Of a DNA stretch of 52,120 nt, positions 1 through 52,120 are shown one piece after another. Origin of the DNA: a virus (lineage: Duplodnaviria > Caudoviricetes); the IMG/VR virus record IMGVR_UViG_3300006120_000030, positions 1-52,120 of that record; one strand, written 5' to 3'. The translations under genes and the position numbers were made by a program. Below the pieces are notes generated by a model. It saw nothing but the letters and a program-made list of their open reading frames with translations. It had not been told where the DNA came from and did no database searches. Every line of letters starts with the position of its first letter. Within the stretch, counting starts at the first letter, position 1.

Positions 1-80
1 CCTGAGGAGCCCAGCAACCACATGACGATGGACTGGCTGGTCATGCTGTACATCGCCGACCGGACGGGAATGGGCAGCAA

Positions 81-473
81 ATGATGAAGGTCAAGTGCGA
101 CTGCGGCAAGATCATGTACGAGGGCATCAGCAAGTGCCCTCTGTGCGGCCGCAGGATCACTGACGCTCACCGCACGACCGAGGACTTTCCGGTGACCAAT
201 CCAACAGAGTGCCAGGGAAAGCCCTGCCCCAAGTGCAAAGTGGAGCCCACGTACTACAAGGGCACGCCGTACATCCGCTACTACCACAAGGCCGACTGTG
301 GCGTAGGTTCGATGCAGGATGAGCGCTACGGGACCATCAGCACGGGCGGCACTCAGGCTCCCGTGAGGCCCAAGCTGCCCTACGTGTGCTCGTCAGACGC
401 GAACCATCGCGCGGACAAAGAGGGTCCGTGCCCATTCTGCTGGGCGATCGCTGTCGCCCTCCACGGAGAGTGA
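81..473 (+). CDS. hypothetical Cys-rich (Zn-ribbon-like) phage protein
   Basis: ORF with several CxxC pairs (CDCG, CPLCG, CPKC, CPFC). Confidence 0.6.
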   Translation: MMKVKCDCGKIMYEGISKCPLCGRRITDAHRTTEDFPVTNPTECQGKPCPKCKVEPTYYKGTPYIRYYHKADCGVGSMQDERYGTISTGGTQAPVRPKLPYVCSSDANHRADKEGPCPFCWAIAVALHGE

Positions 474-644
474 AATGACTGGTGCAGAAGCAGCAAGGCG
501 TCATGTGGGAATCGGTGGTGGGGCTTCTCTCGCTCCCGAGAAGGTCGAAGAGGACAGGCCTCGGCCTGAGGTTCTTCGGCCCAAGATGAACTGGTGGCGT
601 GATGATCCCCTCGGAGAGGACTTCGAGGGGCCGGAGTACAAGCG

Positions 645-875
645 ATGAGTCCCAAGGTCAAGCTCTATCTTCAGACTGCGTGGTATGCTCTCTGCTTCGT
701 AGGCGTGGCATGTTGTATGTGGACCGCACTCTTCAACTCGCATCACAGCAACGTCGAGCGTGCTGCCTACCTCGGACTCGCGTATGGCATGCTGAACATG
801 GCATCCAACTCGCTCACTGACGACAAGCTCAAGCAGCTCACGAAGCGAGTCGAGGATGGAGAGAAGAACACGTAG
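645..875 (+). CDS. small predicted membrane protein
   Basis: two hydrophobic stretches; abuts next ORF. Confidence 0.55.
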   Translation: MSPKVKLYLQTAWYALCFVGVACCMWTALFNSHHSNVERAAYLGLAYGMLNMASNSLTDDKLKQLTKRVEDGEKNT

Positions 876-1082
876 ATGAAGGCCACGCTAGACGCCCTGA
901 CCTTCGTGTGCGACCACTGCGGAGCGCACAACGCGGGCGACGAGTACGAGTTCCACGACAGGAACACGATGCCTCCCAGCTGGACTGCCGTGTGCGCATT
1001 CTGCCTCGGGACCAACGTCACCTTTCCGAGACCGCTGGTGGTCAGGGCAGCGAGAGCCGCCGCTAGAAAGATGGGATTCTGA
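876..1082 (+). CDS. small Zn-ribbon-like protein
   Basis: CDHCG and CAFC pairs; TGATG overlap with the ligase gene. Confidence 0.55.
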   Translation: MKATLDALTFVCDHCGAHNAGDEYEFHDRNTMPPSWTAVCAFCLGTNVTFPRPLVVRAARAAARKMGF

Positions 1083-1738
1083 TGAGCCCGAAGTACCCCC
1101 GCACCGGACACCTTCCCTGGTCGCCGGGCGGCACCAACGACGACAGGCGGATCGAGTCGGTCGATGCCCTCCTGGGCGTCCCGCTGGTCATGACCGAGAA
1201 GATGGACGGTTCCAACGTGTGCCTCGAGCAGGGCGCTGTGTACGCCCGCAGCCACGCGAGCGCTCCCAACCACCCCAGCTTCGACGCTCTCAAGTCGGTC
1301 CACGCTGCCAAGAAGCACCTCATCCCGCCGATGTACCAGGTCTTCGGCGAGTGGCTGTACGCAAAGCACTCCATCGCTTACGATCGCCTGCCCGCCCACC
1401 TGATGGTGTTTGGGGTGCGCGATCTTAGCACGGACACGTGGTCCTCCTGGGAAGAGGTGGAGGAGTGGGCGAGCGAGCTGGGCTTCCCGTGCGTTCCCGT
1501 CCTGTCTCGGGGAATCGTCCTCGACGACGAGCGGGACATGGTCCGAGTGGTGACCGCGTTCGCCACGGCGCCCAGCAGCATGGGAGAGGCCCGAGAGGGC
1601 GTGGTGGTCCGGGTCGCCGGCGCCTTCCAGGACGTCAGCTTCCACCTGTGCGTCGCCAAGTGGGTGCGGGCCCACCACGTGCAGACCGATGACCACTGGA
1701 AAACTCAGCAAATCGTCCGCAATGGTCTGGAGGGCTGA
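1082..1738 (+). CDS. ATP-dependent RNA ligase (Rnl2-like RNA_ligase family)
   Basis: KYPRTxHLPWSPG N-terminus, motif I EKMDGSN, FGEW, EGVVVR, AKWVR. Confidence 0.88.
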   Translation: MSPKYPRTGHLPWSPGGTNDDRRIESVDALLGVPLVMTEKMDGSNVCLEQGAVYARSHASAPNHPSFDALKSVHAAKKHLIPPMYQVFGEWLYAKHSIAYDRLPAHLMVFGVRDLSTDTWSSWEEVEEWASELGFPCVPVLSRGIVLDDERDMVRVVTAFATAPSSMGEAREGVVVRVAGAFQDVSFHLCVAKWVRAHHVQTDDHWKTQQIVRNGLEG

Positions 1739-1760
1739 TTTATCCGGAGTATTTGGGTCA

Positions 1761-1796
1761 GTGCAAAGTTGAGCCAGCGTATGATACACTTATCTC
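1761..1796 (+). promoter_or_regulatory. repeated phage promoter, GTGCAAAGTT...TGATACACT
   Basis: copy of window-wide motif, starting 36 nt before ATG 1797. Confidence 0.75.
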
Positions 1797-1976
1797 ATGA
1801 CGGGATTCAGCCTCGACCGCGAAGATGAACTGCAGAAGCTCCCCTACGATCAGGCCATGCAGACCGTGTGGCTGTGGATCAAGTCGGGCGGGCTCGAGTC
1901 GCGCATGGACTTTGTCCGGGCGATCGAGATCATCCAGAAGGCCCAGGCGGCCCGGCGGGCGTGCTCGGACTGGTGA
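1797..1976 (+). CDS. hypothetical 59-aa protein (not in ORF track)
   Basis: MTGFSLDREDELQKLP...; ATG at the fixed distance from the promoter motif. Confidence 0.65.
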   Translation: MTGFSLDREDELQKLPYDQAMQTVWLWIKSGGLESRMDFVRAIEIIQKAQAARRACSDW

Positions 1977-1979
1977 GTC

Positions 1980-2228
1980 ATGGTTCTTGAAGATGCCTTC
2001 CTGGGCAGGTTCGCCATGATGAAGAAATTTCGCATGCCGCGCATGTTGAATGACGACGGGCGGTACTGCGAGGTCGTGCCGAGCTCACGCATCCGTCAGG
2101 AATTCCCGGTGATCGTACTGAGAGTTCACAAACGCCAAGAACGTCTCGTCCAGATCATCCATCCGTTGTTCGGAAAGTGCATTGCAGAAGTAGATGATCT
2201 CAAAGTGCAAAGTTACGAAACCAAGTGA
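1980..2228 (+). CDS. hypothetical small beta-rich (SH3-like) protein
   Basis: ORF whose stop codon is the TGA of the next promoter motif. Confidence 0.5.
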   Translation: MVLEDAFLGRFAMMKKFRMPRMLNDDGRYCEVVPSSRIRQEFPVIVLRVHKRQERLVQIIHPLFGKCIAEVDDLKVQSYETK

Positions 2229-2240
2229 TAGAGTGATGAC

Positions 2241-2459
2241 ATGGACTTCCCCCTTCCAAAGAAGATTCGACTGACGTCCTACGCGGGCACGGACCTCAAC
2301 GGTGTGGTCTGCACCCGGTACGACGGCCCCGCCAAGGTCATGGCCACCGTTCACGGCAGCTACGTGCTGCAGAGCGGCGACTACACGGGACCCAACTACG
2401 TCGCGACCTACCGCTTCCTGGCGGAGCACCCGACGTGGTACACCGTCCTGGAGAGGTGA
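2241..2459 (+). CDS. hypothetical protein
   Basis: ATG 36 nt after promoter motif at 2205. Confidence 0.7.
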   Translation: MDFPLPKKIRLTSYAGTDLNGVVCTRYDGPAKVMATVHGSYVLQSGDYTGPNYVATYRFLAEHPTWYTVLER

Positions 2460-2460
2460 C

Positions 2461-3399
2461 ATGTCGTACTCCAACTACGACAAGTATGGGTACGACAACA
2501 ACCCCTACGGTCAGCAAAACTACTACATCAAGAGCGATTCCTACGCACAACAGAGCGACTGGGTGTCTGATCCTCCAGAACCGGTGAAGCCCAAGGAGGT
2601 GTTCGTGAACGGCGTCTGTGGGTCGGTCATCGCGAACAAGGTCCAAGCGGTTCACAACTGCCTGGCCGACCGACTCAAGCTGAATGGCGACCCGCCGTGG
2701 TGCACCAGCAACGACTTCACGAGGTTCTTCGACATCATCACCAGGGATCAGACGAAGCTCACGAAGCAGGAGATCGAGTTCCTACTCAAGTACGAACGCA
2801 AGGTCATCGACTACGGCGATGCCCGATACGTTCGAGACTACAAGAACCCCTTCAGCGAGCACCTGTCGTTCAGGTGGGGCGCTCCTCGAGACGCCGCTGA
2901 GACCCAAGAAATCCTTGGCGTCACGACTGACGGCACCACCAACCACTCATCTACTACTGCAACGAACACGAAGAAAGAAGACCAGAACATGGCTGCTAAC
3001 ACCAAGATCGTCGCCCTCCCCACCACCACCCAGCTCACCACCGCCTTCAAGGCCAACCTCGAGGACGCCGCCTGGCAGTCCTGCGGTGAACAGGCCGTGG
3101 AGCTCGGCAAGTCGGTCATCAAGGCCACGCTCAGCCGGTCGGCAGATCCCCGCATGGAGCTCGCCTCCGCGTTCCTCGACACCCCGGAAGGCACGGCCTT
3201 CGTCGGCATGCTGCTCGGTTCGCTGCCGCTCTTCTCGCCGGCCCTCGCCGCGGATCCCCGCGCCGCTCGGCTGACGAATGAGATGCGGACCAAGTCGGTC
3301 AAGTTCGTCACGGACCTCATCGCCAAGCACCTCGCCGGTCCGCTCACGGCCGCCTTCAGCCAGGCCCTCGCCGCCGCTCCGCAGATCGAAGCCAAGTGA
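2461..3399 (+). CDS. hypothetical protein (possible internal start at 2989)
   Basis: ATG right after upstream stop; phage-like codon usage. Confidence 0.65.
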   Translation: MSYSNYDKYGYDNNPYGQQNYYIKSDSYAQQSDWVSDPPEPVKPKEVFVNGVCGSVIANKVQAVHNCLADRLKLNGDPPWCTSNDFTRFFDIITRDQTKLTKQEIEFLLKYERKVIDYGDARYVRDYKNPFSEHLSFRWGAPRDAAETQEILGVTTDGTTNHSSTTATNTKKEDQNMAANTKIVALPTTTQLTTAFKANLEDAAWQSCGEQAVELGKSVIKATLSRSADPRMELASAFLDTPEGTAFVGMLLGSLPLFSPALAADPRAARLTNEMRTKSVKFVTDLIAKHLAGPLTAAFSQALAAAPQIEAK

Positions 3400-3583
3400 A
3401 GCAGAGGATCGACGGGGTCAGGCCTAGCTTCACTCGGGTGGTCCTGAGGGGCGACGTGTCTGACCCCGTCATCCTGCCTCGCAACGTCTGCGAGTTTCCT
3501 GTGCCCGTCTGGTGCGACATCCAGGACTACGGCTACGACCTGGTGACAGGCGTTCCACATCGCGTCTAGAAAGCTGTCTGAAA

Positions 3584-4023
3584 ATGTTCTGCGATCCCAT
3601 CATGCAACACAGTGACCCCTCAATGTCGGTTATTCTGAGGGCTCTTGGCAGCTGCCCGCAGAGGCTGTCGGAGGGCGTCTATACCCACTGCGGCTACAAC
3701 TTCGGCAACGCCATCGAGCGGGGCGCCTGCGACGAGTACTTCTACGACGAGGACGTGCCCAGCTACGGCGTGGTGGACTCCATCGACCAGTTCATGGAGA
3801 TCTTCGGTCCGAGGATCAGGGAGAACCCGCAGGCCTTCGCTGTGGGCTTCACTGAGGTCCGGCGCGAGGACGAGCCCGAGCAGGGCGGAAGGGGTGGCAC
3901 AAGTGGGGTGAGTACTTCGGCAAGCACGAGATCTCCCGCGAGTACCTCTATGACGAGAAGGACATCGACAGCGTGATGACGTTCTCGATCGTCAAGCTGA
4001 AGATCTGGGAGAAGCTGAAATGA
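3584..4023 (+). pseudogene. frameshifted homologue of the phage GGWRWHKWG-motif hypothetical protein
   Basis: frame 1 reads ...EPEQGG; another frame continues WHKWGEYFGKHEISREYLYDE; 1 nt missing near 3890. Confidence 0.6.
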
Positions 4024-4229
4024 GGACGAAGCCAGAACTGTGCGTCAGGTGGTCGAAGAGGGAGCGCGACTTTCTCATCGACTATCCCAATGGCCCCGAC
4101 GGCCACCTGATGCACGCCTTCCTGTCGCGGGAGTTCCTTGACAAGACGATGGTGCAGCACCTGAAGGAGCGGGGATACGACATCACCACGCTCAAGATCT
4201 CCGTCAGGAAGAAGGAGACGGCCAAGTGA
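4020..4229 (+). CDS. hypothetical protein
   Basis: ATGA-coupled ORF. Confidence 0.6.
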   Translation: MRTKPELCVRWSKRERDFLIDYPNGPDGHLMHAFLSREFLDKTMVQHLKERGYDITTLKISVRKKETAK

Positions 4230-4453
4230 TCGAGAAGCTGAAGACTGCAGCGATCTGGCTGTTGTTCTTGGTCGTGGGTACAGCACTGTTCTACACCTTC
4301 TCGCAGGTGATGGATCATCTTCTCCAGGAGCCCCGACCGTCACCCAGCCAGACCGTCCCTCCGTCGCTCACCGTGCCGAAGAGCAAGCCTTGCCAGAACC
4401 TGTCGTACAACCCTCACACGAACGCGTATGAGTGCATCGACGACAGGAAGTGA
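4226..4453 (+). CDS. small membrane-anchored protein
   Basis: N-terminal hydrophobic helix, Pro-rich linker, C-terminal Cys pair. Confidence 0.6.
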   Translation: MIEKLKTAAIWLLFLVVGTALFYTFSQVMDHLLQEPRPSPSQTVPPSLTVPKSKPCQNLSYNPHTNAYECIDDRK

Positions 4454-4548
4454 AATAGTTCGCATCTTTTTGGAAGTGGCCGATAGGTAAACAAAGGCAA
4501 CTCGCCTGAGTGTAAAGTTCGGAACGACAGGATAAGATAAGCAACATC

Positions 4549-4686
4549 ATGGCAACGAAGCTCACATCGCAGATCAAGCAGCCCTCAAGAGTCGGATCAT
4601 TTCCGAATCGTTGGGATGGTCGCTCCTGCGCCTTCGGCGGCCATCCTGATCAACTTCGAAGCTATAGAGAACGCGCCACCGCCTAA
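4549..4686 (+). CDS. 45-aa hypothetical protein between two promoter motifs
   Basis: MATKLTSQIKQPSRVG...; motifs at 4510 and 4687. Confidence 0.45.
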   Translation: MATKLTSQIKQPSRVGSFPNRWDGRSCAFGGHPDQLRSYRERATA

Positions 4687-4720
4687 GTGCAAAGTTACGA
4701 AGGGCGGTGATAGGGTGAAG
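4687..4720 (+). promoter_or_regulatory. promoter motif heading the tRNA array
   Basis: GTGCAAAGTT-N13-TGATAGGGT. Confidence 0.7.
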
Positions 4721-4771
4721 GAACCGAGAAGGACCTCCCCGAAGCGTCGCAAGGACTTCGAAGACTTTCAT

Positions 4772-4856
4772 GCACGGGTTGAGCAGCGGTCGCTCAGCTG
4801 GCTGTAAACCAGTGGCCCTCCGGGGTATGTGGGTTCAAATCCCACCCTGTGCACCA
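4772..4856 (+). tRNA. tRNA-Tyr(GTA)
   Basis: cloverleaf, loop ctGTAaa, long variable arm, encoded CCA. Confidence 0.92.
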
Positions 4857-4971
4857 CGACGAGGTAACACTTGTCGCTGTTCTCTGACAATCAGCACAAT
4901 GTCGAAGAAGAGAGACCCTCTGTAGAGGTGCTGCTCTTCGCTGGGATGAGCAGCCACTCATCCCATAACAT

Positions 4972-5055
4972 GCTCAGGTGGCGTAACTGGCAGGCGCGCG
5001 AGTCTCAGAAGCTCGTGGAGTAACATCCGTGTGGGTTCGATCCCCACCCTGAGCA
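4972..5055 (+). tRNA. tRNA-Leu(CAG)
   Basis: cloverleaf, ctCAGaa, long variable arm. Confidence 0.9.
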
Positions 5056-5085
5056 CAACTGGTCTGTGAAAGCAGACGAGCCTAT

Positions 5086-5167
5086 GCACGAATGGCGTAA
5101 TTGGCAGGCGCGCTGGTCTGAGGGGCCAGTGGAGAAATCCGTGTGGGTTCGACCCCCACTTCGTGCA
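5086..5167 (+). tRNA. tRNA-Leu(GAG)
   Basis: cloverleaf, ctGAGgg. Confidence 0.9.
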
Positions 5168-5175
5168 CAAATCTT

Positions 5176-5257
5176 GCTCTGGTGGCGTAACTGGCAGGCG
5201 CGGTTGTTTCAAAAGCAGCTGTCGAAAGACGTGTGGGTTCAAGTCCCACCCGGAGCA
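5176..5257 (+). tRNA. tRNA-Leu(CAA)
   Basis: cloverleaf, ttCAAaa. Confidence 0.9.
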
Positions 5258-5281
5258 CAAAGACAAAGACGAAGTGATGTG

Positions 5282-5311
5282 GTGCAAAGTAGAGACTGAC
5301 GTGATAAGATG
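5282..5311 (+). promoter_or_regulatory. internal promoter motif in the tRNA array
   Basis: GTGCAAAGT...TGATAAGAT; similar copies at 8943 and 12946. Confidence 0.65.
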
Positions 5312-5327
5312 AGCAGGTAGAAGAAAC

Positions 5328-5399
5328 GGGGCCATCGTCCAACTGGGAAGACACTACCATGGCATGGTAAAAATTCGGGTTCAACTCCCGATGGCTCCA
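5328..5399 (+). tRNA. tRNA-Ala(GGC)
   Basis: cloverleaf with G3:U70. Confidence 0.88.
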
Positions 5400-5468
5400 C
5401 TAGAGGCGGACAACCCTGCCTTACCGTTCACTCGGTGAAGCAACCCTTCCGGGAAGCAGGTGACCAAT

Positions 5469-5539
5469 GGGGGTGTGGTTCAAAGGGAGAACTTCTGCCT
5501 TGCACGCAGACGATCGGGGTTCGATTCCCCGCACCTCCA
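5469..5539 (+). tRNA. tRNA-Ala(TGC)
   Basis: cloverleaf, ctTGCac, G3:U70. Confidence 0.9.
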
Positions 5540-5653
5540 CTAGTCTTAACGGAGATGGTTAGCCGTTCCAGAGCACAATCGCGGTCCTCGAAACTCCACG
5601 ACGTTCTGGTGTGATACAGACTCAAAACGTTTCACAATCCTCTAACTGAGCTC

Positions 5654-5725
5654 GGGTCCATCGTCAAACTGGGAAGACACTACGTTCGCAACGTAGAGAT
5701 CCGGGTTCAACTCCCGGTGGATCCA
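5654..5725 (+). tRNA. tRNA-Ala(CGC)
   Basis: cloverleaf, ttCGCaa, G3:U70. Confidence 0.9.
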
Positions 5726-5731
5726 CGACAC

Positions 5732-5804
5732 GGTCGGGTTGCTCCTTGGGAGGAGCGTTCGGTTGAAGCCCGAATGTAAGGGAGTTCGAATCTCCCCCTG
5801 ACCA
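5732..5804 (+). tRNA. tRNA-Phe(GAA)
   Basis: cloverleaf, ttGAAgc. Confidence 0.85.
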
Positions 5805-5891
5805 CGAGGGTGCAGATGCAGGTTCGAGCCCTGCCGTGAACCATCGCCTCGCAAGGGCGACCACGTAGGACAAATGGAAGTCCAGCACCCG
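5805..5891 (+). ncRNA. circularly permuted tRNA-like RNA (YrlA-type Y RNA topology)
   Basis: gggtgc/gcaccc closing stem enclosing T arm, hairpin-capped acceptor stem, then D arm. Confidence 0.6.
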
Positions 5892-5943
5892 TTAACTTGA
5901 ACCCGAGCATTTACAGGTAGTTTTGCTCAGGTTACTATACGAC

Positions 5944-6417
5944 ATGACTTACGAATGCAAAGTCTGCGGCAGGAGCTTCGATAAAAAGCGAACGAAAAGC
6001 ATTCACCAGTTCTGGTGTGACCCACAAACAAAGCCTGACACAGCGGGTCCTAAGAATCCGATGTGGAAGAAGCGTGGGAAAAATCAGTGGATGAAAGTTG
6101 ACTGGGACTCAAAGCCCTACGAAGAACTTGGTCGAGGCATGAAGCGTAAGCGCCTTCTTGAAGAGGCAAAATATTCATGCACGATGTGTGGATTTTCTCA
6201 AACTCGAACTGATGGAACGTGCATCTTGCAGATCGATCATATCGATGGCAATGGTTCGAACAATGAAAAGAGCAATCTACGCGTCCTATGTCCCAACTGT
6301 CACGCTGTTCATTCTGAAAAGTTCATGTTCATCGGACAACGTCACAGTGAAGAAACGCGCGCCCTAATAGGTGCACAAAATCGGGAAAGAAATTCCCCTC
6401 GTCCTAGTGGAATCTAG
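5944..6417 (+). CDS. HNH homing endonuclease
   Basis: CTMCG...IDHIDG..NN..SNLRVLCPNCH; lower GC than flanks; paralog of 12485. Confidence 0.88.
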   Translation: MTYECKVCGRSFDKKRTKSIHQFWCDPQTKPDTAGPKNPMWKKRGKNQWMKVDWDSKPYEELGRGMKRKRLLEEAKYSCTMCGFSQTRTDGTCILQIDHIDGNGSNNEKSNLRVLCPNCHAVHSEKFMFIGQRHSEETRALIGAQNRERNSPRPSGI

Positions 6418-6469
6418 GCATCCTCCTCCGAAGTGGATTGTTCAGGTTCGATTCCTGGCGTGGGGACCA
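6395..6469 (+). tRNA. tRNA-Arg(CCG)
   Basis: cloverleaf, ctCCGaa, CCA; 5' end overlapped by HNH ORF. Confidence 0.75.
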
Positions 6470-6484
6470 CGAAAGGAGCGTCAC

Positions 6485-6688
6485 ATGGAGAAGAAAGTAG
6501 TCCTGCTGAAACCTGGCTTCATGGACAAGCCCCTCATCGACAAGGATGGAAACGAACTGACGATGGCAGAGACAAGCGAGTACTGGGATGACGTCTTTGA
6601 CGGCGGCATTCCGATGAGCGCAGAGTACGCCAGGAACTATCTCTGGCCGAAGTGGGGCGAGCGACTGGGAATCGCAAAGCCCACGTGA
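6485..6688 (+). CDS. hypothetical protein inside the tRNA array
   Basis: AAGGAG Shine-Dalgarno before ATG 6485. Confidence 0.7.
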   Translation: MEKKVVLLKPGFMDKPLIDKDGNELTMAETSEYWDDVFDGGIPMSAEYARNYLWPKWGERLGIAKPT

Positions 6689-6771
6689 CAGAACAATGGG
6701 GAAAGCCGCTCTATCGATGCCGTCTTTCGGCGGCGAAGGCTTGACAGGTGGGAGAGTGACCACCAGCTAAT

Positions 6772-6846
6772 GCTGTCATGCGCATCTGGGATGCGGCTCG
6801 GCCGTCTACCGAGTGAGGCACGGTTCGATTCCGGCTGGCAGCGCCA
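6772..6846 (+). tRNA. tRNA-Asp(GTC)
   Basis: cloverleaf, ccGTCta, GCCA end. Confidence 0.8.
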
Positions 6847-6892
6847 AGGGAAAGCCGCCTATGATCTAGGCTTGACATGGGAGAGTCCAAAT

Positions 6893-6963
6893 GCCACGTG
6901 ATGCGACTGGGTCGCAGTCTGATTGTCTATCAGATGAGACGGGTTCGACTCCCGTACGTGGCG
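6893..6963 (+). tRNA. tRNA-Asp(GTC)
   Basis: cloverleaf, ttGTCta. Confidence 0.87.
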
Positions 6964-7057
6964 CCGCTTCGTGTCCTGCTCAACCCTGGAATGATGCCCA
7001 GGGCAGCAAACCGGCGAGCCAATCGCATGTTAGGCTGGGACCCGCGGATCTTACTAC

Positions 7058-7132
7058 GCGTCTGTAACTCAACTGGATCAGAGTAATCGGTTCTTACCCG
7101 GTAGGTTGTGGGTTCAAGTCCCACCAGACGCA
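7058..7132 (+). tRNA. tRNA-Lys(CTT)
   Basis: cloverleaf, ttCTTac. Confidence 0.9.
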
Positions 7133-7225
7133 CTGCTCGTGACTGAGGACTTTGATGCTCCGGGTCGATCCCGGGAAGCGGTTCACCAGCGAAGGATATA
7201 GACTGGCCAGATTCACGAGCGATAC

Positions 7226-7301
7226 GCATCAGGAACTCGAGTGGCAGAGAGCCAGGTTCTTACCCTGGTGAGTGCGGGTTCGAGCCCCGTCTGATGCACC
7301 A
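7226..7301 (+). tRNA. tRNA-Lys(CTT)
   Basis: cloverleaf, ttCTTac, CCA. Confidence 0.88.
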
Positions 7302-7363
7302 ACGCGACGAACAAGAAAGGACCACAGAATGGAACGAAAACAGGCTCCGAAACGGAGCTGACT

Positions 7364-7435
7364 GCACCGGTAACACAATGGTAGTGACCCATCCTTTTAA
7401 GTTGGTGTATGCGAGTTCGACTCTCGCCCGGCGCA
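7364..7435 (+). tRNA. tRNA-Lys(TTT)
   Basis: cloverleaf, ctTTTaa. Confidence 0.82.
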
Positions 7436-7527
7436 CTAGGACTGTTGGCCCTGAACACGGGGGACGTCCACTAAACGCCGCCGGCGTCACCCACACCTTC
7501 GGGTCGTGGGTGCCGTCTGCGTCACAT

Positions 7528-7601
7528 GCCTCAGATGCTCGAAAGGCAAGAGCGCTCGCCCCATAAGCGAGAGGGTGGTGGTTCGATTCCACTCTGAGGT
7601 T
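7528..7601 (+). tRNA. tRNA-Met/Ile2(CAT)
   Basis: cloverleaf, ccCATaa. Confidence 0.8.
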
Positions 7602-7611
7602 CGAAGACTTT

Positions 7612-7680
7612 CTCCCTACCGGTGGACCCGGATCGCTGTTTCCTAAACAGCTTCTCGTGGTTCGATTCCACGTGGGGAGG
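7612..7680 (+). tRNA. tRNA-Arg(CCT), short atypical D arm
   Basis: acceptor, anticodon (ttCCTaa) and T arms intact. Confidence 0.75.
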
Positions 7681-7694
7681 CGAAGTGTTACTAC

Positions 7695-7765
7695 GGACTA
7701 GAAGCTCAATGGCGAGCAGCAAGCTGTTAACTTGCTGGAAGTGGGTTCGATTCCCACCTGGTCCT
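7695..7765 (+). tRNA. tRNA-Asn(GTT)
   Basis: cloverleaf, ctGTTaa. Confidence 0.87.
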
Positions 7766-7766
7766 C

Positions 7767-7842
7767 TGAGGTGTGGCCGAGTGGCTCAGGCAGCGGGTTT
7801 TGGTTCCGCACTACGGGGGTTCAAGTCCCTCCACCTCCACCA
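7767..7842 (+). tRNA. tRNA-Gln(TTG)
   Basis: cloverleaf, ttTTGgt, CCA. Confidence 0.87.
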
Positions 7843-7858
7843 GTTACGGTCACGAAAT

Positions 7859-7930
7859 GCCAGTCAAGTGTCAACGGTTGCACACCTGTTTCCAACTCAG
7901 TAAGAGGGGGTTCGATTCCTCCGATTGGCG
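7859..7930 (+). tRNA. tRNA-Trp(CCA)
   Basis: cloverleaf, ttCCAac, weak anticodon stem. Confidence 0.72.
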
Positions 7931-7931
7931 C

Positions 7932-8007
7932 TGGTTCCTAGTTCAATTGGCTAGATCGCTTCTCTCTGAAAGAAGAGATACGGGTTCGAATCCCGTGGGA
8001 CCTACCA
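7932..8007 (+). tRNA. tRNA-Gln(CTG)
   Basis: cloverleaf, ctCTGaa, CCA. Confidence 0.87.
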
Positions 8008-8055
8008 TTCGAACTTCAGGATGTACATCATCCTTAGTTCGAGTATAGTTAAGAC

Positions 8056-8658
8056 ATGCAATGTGAAAGGGGCCTTCTTCCTCATCTGGGAACTTACGGG
8101 TCTGGGCGTTTTTGCTCAGCAAAGTGCGCTCGAGGATTCTCATCAGCTGAGAAGCGGCATGAGATCAACGAAAAGGTTCGTAAGACCCTGTCAAAAAAGT
8201 TCGTTGATCCTCACAGCGATGATGTTTTTCGAGCAGCAGCAGATCAAGCAAAGAGTTGGGCTCACCTACTTCGCTTGTTGTCATTCCCTGTTGCAGGAAA
8301 TACACACAATCACGTCAAGCGAAGGGCGGAGCTTCTAGCGATTGACACAACACACATCTGGAAGAAGCTAGCATCGGTCGAAGACATTCTGACAAAAACC
8401 AATAGAGGGTATGGCATTCGTCTTCGAACAAGTCTGATCAAGATCGGTCGTGAGTATGTGTGTGGAATTTGTGGGCAAGAGCCCTTCTGGAACGGGAGAC
8501 CTCTGACACTTCAAGTCGATCACATCAACGGTGATCGTTTCGATCACACTCCTGAGAATTTGCGATTTGCATGTCCAAACTGTCATACGCAAACTCCGAC
8601 CTTCGGGTCGAAGAATAGAAAACGCGTCGCTACTTGTCTGGTGACAAGCCTTGTGTGA
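8056..8658 (+). CDS. HNH homing endonuclease
   Basis: RFCSAKC N-terminal motif; LQVDHINGDRFDHTPENLRFACPNCHTQT. Confidence 0.9.
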   Translation: MQCERGLLPHLGTYGSGRFCSAKCARGFSSAEKRHEINEKVRKTLSKKFVDPHSDDVFRAAADQAKSWAHLLRLLSFPVAGNTHNHVKRRAELLAIDTTHIWKKLASVEDILTKTNRGYGIRLRTSLIKIGREYVCGICGQEPFWNGRPLTLQVDHINGDRFDHTPENLRFACPNCHTQTPTFGSKNRKRVATCLVTSLV

Positions 8659-8696
8659 CACACAAGTGCAGGCGGGTTCGATCCTCGCGCGACGCA
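8624..8696 (+). tRNA. tRNA-Val(GAC)
   Basis: cloverleaf, gtGACac; HNH stop codon lies in its anticodon loop. Confidence 0.8.
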
Positions 8697-8724
8697 CTGC
8701 AGACTTCGCTGTCTGCGACTTCAC

Positions 8725-8925
8725 TTCCGCGTAGCCCAACGGACGGGCACCTACAAAACGAAGAGGCTCCGGTAAAACGGCGGGAAGGCCCACTTCAACG
8801 GTGGGTAGGCTCTAAGGTTGCAGAAGCACCGAATGGCATGGAGATCCCAGGTCGCTAGGGAAGCACGTGATCCTCCAAAAATGGAGCCGAACGACTCGAT
8901 GTGGGTTCGATTCCCACCGCGGAAA
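8725..8925 (+). ncRNA. tRNA-like RNA with ~150-nt insert replacing the anticodon arm
   Basis: ttccgcg/cgcggaa acceptor, gccc/gggc D arm, gtggg-ttcgatt-cccac T arm. Confidence 0.65.
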
Positions 8926-9009
8926 CAAAGACGATTCGAGAAATGCAAAGATGAGAATGACGTGATAGAGTAGACAGGTAGAGAGAAACGACGAAGACGT
9001 GATGATGAC

Positions 9010-9082
9010 CGGCCAATGGTCTAGTGGTTCTGGACGGGAAGCTGATAACTTCTAGGTCGAGGTTCGATTCCTCGTTGGCCGA
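9010..9082 (+). tRNA. tRNA-Ile(GAT)
   Basis: cloverleaf, ctGATaa. Confidence 0.9.
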
Positions 9083-9083
9083 C

Positions 9084-9160
9084 TGCAGGAGAGTGACGCG
9101 GTTCATGCAAGGCTCATAACCTTCGCGACGGCAGGGTTCGACTCCCTGTTCCTGCTACCA
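9084..9160 (+). tRNA. tRNA-Met(CAT), initiator-like
   Basis: ctCATaa, 1:72 mismatch, CCA. Confidence 0.78.
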
Positions 9161-9162
9161 AT

Positions 9163-9235
9163 CGATCTGTAGCGCAACGGTTGACGCGCTTCTTTCACAC
9201 AGAAGAACACAGGGGTTCGACTCCCTTCTGATCGA
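9163..9235 (+). tRNA. tRNA-Val(CAC)
   Basis: cloverleaf, ttCACac. Confidence 0.85.
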
Positions 9236-9244
9236 CGAAGACTT

Positions 9245-9318
9245 GCCCTCGTAGCTCAGCGGAATAGAGCTATCGCCTTCTAAGCGATGGGTCGCTGGTT
9301 CGATTCCAGCCGAGGGTG
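9245..9318 (+). tRNA. tRNA-Arg(TCT)
   Basis: canonical cloverleaf, ctTCTaa. Confidence 0.93.
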
Positions 9319-9333
9319 CTACGGAAAGATTTT

Positions 9334-9406
9334 GCCCCTGCCAGCGGCCCTGGCGAAGAGTCTACGAAACTCATCTGCGAACGTTCAACTCGTTTCAGGG
9401 GCTCCA
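9334..9406 (+). tRNA. tRNA-Arg(ACG), short atypical D arm
   Basis: ctACGaa, acceptor gcccctg/caggggc, CCA. Confidence 0.75.
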
Positions 9407-9414
9407 CTTGTTAC

Positions 9415-9488
9415 GCTCCCATCATTGCTAGCGGCTAGGCAACTTGGTTCTCAGCCAAGGAACACGGGTTCGAGTCCCGTTGGGCGCA
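9415..9488 (+). tRNA. tRNA-Glu(CTC)
   Basis: cloverleaf, ttCTCag. Confidence 0.85.
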
Positions 9489-9564
9489 CGAGGGTTGTGT
9501 TTGGGTGCAAGTCCCAATAAATCGTCTGCAGCGAAGTCACAGCGGCGCACGACCCGCTAACTAC

Positions 9565-9636
9565 GTCTCTATCGTCTAGCGGCAAGGACAGCTGATTCTC
9601 AATCAGCAAACGCGGGTTCGATTCCCGCTAGGGACA
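9565..9636 (+). tRNA. tRNA-Glu(CTC)
   Basis: cloverleaf, ttCTCaa. Confidence 0.9.
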
Positions 9637-9655
9637 CAAAGTTGATGTGTGAAAC

Positions 9656-9727
9656 GTCCCAGTCGTCTACAGGAAGGACACTAGGTTTTCAACCTGGGTA
9701 ACGCGGGTTCGATTCCCGTCTGGGACA
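9656..9727 (+). tRNA. tRNA-Glu(TTC)
   Basis: cloverleaf, ttTTCaa. Confidence 0.9.
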
Positions 9728-9731
9728 CTAC

Positions 9732-9813
9732 CGGAGATTCGCCTATTGGGATGGCGCCTGCTTTGGGAGCAGGAGAGGAAACTCACTAGGGTGTTCGATT
9801 CACCCATCTCCGA
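9732..9813 (+). tRNA. tRNA-Pro(TGG) with long variable arm
   Basis: ttTGGga; gag-gaaa-ctc extra arm. Confidence 0.82.
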
Positions 9814-9814
9814 C

Positions 9815-9886
9815 TGGGACGCCGCTAGAGCGGCCGCGATTCTGATCAGGCGCGAGACGCAGGTGCAATTCCTGCCGTCCCAACCA
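9815..9886 (+). tRNA. atypical tRNA, probably Gln(CTG); Ile(GAT) reading also possible
   Basis: tgggacg/cgtccca acceptor, CCA, enlarged anticodon loop attctgatcagg. Confidence 0.5.
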
Positions 9887-9926
9887 GTCTTGATACAAGT
9901 TTCGGATTCGAAGTATACTTGCTGAC

Positions 9927-10493
9927 ATGGACATCGAACAGGTTCGAGACATCGTAAGAACGTCACATTGCAAGACTGCTGCGATGGAACGTCTTGGGAT
10001 CACTCTCAATGGACGTGGAACGAAGAAGTTTGATCAACTCGTTGTCCAGTACGAACTGAATGTTGAGCACTTTGATACTCATGCAAAAACGAGGAAGTAC
10101 GAACGAATTTCAAAGATATGTCCTGGGTGTCTAAAGACATTTGCGACACTGAAAGGATTTCCTAGAGAGAAAGTCGTATGTTCTCACGCATGTGCTAACA
10201 CTTACTTTCGATCAGGAGAGAACAATCCAAATCGCCAGCGACGCAATGAAAGGATTGACCGGGGAGAACTGACGTATGCAGAGACATGTTGGCTGCATCA
10301 CAAGCGAGAGTGCATCATTTGCGGAGAAACGCTCGTTGTCGAAGCGCATCACTATAACGAGGACCACAGTGACAATCGTCCTGAGAACTTCGTTCCTCTC
10401 TGCCCAACACATCATCAGTACTGGCATTCGCGTTATCGGAATGTTGTCGAGGACAAAGTTCGTGAGTATGTAGAGAAATTCATCGGGGTGTAA
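9927..10493 (+). CDS. HNH homing endonuclease
   Basis: CPGC/CSHAC motif; CIICG..EAHH..DHSDNRPENFVPLCPTHH. Confidence 0.88.
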   Translation: MDIEQVRDIVRTSHCKTAAMERLGITLNGRGTKKFDQLVVQYELNVEHFDTHAKTRKYERISKICPGCLKTFATLKGFPREKVVCSHACANTYFRSGENNPNRQRRNERIDRGELTYAETCWLHHKRECIICGETLVVEAHHYNEDHSDNRPENFVPLCPTHHQYWHSRYRNVVEDKVREYVEKFIGV

Positions 10494-10555
10494 GTCAGCA
10501 GCAGACAACTCGGTTCGGATCCGAGTAGCCGTTGGTGCAAGTCCAACCATCCCGA
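10484..10555 (+). tRNA. tRNA-Pro(CGG)
   Basis: ttCGGat; 5' end overlapped by HNH ORF. Confidence 0.82.
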
Positions 10556-10559
10556 CTAC

Positions 10560-10642
10560 GGGTCATAGCTAGGCGTCAACATGAGGCCCTCGCGAGAGGG
10601 TTGGACTCATGTGTGTGGGTTCGAGTCCCGCATGATCCACCA
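10560..10642 (+). ncRNA. RNA resembling only the tmRNA tRNA-like domain (no mRNA domain)
   Basis: gggtcat/atgatcc acceptor with G3:U70, A73-CCA, stemless D loop, long helix capped by GCGA, canonical T arm. Confidence 0.6.
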
Positions 10643-10758
10643 TGTGTGAAGGTGTAACGGTTGCAAGCCCAATAGCTGCGCGCACGTTCGATTCGTGCGA
10701 AGGGGTGGTCCCAGTGGCGTCGTCAGACGGGAGGAGAGGTTCGATCCCTCACACACAT
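10643..10758 (+). ncRNA. tRNA-like element with two T arms
   Basis: tgtgtg/cacaca ends, D-like arm, gcacg-ttcgatt-cgtgc and gagg-ttcgatc-cctc. Confidence 0.45.
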
Positions 10759-10762
10759 GAAT

Positions 10763-10848
10763 GGAAGGCTTGGGCATTGGTAAGCCCACCTGTTTCGAAA
10801 ACAGACGATGATGAAAGTTGTCTATCGGTTCAACTCCGGTGCCTTCCG
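10763..10848 (+). tRNA. tRNA-Ser(CGA)
   Basis: ttCGAaa, long variable arm. Confidence 0.85.
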
Positions 10849-10932
10849 CTACGATGCAATCCAGCATCGGATCACAGTGAGCGTCGTGGTGGCAAGTCCC
10901 GGGGGTCGATCCCGTAGCTCACATCGACAAAT

Positions 10933-11015
10933 GGAGAGTGTTGCGGGCGTGGGCCGGCACCCGATTGGAACTCGGGCAGTGAGAAATTACTAGGGTTCGA
11001 CTCCCTCTCTCTCCT
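10933..11015 (+). tRNA. tRNA-Ser(GGA)
   Basis: ttGGAac, long variable arm. Confidence 0.78.
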
Positions 11016-11095
11016 CCGCTGAACTGTTCGTGACTCGTGGTCCCTCTAAGATCCCCTTTGAAAGACAAGTAGACGGCGGATTCAGCGTGCACTTC

Positions 11096-11182
11096 GGAAG
11101 GATGGCCGAGCGGTTGATGGCTCCGGTTTTGAAAACCGGCGTGGGTGAAAGCTCACCGGGGGTTCGAATCCCTCTTCTTCCA
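11096..11182 (+). tRNA. tRNA-Ser(TGA)
   Basis: canonical class II cloverleaf, ttTGAaa. Confidence 0.92.
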
Positions 11183-11200
11183 CTGCGACGATGTGTGATT

Positions 11201-11285
11201 GGAAGATGCTGTCCCAGTGGTGGGACCCCCGGTTGCTACCCGGGTTGGGGCGCAAGCCCCAGAGGTTCGACTCCTCCTTCTTCCG
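11201..11285 (+). tRNA. tRNA-Ser(GCT)
   Basis: ttGCTac, long variable arm. Confidence 0.82.
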
Positions 11286-11362
11286 CAGGCCTGCTCAGGA
11301 GCCTATCCCGAGCTTGGTTCCGCCGGTAAACCAGAGGGGAAGATCCTCGACCCCGGCTCCAT

Positions 11363-11438
11363 GGTGGCAGAAGCCAAACGGCTAGGCGCATGATTGTGGA
11401 TCATGTATTAGCGGGTTCAACTCCCGTCTGTCACCCCA
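11363..11438 (+). tRNA. tRNA-His(GTG)
   Basis: G-1, ttGTGga, C73-CCA. Confidence 0.92.
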
Positions 11439-11439
11439 C

Positions 11440-11514
11440 GGCGGGGAACGCTACCGATCTGCGGCCTGTCTGCAAAACAGGTGCTAGTGGGTTCAACTCC
11501 CACCCCCGCCTCCA
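11440..11514 (+). tRNA. tRNA-Cys(GCA)
   Basis: ctGCAaa, U73-CCA. Confidence 0.88.
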
Positions 11515-11517
11515 ACG

Positions 11518-11676
11518 TCTTCGTGTCAGTAACGCATGGCCTACCTGCAGGGTCAAAAAGTGCAGTGCTGGAATTGGCATACAGGGGCCTGGCGAAAGCT
11601 GGGTTGCCCCGCCGACCTTGTAAGTCGGAGAAGGGCGTGCGGGTTCGAGTCCCGAATACGTGAAACTCACGAAGAT
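11518..11676 (+). ncRNA. permuted Leu-type tRNA-like RNA inside an outer stem
   Basis: tcttcgtg/cacgaaga outer stem; closed ctgca/tgcag stem, Leu-like D loop, GAAA-capped arm, long arm, T arm. Confidence 0.55.
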
Positions 11677-11679
11677 TAC

Positions 11680-11751
11680 GCTGAAATGGTGCTAGTGGCA
11701 GCACGATCCTTTGGTATGGGATAGGCGCGGTTTCGATTACCGCTTTCAGCT
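11680..11751 (+). tRNA. tRNA-Thr(GGT)
   Basis: cloverleaf, ttGGTat. Confidence 0.88.
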
Positions 11752-11772
11752 CTGCCTCGAAAGAGGCGACTT

Positions 11773-11844
11773 GCAGCACAGGTCAAGTGGTTAGACGTCG
11801 CGTTGCCAACGCGATTTAGAGGAGTTCGATTCTCCCGTGCTGCT
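11773..11844 (+). tRNA. tRNA-Gly(GCC)
   Basis: cloverleaf, ttGCCaa. Confidence 0.87.
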
Positions 11845-11874
11845 CAAACCGCGCGATGTATAATCGCACGGAAC

Positions 11875-11956
11875 GCGGGTATGGCTCAGTGGCGACAGCA
11901 TCAGTTTTCCAAACTGATATACAACACCGTGGGTTCGAGTCCCACTACCCGCTCCA
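11875..11956 (+). tRNA. tRNA-Gly(TCC), extended variable region
   Basis: ttTCCaa, U73-CCA. Confidence 0.87.
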
Positions 11957-11957
11957 T

Positions 11958-12030
11958 TGCTAGGTCGAATAACTGGGAATTCACCGCACTGTTAATGCGG
12001 CCGATGTAGGTTCGACTCCTACCCTAGCAG
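11958..12030 (+). tRNA. tRNA-Asn(GTT)
   Basis: cloverleaf, ctGTTaa. Confidence 0.88.
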
Positions 12031-12033
12031 CTA

Positions 12034-12351
12034 ATGTCAAAAAAGAAGAACATCCGCCAGAACTTTCGCGATGCTGTCTTTGAGAGAGACAAACATCGGT
12101 GTCGTATGTGTCCAAAGGTGCTGGGTCTGGGTGAGGGCCTTGATGCCCACCACATCACGGACAGAGGCGACATGCCCAATGGTGGGTACGTCAAGGAGAA
12201 CGGCATCGCCCTCTGCGAGAACTGCCACATCAAGGCCGAAGAATTCCACTCGACGGGCACGTCCCATCCCGGGTACTCTCCCGAGGACCTCTACCGAGTG
12301 ATCGGTTCCAGCCACATTGCGGCTGTGAACGCGTCAGAAAGGCTGAAGTGA
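12034..12351 (+). CDS. HNH endonuclease
   Basis: VFERDKHRCRMC..LDAHHI..NGIALCENCH. Confidence 0.85.
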   Translation: MSKKKNIRQNFRDAVFERDKHRCRMCPKVLGLGEGLDAHHITDRGDMPNGGYVKENGIALCENCHIKAEEFHSTGTSHPGYSPEDLYRVIGSSHIAAVNASERLK

Positions 12352-12355
12352 TTAC

Positions 12356-12428
12356 GCTGGTGTAGCGCAAAGGCAGACGCGCCTCTCTCGTAAGGAGGAT
12401 CATGTGGGTTCAACTCCCATCACCAGCT
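12356..12428 (+). tRNA. tRNA-Thr(CGT)
   Basis: cloverleaf, ctCGTaa. Confidence 0.88.
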
Positions 12429-12484
12429 CAAAGGTAGAGCGAAGCAGGCATTTACATGCTCTAGATCTAGAGTAGATTCTCTGT

Positions 12485-12961
12485 ATGCCGGAATGTGATT
12501 TCTGCGGAAAGGTTTACACGAGTCGAGGGTTCCTCTTTCATAGAAGATATTGTAGGAAGAATCCTGATCGAGATTCTACGCTGAGAAAAAGTCAAGCATG
12601 GCTTGACGCGATGTCCCAGCGCAAGGGCCAATCGATCAATCAGTACAAGGACGTCGATTGGTCATCTGTTCCATTTGACATCTTGACCTTCAGCAAGAAG
12701 CGTCAACGTCTCCTTGAAGAGAGTAAATTCTCCTGTACCTTGTGTGGATTTTCGACTCGTCGACCGTGTGGGGGTTCGATCCTTGAGATTGACCATCTTG
12801 ACGGCGATCACACAAACAACACGCGAGAAAATCTTCGCGTACTATGTCCTAACTGTCACGCTCTCACGCCCAACTTTCGCAATTGGGGCAGAACATCGAC
12901 GAAGAAAACCTCAAAAAGAGTTCGCAAGGGCAACAAAGACTTCAAGTGTAAAGTCGACTAG
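12485..12961 (+). CDS. HNH homing endonuclease
   Basis: ILEIDHLDGDHTNNTRENLRVLCPNCHALT; paralog of 5944. Confidence 0.9.
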   Translation: MPECDFCGKVYTSRGFLFHRRYCRKNPDRDSTLRKSQAWLDAMSQRKGQSINQYKDVDWSSVPFDILTFSKKRQRLLEESKFSCTLCGFSTRRPCGGSILEIDHLDGDHTNNTRENLRVLCPNCHALTPNFRNWGRTSTKKTSKRVRKGNKDFKCKVD

Positions 12962-12986
12962 ACGTGGTGTAAGGTAGTCAAGTAAC

Positions 12987-13069
12987 GCCTGGGTCCCATA
13001 GCGGTCGATTGGTCGGGTTTTGTAAACCCGCGGAGCAATCCCACGTGAGTTCGACTCTCACTCCAGGCT
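12987..13069 (+). tRNA. tRNA-Thr(TGT) with long variable arm
   Basis: ttTGTaa; gga-gcaa-tcc extra arm. Confidence 0.82.
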
Positions 13070-13091
13070 CCGCGACATTGTGCTGATTCGA

Positions 13092-13164
13092 GCCTCTTTA
13101 GCTCAGCGGTAGTAGCGTTCGGCTTACACCCGGATGGTCGTCGGTTCGATCCCGACAGGAGGCA
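13092..13164 (+). tRNA. tRNA-Val(TAC)
   Basis: canonical cloverleaf, ctTACac. Confidence 0.92.
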
Positions 13165-13171
13165 CAAAATC

Positions 13172-13444
13172 ATGAAAGCAAGAATCCTGGGCGTCGGCAT
13201 GAAAGTTCGCACCAAGGGTGCCTTCTACGGCATCGAGGGTGTCGTGACGAGTATCCGACGTGGCTACAACATCGAGAATCATGGCACTGTGGAGTTCCGA
13301 GTCACACGAAAGTTTCCACCCCGAGATTTTGGTCAAGGGACCTCCGGAGCTGCACGAGCTCTATTTTGGAGCTGGGTCAGGGTCGGCGACCTTGAGCACT
13401 TCGTCTTCTACGGGTGGCCCGAGACCCTCGAGGTGGTTCGATGA
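13172..13444 (+). CDS. hypothetical SH3/KOW-like small protein
   Basis: VGMKVRT..GIEGVVTSI pattern. Confidence 0.6.
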   Translation: MKARILGVGMKVRTKGAFYGIEGVVTSIRRGYNIENHGTVEFRVTRKFPPRDFGQGTSGAARALFWSWVRVGDLEHFVFYGWPETLEVVR

Positions 13445-13800
13445 AGACCAGAGTCGGAACCCATCGCTGTGGTGCTTCTCGCTCTTGGCTGAAGCAGTTT
13501 CGTCGGCCCAACAAGGAGAAACGCGTCAAGTCCTACTTCAGCCACAAGCGGTGGACCGTGGAGAAGCTCCTGCCCCTCGTCCGCATGGACGTGCAGAATA
13601 TTCGGGACAACTCGACCCATGGATGGGAATGGCGAGTTTCTGCGGATTCTCTCGCGCTGAAGTACTCCGCCAAGAAGGCGCTCGTCACGGCTTGCCTCCA
13701 TCGGCTGACCGCCGAGGGACTGATCGGCCACAAGATCCGAGGTCATGTGGACCACGATGGTTGTTGGTTTTCCAGCTTCTATTCGGTGGTGCGCAAGTGA
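13441..13800 (+). CDS. hypothetical protein, possible winged helix
   Basis: ATGA-coupled; ADSLALKY..LVTACLHRLTAEGLI. Confidence 0.55.
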   Translation: MKTRVGTHRCGASRSWLKQFRRPNKEKRVKSYFSHKRWTVEKLLPLVRMDVQNIRDNSTHGWEWRVSADSLALKYSAKKALVTACLHRLTAEGLIGHKIRGHVDHDGCWFSSFYSVVRK

Positions 13801-13967
13801 CCAGACAAGAGAAGAAGAAGTTGCAGAGAGAGCTGCGTGCCGCTGAGGTGGAGCGCATGCGGGCTGCTGAGAGTGAGTGCGCCACCGGTCCTATTCGTCT
13901 CGGAATCCAGCCTGTCACTCGGGCCTCGGGCTTCATCTTCTACGCGGACTACATGGCAAGCAAATGA
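13797..13967 (+). CDS. small protein ending in a gp23 major-capsid-like peptide
   Basis: GTGA-coupled; LGIQPVTRASGFIFYADY. Confidence 0.55.
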   Translation: MTRQEKKKLQRELRAAEVERMRAAESECATGPIRLGIQPVTRASGFIFYADYMASK

Positions 13968-14224
13968 TGACCCTCGACGAGTCGATCAAGTGGCACGAGC
14001 AAATGGCCGCCCAGTGCCACTGGGATGCTGAGATCCACGACCAGCATGGGAGCCAGGACCTGGCAGCAGGCGCCCGCCATGACGAGGCCGACTACGCCCA
14101 GACGGCGGACTGGCTGAAGGAACTACGTGCTTACCGCGCCTGGGAGAAGTCCTCCAAGGCGTGTTCATGTCGAGACCACGGAGACAAGAAATGCCCGATC
14201 CCTACAGAGAGCCTGCCGGAGTAG
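13964..14224 (+). CDS. hypothetical protein
   Basis: MMTLDESIKWHE...QTADWLKELRAYR pattern familiar from phage small proteins. Confidence 0.65.
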   Translation: MMTLDESIKWHEQMAAQCHWDAEIHDQHGSQDLAAGARHDEADYAQTADWLKELRAYRAWEKSSKACSCRDHGDKKCPIPTESLPE

Positions 14225-14376
14225 TGAAGTACGAGTACAAGTTTCTCGCGGATTGCTCCCACCAACGTCTAGAAAGCGAAGCCAATCGCCTCGGAGCGAT
14301 GGGATTCAGGCTCGTGCCGGTCGCCACGTCCCATGGTGAGTACAAGACCTACGTCATGGAGCGCGAGGTCAAGTGA
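14224..14376 (+). CDS. DUF4177-like small protein
   Basis: KYEYKF..LE..ANRLGAMGFRLV..YVMERE. Confidence 0.55.
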   Translation: MKYEYKFLADCSHQRLESEANRLGAMGFRLVPVATSHGEYKTYVMEREVK

Positions 14377-14684
14377 AGCACTGCGGAGATGACTTCGAAT
14401 GGATCAAGAAGAAGATCGCAGAGTGGGATGAGGGACTGAACTCGATCGCTGGAATCGAGAGTGAGATTTATATGCACGTGCTCTCTGACGTTCTTGAATA
14501 TGTCAGAGAGACAGGCAACTTCCGCATGTGCGGCTCCTGTTGCTGTTCGTCCCATCCGCCCGACAAGAATATGACTGTTCATGTCCGAGAGCACGTGCAT
14601 GGCATTGACCTCGTGAAAGATCAGCCAGATCTCTGTAAGGAATGCGGCTACAAGCATCCCGGCGGGACGTGTTACGACTCATGA
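14373..14684 (+). CDS. hypothetical Cys-rich protein
   Basis: coupled ORF. Confidence 0.55.
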   Translation: MKHCGDDFEWIKKKIAEWDEGLNSIAGIESEIYMHVLSDVLEYVRETGNFRMCGSCCCSSHPPDKNMTVHVREHVHGIDLVKDQPDLCKECGYKHPGGTCYDS

Positions 14685-15040
14685 GAGTCCTAGTCACGGG
14701 TGACCGCAAGTGGAAGGACGTCGAGAAGATCGCAGCAGTCATCTCTCGACTTCCGCATGACACTGTGCTCGTTCACGGCGCCGCAAGAGGTGCCGACACG
14801 ATCGCGGGCGTGGTGGCTGAGGCATTGTTGCTCAAGGTCATTGCTGTCCCTGCTGACTGGGACAAGTACGGTCGAGCTGCGGGACCGATCCGGAATGGCG
14901 TGATGTTGCGAGACCACGGTCCCTTCGACCTCGTGTGCGTTTTCCACCCGAACCTCGACGAGTCCAAGGGCACCGCTAACATGGTAGAACAGTTGCGAAC
15001 TGAGGGCTACGGTCCCGACAAGTTTCTCTTCATCAAGTGA
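14681..15040 (+). CDS. SLOG-superfamily (DUF2493/YspA-like) protein
   Basis: RVLVTGDR, LVHGAARGAD, ADWDKYGRAAGPIRN, KGTANMV. Confidence 0.85.
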   Translation: MRVLVTGDRKWKDVEKIAAVISRLPHDTVLVHGAARGADTIAGVVAEALLLKVIAVPADWDKYGRAAGPIRNGVMLRDHGPFDLVCVFHPNLDESKGTANMVEQLRTEGYGPDKFLFIK

Positions 15041-15075
15041 AAAGTCTCCCAAAATAGCGGTATGATGCTCTCATC

Positions 15076-15318
15076 ATGGGCGGATACCTCAACCTCACTG
15101 GCAAGATTCTCGCAGCTTCACTAGCCGCATGGGGGATCGGCAAGGTGGTTGAAGCGCACTCCCAGCCGGTACAGCACATCGACGGCAAGGAGCACATGAG
15201 AGCGTTGGCGCTCACCGGAAACTGGGAGGACTACCGGCGCACCATGCTGGGAGTCTTTCCCGACATGACCGACGTCGAATTGGTGAACGTGTGGGAGTCC
15301 CTGAAGCGAGGAGAGTGA
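15076..15318 (+). CDS. hypothetical protein
   Basis: ORF after a degenerate promoter motif. Confidence 0.55.
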   Translation: MGGYLNLTGKILAASLAAWGIGKVVEAHSQPVQHIDGKEHMRALALTGNWEDYRRTMLGVFPDMTDVELVNVWESLKRGE

Positions 15319-15319
15319 A

Positions 15320-15631
15320 ATGCGTCTGTTCATCGTGGCAGCAATCATCACCGCGATTTTGAGCCATCCCGGCCAAGGATCCACTAGACTCGCAGACGGG
15401 TGCGCTCCCATCAAGGACCCAGATGCTCGGGCGTTCTGTCGGGCCATTGTGTCCGGCGATGTCTCCCACTGCAGCGCCATCCAGGACTCCGACCGAAGGG
15501 CTTATTGCAGGGCCGTGGTCCTAAAGGACCCTTCGCTCTGTAGTCCAATCAAGGACGCCAACATGAGGGCCCTTTGCCGGGCGGACGCCTCCCGGAAGGC
15601 CTCGGCCTGTACTTTCACGACAGGTATTTGA
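15320..15631 (+). CDS. secreted Cys-repeat protein (CxxIxDxxxRAxCRA x3)
   Basis: signal peptide plus three repeats; fourth repeat interrupted. Confidence 0.7.
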   Translation: MRLFIVAAIITAILSHPGQGSTRLADGCAPIKDPDARAFCRAIVSGDVSHCSAIQDSDRRAYCRAVVLKDPSLCSPIKDANMRALCRADASRKASACTFTTGI

Positions 15632-15632
15632 C

Positions 15633-15986
15633 GTGCAAGAGAGAAATTGCGACAAATGTGCTCTTCCCTTTTTGACGAAAGGAAGACGCAAGACATGTGA
15701 TAAGTGTCGTCGAACTAAATTGGCACACTACATGCGTCTGTACCGTTACAAGATGTCAAATGAAGATCTTGTAGCGATGCTTGCATCGCAAGAGTCTAAG
15801 TGCGGATTATGCAAGTGCGAATTGCAGCTCACGGGACGTGAGTCAAATTCAATGGTCGTTGATCATGACCACGTCACAAATAGCATTCGAGGCCTTTTGT
15901 GCTCGAGGTGTAACACGACACTTGGTGTCATTGAATCAACACCCGGGTGGATTGATTCAGCAATTTTGTGGCTGCAAAGAAAGTGA
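15633..15986 (+). CDS. endonuclease VII-family homing endonuclease
   Basis: Q..KCGLC..VVDHDHVTNSIRGLLCSRCN..LG; lower GC. Confidence 0.88.
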   Translation: MQERNCDKCALPFLTKGRRKTCDKCRRTKLAHYMRLYRYKMSNEDLVAMLASQESKCGLCKCELQLTGRESNSMVVDHDHVTNSIRGLLCSRCNTTLGVIESTPGWIDSAILWLQRK

Positions 15987-16192
15987 ATGTCACTTTCAAT
16001 AACAAGCTGCCACGTTGAAGCAGGATGCCGGGCATGGGTTACCACCCATGGGTTTTGAGAAGCACATTCCTGCTTCATTCTGTGCTGCCCGAGACCACTT
16101 GCTGGGCCGGCGAGGCGCACCCCGGGAGAGGTGGACGGGCATGGCGAGTCGACTAGTGCAAAGTTCGAGGTCGACGTGGTATGATTGGTGTC

Positions 16193-16384
16193 ATGGATTG
16201 GAGACCCAACCACGAGCCGGACGACGACTTTGCCGGCGTGATGAATCGCATCCGGACCCTTCGTCTGTATGGGGCTGCAGAGTCCCACATTCACGACGTC
16301 CTCGAGCAGTCAGGGATGACGGCTGAGCAGGCCCACTGGTGGATGCGGGCGGAACGCTATCTGGAACGCGTGCACGGAGAGTGA
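16193..16384 (+). CDS. hypothetical protein
   Basis: ATG after promoter motif at 16156. Confidence 0.65.
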   Translation: MDWRPNHEPDDDFAGVMNRIRTLRLYGAAESHIHDVLEQSGMTAEQAHWWMRAERYLERVHGE

Positions 16385-16391
16385 GGGAGCG

Positions 16392-16553
16392 ATGGAAGAG
16401 ACCCTGAGGCTGCTGGAATCGCTGGGCCCGCATGAGCTGGCGACCGGGCGACCCGTTCGAGAGGCCGCGCGTGAGCTGCGGGAGGCGGTCGAGCTGATCG
16501 CGGCGCTGCGCCTGCAAGGCCCTGCGCCAGTGCAAAGTTCACCCTCGAGGTGA
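16392..16553 (+). CDS. hypothetical protein (not in ORF track)
   Basis: GGGAG SD; MEETLRLLESLG...; stops in the promoter TGA. Confidence 0.55.
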   Translation: MEETLRLLESLGPHELATGRPVREAARELREAVELIAALRLQGPAPVQSSPSR

Positions 16554-16565
16554 TAGAGTAAGACC

Positions 16566-16781
16566 ATGAAGATCAAAGAGCTCAAGGCCCTGATCGCAGA
16601 GTTGCCCGACGACATGGAAGTGGTCGTGAGTGGGCAGGATCACTCCTACGACACCACGGGAAGTGGGCAGGTCCGGCTCGCCGAGAAGACGGCGGGTCGA
16701 TACCCGGAGTACCTGTGTCACGTTCCGGGCGGCGAGTCCACGCCGGTCAAGGTCTTCTGGATCGACGACGGAAAGTACTAG
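16566..16781 (+). CDS. hypothetical protein
   Basis: MKIKELKALIAELPDDMEV phage-type start; 36 nt after motif. Confidence 0.8.
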   Translation: MKIKELKALIAELPDDMEVVVSGQDHSYDTTGSGQVRLAEKTAGRYPEYLCHVPGGESTPVKVFWIDDGKY

Positions 16782-16790
16782 GGAGGGCGA

Positions 16791-17048
16791 ATGAGCTGGG
16801 TAATTGTGCTCTCTGCATTGGGCAGGGTTGATGAGCCGACGACGAATCCGCACAACTGCAAGGTTCGTCTGCCTGTGGGTATCAGTGCGCACTCTGCAGA
16901 AGAGGTGTTCAACCACGTCTGCGAATACGCTCACTCGGGTGAACACGAGTGGATGCGTACTGTTCGCCTCATTGGGCCTGGAAATTACCACGCAACGCGA
17001 GTTCGGTGCCTTGGCGTCTCGCCAGTGCAAAGTTCACCCTTGACGTGA
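16791..17048 (+). CDS. hypothetical protein
   Basis: GGAGG SD; stops in the promoter TGA. Confidence 0.6.
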   Translation: MSWVIVLSALGRVDEPTTNPHNCKVRLPVGISAHSAEEVFNHVCEYAHSGEHEWMRTVRLIGPGNYHATRVRCLGVSPVQSSPLT

Positions 17049-17060
17049 TAGAGTAAGACC

Positions 17061-17372
17061 ATGGACATCACGGGATTCCTCGCCTTCGTCGACTCGCTCA
17101 GCCCCGAAAAGTCGGAGTGGTCCAACCGGGCCGGCCTGGAGGAGTACGATGACGTGCCTGCCGCCTACCTGTTGAGCCTTCTGGAGAAGGCCAAGGCGTG
17201 CGACCTGAGCCCCCGAAAGGCGAAGAAGTGCAAGACCCTCACTGCCTCGTACGGCGAGGGCTTCCAGCTCACCACGAACCTGTGGGGCAACGTGCCCACG
17301 AAGGACGTGGCCATCCTGCTCAACTCCAACTCGGGCACCGTCACGGTCGTCCGGACGTCTGCGATCCGCTGA
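17061..17372 (+). CDS. hypothetical protein
   Basis: 36 nt after motif. Confidence 0.75.
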   Translation: MDITGFLAFVDSLSPEKSEWSNRAGLEEYDDVPAAYLLSLLEKAKACDLSPRKAKKCKTLTASYGEGFQLTTNLWGNVPTKDVAILLNSNSGTVTVVRTSAIR

Positions 17373-17413
17373 GCGAGTGCAAAGTTCACCCTCGACAGGA
17401 TAAGATAATTCCC

Positions 17414-17878
17414 ATGATGACCTCCATCAAGACCTCGATCTTCATGTCCGACCCCGCTCTCCGGGCGCGCCTCCTTGCGGGCGAGCACGTGGGCGCGTCC
17501 ACGGTGGCCGACGAGGAGCTGAGCTTCGAGATCGGTGAGGGCGGTGGGGAGATCTGGTACTGCGGGTTCTGCCAGGCGGTCCACAGCCCCAACCGCCCGG
17601 GCGCCTGTGACACCGACGACCTGGATCCCGTCGGCTACGATGCCGAGGTTGCGCATGAGACCCAGGATTGGTCCTCGGAGGACATCGTCCTTGCCGAGAA
17701 GGCTCCCGTCCAGGGCCGCGCTCGCCGCGGTGGGCACGTGTACTCCGTCTGCAAGTACGACGGCCCTCTCGCCAAGCGCTTCCTGAAGCGCAAGGCCAGC
17801 AAGGCCCGTCGTGCGGCCTTCCGCCGCAACGGCGAGGATGCCAACCCGGCGACCCCCACGAAGGGCTATTGGTACTGA
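17414..17878 (+). CDS. hypothetical protein with acidic core and basic C-terminus
   Basis: 37 nt after motif; KRFLKRKASKARRAAFRR. Confidence 0.7.
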   Translation: MMTSIKTSIFMSDPALRARLLAGEHVGASTVADEELSFEIGEGGGEIWYCGFCQAVHSPNRPGACDTDDLDPVGYDAEVAHETQDWSSEDIVLAEKAPVQGRARRGGHVYSVCKYDGPLAKRFLKRKASKARRAAFRRNGEDANPATPTKGYWY

Positions 17879-18063
17879 TGAACAAGTCAGAAGCGATGAG
17901 GTTGTTTGCGGATGAGGTCCCCGGCTACGTCGCACCCAAGGACGTGACGTGCGGGTTCTGCCAGATGGCCATTCGACATCGGTGGAACACGTTCGTGGTC
18001 ACTCGAGTGGCCGACGGTCGCCTGCCAGGTCGGGCGATCAACTGGGCGAACCCCTGGTCGTGA
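17878..18063 (+). CDS. hypothetical protein
   Basis: TGATG-coupled. Confidence 0.6.
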   Translation: MNKSEAMRLFADEVPGYVAPKDVTCGFCQMAIRHRWNTFVVTRVADGRLPGRAINWANPWS

Positions 18064-18099
18064 GTGCAAAGTTCACCCTCGACGTGATAGAGTAAGACC

Positions 18100-18273
18100 A
18101 TGGACAACGCGACGCTCAAGTCCTTTCAGCTTCACTTCGAGCAGTTCCTCATCAGGAACGACCTCACCCCTCTCCAGGGCGCAATGCGCCTCTGCGAGGC
18201 CCAGCTCTTCGCAGAGGAGGCTGGCGAGCTCCTGACTGACCAGGACCGAATCGAGTGGCTCGCCACGCACTGA
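18100..18273 (+). CDS. hypothetical 57-aa protein (not in ORF track)
   Basis: MDNATLKSFQ...; 36 nt after motif. Confidence 0.7.
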   Translation: MDNATLKSFQLHFEQFLIRNDLTPLQGAMRLCEAQLFAEEAGELLTDQDRIEWLATH

Positions 18274-18454
18274 CTCTTCCTTTTTAGCTTACTCCGCTGG
18301 TCAAGGCCTCCCAGCGTAATCCAAAGAGCCCATTATGTCTGGTAAGCGGCGCAGCCGTGGCTAGCCCGGAGACGTCCGGGAAAGTCGAAGGGGGTTTCGA
18401 AACCCCGCCCGACGCTGAGTGCAAAGTTCACCCTCGAAGTGATAGGATGAGATC

Positions 18455-18622
18455 ATGGTCAAGGACTCCTTCAGCAACGGCGACATCGAGATTCTCGTGG
18501 ACAACATTCGAGCGATGACCCGCAAGCCTTCGCCTGAGTTCAAGGAGCAGATTGCTCGGACCATCGAGGACCTGTGGTCGCAGCTTTCTCGCGAGCGCCG
18601 CGCGGCAGCAGAGCGAGAGTGA
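18455..18622 (+). CDS. hypothetical 55-aa protein (not in ORF track)
   Basis: MVKDSFSNGD...; 36 nt after motif. Confidence 0.7.
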   Translation: MVKDSFSNGDIEILVDNIRAMTRKPSPEFKEQIARTIEDLWSQLSRERRAAAERE

Positions 18623-18658
18623 GTGCAAAGTTCTTCCTCGAAGTGGTAGGATGAGATC

Positions 18659-18814
18659 ATGAAGACGCCCTTCTACAAGTTCGTCGTGCTGCTGAAGCTA
18701 GAGGGCCCCTTCTGGGGTGAGGAGCGTGTCGAGGTGTACGCGTACACGCCGCAGCATGCGATGCGCATCACCAAGCGCCACGGATACGTGGCCGTGTCCG
18801 CTACCCGGGAGTGA
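18659..18814 (+). CDS. hypothetical 51-aa protein (not in ORF track)
   Basis: MKTPFYKFVV...; 36 nt after motif. Confidence 0.7.
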   Translation: MKTPFYKFVVLLKLEGPFWGEERVEVYAYTPQHAMRITKRHGYVAVSATRE

Positions 18815-18850
18815 GTGCAAAGTTCAGCGTTGATGTGATAGAGTAGACAA

Positions 18851-19048
18851 GTGGCAAAACGAGATGGAATCTACAACTCGCTCCTTGACCTGGACGTCAT
18901 CCTCCGAGCAGACACCAACAGCCTCTTGCGGCTAGTGGATTGGATGGGCCTGCGTGCCCCAACGCTCGATTCGCAGGGTGGTTCTCTCAAGGCCTGGCGC
19001 TACCGCCTTGCCTGTATGATTCTTCGCGCTGGTAAGCGCGGCCACTGA
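18851..19048 (+). CDS. hypothetical protein
   Basis: GTG 36 nt after motif. Confidence 0.65.
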   Translation: MAKRDGIYNSLLDLDVILRADTNSLLRLVDWMGLRAPTLDSQGGSLKAWRYRLACMILRAGKRGH

Positions 19049-19058
19049 AAGGCTTCCT

Positions 19059-19337
19059 ATGTCGTTCACGTTCAACGTCTCGTTGTATGAGGATTGTTTG
19101 TGCTGTCCGTGCTGTGATTGCTCGTGCGATGAGGATCGCCCGGATTGGGAGCGGGTGTACTTGGTCCGCGAGTTCGGCTCGGATGAGATGGCGGCGCGTG
19201 AGTTTGCGGTCGCGTCGCACGCGTGGGCTCGGTCGGCGGGTATGTTCTTGGAAGTCGAGGTTCACCGGGTCGGTCCGTTGGGTGGAGATCGTGGACGGTG
19301 GTGCCCGGCGTGGATGACGGTAACGGACTACGTGTAG
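19059..19337 (+). CDS. hypothetical protein with Cys cluster
   Basis: CLCCPCCDCSC; stop abuts the next motif. Confidence 0.55.
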   Translation: MSFTFNVSLYEDCLCCPCCDCSCDEDRPDWERVYLVREFGSDEMAAREFAVASHAWARSAGMFLEVEVHRVGPLGGDRGRWCPAWMTVTDYV

Positions 19338-19372
19338 TGCAAAGTTCAACGTCGAGGGGCTATGATGGGATC

Positions 19373-19636
19373 ATGAACAGTACTTCAAACGAAGGCCTCT
19401 CCCTCATTACCTCCTTTGCGGAGAGGTCTGACGCGGACCTCTTGCTCAAGTACTTGAGGGACTGCTTCGACTTCGAGTTCTCGGCAGAGGAGGCTTGTGA
19501 CGGTTCCGTGTTCATCTGGGCCGACCTGCGACACATCGTCCCGTGGTCGATGGGTCCCGAGAAGTCGCGCGTCCTGGACCGCCTGAACCTCTTCGCCGCT
19601 GGCTTCGTTCGGGGCCTCGAGGCAGGGCGTCCTTGA
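19373..19636 (+). CDS. hypothetical protein
   Basis: 36 nt after motif. Confidence 0.7.
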   Translation: MNSTSNEGLSLITSFAERSDADLLLKYLRDCFDFEFSAEEACDGSVFIWADLRHIVPWSMGPEKSRVLDRLNLFAAGFVRGLEAGRP

Positions 19637-19764
19637 ACCACTTCATCGCTGCACTTGTGCTCACCCTGGCATGTGTCTTCGTGGTCGACGGGCTCCTGTC
19701 CGCGTTGACCCGCGAGGACGAATCGTCAGTGCAAAGTTCACGCCCGGAGTGATAGAGTAAGACC

Positions 19765-19989
19765 ATGGAATCAACCTTCATCAACCGGGTCCTGGTCCAC
19801 CTTCCTGCCGTGCTCGATCCGACGTTTCGCCCGCAGGTCATGCGCCACCTCCAGGGCATGTACCGCGACAAGTGGACCGTTGAGGACGCCGTCAGCTTCT
19901 TCAGCTGTTTCGAGGAGGTGTCGCCCGACCTGGACGAGGCGACTGCGTGCGCCCGCATGGTCGAACTCCAGATGAAGTACGCTGGTTGA
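19765..19989 (+). CDS. hypothetical protein
   Basis: 36 nt after motif. Confidence 0.75.
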   Translation: MESTFINRVLVHLPAVLDPTFRPQVMRHLQGMYRDKWTVEDAVSFFSCFEEVSPDLDEATACARMVELQMKYAG

Positions 19990-20030
19990 ATCCAGTGCAA
20001 AGTTCAGCGTCGAAGGGATATACTGAGATC

Positions 20031-20408
20031 ATGGAAAAGACGCCCCTCACCCGCTTCCCCCAGGCCCACAAGCTGCCCAAGACGGTTAAGGCCGACTTCG
20101 TGGCGAAGATCCGCGCTGCCCTGGACGCCAACCCGGCGGCCGTGGAGCGGGCGATCAAGGTCCTCTTCGACCGCCAGACGGCCGGTGAGAAGGCGGTCCA
20201 CGCCACCCTCGAGGACAACTCCCTGGGTGTTCGCCACAACCACGGTGGCAAGGTGGTCTACTACGGCAAGTGGCTTGCCTCGGGCCGCCACCTGACGGGA
20301 ACCCACCTGGAGAAGGCCCGCAAGCTGGCCCACACCTACGCGGCCACCCAGCTCTTCGAGCTCGCGGCCCTCAAAGCCGGCCTCATCAAGGTCGAGGTGG
20401 CGTCGTGA
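20031..20408 (+). CDS. conserved-looking phage hypothetical protein
   Basis: 36 nt after motif; ERAI..LF.RQT..E....T.E.N..G pattern. Confidence 0.75.
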   Translation: MEKTPLTRFPQAHKLPKTVKADFVAKIRAALDANPAAVERAIKVLFDRQTAGEKAVHATLEDNSLGVRHNHGGKVVYYGKWLASGRHLTGTHLEKARKLAHTYAATQLFELAALKAGLIKVEVAS

Positions 20409-20692
20409 AGGTCATCAAGAAGGGTCGCCCCCAGAAGGGGTGGGCGACCGAGGCGAAGTGCTCGGGCGCCGGAAACGGCAACGGTGGCTGTGGGGCTCTT
20501 CTCCTCGTGGAAGAGGGCGACCTCTACCTGACGGAGTCGAGCGCTCGGGATGAGACGACTACCTACATCACGTTCCGGTGCCCCGAGTGCGGCGTTCAGA
20601 CAGACATCAACAGCGTGCCCAGCCACGTCAAGTCGAATCTCTCACGCGAACCGCGGCCCGAGTCGGGGCCCTTCTCCCCGGGAACGAAGTAA
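20405..20692 (+). CDS. Zn-ribbon small protein
   Basis: CGALLLVEEGD..CPECG; paralog of 21407. Confidence 0.7.
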   Translation: MKVIKKGRPQKGWATEAKCSGAGNGNGGCGALLLVEEGDLYLTESSARDETTTYITFRCPECGVQTDINSVPSHVKSNLSREPRPESGPFSPGTK

Positions 20693-20693
20693 C

Positions 20694-20903
20694 ATGGCAG
20701 TCAAGGCAACGACCACGTACGAGGCTTGCGACGAGGACGGGACCATTACGTTCCGTCAGGCGGACACCAACCACGTCCTGATCGAGATCGTGTCCGCCTC
20801 GGACACCGACGACAAGATGAGCATCATGATCTCCCGAAGCGACCTCTACCAGATCGCTCGTGCGATCGGTCCGACGGACGTGCCGGGATCGGGCGACCGA
20901 TGA
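20694..20903 (+). CDS. hypothetical protein
   Basis: coupled ORF. Confidence 0.55.
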   Translation: MAVKATTTYEACDEDGTITFRQADTNHVLIEIVSASDTDDKMSIMISRSDLYQIARAIGPTDVPGSGDR

Positions 20904-21115
20904 AGGCCGAAGACCTCTTCCCGGGCGACATCGTCAAGGCACGTGCGCCCGGAACGCTCTTTCCCAGCCCTCGACGCATCGTGGACATCGACCGAGTCTA
21001 CGGAGGCGGAGATTGGCTGAAGATCACTTTCGACGACGGACTCGAGGTGATTGCGTACAACGATCAGGAACTGTCGGAGGAAGAAGTTCTCCACCTCGCG
21101 AGGGTCTACCGATGA
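20900..21115 (+). CDS. hypothetical SH3-like small protein
   Basis: AEDLFPGDIV..IVDI..LKITFDDG. Confidence 0.6.
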   Translation: MKAEDLFPGDIVKARAPGTLFPSPRRIVDIDRVYGGGDWLKITFDDGLEVIAYNDQELSEEEVLHLARVYR

Positions 21116-21405
21116 AACGAGTCAGAAATCCGAACGAAGCACCCACGGTGCCCCACTACTACGTCATCCTCTTCAAGAGCAGGTCGCACTACGTCGAGGG
21201 CGACGAGCGCAGCCGCACCAACCCGGGCCACGGCTATCCGGGCGGGTACGAGACGGTCGAGGAGACCGAGTTCTGGGTCACGCTCAACATCAACGATCTC
21301 GGTCCGTTCCTCCTCAAGCAGGAGCAGGAGAAGGTGCCGTACGTCGCCTTCCACGGCGGCCGTCCGCTCAAGCTGACGGTCACGACCACGACGGACGTGA
21401 AGTGA
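21112..21405 (+). CDS. hypothetical protein
   Basis: GDERSRTNPGHGYP motif familiar from phage hypotheticals. Confidence 0.7.
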   Translation: MKRVRNPNEAPTVPHYYVILFKSRSHYVEGDERSRTNPGHGYPGGYETVEETEFWVTLNINDLGPFLLKQEQEKVPYVAFHGGRPLKLTVTTTTDVK

Positions 21406-21406
21406 C

Positions 21407-21685
21407 ATGAAGGTCCTCAGGAAGGCTCCCGTTCCCGCGTGGGCGTGCGAGCAGACGTGCACGTGCCGAGCGCTCCTCCTCGTTGAAGAGGGCGACATCT
21501 TCAAGGTCCGGAACGATCCAGGACGACCGCACTGGAAGTACCACTGTCCCGAGTGCGACAAGGACACGAACTTCAAGGGGACGATTCCATCCGAGGTCGC
21601 CCAGCGGATTCGGTTCAACACCGACCTGTCGTACGTCCCAGACGACGGCGGAAACCAGCAGGGATACGGACGCGGAGACGGCTGA
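21407..21685 (+). CDS. Zn-ribbon small protein
   Basis: CTCRALLLVEEGD..CPEC; paralog of 20405. Confidence 0.7.
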   Translation: MKVLRKAPVPAWACEQTCTCRALLLVEEGDIFKVRNDPGRPHWKYHCPECDKDTNFKGTIPSEVAQRIRFNTDLSYVPDDGGNQQGYGRGDG

Positions 21686-22122
21686 TGATCGTGACTCTCC
21701 TGGCGACAGCGGTCGTCTCCTCGGCGGCGACCTGCGCAGGCATCTTCCTGTGGGCTCTCCGCCTGAGCAAGAAGAAGAAGGCCGACTACAAGGTCGGTGA
21801 CGACGGCTACGTCGAGCTCACGAAGAGTCCCGAGGATTACCGCCTTGCGGGCGGCATTGAGCTCACGTTCCAGCCGTACAGTGGTGGTGATCCCATCGTC
21901 TGGAAGAACGTGACTAGGTCGTCCGACGTCCCTCAGCCATACTTGGAGCTGATGCGTCGGAAGTTCCAGGGCCAGTACGACATGCTGAGGATCATCTACA
22001 CTGACGATCCCGAGGAGTCGGAGGAGCTTCGATCTTGGATCCAGTACGGCGGTGACACTCGTCCCAAGTCTCCGATCAGCGAGCCGCCGCCCAGCGAGGG
22101 TCCCACTCGCGGCTATCAATGA
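21685..22122 (+). CDS. membrane-anchored hypothetical protein
   Basis: N-terminal TM helix then KKKK. Confidence 0.65.
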   Translation: MIVTLLATAVVSSAATCAGIFLWALRLSKKKKADYKVGDDGYVELTKSPEDYRLAGGIELTFQPYSGGDPIVWKNVTRSSDVPQPYLELMRRKFQGQYDMLRIIYTDDPEESEELRSWIQYGGDTRPKSPISEPPPSEGPTRGYQ

Positions 22123-22158
22123 GTGCAAAGTCGACAACGAACGTGATAGGGTGGACCC

Positions 22159-22563
22159 ATGATCAAGGACAAGACGAAGAACTGCCCCACCCGATTCTGT
22201 CGTGGGGCGTTCACGGGGTGGCACGAGGAGTGGAACTGGTTCGGGCTGAATGGTCTGCGGGGGATGTCCCGGGATCGGGTCGCCAAGCTCACCCTCGCTG
22301 AGCTGTCACGCGGTGGTGGGGTCGCGACCTCAGGCACCTACACGGGCTTCCGGCTGGAGATCATCAACAAGGTGACGGGCGTGGTCGACAAGGTTGACCT
22401 GTTCTTCGACGACTACATGGTGTCCCGTCGCGACCAGCGGCCCGACTACAAGGGCGGGTTCTCCGTCGTGTCACACACGGGCTGGGACTGGTACATCGCT
22501 GTCCCAGCTGACGTGCAGGGCATCGTGGATGCAGTGGAGTGCTACATGAGGGCTTTCGAATGA
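22159..22563 (+). CDS. hypothetical protein
   Basis: 36 nt after motif at 22123. Confidence 0.75.
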   Translation: MIKDKTKNCPTRFCRGAFTGWHEEWNWFGLNGLRGMSRDRVAKLTLAELSRGGGVATSGTYTGFRLEIINKVTGVVDKVDLFFDDYMVSRRDQRPDYKGGFSVVSHTGWDWYIAVPADVQGIVDAVECYMRAFE

Positions 22564-22730
22564 CCAATGCAGGATGGCTCGGCCTCTTTCTCATCGCTGT
22601 CTCCCTGTCCATCTGGGCTGCTCAGGCCCACGACCTCGTGTACTTCCTGTGCAGCTTCCTGTTCGCGGCGTGGTGCTTCGGCAATTTCTCGCCGCTGCCT
22701 CCCGAGACACCGCCTGCGCCGCCTACTTAG
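22560..22730 (+). CDS. small membrane protein
   Basis: two hydrophobic segments. Confidence 0.55.
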   Translation: MTNAGWLGLFLIAVSLSIWAAQAHDLVYFLCSFLFAAWCFGNFSPLPPETPPAPPT

Positions 22731-22733
22731 CAC

Positions 22734-22943
22734 ATGCGAATCACAGCAACCCAGCTTCGAGCCATCATCAAGGAAGAAGTGGAAGCACTGAGCCCTGAGC
22801 AGGACAGAGATCTGGCCGACGACCTCGAGGACGTGTGCGACATGTTCGACGACTTCGAGGCGCTCGGTCCCCAAGAGAAGCAATTCGCGCTGTCAAGCGT
22901 CAGGCGTCTACTGAGGCAGGCTGCAGGAAAGATTCGTCAGTAG
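22734..22943 (+). CDS. putative late/internal virion protein
   Basis: MRITATQLRAIIKEEV leader; TACTTAG motif just upstream. Confidence 0.65.
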   Translation: MRITATQLRAIIKEEVEALSPEQDRDLADDLEDVCDMFDDFEALGPQEKQFALSSVRRLLRQAAGKIRQ

Positions 22944-22959
22944 ACGCCTACGTAGAACA

Positions 22960-23223
22960 ATGCGCATCACAGTCAAGCAGCTCCGTCAGGTCATTCGCGA
23001 GGAAGTCACCCGTGCCCGTCTCACCGAGACGAAGTGGATCGCTCAGGTCGACTTCGGCGGTGGCGGGACTGAGGAGATCGAGGTCGAGGCCACCAGTGAG
23101 CGCGAGGCTCGTATGGAGATCGAGAGCCAGCTTCAGGACCCTGAGATGTGGCAGCCCGGCGGCAAGATCGTCAATGGACCTGAGAAGGTCACCGGCGGCA
23201 TGAGCATCTCGCACATGCGCTGA
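22960..23223 (+). CDS. putative late/internal virion protein
   Basis: MRITVKQLRQVIREEV leader; TACGTAG motif upstream. Confidence 0.65.
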   Translation: MRITVKQLRQVIREEVTRARLTETKWIAQVDFGGGGTEEIEVEATSEREARMEIESQLQDPEMWQPGGKIVNGPEKVTGGMSISHMR

Positions 23224-23282
23224 TTTCGTCCCTGCCGGCATGTGTCGTGCAAAGTTGAGCGTCGACGTGGTATAGTAAGACC

Positions 23283-23501
23283 ATGGACAACGCAACGAAG
23301 AAGCTCAACTGGCAGGAGTACCTGCGAGAGATCATTCAGCGCAACACGCCCAAGGCTGGCGTCCGACACCTCTACATCGAGGATGGGCTGCCCGGAATGC
23401 CCACTCGTGATCACCAGCCCGTGATCGAGCTTGAGTCCTACTGCGACAACGCCATCGAGGACATCCTCGCTGATGACCACGCGAAGCGGAATGCAAAGTA
23501 A
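23283..23501 (+). CDS. hypothetical protein
   Basis: 36 nt after motif at 23247; same MDNAT start as 18100. Confidence 0.7.
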   Translation: MDNATKKLNWQEYLREIIQRNTPKAGVRHLYIEDGLPGMPTRDHQPVIELESYCDNAIEDILADDHAKRNAK

Positions 23502-23592
23502 GACGCTCGCGTGATAGAGTAAAAGAGTTCAGATTGAGGCGACCAACCACCGGAAGGTGCGAGGCGCTTGGCCCCGAAAAGAAGAGAAGCAC

Positions 23593-23814
23593 ATGTCCGT
23601 CGACCACACTGCCCGCGCGAAGAAGATGACCCCGGCCGAGCTCGCCTTCGAGCTGCGAGAGCTCGCCCAGCGCTTCCCGTCGTCGGAAGCGTACGACTAC
23701 ATCAACGAGGCGGCTCGCCGTCTCCGGCCGGCGCCCAAGACCCGGACGGTCAAGCGGACCGCCAAGGCGAAGCAGGACAAGACGACCCCCGCCAAGGCCG
23801 AAGTCATCGCGTGA
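23593..23814 (+). CDS. hypothetical protein
   Basis: NEAARRL motif shared with the following ORF. Confidence 0.65.
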   Translation: MSVDHTARAKKMTPAELAFELRELAQRFPSSEAYDYINEAARRLRPAPKTRTVKRTAKAKQDKTTPAKAEVIA

Positions 23815-24447
23815 CCTGGCTCACCGAGATGCCGACTGAGCAGCTCGCTCAGGCCCTCGAGCGGGGAGGAGACGTTCCCGAGAACGTCAGGTCCCTCATG
23901 AACGAGGCTGCTCGTCGGCTACGGAGAGACGAGGAACTCCTCAGCGCTTGCAGCGACCCGCCCTATCCGAAGGAGTTCTTCAGTGACCCACCTGCCCCAG
24001 TCCGCCCGAAAGATCGCTGACCTCCGAGCCGCGTGCAAGTCGCTCGAGCGTCTCCTCGAGAAGGCCCTGGGCGCTGTCCAGAGTCGAGGCACGCCCTCCA
24101 TCTCCGCGCATGATGATTTCATGACGAGGGAGGACCTCGAGAAGCTCGCGGCGGTCGGGCTCGCGGAATACGAGGAGTTCCTCCGTGATTGCGGCGTCAA
24201 AGTGGGATGAGTTCACGGACGTAGTCCTGTTCGGCGAGCTCGAGCAGGGTGATCTCATCATCTGGCCGACCGACGAAAGCTCTCTCATCCTCTCTGTTCA
24301 CCCGCCGCCCTCGGCGAGGATGACGACGGCGCTCGTCGACGTGAACTACCTGTACACGTCTCCAGACACCTTCAAGAAGGCCCATCGCGTGGGCGGTCGG
24401 ACGTCCCAGTTCGGCACAAACTGCAAGTACATCAAGAGGAAGAAGAA

Positions 24448-24849
24448 ATGACTCGTTCGTTCAAGGAAGACGCCCAGAAACACGCCGCGTATCGGTCGAA
24501 GTGCGTCGCGATGTACGATGCTCGATACGAGGAGTTCCAGGCACCTGCAGCCGACTTCGCGAAGCGTGTCAAGGAGGCGTGGGACAGCACCGAGTCCCTG
24601 CCGGACGCGCTGGTGGAGGAGTTCAGTGGTTACAGCCCGGTCGTGAAGATCTGCGCCTGGTCGCACGCCACCCAAAACGGCATCGCTGAGATGGAGATGG
24701 CGAAAGAGATTCATAGCCGCCTGTCGACCATGGTGCTCGACATCTTCAGTGTGACGATGAGTGGCGTGGATTCAAAGGACGGCACCGATGACGAGCAGAG
24801 CATGCTCATCTACGGGATGCAGAACAGCAAGCTTGGAAGGGGCTACTGA
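24448..24849 (+). CDS. hypothetical protein
   Basis: ATGA-coupled ORF. Confidence 0.65.
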   Translation: MTRSFKEDAQKHAAYRSKCVAMYDARYEEFQAPAADFAKRVKEAWDSTESLPDALVEEFSGYSPVVKICAWSHATQNGIAEMEMAKEIHSRLSTMVLDIFSVTMSGVDSKDGTDDEQSMLIYGMQNSKLGRGY

Positions 24850-25048
24850 TGTCCTACCTTCCTCCCCGATTCAGGCTGGGTGACGGCGACTCTGCGCTCA
24901 AGGTGACTCTGCCGTGGTGGTGGACTGCCTGGGTGATCTTCACGGTCGTGGGGAGCATTCTCATGGCCAGCGCTGTCGTCTACGTCGCCTGGCACTTCAT
25001 CTCCAAGTTCTGGTGAACATTTGGGCGATCGCCCGCCACAATTGATGA

Positions 25049-25606
25049 ATGCCGTCATTTGTGTATGTGATCACTAACACGGTGAATGGAAAGCGATACG
25101 TCGGCAAGTCTATTGACCCAGATGGTCGTTGGTGGCAACATCGAAGAGCAGCCAAAATTCGACCTGGGACATGCTTAGTCGCACATGCGATTCGAAAATA
25201 CGGAGAGGAGTGCTTCATATTCGAAGTACTCGCAAGATTTGAGACCGACGACGAGGCTTGTGCAGAAGAGATCAGGCTGATCGCTGAGTGGAAAACTCAG
25301 GATCGATTGCTTGGTTATAATTTGACATCTGGTGGTGATGGTCGAGCAGGTATTCCCTGCTCTGAACTGACGAAGAAGAAGATGAGTGATGCACAAATCG
25401 GCAAAACGCTCTCTGAGGAACACTGTCGACACCTAAGTGATGGCGCCAAAAGAAAGATCATCACGAAAGAACACCGTGACAAGATCACAGCATCTCTGAA
25501 AAAGAGAGTCGTCTCAGATGAGACGAAGAAGAAGATTAGCGATACGAAGAAGCGCAAGCGACTTGAAAAGTTGAGTGTCGAGTCGCTGACCGAAGAGGCA
25601 AAATGA
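25049..25606 (+). CDS. GIY-YIG homing endonuclease with NUMOD3-type repeats
   Basis: FVYVITNTVNGKRYVGKS, AIRKYG, GYNLTSGGDG, SE.TKKKMS repeats. Confidence 0.92.
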   Translation: MPSFVYVITNTVNGKRYVGKSIDPDGRWWQHRRAAKIRPGTCLVAHAIRKYGEECFIFEVLARFETDDEACAEEIRLIAEWKTQDRLLGYNLTSGGDGRAGIPCSELTKKKMSDAQIGKTLSEEHCRHLSDGAKRKIITKEHRDKITASLKKRVVSDETKKKISDTKKRKRLEKLSVESLTEEAK

Positions 25607-26337
25607 TCGAAAGAGCGTATGTTCGGTATCGTGAAAGTCTTCCAGACAATGCCAATACGTTTGCTGCGGCCGAGGGGTTCACCATGCAGGGTGTGCCCGT
25701 CGTTCCGTTCTACGGATTCGGGGACCTGAAGGAGTACTTCGACCAGGGCAAGCTTACCAAGGAGACCATCGTCTGTGGCCACATCGGTGACGTCTGGGAG
25801 GTGCTGGGATTCTTCGGAAAACAGGCGCCGCCGCCTCTCGACTACCCGCCCCACCTGAAGTGGCTCATCTCCCGTCGAATCTGGGAGACCACGCTGGGCG
25901 AGGCCCGACAGAGCGCTGACGTCTTCTTCGTCAAGCCCGTGAAGCAGAAGATCTTCACGGGATTCATCTGGGACCCTGCGGACCCACGTAGCAGGCTCAA
26001 CGTCGCGGTCTGCCCTGATGACACGCCCGTCTTGTGCAGTGAGCTCGTGGACTTCAAGTCCGAGTGGCGGTGCTTCGTCAGGAATGACGAGCTCGTGGGC
26101 GTCAAGCACTACAAGGGTGACCCATCGTTGGGCTTCGACATGGACATCCTGAAGCTTGCCATCAAGGACGGTCGAGGCAAGATGCCTGCAGCGCACTCTC
26201 TGGACGTCGGCCGAACTGCGACGGGTGACACGATCCTCGTGGAAGCCAACGAGGGTTATTCCATCGGGGCTTACGGTCTTCCTAGCCTGATCTACTCCCG
26301 CTTCCTCGAGGCTCGGTGGGAAGAGCTGATGAAGTAG
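25603..26337 (+). CDS. ATP-grasp protein (DUF4343/R2K-type)
   Basis: DYP..L...I.RRIW, FVKP..QKIFTG, EWRCFV, LDVG, LVEANEGYSIG.YG. Confidence 0.8.
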   Translation: MIERAYVRYRESLPDNANTFAAAEGFTMQGVPVVPFYGFGDLKEYFDQGKLTKETIVCGHIGDVWEVLGFFGKQAPPPLDYPPHLKWLISRRIWETTLGEARQSADVFFVKPVKQKIFTGFIWDPADPRSRLNVAVCPDDTPVLCSELVDFKSEWRCFVRNDELVGVKHYKGDPSLGFDMDILKLAIKDGRGKMPAAHSLDVGRTATGDTILVEANEGYSIGAYGLPSLIYSRFLEARWEELMK

Positions 26338-26372
26338 TGTAAAGTCAACGTCCTAAGTGATAGGGTTGGTAC

Positions 26373-26681
26373 ATGGACATCCTCGCCGCGCTCTTCATCG
26401 TTCTCTTGTGTTGCTCGCCGCTGATCTTCTACGGGATTGCGTCGATTCGCAGGGACTCGACTGACAAGTTCGCTGGACAGTGGACGCCCCCTTGCCCGCC
26501 GGCTCGTTCTCCATCTGCAGGCGTGCGGGTCACCCTCAAGGAACCGCACCTCCACTGGCACAAGGGCACGAGGCTCGTGGTAGTGGAGTCCACTCCCGTC
26601 TTCCTCCTCGTGCAGGATGAGCTGGGCAAGCGTGCCCTTCTCGCCGTGACCCACATCGAGATGGAGACCCACCAGCCGTGA
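26373..26681 (+). CDS. membrane-anchored hypothetical protein
   Basis: 36 nt after motif; N-terminal TM. Confidence 0.6.
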   Translation: MDILAALFIVLLCCSPLIFYGIASIRRDSTDKFAGQWTPPCPPARSPSAGVRVTLKEPHLHWHKGTRLVVVESTPVFLLVQDELGKRALLAVTHIEMETHQP

Positions 26682-27073
26682 ACAAGATCTTCCTCGACGA
26701 CGAGCGGTCGCCGCCCGATGACACGTGGTTGGTCTTCCGGACCGCGCCTGAGCTGATCGCCCACCTTGTGGAAGTGGGTGGCTCAGGTCGGACGGGATGG
26801 GACGGTATGACCATCTCTCTTGACCACGACCTGGGAGTGTGCAAGCGATGCCTGGCCGAGTATAATGGGCCGGGGATTCCCAGCACGTGCGAGCACACTG
26901 GAACGGGCTACGACGTGGTCGTGTTCCTCGAGGAGTTCTTTCACTGGGCCGTCAACCAGGGAGGGTTCATCCCGGACATGACGCTACTCGTGCACTCCCA
27001 GAACCCAGTGGGTCGAATGCGGATGATGCAAGGGATCAACAACATCGGAAGAATCACCAACGGCATCCTCTAG
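26678..27073 (+). CDS. cyclic-phosphate-processing receiver domain protein
   Basis: IFLDDERSPP, ISLDHDLG, TGYDVV, VHSQNPVGR. Confidence 0.85.
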   Translation: MNKIFLDDERSPPDDTWLVFRTAPELIAHLVEVGGSGRTGWDGMTISLDHDLGVCKRCLAEYNGPGIPSTCEHTGTGYDVVVFLEEFFHWAVNQGGFIPDMTLLVHSQNPVGRMRMMQGINNIGRITNGIL

Positions 27074-27137
27074 CCCATTGCGGCGCCGGCGCAACTACGT
27101 CTGTGGAACTCCCATCCAACCATCGAAAGAGAAAGAC

Positions 27138-27725
27138 ATGTCAGGCAACATCTCCAACTGCGTCCACTACCTCGTCGGCACCAAGAAGAACTCCTCCAAG
27201 GAGAAGTACGCGTTCAAGGGGCCCTACAACAACTACTTTCGGGTGACTCACAAGCCCATCGCCCATCGGACTGCGTCGGCGCTGGCGCGCAAGCTCACTC
27301 GCTACTGGGCGGTCTCCTCGGAGCGCATGATCGCCGGGCCGGGAAAGAACGACGCCTTCATCAAGGACGCTGGTGACGGCCTCGTCGTGGTCACCGTGGA
27401 CCTCACCACGGGGGAGCGGCACGTGCGCACGGCCGACGAGTTCATCCGCTACGTGGCAGAGTATCGAGCCCGTCCCAAGTCGGGCACGAAGAAGCTCTCA
27501 GCGCCCGTGAGGCCGCTCATCGACAGCCTGGGCAAGCCCTGCACCCTCGGCGATGACGTGGTCATGGCGGGCTATACGGGGCATCCGTATCGGGGAACCA
27601 TTTCCGGGTTCACGCCCTACAACGTCCAGGTTCTCGTTCCCGCGGCTCCAGACTCGAAGTGGGGTCCGTACCACAAGTACGTGTCCTACCGACGATTCCG
27701 ACACGCAGTCATCAAGCTGAGCTAA
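27138..27725 (+). CDS. hypothetical protein
   Basis: long ORF; C-terminal SH3-like DSLGKPCTLGDDV. Confidence 0.65.
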   Translation: MSGNISNCVHYLVGTKKNSSKEKYAFKGPYNNYFRVTHKPIAHRTASALARKLTRYWAVSSERMIAGPGKNDAFIKDAGDGLVVVTVDLTTGERHVRTADEFIRYVAEYRARPKSGTKKLSAPVRPLIDSLGKPCTLGDDVVMAGYTGHPYRGTISGFTPYNVQVLVPAAPDSKWGPYHKYVSYRRFRHAVIKLS

Positions 27726-27731
27726 TCAACA

Positions 27732-28217
27732 ATGCGCGTCTTTTTCTTTGACTTCGATGGTGTAGCGAACTCAAACGAGTGGCTCCACAGGACTTTCGAT
27801 GAGCGTCGAAGTCAGGTAACGGGCGCGGCATTTGACCCTGCCATGGACCTTGATCCCGAACGCATCGTACTGATCAATGAGATCGTCGAGGCGACGGGAG
27901 CTATGGCAGTGTTCTCCACGTCGTGGCGGTGCGCGTACTCTGACGATCGACTCATGGACTTCCTGACCCGCCGAGGCTTCAAAGGCACGTGTGTGGGCAG
28001 GACCATCGAGGAGTTTCCCGACGGGGAGATCTTCCGTGGTCGTGAGGAAGAGATCAAGGAGTGGCTTGAGTGCCACGACGTGGAATCGTGGGTCGCAATC
28101 GATGACACCAATCTGAAGGGTCTCGGCGAGAACTTCATTCGAACGAATGCACACGTTGGAATCCAACCAGCAGACGTCCAGAAGGCGATTCGCGTCCTGA
28201 ACGGGGAGAAGCCGTGA
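27732..28217 (+). CDS. HAD phosphatase, Swiss-army-knife RNA repair type
   Basis: FFDFDGV, VFSTSWR, REEEIKEWL, WVAIDD. Confidence 0.85.
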   Translation: MRVFFFDFDGVANSNEWLHRTFDERRSQVTGAAFDPAMDLDPERIVLINEIVEATGAMAVFSTSWRCAYSDDRLMDFLTRRGFKGTCVGRTIEEFPDGEIFRGREEEIKEWLECHDVESWVAIDDTNLKGLGENFIRTNAHVGIQPADVQKAIRVLNGEKP

Positions 28218-28477
28218 CCATTACAGTGGAACAGCTGATCGAGGAGCTGAAGAATTGCGATCCGAAGCATGTCGTCGTGATGGCAGGCGATGGGGAGGGA
28301 AACAGCTTCAGGTTGTGCGCGGGTGCCGACGGAGAGAATCAGGTCTTCAAGCGCGACAAGGACAGACGCGGCACAATTGGCCTCGGCGAGCTTACTCCTG
28401 AGCTCTCGGGACTTGGGTACACTGATGATGACGTTCTTGAGGGCGGCATTCCCTGCGTCGTCCTGTGGCCGGTGTGA
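28214..28477 (+). CDS. hypothetical protein
   Basis: TVEQLIEELK..D.EGNSF..CVVLWP phage-family pattern. Confidence 0.7.
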   Translation: MTITVEQLIEELKNCDPKHVVVMAGDGEGNSFRLCAGADGENQVFKRDKDRRGTIGLGELTPELSGLGYTDDDVLEGGIPCVVLWPV

Positions 28478-28478
28478 C

Positions 28479-28964
28479 ATGGCGAGAAATGTCAACAGCT
28501 ACGGGTGCTTGCCGTCTGAGGACGTGTGCCTGCAACACGATGAACCCCTCGTGAACAGGTATAAGTGCGAGAAGGGCACAAATCTCAACACTTACGTTCC
28601 GCAGGCGCTTCGCCTCACGGACGAGCAAGCGAAGGCTCTCGTTGAGGAGGGTCGGCGAGCCGCCGCAGAATACACGAAGCGGTGCAAGGGCATGCACGGT
28701 CCGGTCGAGATGGACTACAAGCACGCTGCTATGGAGCGGGCAGCTTGGAGGCTGCACGATCGGTTCGCTGCTCTCCAGCAAGAGATGGCGATCTGGAAGT
28801 TGGCTCACTTCTGGGGTGTGATCTTCAGGGATATCCTGGTTGCCACGCCTTGCGCATGTGGGCATCAATACCACTGGTCTGGAGAGTGCTGGGAGGGCAA
28901 CGAATGTAACTGCCCATGCTACCAGGCTGACCTCAGCAAATCTCCGACAAATCAGCAGGGTTGA
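28479..28964 (+). CDS. hypothetical protein, Cys-rich C-terminus
   Basis: ORF; CACGH..H..C..C.C.C. Confidence 0.6.
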   Translation: MARNVNSYGCLPSEDVCLQHDEPLVNRYKCEKGTNLNTYVPQALRLTDEQAKALVEEGRRAAAEYTKRCKGMHGPVEMDYKHAAMERAAWRLHDRFAALQQEMAIWKLAHFWGVIFRDILVATPCACGHQYHWSGECWEGNECNCPCYQADLSKSPTNQQG

Positions 28965-29037
28965 CCAGCACGCCATTTGTCCCGAATAAAGCAGCCCAGT
29001 GTAAAGTGTTGCACGGGCATGTTAGAGTGAGAGCATC

Positions 29038-30441
29038 ATGTCATTCAAGTACGCGGTAGAGAAGGTCGGAACGAACCACTACGTCCTGCCGAAGGTGGGC
29101 GGGATGAAGGTGGAGGCGCACGCGTTCCTGTCAGAGGAGCTGTACAACGCTTCTGAAGAGAACGTGTGGTCGCAGATCGCGTCCGGAGCGTCCTACGAGG
29201 GCGTGATCGGAGCGTACCTGATGCCGGACACGCACTCGGGCTACGGAGTTCCGGTAGGATCCGTTGTGGTGACGGACAACGTCATCATCCAGGGCGGGTC
29301 GGGCTACGACATCTCCTGCGGCATCCTGTACATGAAGGCGCAGCTGAACGCGGGCTCCATCAAGGGCAAGTACGATCGGCAGCGCTGGGTTCGCGAGGTG
29401 GAGGACCGCATCGCGACGGGCAAGGGACACCACCGCCCGAAGCTGATGCCGAAGTTCACGCAGACGCAGGCGGACGAGATCCTCCGCTACGGCGCGAAGG
29501 CGCTTGGCGTGGACGAGATGCTGTGCGAGCGCCAGTTCATTCCGGTCGATCCCATGGCGGACCTGAAGAAGATCCCGCGGGCGTACGACTCCGTGCTGGG
29601 CCAGCTGGGCTCGGTGGGTGGTGGAAACCACTTCGTCGAGATGCAGGTGGACCGCGACACGGGCGAGGTGTACATCATGGTGCACTGCGGGTCTCGAGGC
29701 TACGGCTGGCAGACGGCGAACCACTACTTCTACGAGGGTGCTCGCGTCCGTGGAATGCCGGAGTCGCGCCGTGAGGACGCGTGGTTGTACGCGGACGAGC
29801 CGATGGGCAAGGAGTACTGGGCGCACCACAACTCGGCAGCGAACTTCGCTGTCGCGAACCGGCACATCATCGTCGCGGGCATCCGCGAGGCGACGCAGGA
29901 GGTCTTCAACTCCGACGTCGAGGTCTACTACGAGATCTCCCACAACCTGGTTCAGGAGGAGACGCTCGTGCTGCCGGACGGGACGCACAAGAAGGGCTTC
30001 GTCCACCGCAAGGGGGCGACGCGAGCGATGCCGGCGGGCCACCCGGACCTGGTGGGAACGCACTGGGAGAAGACGGGTCACCCGTGCCTGATCCCGGGCT
30101 CGATGTACGAGGGCGCGGCGATCCTCATCCCGCAGGAGGGCGCGTACAAGTCGTGCTGCAGCGTGAACCACGGCTCCGGCCGAATCATGGCTCGCGGCAA
30201 GGCGAAGCGGCAGCTGGAGCACAAGCAGCTCCACATCGACGAGGAGATGGCGACGGTCAAGCGGACGTTCAACGGAACGACGGTCGAGGGCATCATGTCC
30301 AACCACCGACACATCCCGCTCGACGAGTGCGCGCACGTTTACAAGGATCTCGACTCCGTCCTGGCGGTGCTCGAAGACGAGAACATCGCGAAGGTGCAGA
30401 ACCGCCTGTATCCGGTCGCGAACATCAAGGGAGCTGACTGA
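29038..30441 (+). CDS. rtcB: RtcB RNA ligase (3'-phosphate/cyclic-phosphate ligase)
   Basis: MPDTHSGYGVPVG, GYDISCG, LGSVGGGNHFVE, HCGSRG, HNL, VHRKGAT, IPGSM, SVNHGSGR, DE..YKD; own promoter motif. Confidence 0.96.
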   Translation: MSFKYAVEKVGTNHYVLPKVGGMKVEAHAFLSEELYNASEENVWSQIASGASYEGVIGAYLMPDTHSGYGVPVGSVVVTDNVIIQGGSGYDISCGILYMKAQLNAGSIKGKYDRQRWVREVEDRIATGKGHHRPKLMPKFTQTQADEILRYGAKALGVDEMLCERQFIPVDPMADLKKIPRAYDSVLGQLGSVGGGNHFVEMQVDRDTGEVYIMVHCGSRGYGWQTANHYFYEGARVRGMPESRREDAWLYADEPMGKEYWAHHNSAANFAVANRHIIVAGIREATQEVFNSDVEVYYEISHNLVQEETLVLPDGTHKKGFVHRKGATRAMPAGHPDLVGTHWEKTGHPCLIPGSMYEGAAILIPQEGAYKSCCSVNHGSGRIMARGKAKRQLEHKQLHIDEEMATVKRTFNGTTVEGIMSNHRHIPLDECAHVYKDLDSVLAVLEDENIAKVQNRLYPVANIKGAD

Positions 30442-30665
30442 TGGCTGGTCTTGCAAGCATTCCTGACTACACTCTTCGCATGCTCGTGCGGGATGCATGT
30501 TCAGAGCTGACAATGCTTGAAGAGCACGCGAATGGAATTCGGGCGCGCCTGAGGTATGACATGATCAGCGAGGTGCTTGCTAACAAGTTGCTCATGGAAG
30601 TCGGAGCACGTCGTGACATCGTCAGAAACCAACTTGCCTCATACATCGAACTGGAGAAGAAGTAG
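30441..30665 (+). CDS. hypothetical protein
   Basis: TGATG-coupled to rtcB. Confidence 0.6.
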   Translation: MAGLASIPDYTLRMLVRDACSELTMLEEHANGIRARLRYDMISEVLANKLLMEVGARRDIVRNQLASYIELEKK

Positions 30666-30950
30666 ATGAAGACCATCTCTGTCCACTACAACATCATCGA
30701 CACGGACGAGGACGAGATTCTCGAGGTGGCCGTCTCTGACGAGGTGGACTTCGAGGACGAGCGCGTCATCGAGGCGTTCCAGGACGTCATCGACAAGTAC
30801 GAGGACGACGGCCTCACGATCGACTCGGGCGGCTCTGAGGAGTCGGCTGACTTCGACCTGCCCGACGGCTTCACCTCCGAGGAGGCACAGGAGTACGGCC
30901 GTGTTCTAGCAGAGAAGCTCCTCTCTGAGCTCAAGGCGGCGACCGAATGA
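30666..30950 (+). CDS. very acidic small protein (possible nucleic-acid mimic)
   Basis: about one third Asp/Glu. Confidence 0.7.
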   Translation: MKTISVHYNIIDTDEDEILEVAVSDEVDFEDERVIEAFQDVIDKYEDDGLTIDSGGSEESADFDLPDGFTSEEAQEYGRVLAEKLLSELKAATE

Positions 30951-31267
30951 AGAACGTCACCGTTCGCGTGCCCAAGGCACTCGTGGCTGCGGCCGCGAAC
31001 GGTCTGAGGGGCTTCGAGGAGGCCGAGTGGCAGTACACAGCTGTCCAGCTCGGCCGCGCGGCCCTTCAGTCCGCGTCTGCTCCCGCACCGATGGTGGTGT
31101 CTGCCAAGACTCGCAAGGCGATCGAGGGGTCTCTGGAGATCTGGGCGGGACCACTTCGCGAGGGCGCTGAGCCCGACCACATCCTGCACCAGATCTCACG
31201 GTACATCGTGAGCCTCCTCGAGGTCGCAGCGTTGCAGCCGGAGGAGATCTACGAGGACGAGACGTGA
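30947..31267 (+). CDS. hypothetical protein
   Basis: coupled ORF. Confidence 0.6.
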   Translation: MKNVTVRVPKALVAAAANGLRGFEEAEWQYTAVQLGRAALQSASAPAPMVVSAKTRKAIEGSLEIWAGPLREGAEPDHILHQISRYIVSLLEVAALQPEEIYEDET

Positions 31268-31602
31268 CCTACGTTTCCTCTCAGTACAGCATGTCGAACG
31301 TGACGATGGGTCCCAGGCGGATCTTGCGCGTACGGGTGGAGTGGCACTCACCGTCCCAGCATCTGTCGTTCACGCGGCTGCAGCCTACTGAGCTTGACGA
31401 GGTCCAAAGGATCGACCTGAGATGGTACGCCATGGCATTCGCAGCTCTCGACGTCGACGTCCAGCAACTGACTGAGCGCATCATCTACTCGACCGTCAAT
31501 AGGGACCTCGACCAATACCTCTACAGTTGGATCATCGCTGAGGAGAGGTTCCTGCGAGAGCACTGCCAGGTGGACGCGTCCTTTGAGATGGTGGGCTTCT
31601 GA
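31264..31602 (+). CDS. hypothetical protein
   Basis: coupled ORF. Confidence 0.55.
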   Translation: MTYVSSQYSMSNVTMGPRRILRVRVEWHSPSQHLSFTRLQPTELDEVQRIDLRWYAMAFAALDVDVQQLTERIIYSTVNRDLDQYLYSWIIAEERFLREHCQVDASFEMVGF

Positions 31603-31841
31603 TGGTCGGTGGCGGAATCGACGGAAACAGCATCATGCCCGGCATGTCCTTCGTGTACGAGAGCATGAACGGGCTAGAAGTGTGGACCGTCATTCGGAAG
31701 GATCTCCTCTCTGAGGAAGAGATGAGGATCACGTACCTCGCGGCGGGACCGAAGACGACGGGCCTCCGAGAGTTCAAGGGACAACGAAAGGTCACGTATT
31801 GGCGAGACGCATGCATATGGAACAAGCCGTCGGGGTTGTAG
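31602..31841 (+). CDS. hypothetical protein
   Basis: coupled ORF. Confidence 0.5.
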   Translation: MVGGGIDGNSIMPGMSFVYESMNGLEVWTVIRKDLLSEEEMRITYLAAGPKTTGLREFKGQRKVTYWRDACIWNKPSGL

Positions 31842-32095
31842 GGGCCCAGAAAATCAGAGCAGGACAAGTTTGGTGGCTTCCCATCCAGGAGGCCACTGTT
31901 CTTGTTTTGCGAGTGGCACTGGCTCCAACGACAGAGCGGGTAGCAATCGACCGCATTGAAATCATGACACTCGTGCAGGATTCGCACTCCATGCGCCAGG
32001 ACATCTTCACCTACCGCCCGTGGGAGAACGTTCTTGTGGACGCCATTCTGCTGAGGGAGCCAGGCGCTAAGGACGCAGAAGTGTCCCAGGAATAA
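31817..32095 (+). CDS. hypothetical protein
   Basis: IRAGQVWW SH3-like start. Confidence 0.5.
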   Translation: MEQAVGVVGAQKIRAGQVWWLPIQEATVLVLRVALAPTTERVAIDRIEIMTLVQDSHSMRQDIFTYRPWENVLVDAILLREPGAKDAEVSQE

Positions 32096-32283
32096 TCGCC
32101 ACAATCTGTATGGGTATTCACTCATCCGATTTTGCGAATTATCCGCCGGCAAATAAGCATATTCACTGTCTAATATTGGAATGGGACCGTCCACGCAGGC
32201 ATGGTCAGAATCTGTCGCAAGGGCAGTTCAGCCGTGATCTGACGCGAGTGCAAAGGTCTCTCCGCGCGTGATAGGGTGGGAAC

Positions 32284-32931
32284 GTGAAGCCCATCAATCT
32301 GGACGACTTCGAGCCCCAATACTGGACTGATTCGTACCTCAAGAATGGTCGACTCGACTGGAAGTGTGGCATCCAATGGCGAGGGCCGTCTGATGACGAC
32401 GTGAACCTTGGCATCCACGTGAGGACCGCGCGGAACTGGCGTTATCTGTGGCGTCTGTCTGAGAAGCTTCGTACACGTTGGCTTACTGCCTCGAGTATTC
32501 TCTTCTCCACTCTCAAGACGATGGCTCCAGATGCAACAGATCGAAAGCCTGCGATCTTCAATCTCGGTGGCGGAAACTCAATCGACTACAATGGTCGAGG
32601 ATACAGCAGCAGCAGCGTGACGAAGCACGTCACTGAATTGCTCGCCGGCAATGAGAGTGTATATCGAGTCTTCAACCCTGAGATGAGCGCAGAAGTCAAA
32701 CGTCTGATTGTCAGGGCTGAACAAACACGTCGTCGGTGGTGGATGGCCACGGGTGTTGCACAGCGTGCAACCGAAGATAGACTGCGTGCAATGATTCGGG
32801 CACGTGAAAAAGAGCCGTATGGTCGTCTTATCGATCCATGTATCATCGCTGTGACGCCCCACCGTGCGGTCATCGTGGACCATGACACAGTCATCAAGTG
32901 GATCGATGCGGAGATGTTCGAGGCTGTGTAA
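32284..32931 (+). CDS. hypothetical protein
   Basis: GTG 36 nt after motif at 32248. Confidence 0.7.
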   Translation: MKPINLDDFEPQYWTDSYLKNGRLDWKCGIQWRGPSDDDVNLGIHVRTARNWRYLWRLSEKLRTRWLTASSILFSTLKTMAPDATDRKPAIFNLGGGNSIDYNGRGYSSSSVTKHVTELLAGNESVYRVFNPEMSAEVKRLIVRAEQTRRRWWMATGVAQRATEDRLRAMIRAREKEPYGRLIDPCIIAVTPHRAVIVDHDTVIKWIDAEMFEAV

Positions 32932-32961
32932 TGTTCCCAACCTGAGTGATAGGGTGTTTTC

Positions 32962-33204
32962 ATGGCGAAGAAGATCAAGGTTCCGACGTTCACTGACCAC
33001 CTCGGCCGAGAGCACGCGACCCAGCTGGGCGACCTCAAGACGGGCTCCAAGTTCATCCTGTACGGCACGGAGCTGTGCACGGTGGTGAGCATGGACTCCG
33101 AGATGGGTCCCGCCTCTGTGGTCTACAAGTGGGGCGACCGCAAGGCTCACAAGGGCCTTCCTCCCATCCAGACCCACGCCGCCTGGTGTGAGGTGGCGTC
33201 GTGA
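32962..33204 (+). CDS. hypothetical protein
   Basis: 36 nt after motif at 32926. Confidence 0.7.
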   Translation: MAKKIKVPTFTDHLGREHATQLGDLKTGSKFILYGTELCTVVSMDSEMGPASVVYKWGDRKAHKGLPPIQTHAAWCEVAS

Positions 33205-33434
33205 CTGACGTGAAGGCAGAGGCGCATTCTCGTCTCATCGCTGACGCTCTCAAGCGGGCGGAGTCGGGAACGCTGACTGATGGCGACGTGCGAGAGCTCG
33301 TCGCGTACTACGAGTCTCGGTATGCATCTCTGTGCGCCGAGCTGGCCTATCTGGGCGAGGAAGTCCGCCTCCTGAAGTCCGGCGAGGTGGACATGAGAAT
33401 CAAGCACGCGCTGATCAAGGGAGAGAACAAGTGA
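33201..33434 (+). CDS. hypothetical protein
   Basis: coupled ORF. Confidence 0.6.
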   Translation: MTDVKAEAHSRLIADALKRAESGTLTDGDVRELVAYYESRYASLCAELAYLGEEVRLLKSGEVDMRIKHALIKGENK

Positions 33435-33847
33435 GCAAGAAGCCGAGCGAGTACATCATCGTTAACAAGGCACACGACGCCAAAGCCCGTTACTGGTCTG
33501 GTAACACCTACGCTCCCTGGCGTGAGAATCAGATCGATGCAGAGCGATTCACTCTTCGCTGGGCGTGGTACACGCTCAATGCTGCAGACAAGACCTGCGA
33601 TCATCGTGCCTATGCCGTGAAGATTGTCAAGAAGGACAAGAAGCGGTACGTCGTCAAGACGAACAAGCTCGGTCCCGGTACAGACATGTACGTCACTGAG
33701 TACGGTCAGCCGTCGATCCTCCAGTCCCGAGCAGAGCGGTTCACTCGTGACGGAGCGCTCGTAGAGATGGGCAAGTTCCTCGAGAGTGATGCCTCCGACT
33801 CCTTCACGAACGTCCGCATCGTCAAGCTCACCAAGGCCTCCGGGTGA
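33431..33847 (+). CDS. hypothetical protein with internal duplication
   Basis: two Y(I/V)(I/V)..Q..AERFT..V(K/R)IVK halves. Confidence 0.65.
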   Translation: MSKKPSEYIIVNKAHDAKARYWSGNTYAPWRENQIDAERFTLRWAWYTLNAADKTCDHRAYAVKIVKKDKKRYVVKTNKLGPGTDMYVTEYGQPSILQSRAERFTRDGALVEMGKFLESDASDSFTNVRIVKLTKASG

Positions 33848-34338
33848 CCGCCCCAGAGCTAGACGCTGACGAGGTCTACCCCGGCATCTGGGTGGGCAGC
33901 GTTCCTCGGGTTCGTGGGGGCGACACCATCAAGACCTTCACACACGTCGTCCTGTGCGCCGACCAGCACCAGTTCGCTGCTGAGGAGTTCAAGGACCACG
34001 TCGTCGTCCACTGTCCCTACGAGGATGAGGACTCGGTCATGGGAAACGCCACCATGGCGATGGTCTTCGCCACTGCGAGGGTCGTGGCAGAAGTGGCCGG
34101 AAATGGCGGCAACGTCCTCGTCACCTGCGCTGCGGGCTTGAATCGCAGCGCCCTGGTCGCGGCTCTCGCTATGCGGATGCTGGGCGTGGAGCCCTGGCTC
34201 GCGGTCGAGAGGATTCGGGCGAAGAGAAGCCCGACGTGCCTATTCAACACCTGCTTCCGCCGCATCGCATTGGGTGAGAACAGGGCTGCCCACTTCTACT
34301 TGCCTCCGAAGAGGAAAGATGTCAATCTGGCTGTCTGA
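33844..34338 (+). CDS. dual-specificity (Cys-based) phosphatase
   Basis: EVYPGIWVGS; VLVTCAAGLNRS (CX5R). Confidence 0.88.
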   Translation: MTAPELDADEVYPGIWVGSVPRVRGGDTIKTFTHVVLCADQHQFAAEEFKDHVVVHCPYEDEDSVMGNATMAMVFATARVVAEVAGNGGNVLVTCAAGLNRSALVAALAMRMLGVEPWLAVERIRAKRSPTCLFNTCFRRIALGENRAAHFYLPPKRKDVNLAV

Positions 34339-35242
34339 AAAGTTCGACTGGCTGACAGCGTGCGGTCGAGTGCTGGGTGCGCCCCTCGAGGTGGGCGCTT
34401 CCCTGTGTCTAGCGCAAGGAGGTTATCTGTCCGGATCCTTCGCTCGGGCAGTGGCTCTGTGCGCTCTGGGAGAGATGGGCAAGTTCCACTACTACGATGG
34501 CTCTTCGCTCATGACGTGGGAGAATCTCATTCCTATCTACACGGGAAATGAGCAAGTCTTCATCAGCAAGCACGCTGGCGACGTCGACTTCTTCTTCCCG
34601 AGCGAGGAAGTGGGCGACCGCGCGGTCGAGGTCATGAAGCAACGAATGGAGATCCACGGCCATGGAACTCCGTGGTTCCGCACGTCCTCCGCGGGCTACG
34701 CGACTGAGTTCTTCTTGACTCGGGGAATTCTCTTTCAGCTCATCACCAAGAACTGCGGCGAGGCGCAGGACGTGGCCGACAGCTTCGACATCGCGAACGC
34801 CAAGGTCTACCTCACTCGCGGAGAGATCCACTTCACGTCTGAGTGGCTGCAGCTCGAGAGGGTGAGGGAGCTCGGAATCTCTCGGGTCGACAAGCCCAAC
34901 CTCGTGTGGCGCGGCTACAAGTGGTTCAACAGAGGCCACTACGAGAGATTCAGCGAAGGCAGCGACTCGAAGTACATCGATGCTGTGATGATGGAGACAC
35001 AGCGACTGGCTCAGATCGCAACTGAAGAGTCGAAGACGTCAGACGACTGGGCGGAGAGGCTGCAGAGCAGTCGATTCTCCGAGATCAGAGTCGATGACGG
35101 AAATGGCACTCAGCCCGTGTGGGAGCTGATCACGAACAAGAAGATCAGGCTGCCTGCCTCTCTCCTCAAGGCGTCGTACCTTTTCGACGGATACAAGAAC
35201 CTGCACATCATCCAGAGAGTGCGAGAGGAGCTGAACAAGTGA
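34319..35242 (+). CDS. Pol-beta superfamily nucleotidyltransferase-like protein
   Basis: GYLSGSFAR...GDVDFFF...FQLI...SFDIANAK. Confidence 0.65.
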   Translation: MSIWLSEKFDWLTACGRVLGAPLEVGASLCLAQGGYLSGSFARAVALCALGEMGKFHYYDGSSLMTWENLIPIYTGNEQVFISKHAGDVDFFFPSEEVGDRAVEVMKQRMEIHGHGTPWFRTSSAGYATEFFLTRGILFQLITKNCGEAQDVADSFDIANAKVYLTRGEIHFTSEWLQLERVRELGISRVDKPNLVWRGYKWFNRGHYERFSEGSDSKYIDAVMMETQRLAQIATEESKTSDDWAERLQSSRFSEIRVDDGNGTQPVWELITNKKIRLPASLLKASYLFDGYKNLHIIQRVREELNK

Positions 35243-35402
35243 AGAAGAAAGAACTACTTGCGCTGATCAACCGACTCGAGGAACGCGTAGAGGACCTCGA
35301 GGATGAGGTCGAGGAGATTCGTGTCCGGACAAATCAGTCGTCCTTCGGCTTGCGACCGATCACCCGCTCCGTCAGACCAGAGACCGAGATCTGCGACGAC
35401 GA

Positions 35403-35648
35403 ATGAGGTACGAGCTGGTTAGGTTGTTCTGGCCCATGCACTGGGCGACGATGGCCCAGAATTGGGGGACAGTGCCCGTCACCAGCGTCGACGACTGGCA
35501 GATCGTGTGGCGTGAGCCGATAAACAGCATCTATCCCGTCCTGGGCGTGAACAAGGACGGGGGCTTTCCCCACAAGAAGATCCTGACGCCCCGTGGCTTA
35601 GCGTGGGTGTCCGTGGAGTGTACTGAGATCGTGAGGAAAGCCGAATGA
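35403..35648 (+). CDS. hypothetical SH3-like small protein
   Basis: KILTPRGLAWV pattern shared with 38113. Confidence 0.55.
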   Translation: MRYELVRLFWPMHWATMAQNWGTVPVTSVDDWQIVWREPINSIYPVLGVNKDGGFPHKKILTPRGLAWVSVECTEIVRKAE

Positions 35649-36145
35649 GACCGCCGAGTGAGTTCATTCTGATCGTCGACCACGAGGGCGACGTCGTGGA
35701 AGTCCTGTCCGCCAAGTCGACGACTGACGAGGCCTTCTCCCTGTGCAGGCACTACTCATCACAGGGCGAGCAACATATTCCCTGGCGGTTTAAGGACGGG
35801 AAGTTCACAGAATTGAGGGACGCTCTGGACAACGTCAGGTACATGAACCTCCGCGTTGCTCCCCTCATCTCTGAGTCGGACGAGAAGATCGTCGATGACA
35901 TGGTGGAGGCCGCGGTCAAGAAGGACCAAGACTACATGGCCTGGAAGCGGAATCTCAAGCGCTATCCCGACTTCATGGGCGGCGCCGTCTACTACGCAGG
36001 CACTGCTGTCACAGTGCCGCAGGTCATGCGAAGTTTCGCTGCGGGTGACTCAAAGGACAAGATCCTGGCGGACCATCCGGGACTGACGATACAGGACGTG
36101 GAGTTCACGGAGCGTTACCTCGCTCACGAGATGCGTAAGGCCTAG
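35645..36145 (+). CDS. protein with C-terminal DUF433 domain
   Basis: PDFMGGAVYYAGTAVTV...GDSKDKILADHPGLTIQDV. Confidence 0.75.
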   Translation: MRPPSEFILIVDHEGDVVEVLSAKSTTDEAFSLCRHYSSQGEQHIPWRFKDGKFTELRDALDNVRYMNLRVAPLISESDEKIVDDMVEAAVKKDQDYMAWKRNLKRYPDFMGGAVYYAGTAVTVPQVMRSFAAGDSKDKILADHPGLTIQDVEFTERYLAHEMRKA

Positions 36146-36186
36146 ACCACGTGCAAATTTCCATTCTGGCAGAGTAGAGTGTCATC

Positions 36187-36918
36187 ATGAGACTTCGCAT
36201 CCTTTCGGACCTCCACCTCGAGTTCCATGCCGACGATGGCCGGGAGTTCTGCATGACGCAGACGGATCCCGGCTACGACGTCATGATCCTCGCGGGCGAC
36301 ATCAACATCCAGCGTCATCTGAACTTCATGATGCACTTCTTCCGGGACGCAGCTGGCACCCGTCCCATCCTGTACGTCCCGGGCAACCACGAGTTCTACG
36401 GCTCGAACCCGGTCAGCACTGCAGACACTCTCCGCGAGATCGCTCGCAAGGATCCTCTCCTCCACGTGCTGGACGACGAGGTCGCAGTGATCGACGGACA
36501 GCGGTTCGTGGGGTCGACGCTGTGGTTCGCCCACACGGGCGGCTTCGAGCACGGAGACGACAACCTGAACGACTTCAACGTCATCCGCAACTTCCGCCCG
36601 TGGATCAAGAACAAGTGCATGGCTTGCACGTCGTTCCTCGACGCCGAGGTCCAGAAGGGTGACGTCGTGATCACCCACCACATGCCGCATCCCAGGTCGG
36701 TGCACCCGAGGTACGCGGGCGATTCCTTTAACCGCTACTTCCTGCACGACGTGACGCCGCTGGTCGAGGACAGGGGCGCGAAGCTCTGGGTCCACGGCCA
36801 CACCCACGACTCGATGGGCTACACGGTCAAGGACACGAGGGTCGTGTGCAATCCCGCCGGCTACAGGGGGCACGGGGAGAACTCGCAGTTCGACCACCGC
36901 CTGACGGTCGATGTCTGA
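36187..36918 (+). CDS. calcineurin-like metallophosphoesterase
   Basis: SDLHLE, LAGDI, VPGNHEFY, ITHHMP, WVHGHTH, CNPAGY. Confidence 0.92.
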   Translation: MRLRILSDLHLEFHADDGREFCMTQTDPGYDVMILAGDINIQRHLNFMMHFFRDAAGTRPILYVPGNHEFYGSNPVSTADTLREIARKDPLLHVLDDEVAVIDGQRFVGSTLWFAHTGGFEHGDDNLNDFNVIRNFRPWIKNKCMACTSFLDAEVQKGDVVITHHMPHPRSVHPRYAGDSFNRYFLHDVTPLVEDRGAKLWVHGHTHDSMGYTVKDTRVVCNPAGYRGHGENSQFDHRLTVDV

Positions 36919-36952
36919 GTCCGGGTCGGTCACAGTCAGCTTCTTGTAGTCT

Positions 36953-37321
36953 GTGACCGACCTGTCGGGCGTTGCTTTCTGTGAGCTCGGAAGCAGCGTG
37001 AATGAGGAAAGACTTCCTTCGAGAGGTCAGCAGGTCCGCCACGCCGTCTACAAAGACATCTTCGGTGTGGTGGTGGGAATTGTTCCGCCATCGAATGACT
37101 CACCGCCTGACGGCGAACGGGTGCACAGAGTCCGCGTCCTGTGGTCGACGCCGATTCCCACGAACAAGTTCACCAATTTCCAGCTGCCCAACATCCGAAA
37201 GGCAGCTCCTCAGCAGCTTGTTGCGAACTCTCTTGTGAGCATCCAGCCCATGACTCTGCCAAGTGGTCTCATCTTCTATCTCGACTACCAGTACGGCTCG
37301 GGCTCAAAGGATGTTCCATGA
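36953..37321 (+). CDS. SH3-like domain fused to a gp23 major-capsid-like peptide
   Basis: FTNFQLPNIRKAAPQQLVANSLVSIQPMTLPSGLIFYLDYQYG. Confidence 0.7.
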   Translation: MTDLSGVAFCELGSSVNEERLPSRGQQVRHAVYKDIFGVVVGIVPPSNDSPPDGERVHRVRVLWSTPIPTNKFTNFQLPNIRKAAPQQLVANSLVSIQPMTLPSGLIFYLDYQYGSGSKDVP

Positions 37322-37638
37322 TTGTCAAGGTTGAATGGCGGACTTCCCTGAAGATCTCTGGGAATGCATTCGAGAACGGCAAGCCTGTCAAAGTCGGTGA
37401 GTTTGTTGAGCATGCGTGGAAAAACTGCGGCAGGGGAACTGTCGTATCGATTGAGAAGTTTGATGGGACTGTTCAACGAGTTAAAGTGCTGTGGCCCTAC
37501 ACTGACGATGAATGGCCCACTTTGTATGATGTCAAGTTCGTCAGTTCGTCGACAGATTCTGACGGCAAAATCGACATTCGCATGGAAGCCAAAGTCAGCA
37601 AACCCATCAACTACATCCAGGCCACATACAAGATCTGA
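37318..37638 (+). CDS. SH3-like domain fused to a tail-sheath C-terminus-like peptide
   Basis: N-part paralogous to 36953; ends DGKIDIRMEAKVSKPINYIQATYKI. Confidence 0.6.
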   Translation: MIVKVEWRTSLKISGNAFENGKPVKVGEFVEHAWKNCGRGTVVSIEKFDGTVQRVKVLWPYTDDEWPTLYDVKFVSSSTDSDGKIDIRMEAKVSKPINYIQATYKI

Positions 37639-37647
37639 GAGAAAGAC

Positions 37648-37908
37648 ATGATCGCCGAAAGAATGCTTGTCACCACCCGGAAGTTTCCCGGGATGTATGC
37701 CCGCACGAAGGAGTCTCTACTCTCTCGCGTCACTGCAATCCTCGACGTGTGCGAGGTGGACTACCACGTCCAGGACTTCTACGCCGACCACGTCGAGACT
37801 TACGGAAACATGTACGTCGGCCTCGACGACGAGTTCACTGACGAGTGGGCGCACGCGGTGTGCGATGCTGCGATGAATCTGCTCAAGAAGGAGAAGACTG
37901 ATGTCTGA
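37648..37908 (+). CDS. hypothetical protein
   Basis: ORF in operon. Confidence 0.6.
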   Translation: MIAERMLVTTRKFPGMYARTKESLLSRVTAILDVCEVDYHVQDFYADHVETYGNMYVGLDDEFTDEWAHAVCDAAMNLLKKEKTDV

Positions 37909-38116
37909 GAAAAATCTGACCGAGCTGTCCTTCGCGTGGAAGGACGGAGGCTTCGTGACCCTGTTCCGAAAGAAGACGAAGAGCGCCTGGGTGCTGCACA
38001 TCATTCCCGACGAGGAGCACCAGGTGTGGGGCAAGAGCGACGGTTGGTTCGACGGGCCGATCAAGACCCTCGGTCTCGGCCCACTGTTCGCTCTCGTGTG
38101 GACTGCGCGGGGATGA
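37901..38116 (+). CDS. hypothetical protein
   Basis: GGAG SD, overlapping ORF. Confidence 0.6.
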   Translation: MSEKNLTELSFAWKDGGFVTLFRKKTKSAWVLHIIPDEEHQVWGKSDGWFDGPIKTLGLGPLFALVWTARG

Positions 38117-38433
38117 CCTTCGTTCGCAGCCTAGCAGTGGCTGAATACGACGAGGTTCCAGCTTGGGCGGGCGACTACGGTCAGAAGGACTACGACGCGT
38201 GCCTGTACATTCACGTCGACGAGGTGGTCGTGGTGCTGTCGGATCCGATCACTGACGTCTCCCCTCCCCGGGCAGAGCACAAGATGATCCGCGTGCTGTC
38301 ACCCCGCCTGGGAATCGTCTGGGTCAACTCCAACCACGTCTGCCTCGCTGATGACGATCCCGCAGGTCGAACGATCTGGGAACGAGCACAGAGGCGCGAG
38401 GAATACGAACGCAGTCGCGAAGACTGTGAATAG
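38113..38433 (+). CDS. hypothetical SH3-like protein
   Basis: ATGA-coupled; IRVLSPRLGIVWV. Confidence 0.6.
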   Translation: MTFVRSLAVAEYDEVPAWAGDYGQKDYDACLYIHVDEVVVVLSDPITDVSPPRAEHKMIRVLSPRLGIVWVNSNHVCLADDDPAGRTIWERAQRREEYERSREDCE

Positions 38434-38494
38434 GGCGAGAAGAGTCATGGAGACATTGTAGCCAGCACTCATCAAATGCTTCCTATTTAGTCAC

Positions 38495-39004
38495 ATGACT
38501 ACCCACGCGATTTTGCGCAGATTTATCCGGGAGTCTCTGGTGCAGCAGGGAGACGTTCCTGGACGCTGGAGAGCCAACGAGGTAGAGCCCGTGTCGTCTG
38601 ACGACAAGGAGCGGCTCGGCAACGGTGGTTGGCTCGACGGTGATGATGAGGGCGACGACGATGGCATAGCCGAGGTTCGCCGGTTCGTGAGGTGCTTCTT
38701 GCTGGAGAACCCGGCAGGTGCGTCCGTGACGGCGGACCCGACAGACATCAAGGGCTTCTATCCCTGGGAGATGGAGCGCGGAACTGACATTCATGCCTTC
38801 TGGTACAAGTCTCCCGGGCGACCCATGGGAACAGAGGGCGATCCGGGTCGTCCCGAGGACGCTAAGGCGTACGTTGGCCAGACTCCTCCCGAGGACAACA
38901 CAGTGGACGCTCCCGGAGAGGAAGCTCTTGAGGATGACTCTGCGGGCGTGATGCCGACTGACATGCCCGAAAAGGACGATGAGTCCGAGCTAGAACCCGT
39001 CTGA
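38495..39004 (+). CDS. acidic putative late/virion protein
   Basis: ILRRFIRESL leader; TATTTAG motif upstream. Confidence 0.65.
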   Translation: MTTHAILRRFIRESLVQQGDVPGRWRANEVEPVSSDDKERLGNGGWLDGDDEGDDDGIAEVRRFVRCFLLENPAGASVTADPTDIKGFYPWEMERGTDIHAFWYKSPGRPMGTEGDPGRPEDAKAYVGQTPPEDNTVDAPGEEALEDDSAGVMPTDMPEKDDESELEPV

Positions 39005-39146
39005 TTGTACAAGTGACCCACAGCAATCTACGTTACGACCAGCTATGGACCGTGAGCCACACTCACGGCGAGACGGATCTCTCGAATCTTCCTTCAAAAT
39101 AGGTGAAAACGTCAAGCCGTTGGCGCAGTAACCACCTCTTCTTTCC

Positions 39147-39332
39147 ATGCCCACCTACACGTACGGATGCCGTGTCTGCAAGACGGAGTTCGAAGCAGAC
39201 CAGAAGATCTCTGACAAAGCCTGGGCCGAGTGCCCGACGTGCTATGTCATGTGCAGCAACCGCCTCATAGTTAGTGGCTCGGCGTTCTCATTGAGCGGGC
39301 CCGGATGGGCCAAAGACGGCTACACGAAGTAG
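39147..39332 (+). CDS. FmdB-family zinc-ribbon protein
   Basis: MPTYTYGCRVC..FE..QKISD..CPTC..F.L.G.GW.KDGY. Confidence 0.85.
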   Translation: MPTYTYGCRVCKTEFEADQKISDKAWAECPTCYVMCSNRLIVSGSAFSLSGPGWAKDGYTK

Positions 39333-39343
39333 ATTGCGACGCT

Positions 39344-39577
39344 ATGGAGTCGAAGCGCGTCAAGTTTCTCAAGTCACAGGTTGCTAAGAAGATCGCGCTC
39401 CTCCGCAGGGTAGATCGGTTGGACTCCAAGGAGACTGAGCTGTTCACTAAGCACGAGGCAGTCCGACGGTTTGTCGCAATTCAGCACCTCCGCGAGTCCT
39501 ACAAGCACCAGTTGCAGGACCTGACGTACAGCCTGGAGGCAATCGCAGAGAACCTCGTCAAGTTCGGTGAGGTCTAG
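39344..39577 (+). CDS. hypothetical coiled-coil protein
   Basis: ORF converging on the lysis genes. Confidence 0.55.
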   Translation: MESKRVKFLKSQVAKKIALLRRVDRLDSKETELFTKHEAVRRFVAIQHLRESYKHQLQDLTYSLEAIAENLVKFGEV

Positions 39578-40129
39578 TCACTTCGACCAGGCCCAGACCT
39601 GCTTGGCCCAGGCTTCGTACCCTTGAGGGGCAAAGTGAATGCCATCGGGTGCTCTCGGAAGTGTCAGCGTGGTCGAGTCGAATGACCGATCTGACACCTT
39701 CCTTGCCTCAACAGACACCCACTTGCGGTTGTCCTCGAGACGAGCGGGCAGCGTTGGGGGCAGGATCCACATGACGTCCGCTCCGGTCGCTCGGATCTCC
39801 TTGGCGACGCCAGAGTAACATCCCACGTGAGCTGTCAGCCATGATCGCGTGTTGGGCGTGTCGTTCGTTCCTAGCGAGATCAGGACTGTCGTGGGCTTGT
39901 TGCGTTTGACAGATGACTCGACCCGCGTCGCCCACTGGCAGGTCGTGGTGCCGACCACTGCCTCCACGATGACCGTGTCTCCGTCCGCTCTTCCTAGCTT
40001 CTGTAGCGTGGGTCCCATGCCTACGCCTAACGAGTCGCCAATCACGAGGACAGTTCGTCGCTTCTGGGTCGGAGGCGCGACAACAGACGCGATGAGGAGA
40101 ATGACGAGGACGACGAATCGGAGGATCAT
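39578..40129 (-). CDS. secreted SGNH/GDSL hydrolase
   Basis: signal peptide; IGDSL, SLGTND, DGIHF blocks. Confidence 0.88.
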   Translation of the reverse strand: MILRFVVLVILLIASVVAPPTQKRRTVLVIGDSLGVGMGPTLQKLGRADGDTVIVEAVVGTTTCQWATRVESSVKRNKPTTVLISLGTNDTPNTRSWLTAHVGCYSGVAKEIRATGADVMWILPPTLPARLEDNRKWVSVEARKVSDRSFDSTTLTLPRAPDGIHFAPQGYEAWAKQVWAWSK

Positions 40130-40815
40130 GCGTCCGGGGCTCTGCCCTTGTCGTCCAGCGCTTCCATGAGCTCACGGGTGATTCCAATTCGAGGATCGAT
40201 GACGATGTCGATACCCATCTGGGCTGCGAACGTCCTGATTCCGCCGTCGGACTTGCTCCCCCAGTAGCCGTCGAGAGCTCCGTCGTACAGTCCCAGGCGG
40301 CCGAGCTTGGTCTGTACGTCAGTGAGGATCGCCTTGGTCCACAGGACGAAGTTGTCGGGAACGTCGACAGAGTTGAACATGTCCGACTCCTCCTGGCGGC
40401 GCTTGGTGAGGCCGGGAACGACAGCCAGGACGCCGTTGATCCTCGCGTGATTGTGCTGCATGAGGCCCGGGCCGACCCCCGCGTAGTTGCCCTTGTTGAG
40501 CTCCTTGCAGGCGTCAGAGGAAGTGTACATGCCGGTGCCGCAATTGAACCCAAAGGAGACGAGAGCGTCGAACTGGTTCTGCGTGAGAGGGACCTTGATG
40601 TTCTTCTCGATGGCGACTTCGCACTTGCCGACGTCGCGTGCAAGAATGTCGAGAGCTTGGTCCTTGGTGATGGACACACCGTCAGGGAAGTTTTCTCCTG
40701 CGACAATCAGATGTCCCACGCCGATGGTACGCAGGCCCGCGACGTCCTTGTAGGGCTTGAGGACAGTCCCCTCCCACTTGGCGATGAATTCCAGCCCGGC
40801 TTGCGAAGTTTTCAT
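40126..40815 (-). CDS. endolysin: GH24 phage lysozyme plus C-terminal peptidoglycan-binding domain
   Basis: EG..LKPYKDVAG..TIGVGH, QNQFDALVSF.FN.G, GLTKRRQEE; VQTKL..LGLYDGALDG.WG. Confidence 0.92.
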   Translation of the reverse strand: MKTSQAGLEFIAKWEGTVLKPYKDVAGLRTIGVGHLIVAGENFPDGVSITKDQALDILARDVGKCEVAIEKNIKVPLTQNQFDALVSFGFNCGTGMYTSSDACKELNKGNYAGVGPGLMQHNHARINGVLAVVPGLTKRRQEESDMFNSVDVPDNFVLWTKAILTDVQTKLGRLGLYDGALDGYWGSKSDGGIRTFAAQMGIDIVIDPRIGITRELMEALDDKGRAPDA

Positions 40816-40876
40816 GTGCGAATCTCCTGAAAGTAAGTATGTGCAAAGGTCTCTCTCAACGAGTTATGGATATATC

Positions 40877-41227
40877 GTGCCATCCGACAAGAAGATGCTT
40901 GCTCTCGCAGCTAGCATCGCAGTCAAGAGCAACCTTGGAGACTGTCGAGAGAACTTCCTCGGCGCTGTGGGTCTCAGGTCCGATGGCGTGATCGTGACTG
41001 CTCGGAACGTCTCCGACAAGAAGCCCGCTCCGAACCACCACGCTGAGGCGAGGCTCTCGAGGAAGATGACGCCTCACTCCACAGTCTGGGTAGCTCGGGT
41101 CCGGAACAATGGCGAATGGGCTCTTGCCCGACCCTGTCGTGGATGCCAGATGCGCATGCAGTCAGTCGGGGTGTCAAAAGTCGTCTACACGATCGGCCCT
41201 GGTGAGTGGGGTGTCATCAATTTTTGA
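40877..41227 (+). CDS. Zn-dependent cytidine/deoxycytidylate deaminase-family protein
   Basis: HAE...ARPCRGC; GTG 36 nt after motif at 40841. Confidence 0.82.
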   Translation: MPSDKKMLALAASIAVKSNLGDCRENFLGAVGLRSDGVIVTARNVSDKKPAPNHHAEARLSRKMTPHSTVWVARVRNNGEWALARPCRGCQMRMQSVGVSKVVYTIGPGEWGVINF

Positions 41228-41323
41228 AAGGTCACATGTGCATTCTGTAGTGTACAGTTCTTGAACATGTGTTAGAGTTAGTGTAGATTGGGCAGTGCGT
41301 GCAACCTCTTCCGAGAGAAGATC

Positions 41324-41629
41324 ATGAACAAGAAGATCAAGAAGTTCAGCAACGTCGACCGAAACAGCAACTACAGCCTCGTGGATCCCGAAGTGGTCTC
41401 GATGGATGACCTCGCCTACGCGGCGGACATGGAGTTGACGCAGCGCGCGGAAGGCCTCCGCAGCGATCGCGAGAAGGCGATTCGGGCGGGAGTGAGCACG
41501 CGCAAGTGGGAAGTCGAGCTCGCGTACGTGCAGCGCGAGATGATCGTTCGCGACGATCGGGCCGATGCACACATGATCTACGAGCGATCGCTGTGGGGTG
41601 CCCAGCCCAGCGATTCGGTCGTCAACTAA
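41324..41629 (+). CDS. hypothetical protein upstream of sigma factor
   Basis: ORF; WEVELAYVQRE. Confidence 0.7.
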   Translation: MNKKIKKFSNVDRNSNYSLVDPEVVSMDDLAYAADMELTQRAEGLRSDREKAIRAGVSTRKWEVELAYVQREMIVRDDRADAHMIYERSLWGAQPSDSVVN

Positions 41630-41634
41630 GGCAC

Positions 41635-42468
41635 ATGATGGACATCGAAAAGACCCCCGTCAAGAAGAAGAAGAGCAAGAACGACCCGCAGATGGACGCC
41701 GTCGGGGCGTACCTCAATGACCTGCGGGCGTTCTCGCAGCTCAAGCATCCCGAGGTGGTCGAGCTGTTCCAGGTGTTCGAGAAGGGCGGAAACGCCGCAT
41801 CTCGAGCTCGCAACAAGCTTGCTGAGTGCAACCTGCGGCTCGTCATCTCGATCGCCAAGAAGTACAGGGCATCGAACATGCCACTAGAGGATCTGATCCA
41901 GGAGGGCAACCTGGGACTCCTCAAGGCGATCGATCGCTTCGACTACAAGAAGGGCTTCAGGTTTTCCACGTATGCGACGTGGTGGATCAAGCAAGCCATC
42001 AGCCAACACGTCGTGCGTCGCAAGCGCATGATTCGTCTTCCCGCGCACGCTGTGAATGTGCAAAAGAAGATGCTGCAGGCGGTCGAAGAGTACAAGTCGC
42101 ACATGGGTTGCGAGCCCTCGGATGCTGAGATGCTGTCTCTCGTAGATGCGTCAGAGGCCGTCGTCCGGGCGACGATGTCCTCCGGGCGCAACGTCATCTC
42201 TCTCAACCAGACCATGTCCACCGATCCCGATAGCGGAGCACTGGAGGACAAGATCATCGACAAGAGCGAGGACAACGATCCGTTCGCGAATGTCGCTGCC
42301 CACGAGTTGCTGGGAATCGTACGAGGGGTACTGTGCCAGTTGACTGACAAAGAGTCCGCTATCCTGAGGCTGCGGTTCGGCCTGTTTGACGAGGAGATGG
42401 ACCGCTCTCCGTACACGATCTCTGATGAGGAAGCCGAGGCCCTCAAGCGAGGAGAGCCTCTGACATGA
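41635..42468 (+). CDS. phage-encoded sigma-70-family RNA polymerase sigma factor (region 4.2 absent)
   Basis: AYLNDL, NLRLVISIAKKY, DLIQEGNLGLLKAIDRFDYKKGFRFSTYATWWIKQAI, IRLPAH, LTDKESAILRLRFGL. Confidence 0.95.
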   Translation: MMDIEKTPVKKKKSKNDPQMDAVGAYLNDLRAFSQLKHPEVVELFQVFEKGGNAASRARNKLAECNLRLVISIAKKYRASNMPLEDLIQEGNLGLLKAIDRFDYKKGFRFSTYATWWIKQAISQHVVRRKRMIRLPAHAVNVQKKMLQAVEEYKSHMGCEPSDAEMLSLVDASEAVVRATMSSGRNVISLNQTMSTDPDSGALEDKIIDKSEDNDPFANVAAHELLGIVRGVLCQLTDKESAILRLRFGLFDEEMDRSPYTISDEEAEALKRGEPLT

Positions 42469-42701
42469 TCCTCGCGCTGCAGGTGATGGGGATCTTCTTC
42501 CTGGGCGGGTGCTGGATGAGTCTGATGCTCATCTTGTACCACGTCGTGCGCATCAAGAACCTTCTCACCCAAGAGATCGAGGTCCTGTCAGCGATGTCCG
42601 AGTCCAAGTCGGACCCGTCCAGGACCTCTGCCGCCAACCTGACTTCCAGGCTGGCTGACATACAACAGGCGAGGTTCTCGCCCAGGGTGTTCATTCGATG
42701 A
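42465..42701 (+). CDS. small membrane protein
   Basis: N-terminal TM; ATGA-coupled on both sides. Confidence 0.55.
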   Translation: MILALQVMGIFFLGGCWMSLMLILYHVVRIKNLLTQEIEVLSAMSESKSDPSRTSAANLTSRLADIQQARFSPRVFIR

Positions 42702-42994
42702 CGAAGAAGGCAGCTGTGTACGCGAGCACTGCAGAGACCGACGGAGGCGTCAACTACCGCGAGATCGCGGAAGTCATGACCGAGATCGGCTTCAAGATGA
42801 ACCATTCTTCAGCGAGGAATTACGTACTTCGCGTGATGTCCAAGTTCGCTCGAGAGATCGTCAAGCAGTGGGATCTGGAAGTGAACGACGACCGCATTGA
42901 CGCAATCGTCAAGGCACCACAATTCCAGCAGGGAATTTGCGAGGTGCTGCAGAAGATCGAAGCACAGAAGCGCCTCTCGCGCGAGGCAAGGTGA
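42698..42994 (+). CDS. helix-turn-helix protein resembling sigma region 4.2
   Basis: GVNYREIAEVMTEIGFKMNHSSARNYVLRVMSKF. Confidence 0.65.
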   Translation: MTKKAAVYASTAETDGGVNYREIAEVMTEIGFKMNHSSARNYVLRVMSKFAREIVKQWDLEVNDDRIDAIVKAPQFQQGICEVLQKIEAQKRLSREAR

Positions 42995-42997
42995 TGA

Positions 42998-43333
42998 ATG
43001 AGACTTCACAAGCAGAGCATTTCCCGCGTCAACCTGACTGACATCCTTCGCCGGCGCCGCAAGACGCTCGCAAAATTCCTCCAGGAGTCAGGAATCACGA
43101 CCTTCGAGCTCCTCAAGGATCGCTGTCGCAGCATGGGAGTGAACCCTCCGTCAGAGAAGCAATTTCTCGACGTTGTGGGAACCGCTCTTCCGACCGTCAG
43201 CTCTCAGACCGAGGGGGTCGTTGTGCTCGAGGCACCCATCTGCCTGCCCGAGGACACAGTCACGCTGATGAGACCTGTGCCGGTGCTCGATGAGCCTCCC
43301 AAGAAGAAGGCTCGAAAGCCAGACGCTCCCTGA
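42998..43333 (+). CDS. hypothetical protein
   Basis: ORF in the sigma operon. Confidence 0.65.
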   Translation: MRLHKQSISRVNLTDILRRRRKTLAKFLQESGITTFELLKDRCRSMGVNPPSEKQFLDVVGTALPTVSSQTEGVVVLEAPICLPEDTVTLMRPVPVLDEPPKKKARKPDAP

Positions 43334-43359
43334 CCCTACGGGAGTTTGCCCGCGTGCAC

Positions 43360-43400
43360 ATCTGCCTTGGGGCGCTGTCGGACGGCGTTTCAGGGCAGAT
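43360..43400 (+). terminator. long GU-containing hairpin after the sigma operon (terminator or processing site)
   Basis: atctgccttggggcgctgt/acggcgtttcagggcagat; no clear U-tract. Confidence 0.4.
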
Positions 43401-43469
43401 CTGTGTGAGATCAGTGCAAAGTGGGGCGGCTGTGTGGTATAGTTCTTAAGTCGAAGGACTCACCCCCAG

Positions 43470-44204
43470 ATGAACATCCCTCCCAGCTCTCACGCTGCTG
43501 TCCTTACGCGGTTGATCCTTCAGAAGGTGATGACCTCGCCGTCGGTCAAGTACATGAAGGAAGGTGACCTGAGTCGCCTCAACAAGGCGTTCCTGTCGCA
43601 CGACGTTCTAAACGGGGCTCCTGGGTTCACGTTCGAGTACGAGGTCAAGAAGGACAACGGGGGCTATCCCATAATCTGCACCATGGGATTCTACTGGTCA
43701 GAGGACCAGAAGGACGTCAAGGACCGCGAGGGAAACCTGTGGACCATGGTCCGTCTGGCCTTCAGGCTCTCTGTTGCTGGAGCTGCGTATCAGAACCCTG
43801 CTGCCTTCGAGGCTCGTGGGGAGTGTATCCACGCCCTGTCGCAGTTCGTGTCAGAGATCTCCTCGATGATCACTGGCCCTGTGTCGTGCATGACCCATGA
43901 CAACGATGCACGCCTCGAGAAGGAAGAAAAGGAACGACTCCTTCGAGCTGTCGAGGAGATCACTCGTGTTGTCAAGCAGAACAAGCTGCGGCACGAGATG
44001 AGGATCGGATCGGTCCGCAAGTGGGCGTCCTACGGTCGAGAGCGGGCTCTCTTCTCGGACATCAAGCCTGGCACCTACAAGATCAAGTACGATGACGGCA
44101 GCAGCCGCAAGCCGAACATGAAGTACTACACCCTCCGGATCCCGGATGCACCCAGCATGAGCTGGACCTTCCAGCGGGTCGACTACGCCCTCTTCAATCG
44201 CTGA
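43470..44204 (+). CDS. hypothetical protein
   Basis: AAGGA SD; promoter motif at 43414. Confidence 0.7.
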   Translation: MNIPPSSHAAVLTRLILQKVMTSPSVKYMKEGDLSRLNKAFLSHDVLNGAPGFTFEYEVKKDNGGYPIICTMGFYWSEDQKDVKDREGNLWTMVRLAFRLSVAGAAYQNPAAFEARGECIHALSQFVSEISSMITGPVSCMTHDNDARLEKEEKERLLRAVEEITRVVKQNKLRHEMRIGSVRKWASYGRERALFSDIKPGTYKIKYDDGSSRKPNMKYYTLRIPDAPSMSWTFQRVDYALFNR

Positions 44205-44216
44205 ACAAAGGAACAC

Positions 44217-45560
44217 ATGAGCACTGTCATCGAAATTCTCGAATCCCTCGAAGCTGTCAGCGGTCGCCTCGCCAAGGAGGCCATTCTCGACGAGCATCGC
44301 AAGAACAAGCTGCTGAAGCGGGCACTGATCCTGGCGTGTGACGCCAACGTGCCGTTCTACTTCAACAAGTTCAAGATGCCGAAGGCATCGATGGTGAGCT
44401 CTGGTGACGACATGGTCGAGGCCTTCCTCGACGTCATCACCGAGAAGCTGGCGTCCCGAGCGGTCAAGGGCAATGCCGCCAAGGACCTGGTCAACAGCCA
44501 CTTCCTGAAGATGACTGCCGTGGAGCAGAAGTGGTGCCAGCGCATCCTCCTGAAGAACCTCCGATGCGGCGTGTCTGACTCGGCCATCAACAAGACGTGG
44601 CCCAACTCGATCGTGGGCTTCGCAGTCCAGCTCGCGGAGACCCTGAAGTCCTCCTGCGAGAACGGCAAAATCACCATCCTCGGCGAGGTGAAGTACCCGG
44701 TCCGCGGCGATCCCAAGCTCGACGGTCTCCGATGCGTCGCTATCAAGCGGTGCGGCGTGGTGTCCCTGTTCACCCGCAGTGGCAGTCCCATCGAGACCTT
44801 GCCCCGCATCGCGGCGCGGCTCGAGGCGTTGGAGTACGACGACTTCGTGCTCGACGGCGAGGCCCTTGGCGATGACTGGAACGAGTCCGCTTCGGTCGTG
44901 ATGTCGCCGAAGTCCAAGAAGGACGACTCCAACATGAAGTACCACGTCTTCGACGGCATGAGCCTCGAGGAGTGGGACACCCAGACGTCGGAGATGACCT
45001 ACGAGGACCGCCTCTCGTACATCGAGTCCATCCTCGAGGCCGAGGGCGACGACAGCCCGCTCCGCATCGTCGAGGGCGAGATCCTCAAGAACGAGAAGGA
45101 GCTGATGAAGTTCTACTCGAAGGTGATGGACAAGGGCTACGAGGGCATCATGGTGAAGGACACCGGTGCCTACTACTGCTGGAAGCGCACGGAGGCGGTC
45201 CAGAAGCTCAAGCCCATTCAGACCTTCGAGGGCGTGGTCGTGGGACACAATGAGGGTCGTCGAGGCTCGAAGCGTGAGGGCATGTGGGGCGGCTTCAACG
45301 TCGTCCTTCCCAACGGCGTGGTCACCAAGGTGGGCGGCGGCTTCACCGACAAGCTCAAGGCCGAGATCGACCTCGATCCGGACGCTTGGCTCGGCCTCAT
45401 CGTCGAGGTCGAGGGCCAGCCCGACCCGATGACCGCTGACGGTCTGTCGGCCGACGGCAAGGTCCGGTTCCCGGTGTACTGCCGGACCCGTGACGCCTCC
45501 GACGTGGATCCCAAGGTCGTCAAGGCGGGGAAGAAGTACCTCGCGGAGAACAAGGAATGA
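44217..45560 (+). CDS. ATP-dependent DNA ligase
   Basis: PKLDGLRC, TRSG, VLDGE, YHVFD, GYEGIMVKD, KLKP, VGGGFTD, VRFP. Confidence 0.95.
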   Translation: MSTVIEILESLEAVSGRLAKEAILDEHRKNKLLKRALILACDANVPFYFNKFKMPKASMVSSGDDMVEAFLDVITEKLASRAVKGNAAKDLVNSHFLKMTAVEQKWCQRILLKNLRCGVSDSAINKTWPNSIVGFAVQLAETLKSSCENGKITILGEVKYPVRGDPKLDGLRCVAIKRCGVVSLFTRSGSPIETLPRIAARLEALEYDDFVLDGEALGDDWNESASVVMSPKSKKDDSNMKYHVFDGMSLEEWDTQTSEMTYEDRLSYIESILEAEGDDSPLRIVEGEILKNEKELMKFYSKVMDKGYEGIMVKDTGAYYCWKRTEAVQKLKPIQTFEGVVVGHNEGRRGSKREGMWGGFNVVLPNGVVTKVGGGFTDKLKAEIDLDPDAWLGLIVEVEGQPDPMTADGLSADGKVRFPVYCRTRDASDVDPKVVKAGKKYLAENKE

Positions 45561-46009
45561 AAACGATCAGCGTCAAGATTCCGTTCGACCTCGTCGAGCG
45601 TCTCCTCGAGGCAGAGGGCACGTCGGACGAGGTCGAGGCTCGACGGCCGGTGGCCGATGCCGTCATTCGGGAGGCCAAGAAATTGGCTTCGAGGCCCAAG
45701 ACTGTTGTCGCTGCCAAGACTGCGCCCGGCGACTTGGCGAGGTCGGCCATCAATGACATGAAGGCGGGCATCAAGGAGTTCGGCTCGTACACGTACGAGG
45801 ACAAGGGACCGCACGAGGTGATGGACGTCGGAGTCCACGCCGCTGCCTTCCGAGAAGCGGGTTCTGCTCTCGCCATCCAGGCGTTTCACGACCTGGTCGA
45901 CGGAAAGGATCACCGACAGATCAGCCTCGCAGCGGGCATCGTTGGAGAGCTCGAGGACTGGGATGAGCTCTGGGACCACAACGAGGACTTCCTGGGCACG
46001 TTCTACTGA
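45557..46009 (+). CDS. hypothetical protein
   Basis: ATGA-coupled to the ligase. Confidence 0.65.
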   Translation: MKTISVKIPFDLVERLLEAEGTSDEVEARRPVADAVIREAKKLASRPKTVVAAKTAPGDLARSAINDMKAGIKEFGSYTYEDKGPHEVMDVGVHAAAFREAGSALAIQAFHDLVDGKDHRQISLAAGIVGELEDWDELWDHNEDFLGTFY

Positions 46010-46204
46010 CATCCAAATTGGTCGAGTCCTCCTATTTAGGCCGTCCCGGGGACTGCCCGGACTTTGAGGAAAAACCTTGGGTGTAAACCACCAGCCAGTT
46101 TTCTGAGAATATTCTGCGCGTCTCTGGGAGCACCAGTCCTAGGGCCGCGCAGCTCTCTTTGGCTCGTGGAACGGAGTATAGTGCGACATTAGGATGGACG
46201 TAGG

Positions 46205-46657
46205 ATGACGGCATACCGGGTCGTAGATGACCACAGCGAGCTAGCAAATGCTGGGACGGTCCCTCACGCCGACCTAGACTCTTACGTCCTCGACTCGGGT
46301 TGGGTGATCGTCAGTGGCTCTGCCGGACCTGTTCCTCCCAGTGCGAGGCTTCTCAAGGCGGGTGCTGGCATCTCCATCGTCGACAACGGGCCGGGCGGCA
46401 CGCTCGTCATCACGGCGGTCACGACTCCCACGGCACAGATGTCCTGGATGGAGGTGCCGAGTGGAGTGCCCGACGGGTCGAATTTCACGTTCAGTCTGGC
46501 TCACTCTCCTGTGCCATCTAGCGCTCTCATGTTCTTCGTGAATGGCGTTCTCCAGCTGCAAGGCGCTGGCAGTGACTACACCCTCGCCGGAGGAGCTGTG
46601 AGCCTCTCTGTTCCGCCCAGAAGCGGTAGCAACATCCTAGCAACGTACCCGTACTGA
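46205..46657 (+). CDS. putative virion structural (tail/fibre-associated) protein
   Basis: DG.N.TFSL...P....FVNGVLQ....DYT beta-repeat motif. Confidence 0.65.
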   Translation: MTAYRVVDDHSELANAGTVPHADLDSYVLDSGWVIVSGSAGPVPPSARLLKAGAGISIVDNGPGGTLVITAVTTPTAQMSWMEVPSGVPDGSNFTFSLAHSPVPSSALMFFVNGVLQLQGAGSDYTLAGGAVSLSVPPRSGSNILATYPY

Positions 46658-46705
46658 GCCAACAAATCGAGCAGGGTCCCATAGTTAGCTCTGCGGAGTT
46701 GAACT

Positions 46706-48322
46706 ATGGCCAGAACTTTCGTTGACCAGCCCACGCAGATCTTTCACTCAGACTACTACGATGACTCCCTAGCGACGGGCATTGGCCTGCAGACGGGATC
46801 CACGTCAGTCGAGGACGATCTCAACGCGATCAGGACCCAAGTCAGGCAGCTCCTGTGGGCCAGCGTGTCGGGCTCGTGGTATGACGCCGTTCCCTCGGTG
46901 ACGGGAGTCTACGGCACGTTCCCTAGCAGGGGTGTCAACACGCTGGGCGCAGACCTCAAGAACCTGGAGCAGCACAGGTTCCTCTACCGCTCCCAAATCC
47001 TGAACACAGTTTCAGTGGGAACGGGATCCAACTACGCTTTGCTGAGCGTGTCTCTCGGCACTGCTCCGGCGAACTATGCGGTCGTCAACGAGCCCGTCGG
47101 ATACTCTACGGGAACGATGTTGGCCAGCACGACTTACGGTGCTTGGTCAAATGCGATCGTCAGCGGCACGACGGTTCTCACTCCCAAGAACCTCGTCCTG
47201 GTTCGAGACGCTTTCACTCATCAGGCGCTGACGTCTAGCGTGGGAATCAACGAGATCTTCGGTCTCCTCCAGGCAGAGTCTGGAACGGTCTCTGGTGACG
47301 CCTTCAATGACTCCACCAAGAGAACCCAGATCTCCTTCGTGTATGAGGCGACCGTGCTGGGAACGTCCTCGCTCGTGGCAGCAAATGCGATCGATGTGGG
47401 TGGCCGAGTCCTCAACTACTCCTACGTCAAGCGCTCCGCACTGTCCTCTCTGCCAGAGGATGCCTATCTGTCTGACAACATCTTCATCGACGTGCCGCCC
47501 TCGTTCACCGGCACGATGGTCTCGCTTAGCGACATCACGCTCCAGAGAGCCATCACCAACCAGGGCGCGACGGTAGTCACCGACACAGCGGGAACCAACA
47601 TCCAGCTCGGTCAGGGTTCTTCGTGGACGTTCCTGAGCGGCACCACACCACTGTGGACCCTCGCAGCAGGAGCCAACACGCTGGTCTTCAACCTGACTAA
47701 GCTGTCAGTCTCTAGCACGCTACCCACTTCATTCCAGCAAGGTGTGTCGGTCGCCACGGGCTCCACACAGATCAACCTGGGAGTGACACCGGGATGGATC
47801 GACTCGGTCGCCGGACTGACAGTGAGAGCTGCGAGCGGCAGCAACCTTGTCCTGTCGGGTGGAAGTCAGGTGGTCTTTGGGGACGGGTTCGGTGGTTCAT
47901 CGACCTACCCATCAGGACTGATTCCTCTTGCTACAGCATCTCTTGAGTGGAGCAACTTCTACTCTGCGTTCGGAGCACGCTCTCTCTTGGGAGCTATGAC
48001 GTTCCTGTCCAACTCTCTGTCGGGAGCTTCGTTGACAAGAAGCAGAGCTCAGGCGGGTACTACGACTGGTGGAGCTGGCATCGCTCCCAACACGAACGTC
48101 ACATACCCGACGAACCTCGATGCTCCGCTGCTCAACTACACGGGCAAGAGCTTCACGAACAACATGAACATCTACCTGAACGGTGTTCTCCTCTACCCAG
48201 GAACTGACTCCACGAACTCCAACGACGTGTACCCTGGAACGTCTCCGACGACCGGAGACCTGAAGTTCCCAATGAAGATCCGCAGCGGGTCCATCATCAC
48301 GATGGAGCTGTTCTCGAGCTAA
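46706..48322 (+). CDS. putative virion structural protein
   Basis: 538 aa, S/T/G-rich, IYLNGVLL C-terminal motif; late motif upstream. Confidence 0.65.
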   Translation: MARTFVDQPTQIFHSDYYDDSLATGIGLQTGSTSVEDDLNAIRTQVRQLLWASVSGSWYDAVPSVTGVYGTFPSRGVNTLGADLKNLEQHRFLYRSQILNTVSVGTGSNYALLSVSLGTAPANYAVVNEPVGYSTGTMLASTTYGAWSNAIVSGTTVLTPKNLVLVRDAFTHQALTSSVGINEIFGLLQAESGTVSGDAFNDSTKRTQISFVYEATVLGTSSLVAANAIDVGGRVLNYSYVKRSALSSLPEDAYLSDNIFIDVPPSFTGTMVSLSDITLQRAITNQGATVVTDTAGTNIQLGQGSSWTFLSGTTPLWTLAAGANTLVFNLTKLSVSSTLPTSFQQGVSVATGSTQINLGVTPGWIDSVAGLTVRAASGSNLVLSGGSQVVFGDGFGGSSTYPSGLIPLATASLEWSNFYSAFGARSLLGAMTFLSNSLSGASLTRSRAQAGTTTGGAGIAPNTNVTYPTNLDAPLLNYTGKSFTNNMNIYLNGVLLYPGTDSTNSNDVYPGTSPTTGDLKFPMKIRSGSIITMELFSS

Positions 48323-48343
48323 CGGGCCCAGTAGAATCTGGCC

Positions 48344-48850
48344 ATGAGCGACTTTCACGAGGGGCGAGTGGCTGCGACGTTTCTGATGGGCAACCGCCTG
48401 GAGAACGTCAAGGAAGCATACGAGAGTGAGGTGGTTCGTTTTGACGCTGTCAAGACGGGCTTTGCCATGGCGGGTGCTCGGCTGGAGGAGTACCGCGCAA
48501 AGGTTCGAGAGGACACGACCACGGGCAAGATCGCGCTCAAGGAGGGCGAGTGCGCCAACTCCTACATCTCGGCGTGCGTGGAGCTAGTCAAGCAACTCTT
48601 TCAGGACACGGAGGCCAAGCGACTTGCGGCGTACGGTGCTGCTGAGGCGATGAAGAAGGCGGTCGCCGAGGCAAAAGCAGCCTGGGATGCCGAGAGGTCC
48701 AAGCTCGCAGAGGTCGTGGCGTTCGAGGCCCAGAAGCCTCAAGACCTGAAGACACGGCCCGTGGGCTTTCTGCCCGAGAAGAGCTCCATCGACCAGTCGA
48801 TCTCTGATCCTCCAGCCCAGCCCAAAAAGCGCAAGAAGACAACGGCCTAG
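48344..48850 (+). CDS. hypothetical helical protein
   Basis: ORF in structural block. Confidence 0.65.
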   Translation: MSDFHEGRVAATFLMGNRLENVKEAYESEVVRFDAVKTGFAMAGARLEEYRAKVREDTTTGKIALKEGECANSYISACVELVKQLFQDTEAKRLAAYGAAEAMKKAVAEAKAAWDAERSKLAEVVAFEAQKPQDLKTRPVGFLPEKSSIDQSISDPPAQPKKRKKTTA

Positions 48851-48869
48851 ACTCGATATGTAGTCCTAC

Positions 48870-49352
48870 ATGGCTAGGACACCCGACGACTTTCCGGGAG
48901 AGAGGATTGACGAAGCCCTTCTTCTCATTCCCACTGGAACGCTGCCGACGCAGAACGGCGAGATCTTCTACCTCACGGGTAGCGGATTTCGCTTCTATGA
49001 GGAGGGCATCATCAAGACGCTGTCGGCGTCGTCGGGAATGTCTGCCTACGACCATGAGCGCCTCCACCAGCTAGTCCACCTAGCACAGGGCGGAGGACCA
49101 TGGGTGGGGTTTGAAGGAGCAATCGAGGACGAGGGTCCCATGCCGTTTCCCACTGCCAGCATCTGGTGGACTGATTCCTCGAGGACCAAGAAGATCGTCC
49201 AGGCCAACATCACGAGGAACCCGAACAAGGCTCCCAGCAGCGTGCAGTGGGTGGCGTTCGATCTGGATGGTGTGACGCCGGTCGAATCCTTGACCGACAA
49301 CATACTGTACAACGGCGCGTTTGAAGTGTCGCGCTCGAGGACCAGTCCATGA
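48870..49352 (+). CDS. putative virion protein
   Basis: shares QL.HLA..GP..PFPTASIW.TDSSRT domain with 49349. Confidence 0.65.
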   Translation: MARTPDDFPGERIDEALLLIPTGTLPTQNGEIFYLTGSGFRFYEEGIIKTLSASSGMSAYDHERLHQLVHLAQGGGPWVGFEGAIEDEGPMPFPTASIWWTDSSRTKKIVQANITRNPNKAPSSVQWVAFDLDGVTPVESLTDNILYNGAFEVSRSRTSP

Positions 49353-50107
49353 GTCACAATCCGACAGCGGTGCTCATAGACGTCTCGGGTAGCCAGGTAG
49401 GAACGGCAGTCAACCCGTTCTTCATTTCTGGCTCTGCACCCATTGTCAATGTAACAAACGTTATCTCCGTAGGCGGTGGCGGAGCAGATCCTAATGCAGC
49501 GTATATCGTTCTGTCGGTCACGGGTTCGCTCCCTAATGACAGAAGAATGCTTGCAGGAAATGGTCTGGGAAGCTCTGATACAGGGCCGGGTGGGTCTTTT
49601 ACGCTTTCGATTGACAACTCTGTTGTAGCAACTGTCAGTGGAACTACTTTCACGGGACCTGTAAAGGGTGCTGGGGGTATCAGTGGTTCGCTAACAAAGC
49701 TAGTCGATGGAACGTCATACATCGTCGCTGGAGCCGGAGTCAGTGTAACTTCACGTTCAAACGGCTCAATTTTGATTTCCCAGACCGTGCCCTTCACGTC
49801 AGCGTCACATGCTGGCATGAGGCAGCTGATCCACCTTGCGCCAGATGGGCCGTATGAGTCATTCGGGCCGAACGCAGTATGCGACACTGGTCCTCCTCCA
49901 TTTCCGACGGCGAGCATCTGGTACACAGACTCTTCTCGAACTGCGAGGATCATCGATACTTACGTGACGTACAATCCCAACAAGACGATCGGTACCATCT
50001 TGAACCGCGTCTATGACGTCGATGGCGTGACAATTGTGTCATCTTCTCTCGACAGTATTACTTACTCAGGCGTGTTTGAGACCAGCAGAACAAGGACAAT
50101 GACATGA
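49349..50107 (+). CDS. putative virion/fibre protein
   Basis: GISGSLTKLVDGTSYIVAG segment; C-terminal domain paralogous to 48870. Confidence 0.65.
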   Translation: MSHNPTAVLIDVSGSQVGTAVNPFFISGSAPIVNVTNVISVGGGGADPNAAYIVLSVTGSLPNDRRMLAGNGLGSSDTGPGGSFTLSIDNSVVATVSGTTFTGPVKGAGGISGSLTKLVDGTSYIVAGAGVSVTSRSNGSILISQTVPFTSASHAGMRQLIHLAPDGPYESFGPNAVCDTGPPPFPTASIWYTDSSRTARIIDTYVTYNPNKTIGTILNRVYDVDGVTIVSSSLDSITYSGVFETSRTRTMT

Positions 50108-51429
50108 GCGTTCAAAGCCCCGCAGTGATTCTCTACGATGTGAACGGCAATGCCATCAATGCCGGCAACCCGCTCGCAGTCAGCGGATCACTGACTGTCT
50201 CAACCACGGGATCGCTGCCTGTCACGTTGCAGCCGGGAGGAACAGTTACTGTCACGTCGACTGGCTCCCTTCCCGTCACCCTGCAGTCGGGCGCATCGAT
50301 CTTGGTGTCCAGCACGGGCTCTCTGCCCGTCGTCGGTTCTGTCGTCGTCACGTCGACGGGATCTCTTCCGGTCACTCTGCAAGCTGGCTCGGCGGTCACA
50401 GTTTCGAGCACTGGCTCCCTGCCCGTCACGATCCAGGCAGGTTCAACGGTAATCGCGGTCGGTGCAGCACAGACGGGATCTGTCTCGTACAGCTTCCCCG
50501 TCCTCGTCGCCGGTCTGGACAGCGGAAGCAACTCTCGCGCTCTGCTCACTGACAACACGGGCAAGCTGATCGTCTCGGTCACAGACACGGCGCCGCTGGC
50601 GATCAGCGGAACGGTGTCGATCACGGGATCCGTCAACGTTGTCTCGCCGATCACAGTCACGACGACCGGTTCCCTTCCGGTCACCCTGCAGGCAGGCGGA
50701 ACGGTCACAGTCACTTCTACGGGCTCTCTCCCAGTCACTCTTCAGACCGGCGCGACGGTCTTCGTCACCTCCACTGGTTCTCTTCCCGTCGTCGGCTCGG
50801 TCACGGTCACCTCAACTGGCTCTCTCCCGGTCACGCTTCAGGCTGGTTCTTCGGTCACGGTCACCTCGACCGGTTCCCTTCCAGTCACTCTGCAGGCGGG
50901 TTCCTCTGTCACTGTCGCTGGTTTGACGCAGACCGGCTCTCTCGGTTATGGATTCCCGGTCATCGTCTCAGGTCTTGACAGCGGAAGCACAGTCAGGGCG
51001 CTGTTCACTGATCCGACTGGCCGTCAGGTCGTCGTCGGTCCGAACCTCTCGGGATCTACAGCAACGAATGCAGCGCCCGTCATCGTCGGCGGAACGGACT
51101 CCTCGGGCGTCGTTCGAACGGTTCGCACGGACACTGTTGGGCGTCTGGTTGTGAATCAGATTGCAACATCGTCTTCTCTCGCAAACTATGCCGCGTCACT
51201 CAGCAACGTCGTTCTTCTCTCAGGTAACCTCAGCAGAGAAGGCGCAATCGTCTTCAATGACAGCACGGCGACCATGTACCTGAAGCTTGGTCAGATTGCT
51301 AGCACCACAAGCTTTACTGCGAAGCTCACTGCTCAGTCTTACTTTGAGGTCCCATACGGCTTCACGGGAGAGCTTGATGCTGTGTGGAACGTCGCGACTG
51401 GCAGCGCTCGCGTCACTGAACTCACGTGA
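50104..51429 (+). CDS. putative fibre protein with TGSLPVTLQ tandem repeats
   Basis: two duplicated blocks of STGSLPV(T/V) repeats. Confidence 0.7.
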   Translation: MSVQSPAVILYDVNGNAINAGNPLAVSGSLTVSTTGSLPVTLQPGGTVTVTSTGSLPVTLQSGASILVSSTGSLPVVGSVVVTSTGSLPVTLQAGSAVTVSSTGSLPVTIQAGSTVIAVGAAQTGSVSYSFPVLVAGLDSGSNSRALLTDNTGKLIVSVTDTAPLAISGTVSITGSVNVVSPITVTTTGSLPVTLQAGGTVTVTSTGSLPVTLQTGATVFVTSTGSLPVVGSVTVTSTGSLPVTLQAGSSVTVTSTGSLPVTLQAGSSVTVAGLTQTGSLGYGFPVIVSGLDSGSTVRALFTDPTGRQVVVGPNLSGSTATNAAPVIVGGTDSSGVVRTVRTDTVGRLVVNQIATSSSLANYAASLSNVVLLSGNLSREGAIVFNDSTATMYLKLGQIASTTSFTAKLTAQSYFEVPYGFTGELDAVWNVATGSARVTELT

Positions 51430-51455
51430 TGAAAACGTTGTAGGATGGACAATCA

Positions 51456-52120
51456 ATGCCCCTTGGACCGACCGGAGTACTGTACGACGTAAACGGAAAC
51501 CCAGTAGGGACAGCAACCAACCCGCTGCAGACTTCTGTAAGCGGCACGGTCACTGTCTCTGGGTCGATCTCTGCTACTAACCCATCTGTGTCGGGAACGG
51601 GAACATCAGTTCCGTCCTCTGCGACTTTTGTGGGAGGCACAGACGGAACGTTGCTAAGAGCCATCAAGACAGACGTCTCTGGCAACCTAATCACTGTCGG
51701 CAGCGGCACAGCAGGAAGTCCTCTGGGCGGTGTTCTAACAATCCAGGGAATATTGGGCGGACAACCCATCCCAATCACTGGCTCGATTTCTTCTGTGTCA
51801 ACCAATCCGTCCGTGGGCCTACCCGGAGCGACGGCCCCGTCTTCTGCGAGTTACATCGCCGGCACCGACGGCACGTTCATGCGTGGTCTCCGAACTGACG
51901 TCTCTGGAAACATCAGCATCACGACGCAGGTGGTATCTGGTTCGTGGCCCGAAGTCAAGCTGAACGACAGCAATTCCAACGTCATCCGAGCGACAGTATC
52001 AGAGGAGCTCAAGGTCGCTCAGCTCTACACGCTCGCGGACCTCACCAACAAGTACGAGCTAGACACGAGGCTCTGGGACTACCAGACCTCCTCTGGCGGC
52101 GCAGTGGCTCACGTTCCTCT
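51456..52120 (+). CDS. putative fibre protein, runs off the window end (not in ORF track)
   Basis: MPLGPTGVLYDVNGNPVG...; ATNPSV and GTDGT..R..TD.SG repeats; no stop seen. Confidence 0.65.
   Translation, partial: MPLGPTGVLYDVNGNPVGTATNPLQTSVSGTVTVSGSISATNPSVSGTGTSVPSSATFVGGTDGTLLRAIKTDVSGNLITVGSGTAGSPLGGVLTIQGILGGQPIPITGSISSVSTNPSVGLPGATAPSSASYIAGTDGTFMRGLRTDVSGNISITTQVVSGSWPEVKLNDSNSNVIRATVSEELKVAQLYTLADLTNKYELDTRLWDYQTSSGGAVAHVP

Follow-up and report, generated by a model that had tools for sequence, protein, structure and literature searches.

The concept of a tmRNA reduced to its tRNA-like domain (TLD) is already published, and a single phage example has been described in the literature, that of mycobacteriophage DS6A, which is listed as a 'TLD only' tmRNA (PMC4131195). 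According to PMC4131195 and PMC11915505, Mao et al. (2009) reported strong inhibition of tmRNA by a similar TLD-only molecule, chargeable or not, and titration of SmpB may be the cause. Tag-less tmRNAs persist alongside SmpB in mitochondria, and the tmRNA counts of the 2025 database include 79 from phages and 9 of the 'standard, no CDS' kind (PMC11915505). Polyalanine was obtained in vitro without mRNA from the TLD together with SmpB (Shimizu and Ueda 2006, according to PMC3929946 and PMC2481249). In the complex with SmpB, G19 rests on a hydrophobic patch of the protein and a G19C change prevents binding, while A334 surrounds Trp122 of SmpB together with A15 and U17 (PMC8363625). The general features of the TLD are treated in PMC3968760, PMC3985003, PMC4174442, and PMC3022190. 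A description of the TLD-only RNAs as a widespread phage family was not found in the freely accessible literature, and the tmRNA sequence database may already include some of the members.

The window, which is the whole stretch of 52,120 nucleotides analysed here, is a linear virus record (IMGVR_UViG_3300006120_000030), and the sequencing runs containing it are freshwater metagenomes. CheckV estimated its completeness at ~14%, and therefore a jumbo phage is implied. The element under study is 83 nt long and sits inside a tRNA array (Table 1). Its acceptor is a 7-bp stem, GGGTCAT/ATGATCC, with the alanine identity pair G3·U70. The long helix is ACATGAG/CTCATGT, its cap is GCCCTC-GCGA-GAGGGT, and the T arm is GTGGG-TTCGAGT-CCCGC. 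The centroid fold is identical to the structure described in Table 1, with a minimum free energy of –34.2 kcal/mol (z –2.0; 6 of 200 shuffles were as good) and pair probabilities from 0.52 to 1.0. All 25 base pairs are intact without any mispair. The capping hairpin stands where tmRNA has its mRNA-like domain and pseudoknots, and neither a tag reading frame nor an anticodon loop occurs in the element, which is a membership feature of the DS6A-type RNA. CCA is encoded in the element, while the full CCA is absent from the three tRNA-Ala genes of the phage. Contigs from four of four sequencing runs span all 83 bases with zero differences; among four further runs, one spans 10580-10642 identically and the other three have no coverage there. 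The sequence of the element is real and not an assembly artefact.

Table 1. Parts of the element and its neighbourhood, with positions in the window.
Feature	Position	Strand	Basis
Whole element, 83-nt TLD-only (tag-less) mini-tmRNA-like gene	10560..10642	+	sequence, fold, R1, register test, Rfam
Acceptor stem, 5' strand, G1 G2 G3	10560..10566	+	sequence, fold
Stemless D loop, tmRNA register	10567..10579	+	family alignment, R1, register test, Rfam
D-loop bases G13 G14; U17 C18; A19; A20	10572-10573; 10576-10577; 10578; 10579		
Helix 2a equivalent, 5' strand, begins at C21	10580..10585	+	fold, register test
6-bp capping hairpin, GCGA tetraloop	10586..10601	+	fold
4-nt bulge UGGA, 3' side	10602..10605	+	fold
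Helix 2a equivalent, 3' strand	10606..10611	+	fold, register test
Connector UGU, equivalent of G333-A334-C335	10612..10614	+	family comparison
Canonical T arm, 5 bp, TTCGAGT loop	10615..10631	+	sequence, Rfam tRNA alignment
Acceptor 3' strand, discriminator A73 (10639) and encoded CCA (10640-10642)	10632..10642	+	sequence, fold
tRNA array (39 ARAGORN tRNA calls, further tRNA-like units, five HNH ORFs)	4772..13165	+	
tRNA-Pro(CGG), ends just upstream of the element	10484..10556	+	ARAGORN, Rfam
sigma-70-like promoter match, 10/12	9890-9919	+	consensus match only
HNH endonuclease ORF upstream of the element	9927-10493	+	

The initial annotation of this locus had listed the acceptor with G3·U70, A73 and CCA, the stemless D region, and the canonical T arm, and all of these are present in the sequence and in the centroid fold. 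It had also described the long helix as extended by the hairpin. Both helices are there, but they are not continuous, and the UGGA bulge had been omitted. Its '2-nt linker' is, in tmRNA numbering, the 3-nt connector UGU, of which the first U pairs with A20. The change of two SmpB-contact bases, G19 and A334, had been overlooked.

A register test was carried out with two features that distinguish the tmRNA TLD from tRNA. One is the D-loop motif GG-NN-UCGAC, with its end at position 20-22, and the other is a helix that runs from the last C of the motif to the base preceding the 3-nt connector. The motif, which we take to be that of the tmRNA TLD, was likewise seen in the Rfam consensus. The element has six of the seven motif bases and a 6-bp helix in the tmRNA register. 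None of 368 control tRNAs reaches 6 on either measure, and only 2 of 200,000 interior shuffles match the element on both. Under less stringent settings, related loci yielded four stretches of tRNA size that pass too, and the test is strong but not absolute. A covariance model, R1, was built from 47 sequences of the phage family described below. On R1 the element obtained 36.6 bits, the best of 62 matches in the window, and it is the sole full-length match there that scores clearly higher on R1 than on the tRNA model (36.6 versus 19 bits); the tRNA-Ala at 5469, for instance, has 34.4 bits on R1 and 66.4 on the tRNA model. The total R1 score does not separate the element from tRNA-Ala because an ordinary tRNA-Ala of another phage reaches 39.8 bits. 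The 36.6 bits are also below those of all 53 held-out family members (48.4–88.7), which had been preselected for the consensus.

In the Rfam search of the window the element was unmatched at the gathering score. When its isolated 101 bases were searched, tmRNA (RF00023) was the best same-clan match with 13.9 bits against a cut-off of 47, a score below the 36.4 bits of the phage's own tRNA-Ala on the same model. The tRNA model (RF00005) gave 19 bits against a cut-off of 29, with the D stem and the 7-nt anticodon loop absent. The mitochondrial tmRNA model (RF02544) had no match in the window at E <= 1, and ARAGORN made no call at the element. In a core alignment, the best family member scored 29 and the Ala and Pro tRNAs of the phage from –2 to 8, although the former value lies only at about the 95th–99th percentile of shuffles. 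The identification as a tag-less tmRNA TLD was upheld by the register test, by the top R1 match in the window, and by tmRNA as the best same-clan model in Rfam. With the observed fold, alanine identity elements, tmRNA register, absent tag frame, and wide phage family, the element is supported as a divergent tag-less TLD of tmRNA, of the DS6A type, in a jumbo-phage tRNA array.

The phage family was searched for with a degenerate TLD pattern having a short interior in 31 of the 64 parts of IMG/VR (about half). The pattern matched 120 stretches in these parts (~260 estimated) and led to at least 100 distinct sequences of 72–101 nt, mostly 80–83. The acceptor is a perfect 7-bp stem in 82 of 100 copies. 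G3·U70 and the T loop of the family are not independent findings because the pattern fixed both, and copies with other T loops, such as one in L043, were missed. The RF00023 cut-off was passed by 16 of the 20 copies tested. In the 47-sequence alignment, 91.3% of cells are paired, compared with 39–53% in slid controls, and there are 292 two-sided changes versus 92.7 in shuffles. The family is a real structured RNA with covarying helices. No close homologue was found that would show covariation for the variant with A19 and UGU. Phage DS6A and the at least 100 phage copies are closer to the element than the precedent named in the initial annotation, the tag-less tmRNAs of jakobid mitochondria. 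R1 scored 62.1 bits on the DS6A RNA and 73.6 bits on an unannotated copy of the Streptomyces phage BRock (L123:2492-2572). Another tRNA lies within ~1.5 kb at only 12 of 80 family loci.

Several observations accompany the family. In the Streptomyces phages BRock, LuckySocke, GiJojo, pSt2308, Shaeky, and Alone3 (H31-H37), a family member was matched over 78–98% of its length; these matches have no RNA annotation, and the model check covers BRock. One locus carries two copies 1.3 kb apart (L043:189-265 and L043:1501-1576), one of them with a non-canonical T loop, and a DUF3800-VIII RNA lies between both. GCAYG is found in the hairpin of 25 of 100 copies, and a full tmRNA (L128:2741-3088) carries GCATG close to each end of its interior. 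A deletion between these GCAYG-type repeats may have given rise to the mini form. An Ala-acceptor RNA of another phage (L187:1501-1582, G004) combines a full tRNA D arm with a family-type bulged helix in place of the anticodon arm, and it is possibly a chimera of a tRNA and a mini-tmRNA. Short TLD-like RNAs were also seen outside IMG/VR, namely L132:2566-2637, which carries A19 and is called tRNA-Ile by ARAGORN, and L260:1460-1529, which is 70 nt long and comes from a bacterial genome.

The element departs from this family at defined places. Position 19 is A, whereas it is G in 100 of 100 family copies, even though the pattern permitted A or G. The connector is UGU, whereas the family has G in 86, A in 97, and C in 80 of 100 copies at the three positions; position 334 is accordingly G instead of the A kept in 97. 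Whereas 78 of 100 copies carry the larger loop on the 5' side, the element has its bulge on the 3' side. The nearest D loop among the family is that of L061. Because it lacks two sequence features, G19 and A334, the element was classed as a variant of the family rather than an ordinary member. What appears to be new here, as judged from the sequence, is a natural and otherwise intact copy with altered SmpB contacts.

Relatives of this variant were sought in several ways. An exact 21-mer of the element had no match in IMG/VR. A pattern of its own D loop and T arm gave two matches, both by chance, and blastn against cultured phages matched the T arm only; a phiCbK match was rejected as a homologue and is an ordinary tRNA-Ala. 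A pattern with A19 alone had no match in IMG/VR; JGI metagenomes gave 14 matches and GTDB 5. When these 19 were inspected, 18 turned out to be tRNA-Ala, tmRNA 3' ends, or chance matches, and the single TLD-like one, L132, is without G334. The G334 matches in IMG/VR were register shifts or chance. A second copy with both A19 and G334 was not found in IMG/VR, JGI metagenomes, or GTDB, and a compensatory swap of G19 and A334 is therefore unsupported; the accessible part of PMC8363625 does not describe positions 19 and 334 as a pair. A search for cellular tmRNAs with G334 in 1,003 genomes of three phyla gave 20 pattern matches, with no tmRNA among the 19 inspected (ARAGORN tmRNA 0 of 19, Rfam tmRNA 0 of 10 tested), a weak negative. 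One of the matches comes from a genome marked as unpublished, on which no conclusion is based. Related phages were chosen through the RNA ligase and two HNH genes, which led to distant kin only. No similar element was present in their 29 loci or 10 whole records, and full-length tmRNA was present in three of five records tested. The jumbo phages L223, L224, and L225 (G002, G001, G003) have full-length tmRNAs, with the tag ANDNAYATPALAAA in two of them.

The element directly follows a tRNA-Pro gene and seems to belong to a tRNA polycistron as one of its units. A local transcript is possible as well, judging from the promoter match and the HNH ORF upstream (9890..10493). The coding content of the window includes RNA ligase, RtcB, cREC, HAD_SAK_2, a sigma-70 factor, and DNA ligase; no host assignment was obtained from the last two. 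RNA-repair-type genes lie at 1082-1738, 25603-30441, and 33844-36918 and comprise RNA ligase, R2K ATP-grasp, cREC receiver, HAD_SAK_2, RtcB, dual-specificity phosphatase, and metallophosphoesterase. As far as the predicted domains indicate, RtcB, RNA ligase, and the other RNA-repair domains would be consistent with a phage facing RNA-cutting defences. No SmpB gene occurs within the window (~14% of the genome). A real full-length tmRNA is also absent from it, RF00023 giving nothing above the cut-off; an ARAGORN tmRNA call at 7319-7766 was judged spurious, as it covers three tRNA genes and has no RF00023 match above the cut-off.

Other unusual units are present in the array. Directly downstream, a tRNA-like unit at 10642-10757 starts with the final A of the element and has a 7-bp acceptor, a D-arm-like start, an extra internal T-arm-like hairpin (10682-10698), and a terminal T arm; it is called by neither ARAGORN nor Rfam. 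In run X6, two substitutions and one insertion fall in this unit and none in the element, according to one low-depth contig. At about 8725-8925, a tRNA scaffold (acceptor, D arm, T arm at 8901-8917) holds a structured interior ~120 nt longer than that of a tRNA, possibly an intron-like insert or nested units. Odd-armed tRNA-like units at 9814-9887 (with CCA encoded), 11560-11666, 9490-9560, 6770-6848, and 9326-9410 are missed by ARAGORN and lie below the Rfam cut-off. Three cloverleaf tRNAs missed by ARAGORN, at 5732-5804, 7859-7930, and 11440-11511, have anticodons reading Phe, Trp, and Cys, and the first two pass Rfam.

The likeliest role of the element would be that of an alanylated SmpB competitor that dampens host tagging with an altered affinity, and we give this reading a probability of roughly 0.5. 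The RNA would probably be excised from the tRNA polycistron by host tRNA-processing enzymes, is predicted to be charged with alanine by AlaRS, and in its alanylated form would be bound by EF-Tu. It would then bind SmpB in competition with host tmRNA, and as a result fewer phage proteins would be tagged for destruction on ribosomes stalled by RNA-cutting defences. By analogy, the reported inhibition of tmRNA by a DS6A-like RNA would speak for this role. Against it are the changed SmpB contacts at G19 and A334, of which the former prevents binding when altered to C (PMC8363625), the R1 score under all held-out members, and the ten protein-related phage records without such a gene. The SmpB step is less certain than for typical members because G19 and A334 are changed. 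On the other hand, G19A and A334G both replace one purine by another, and the RNA may therefore still stack on SmpB, with a changed affinity.

Instead of competing, the charged RNA might act with SmpB on ribosomes that have stalled on cut mRNA: once inside, it would take over the chain and extend it by one or more alanines in a template-free manner. Ribosomes would thereby be freed or re-marked without a tag. We regard this as unlikely. G3·U70 is kept in the element, the TLD with SmpB makes polyalanine in vitro (PMC3929946, PMC2481249), and the tag-less mitochondrial tmRNAs persist with SmpB (PMC11915505). However, the RNA has neither a stop codon nor a release route, the mechanism requires the very SmpB contacts that are changed, and the one in-cell test of such an RNA reported in the accessible part of PMC4131195 resulted in inhibition, chargeable or not.

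It is likewise improbable that the element is an SmpB-blind descendant of the family, a stable and chargeable tRNA look-alike that would, for example, serve as a decoy for tRNA-cutting defence nucleases, AlaRS, or EF-Tu or donate alanine without having an anticodon. The clustering of the changes at contact bases 19 and 333-335, with helices, acceptor identity, T arm, and CCA intact, would fit such a descent, and the L187 Ala-acceptor RNA of another phage, with its full D arm and family-like interior, would be comparable. U17, C18, A20, C21, and the D-loop length nevertheless stay in the tmRNA register, a persistence that would then be unexplained, and there is no positive evidence for another partner. 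A19 and G334 could also be a re-tuned interface rather than damage. The RNA would then work either with a divergent SmpB, from the host or from the other 86% of the phage genome, or independently of SmpB. As an alanine donor with no anticodon, it would free or alanine-tail ribosomes stalled by host nucleases, outside the tag-and-destroy pathway. This seems quite unlikely to us.

A similarly low chance was given to the element being a mini-tmRNA in decay that no longer has a function. The element has the lowest family score on R1, near-invariant bases are changed, it is a singleton in all searches, and it shares the array with several further malformed tRNA-like units. These points are opposed by the lack of any mispair in 25 base pairs, by the encoded CCA, and, weakly, by run X6. 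A rough estimate for 25 pairs staying intact while two to four conserved loop bases changed is 0.0001–0.03 under neutral decay, an estimate that is biased because the element was noticed for its stems. Least probable, and already largely refuted, is an aberrant tRNA-Ala or tRNA-Pro unrelated to tmRNA: the element follows two tRNA-Pro genes, its CT-CGC-GA string (10589-10595) and TGG triplet (10602-10604) resemble anticodon loops, GGGTC and CGTCAA are common to it and the tRNA-Ala(CGC) at 5654, and the Rfam tRNA model gives it 19 bits, but the D stem is absent with only 13 nt from the acceptor to the next helix, no stem can close the CGC loop, G1-C72 is presumably excluded as a Pro acceptor by the Pro identity rule, and the core alignment, the register test, and ARAGORN all stand against it.

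When mRNA or tRNA cleavage stalls ribosomes, trans-translation sets the fate of the proteins on them, and many anti-phage systems cause such cleavage. The finding of at least 100 distinct phage copies, which lack annotation even in a cultured Streptomyces phage, suggests that phages commonly influence ribosome rescue by means of an RNA, and the family is testable with short RNAs. The element, the proposed competitor of altered affinity, offers a natural experiment on the bases required by SmpB. It is a poorer model than a consensus member because it is a singleton with weakened hallmarks.

The closest known system is the TLD-only tmRNA of DS6A (tmRNA Website tmID 11587; JN698994, locus L175:979-1058). 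Both RNAs have ~80 nt, a G3·U70 acceptor, a stemless D loop, a T arm, and a helix 2a capped by a short hairpin, and both are without a tag frame. Both match R1 (62.1 bits for DS6A and 36.6 for the element), and neither reaches the Rfam tmRNA cut-off. In DS6A, however, G19 and A334 are retained (connector CAC) and the 5' loop is A-rich, whereas the element carries A19 and UGU, has its bulge on the 3' side, encodes CCA, and sits in a large tRNA array. The phage family in IMG/VR resembles the element in architecture and length, but it keeps both contact bases almost throughout and the element keeps neither. Compared with the standard one-piece tmRNA (SsrA, RF00023), the acceptor, the D-loop register, the start of helix 2a, and the T arm of the element match the model at its two ends, while ~300 model positions, with the tag frame and pseudoknots, are replaced by 14 nt. 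The CDS-less organellar tmRNAs (RF02544 and the plastid forms of Mallomonadaceae) are also without a tag frame (PMC11915505). Mitochondrial tmRNA genes are usually permuted, and the window has no RF02544 match. The organellar CDS-less forms replace the tmRNA of the organelle, whereas the phage RNA would act beside an intact host tmRNA.
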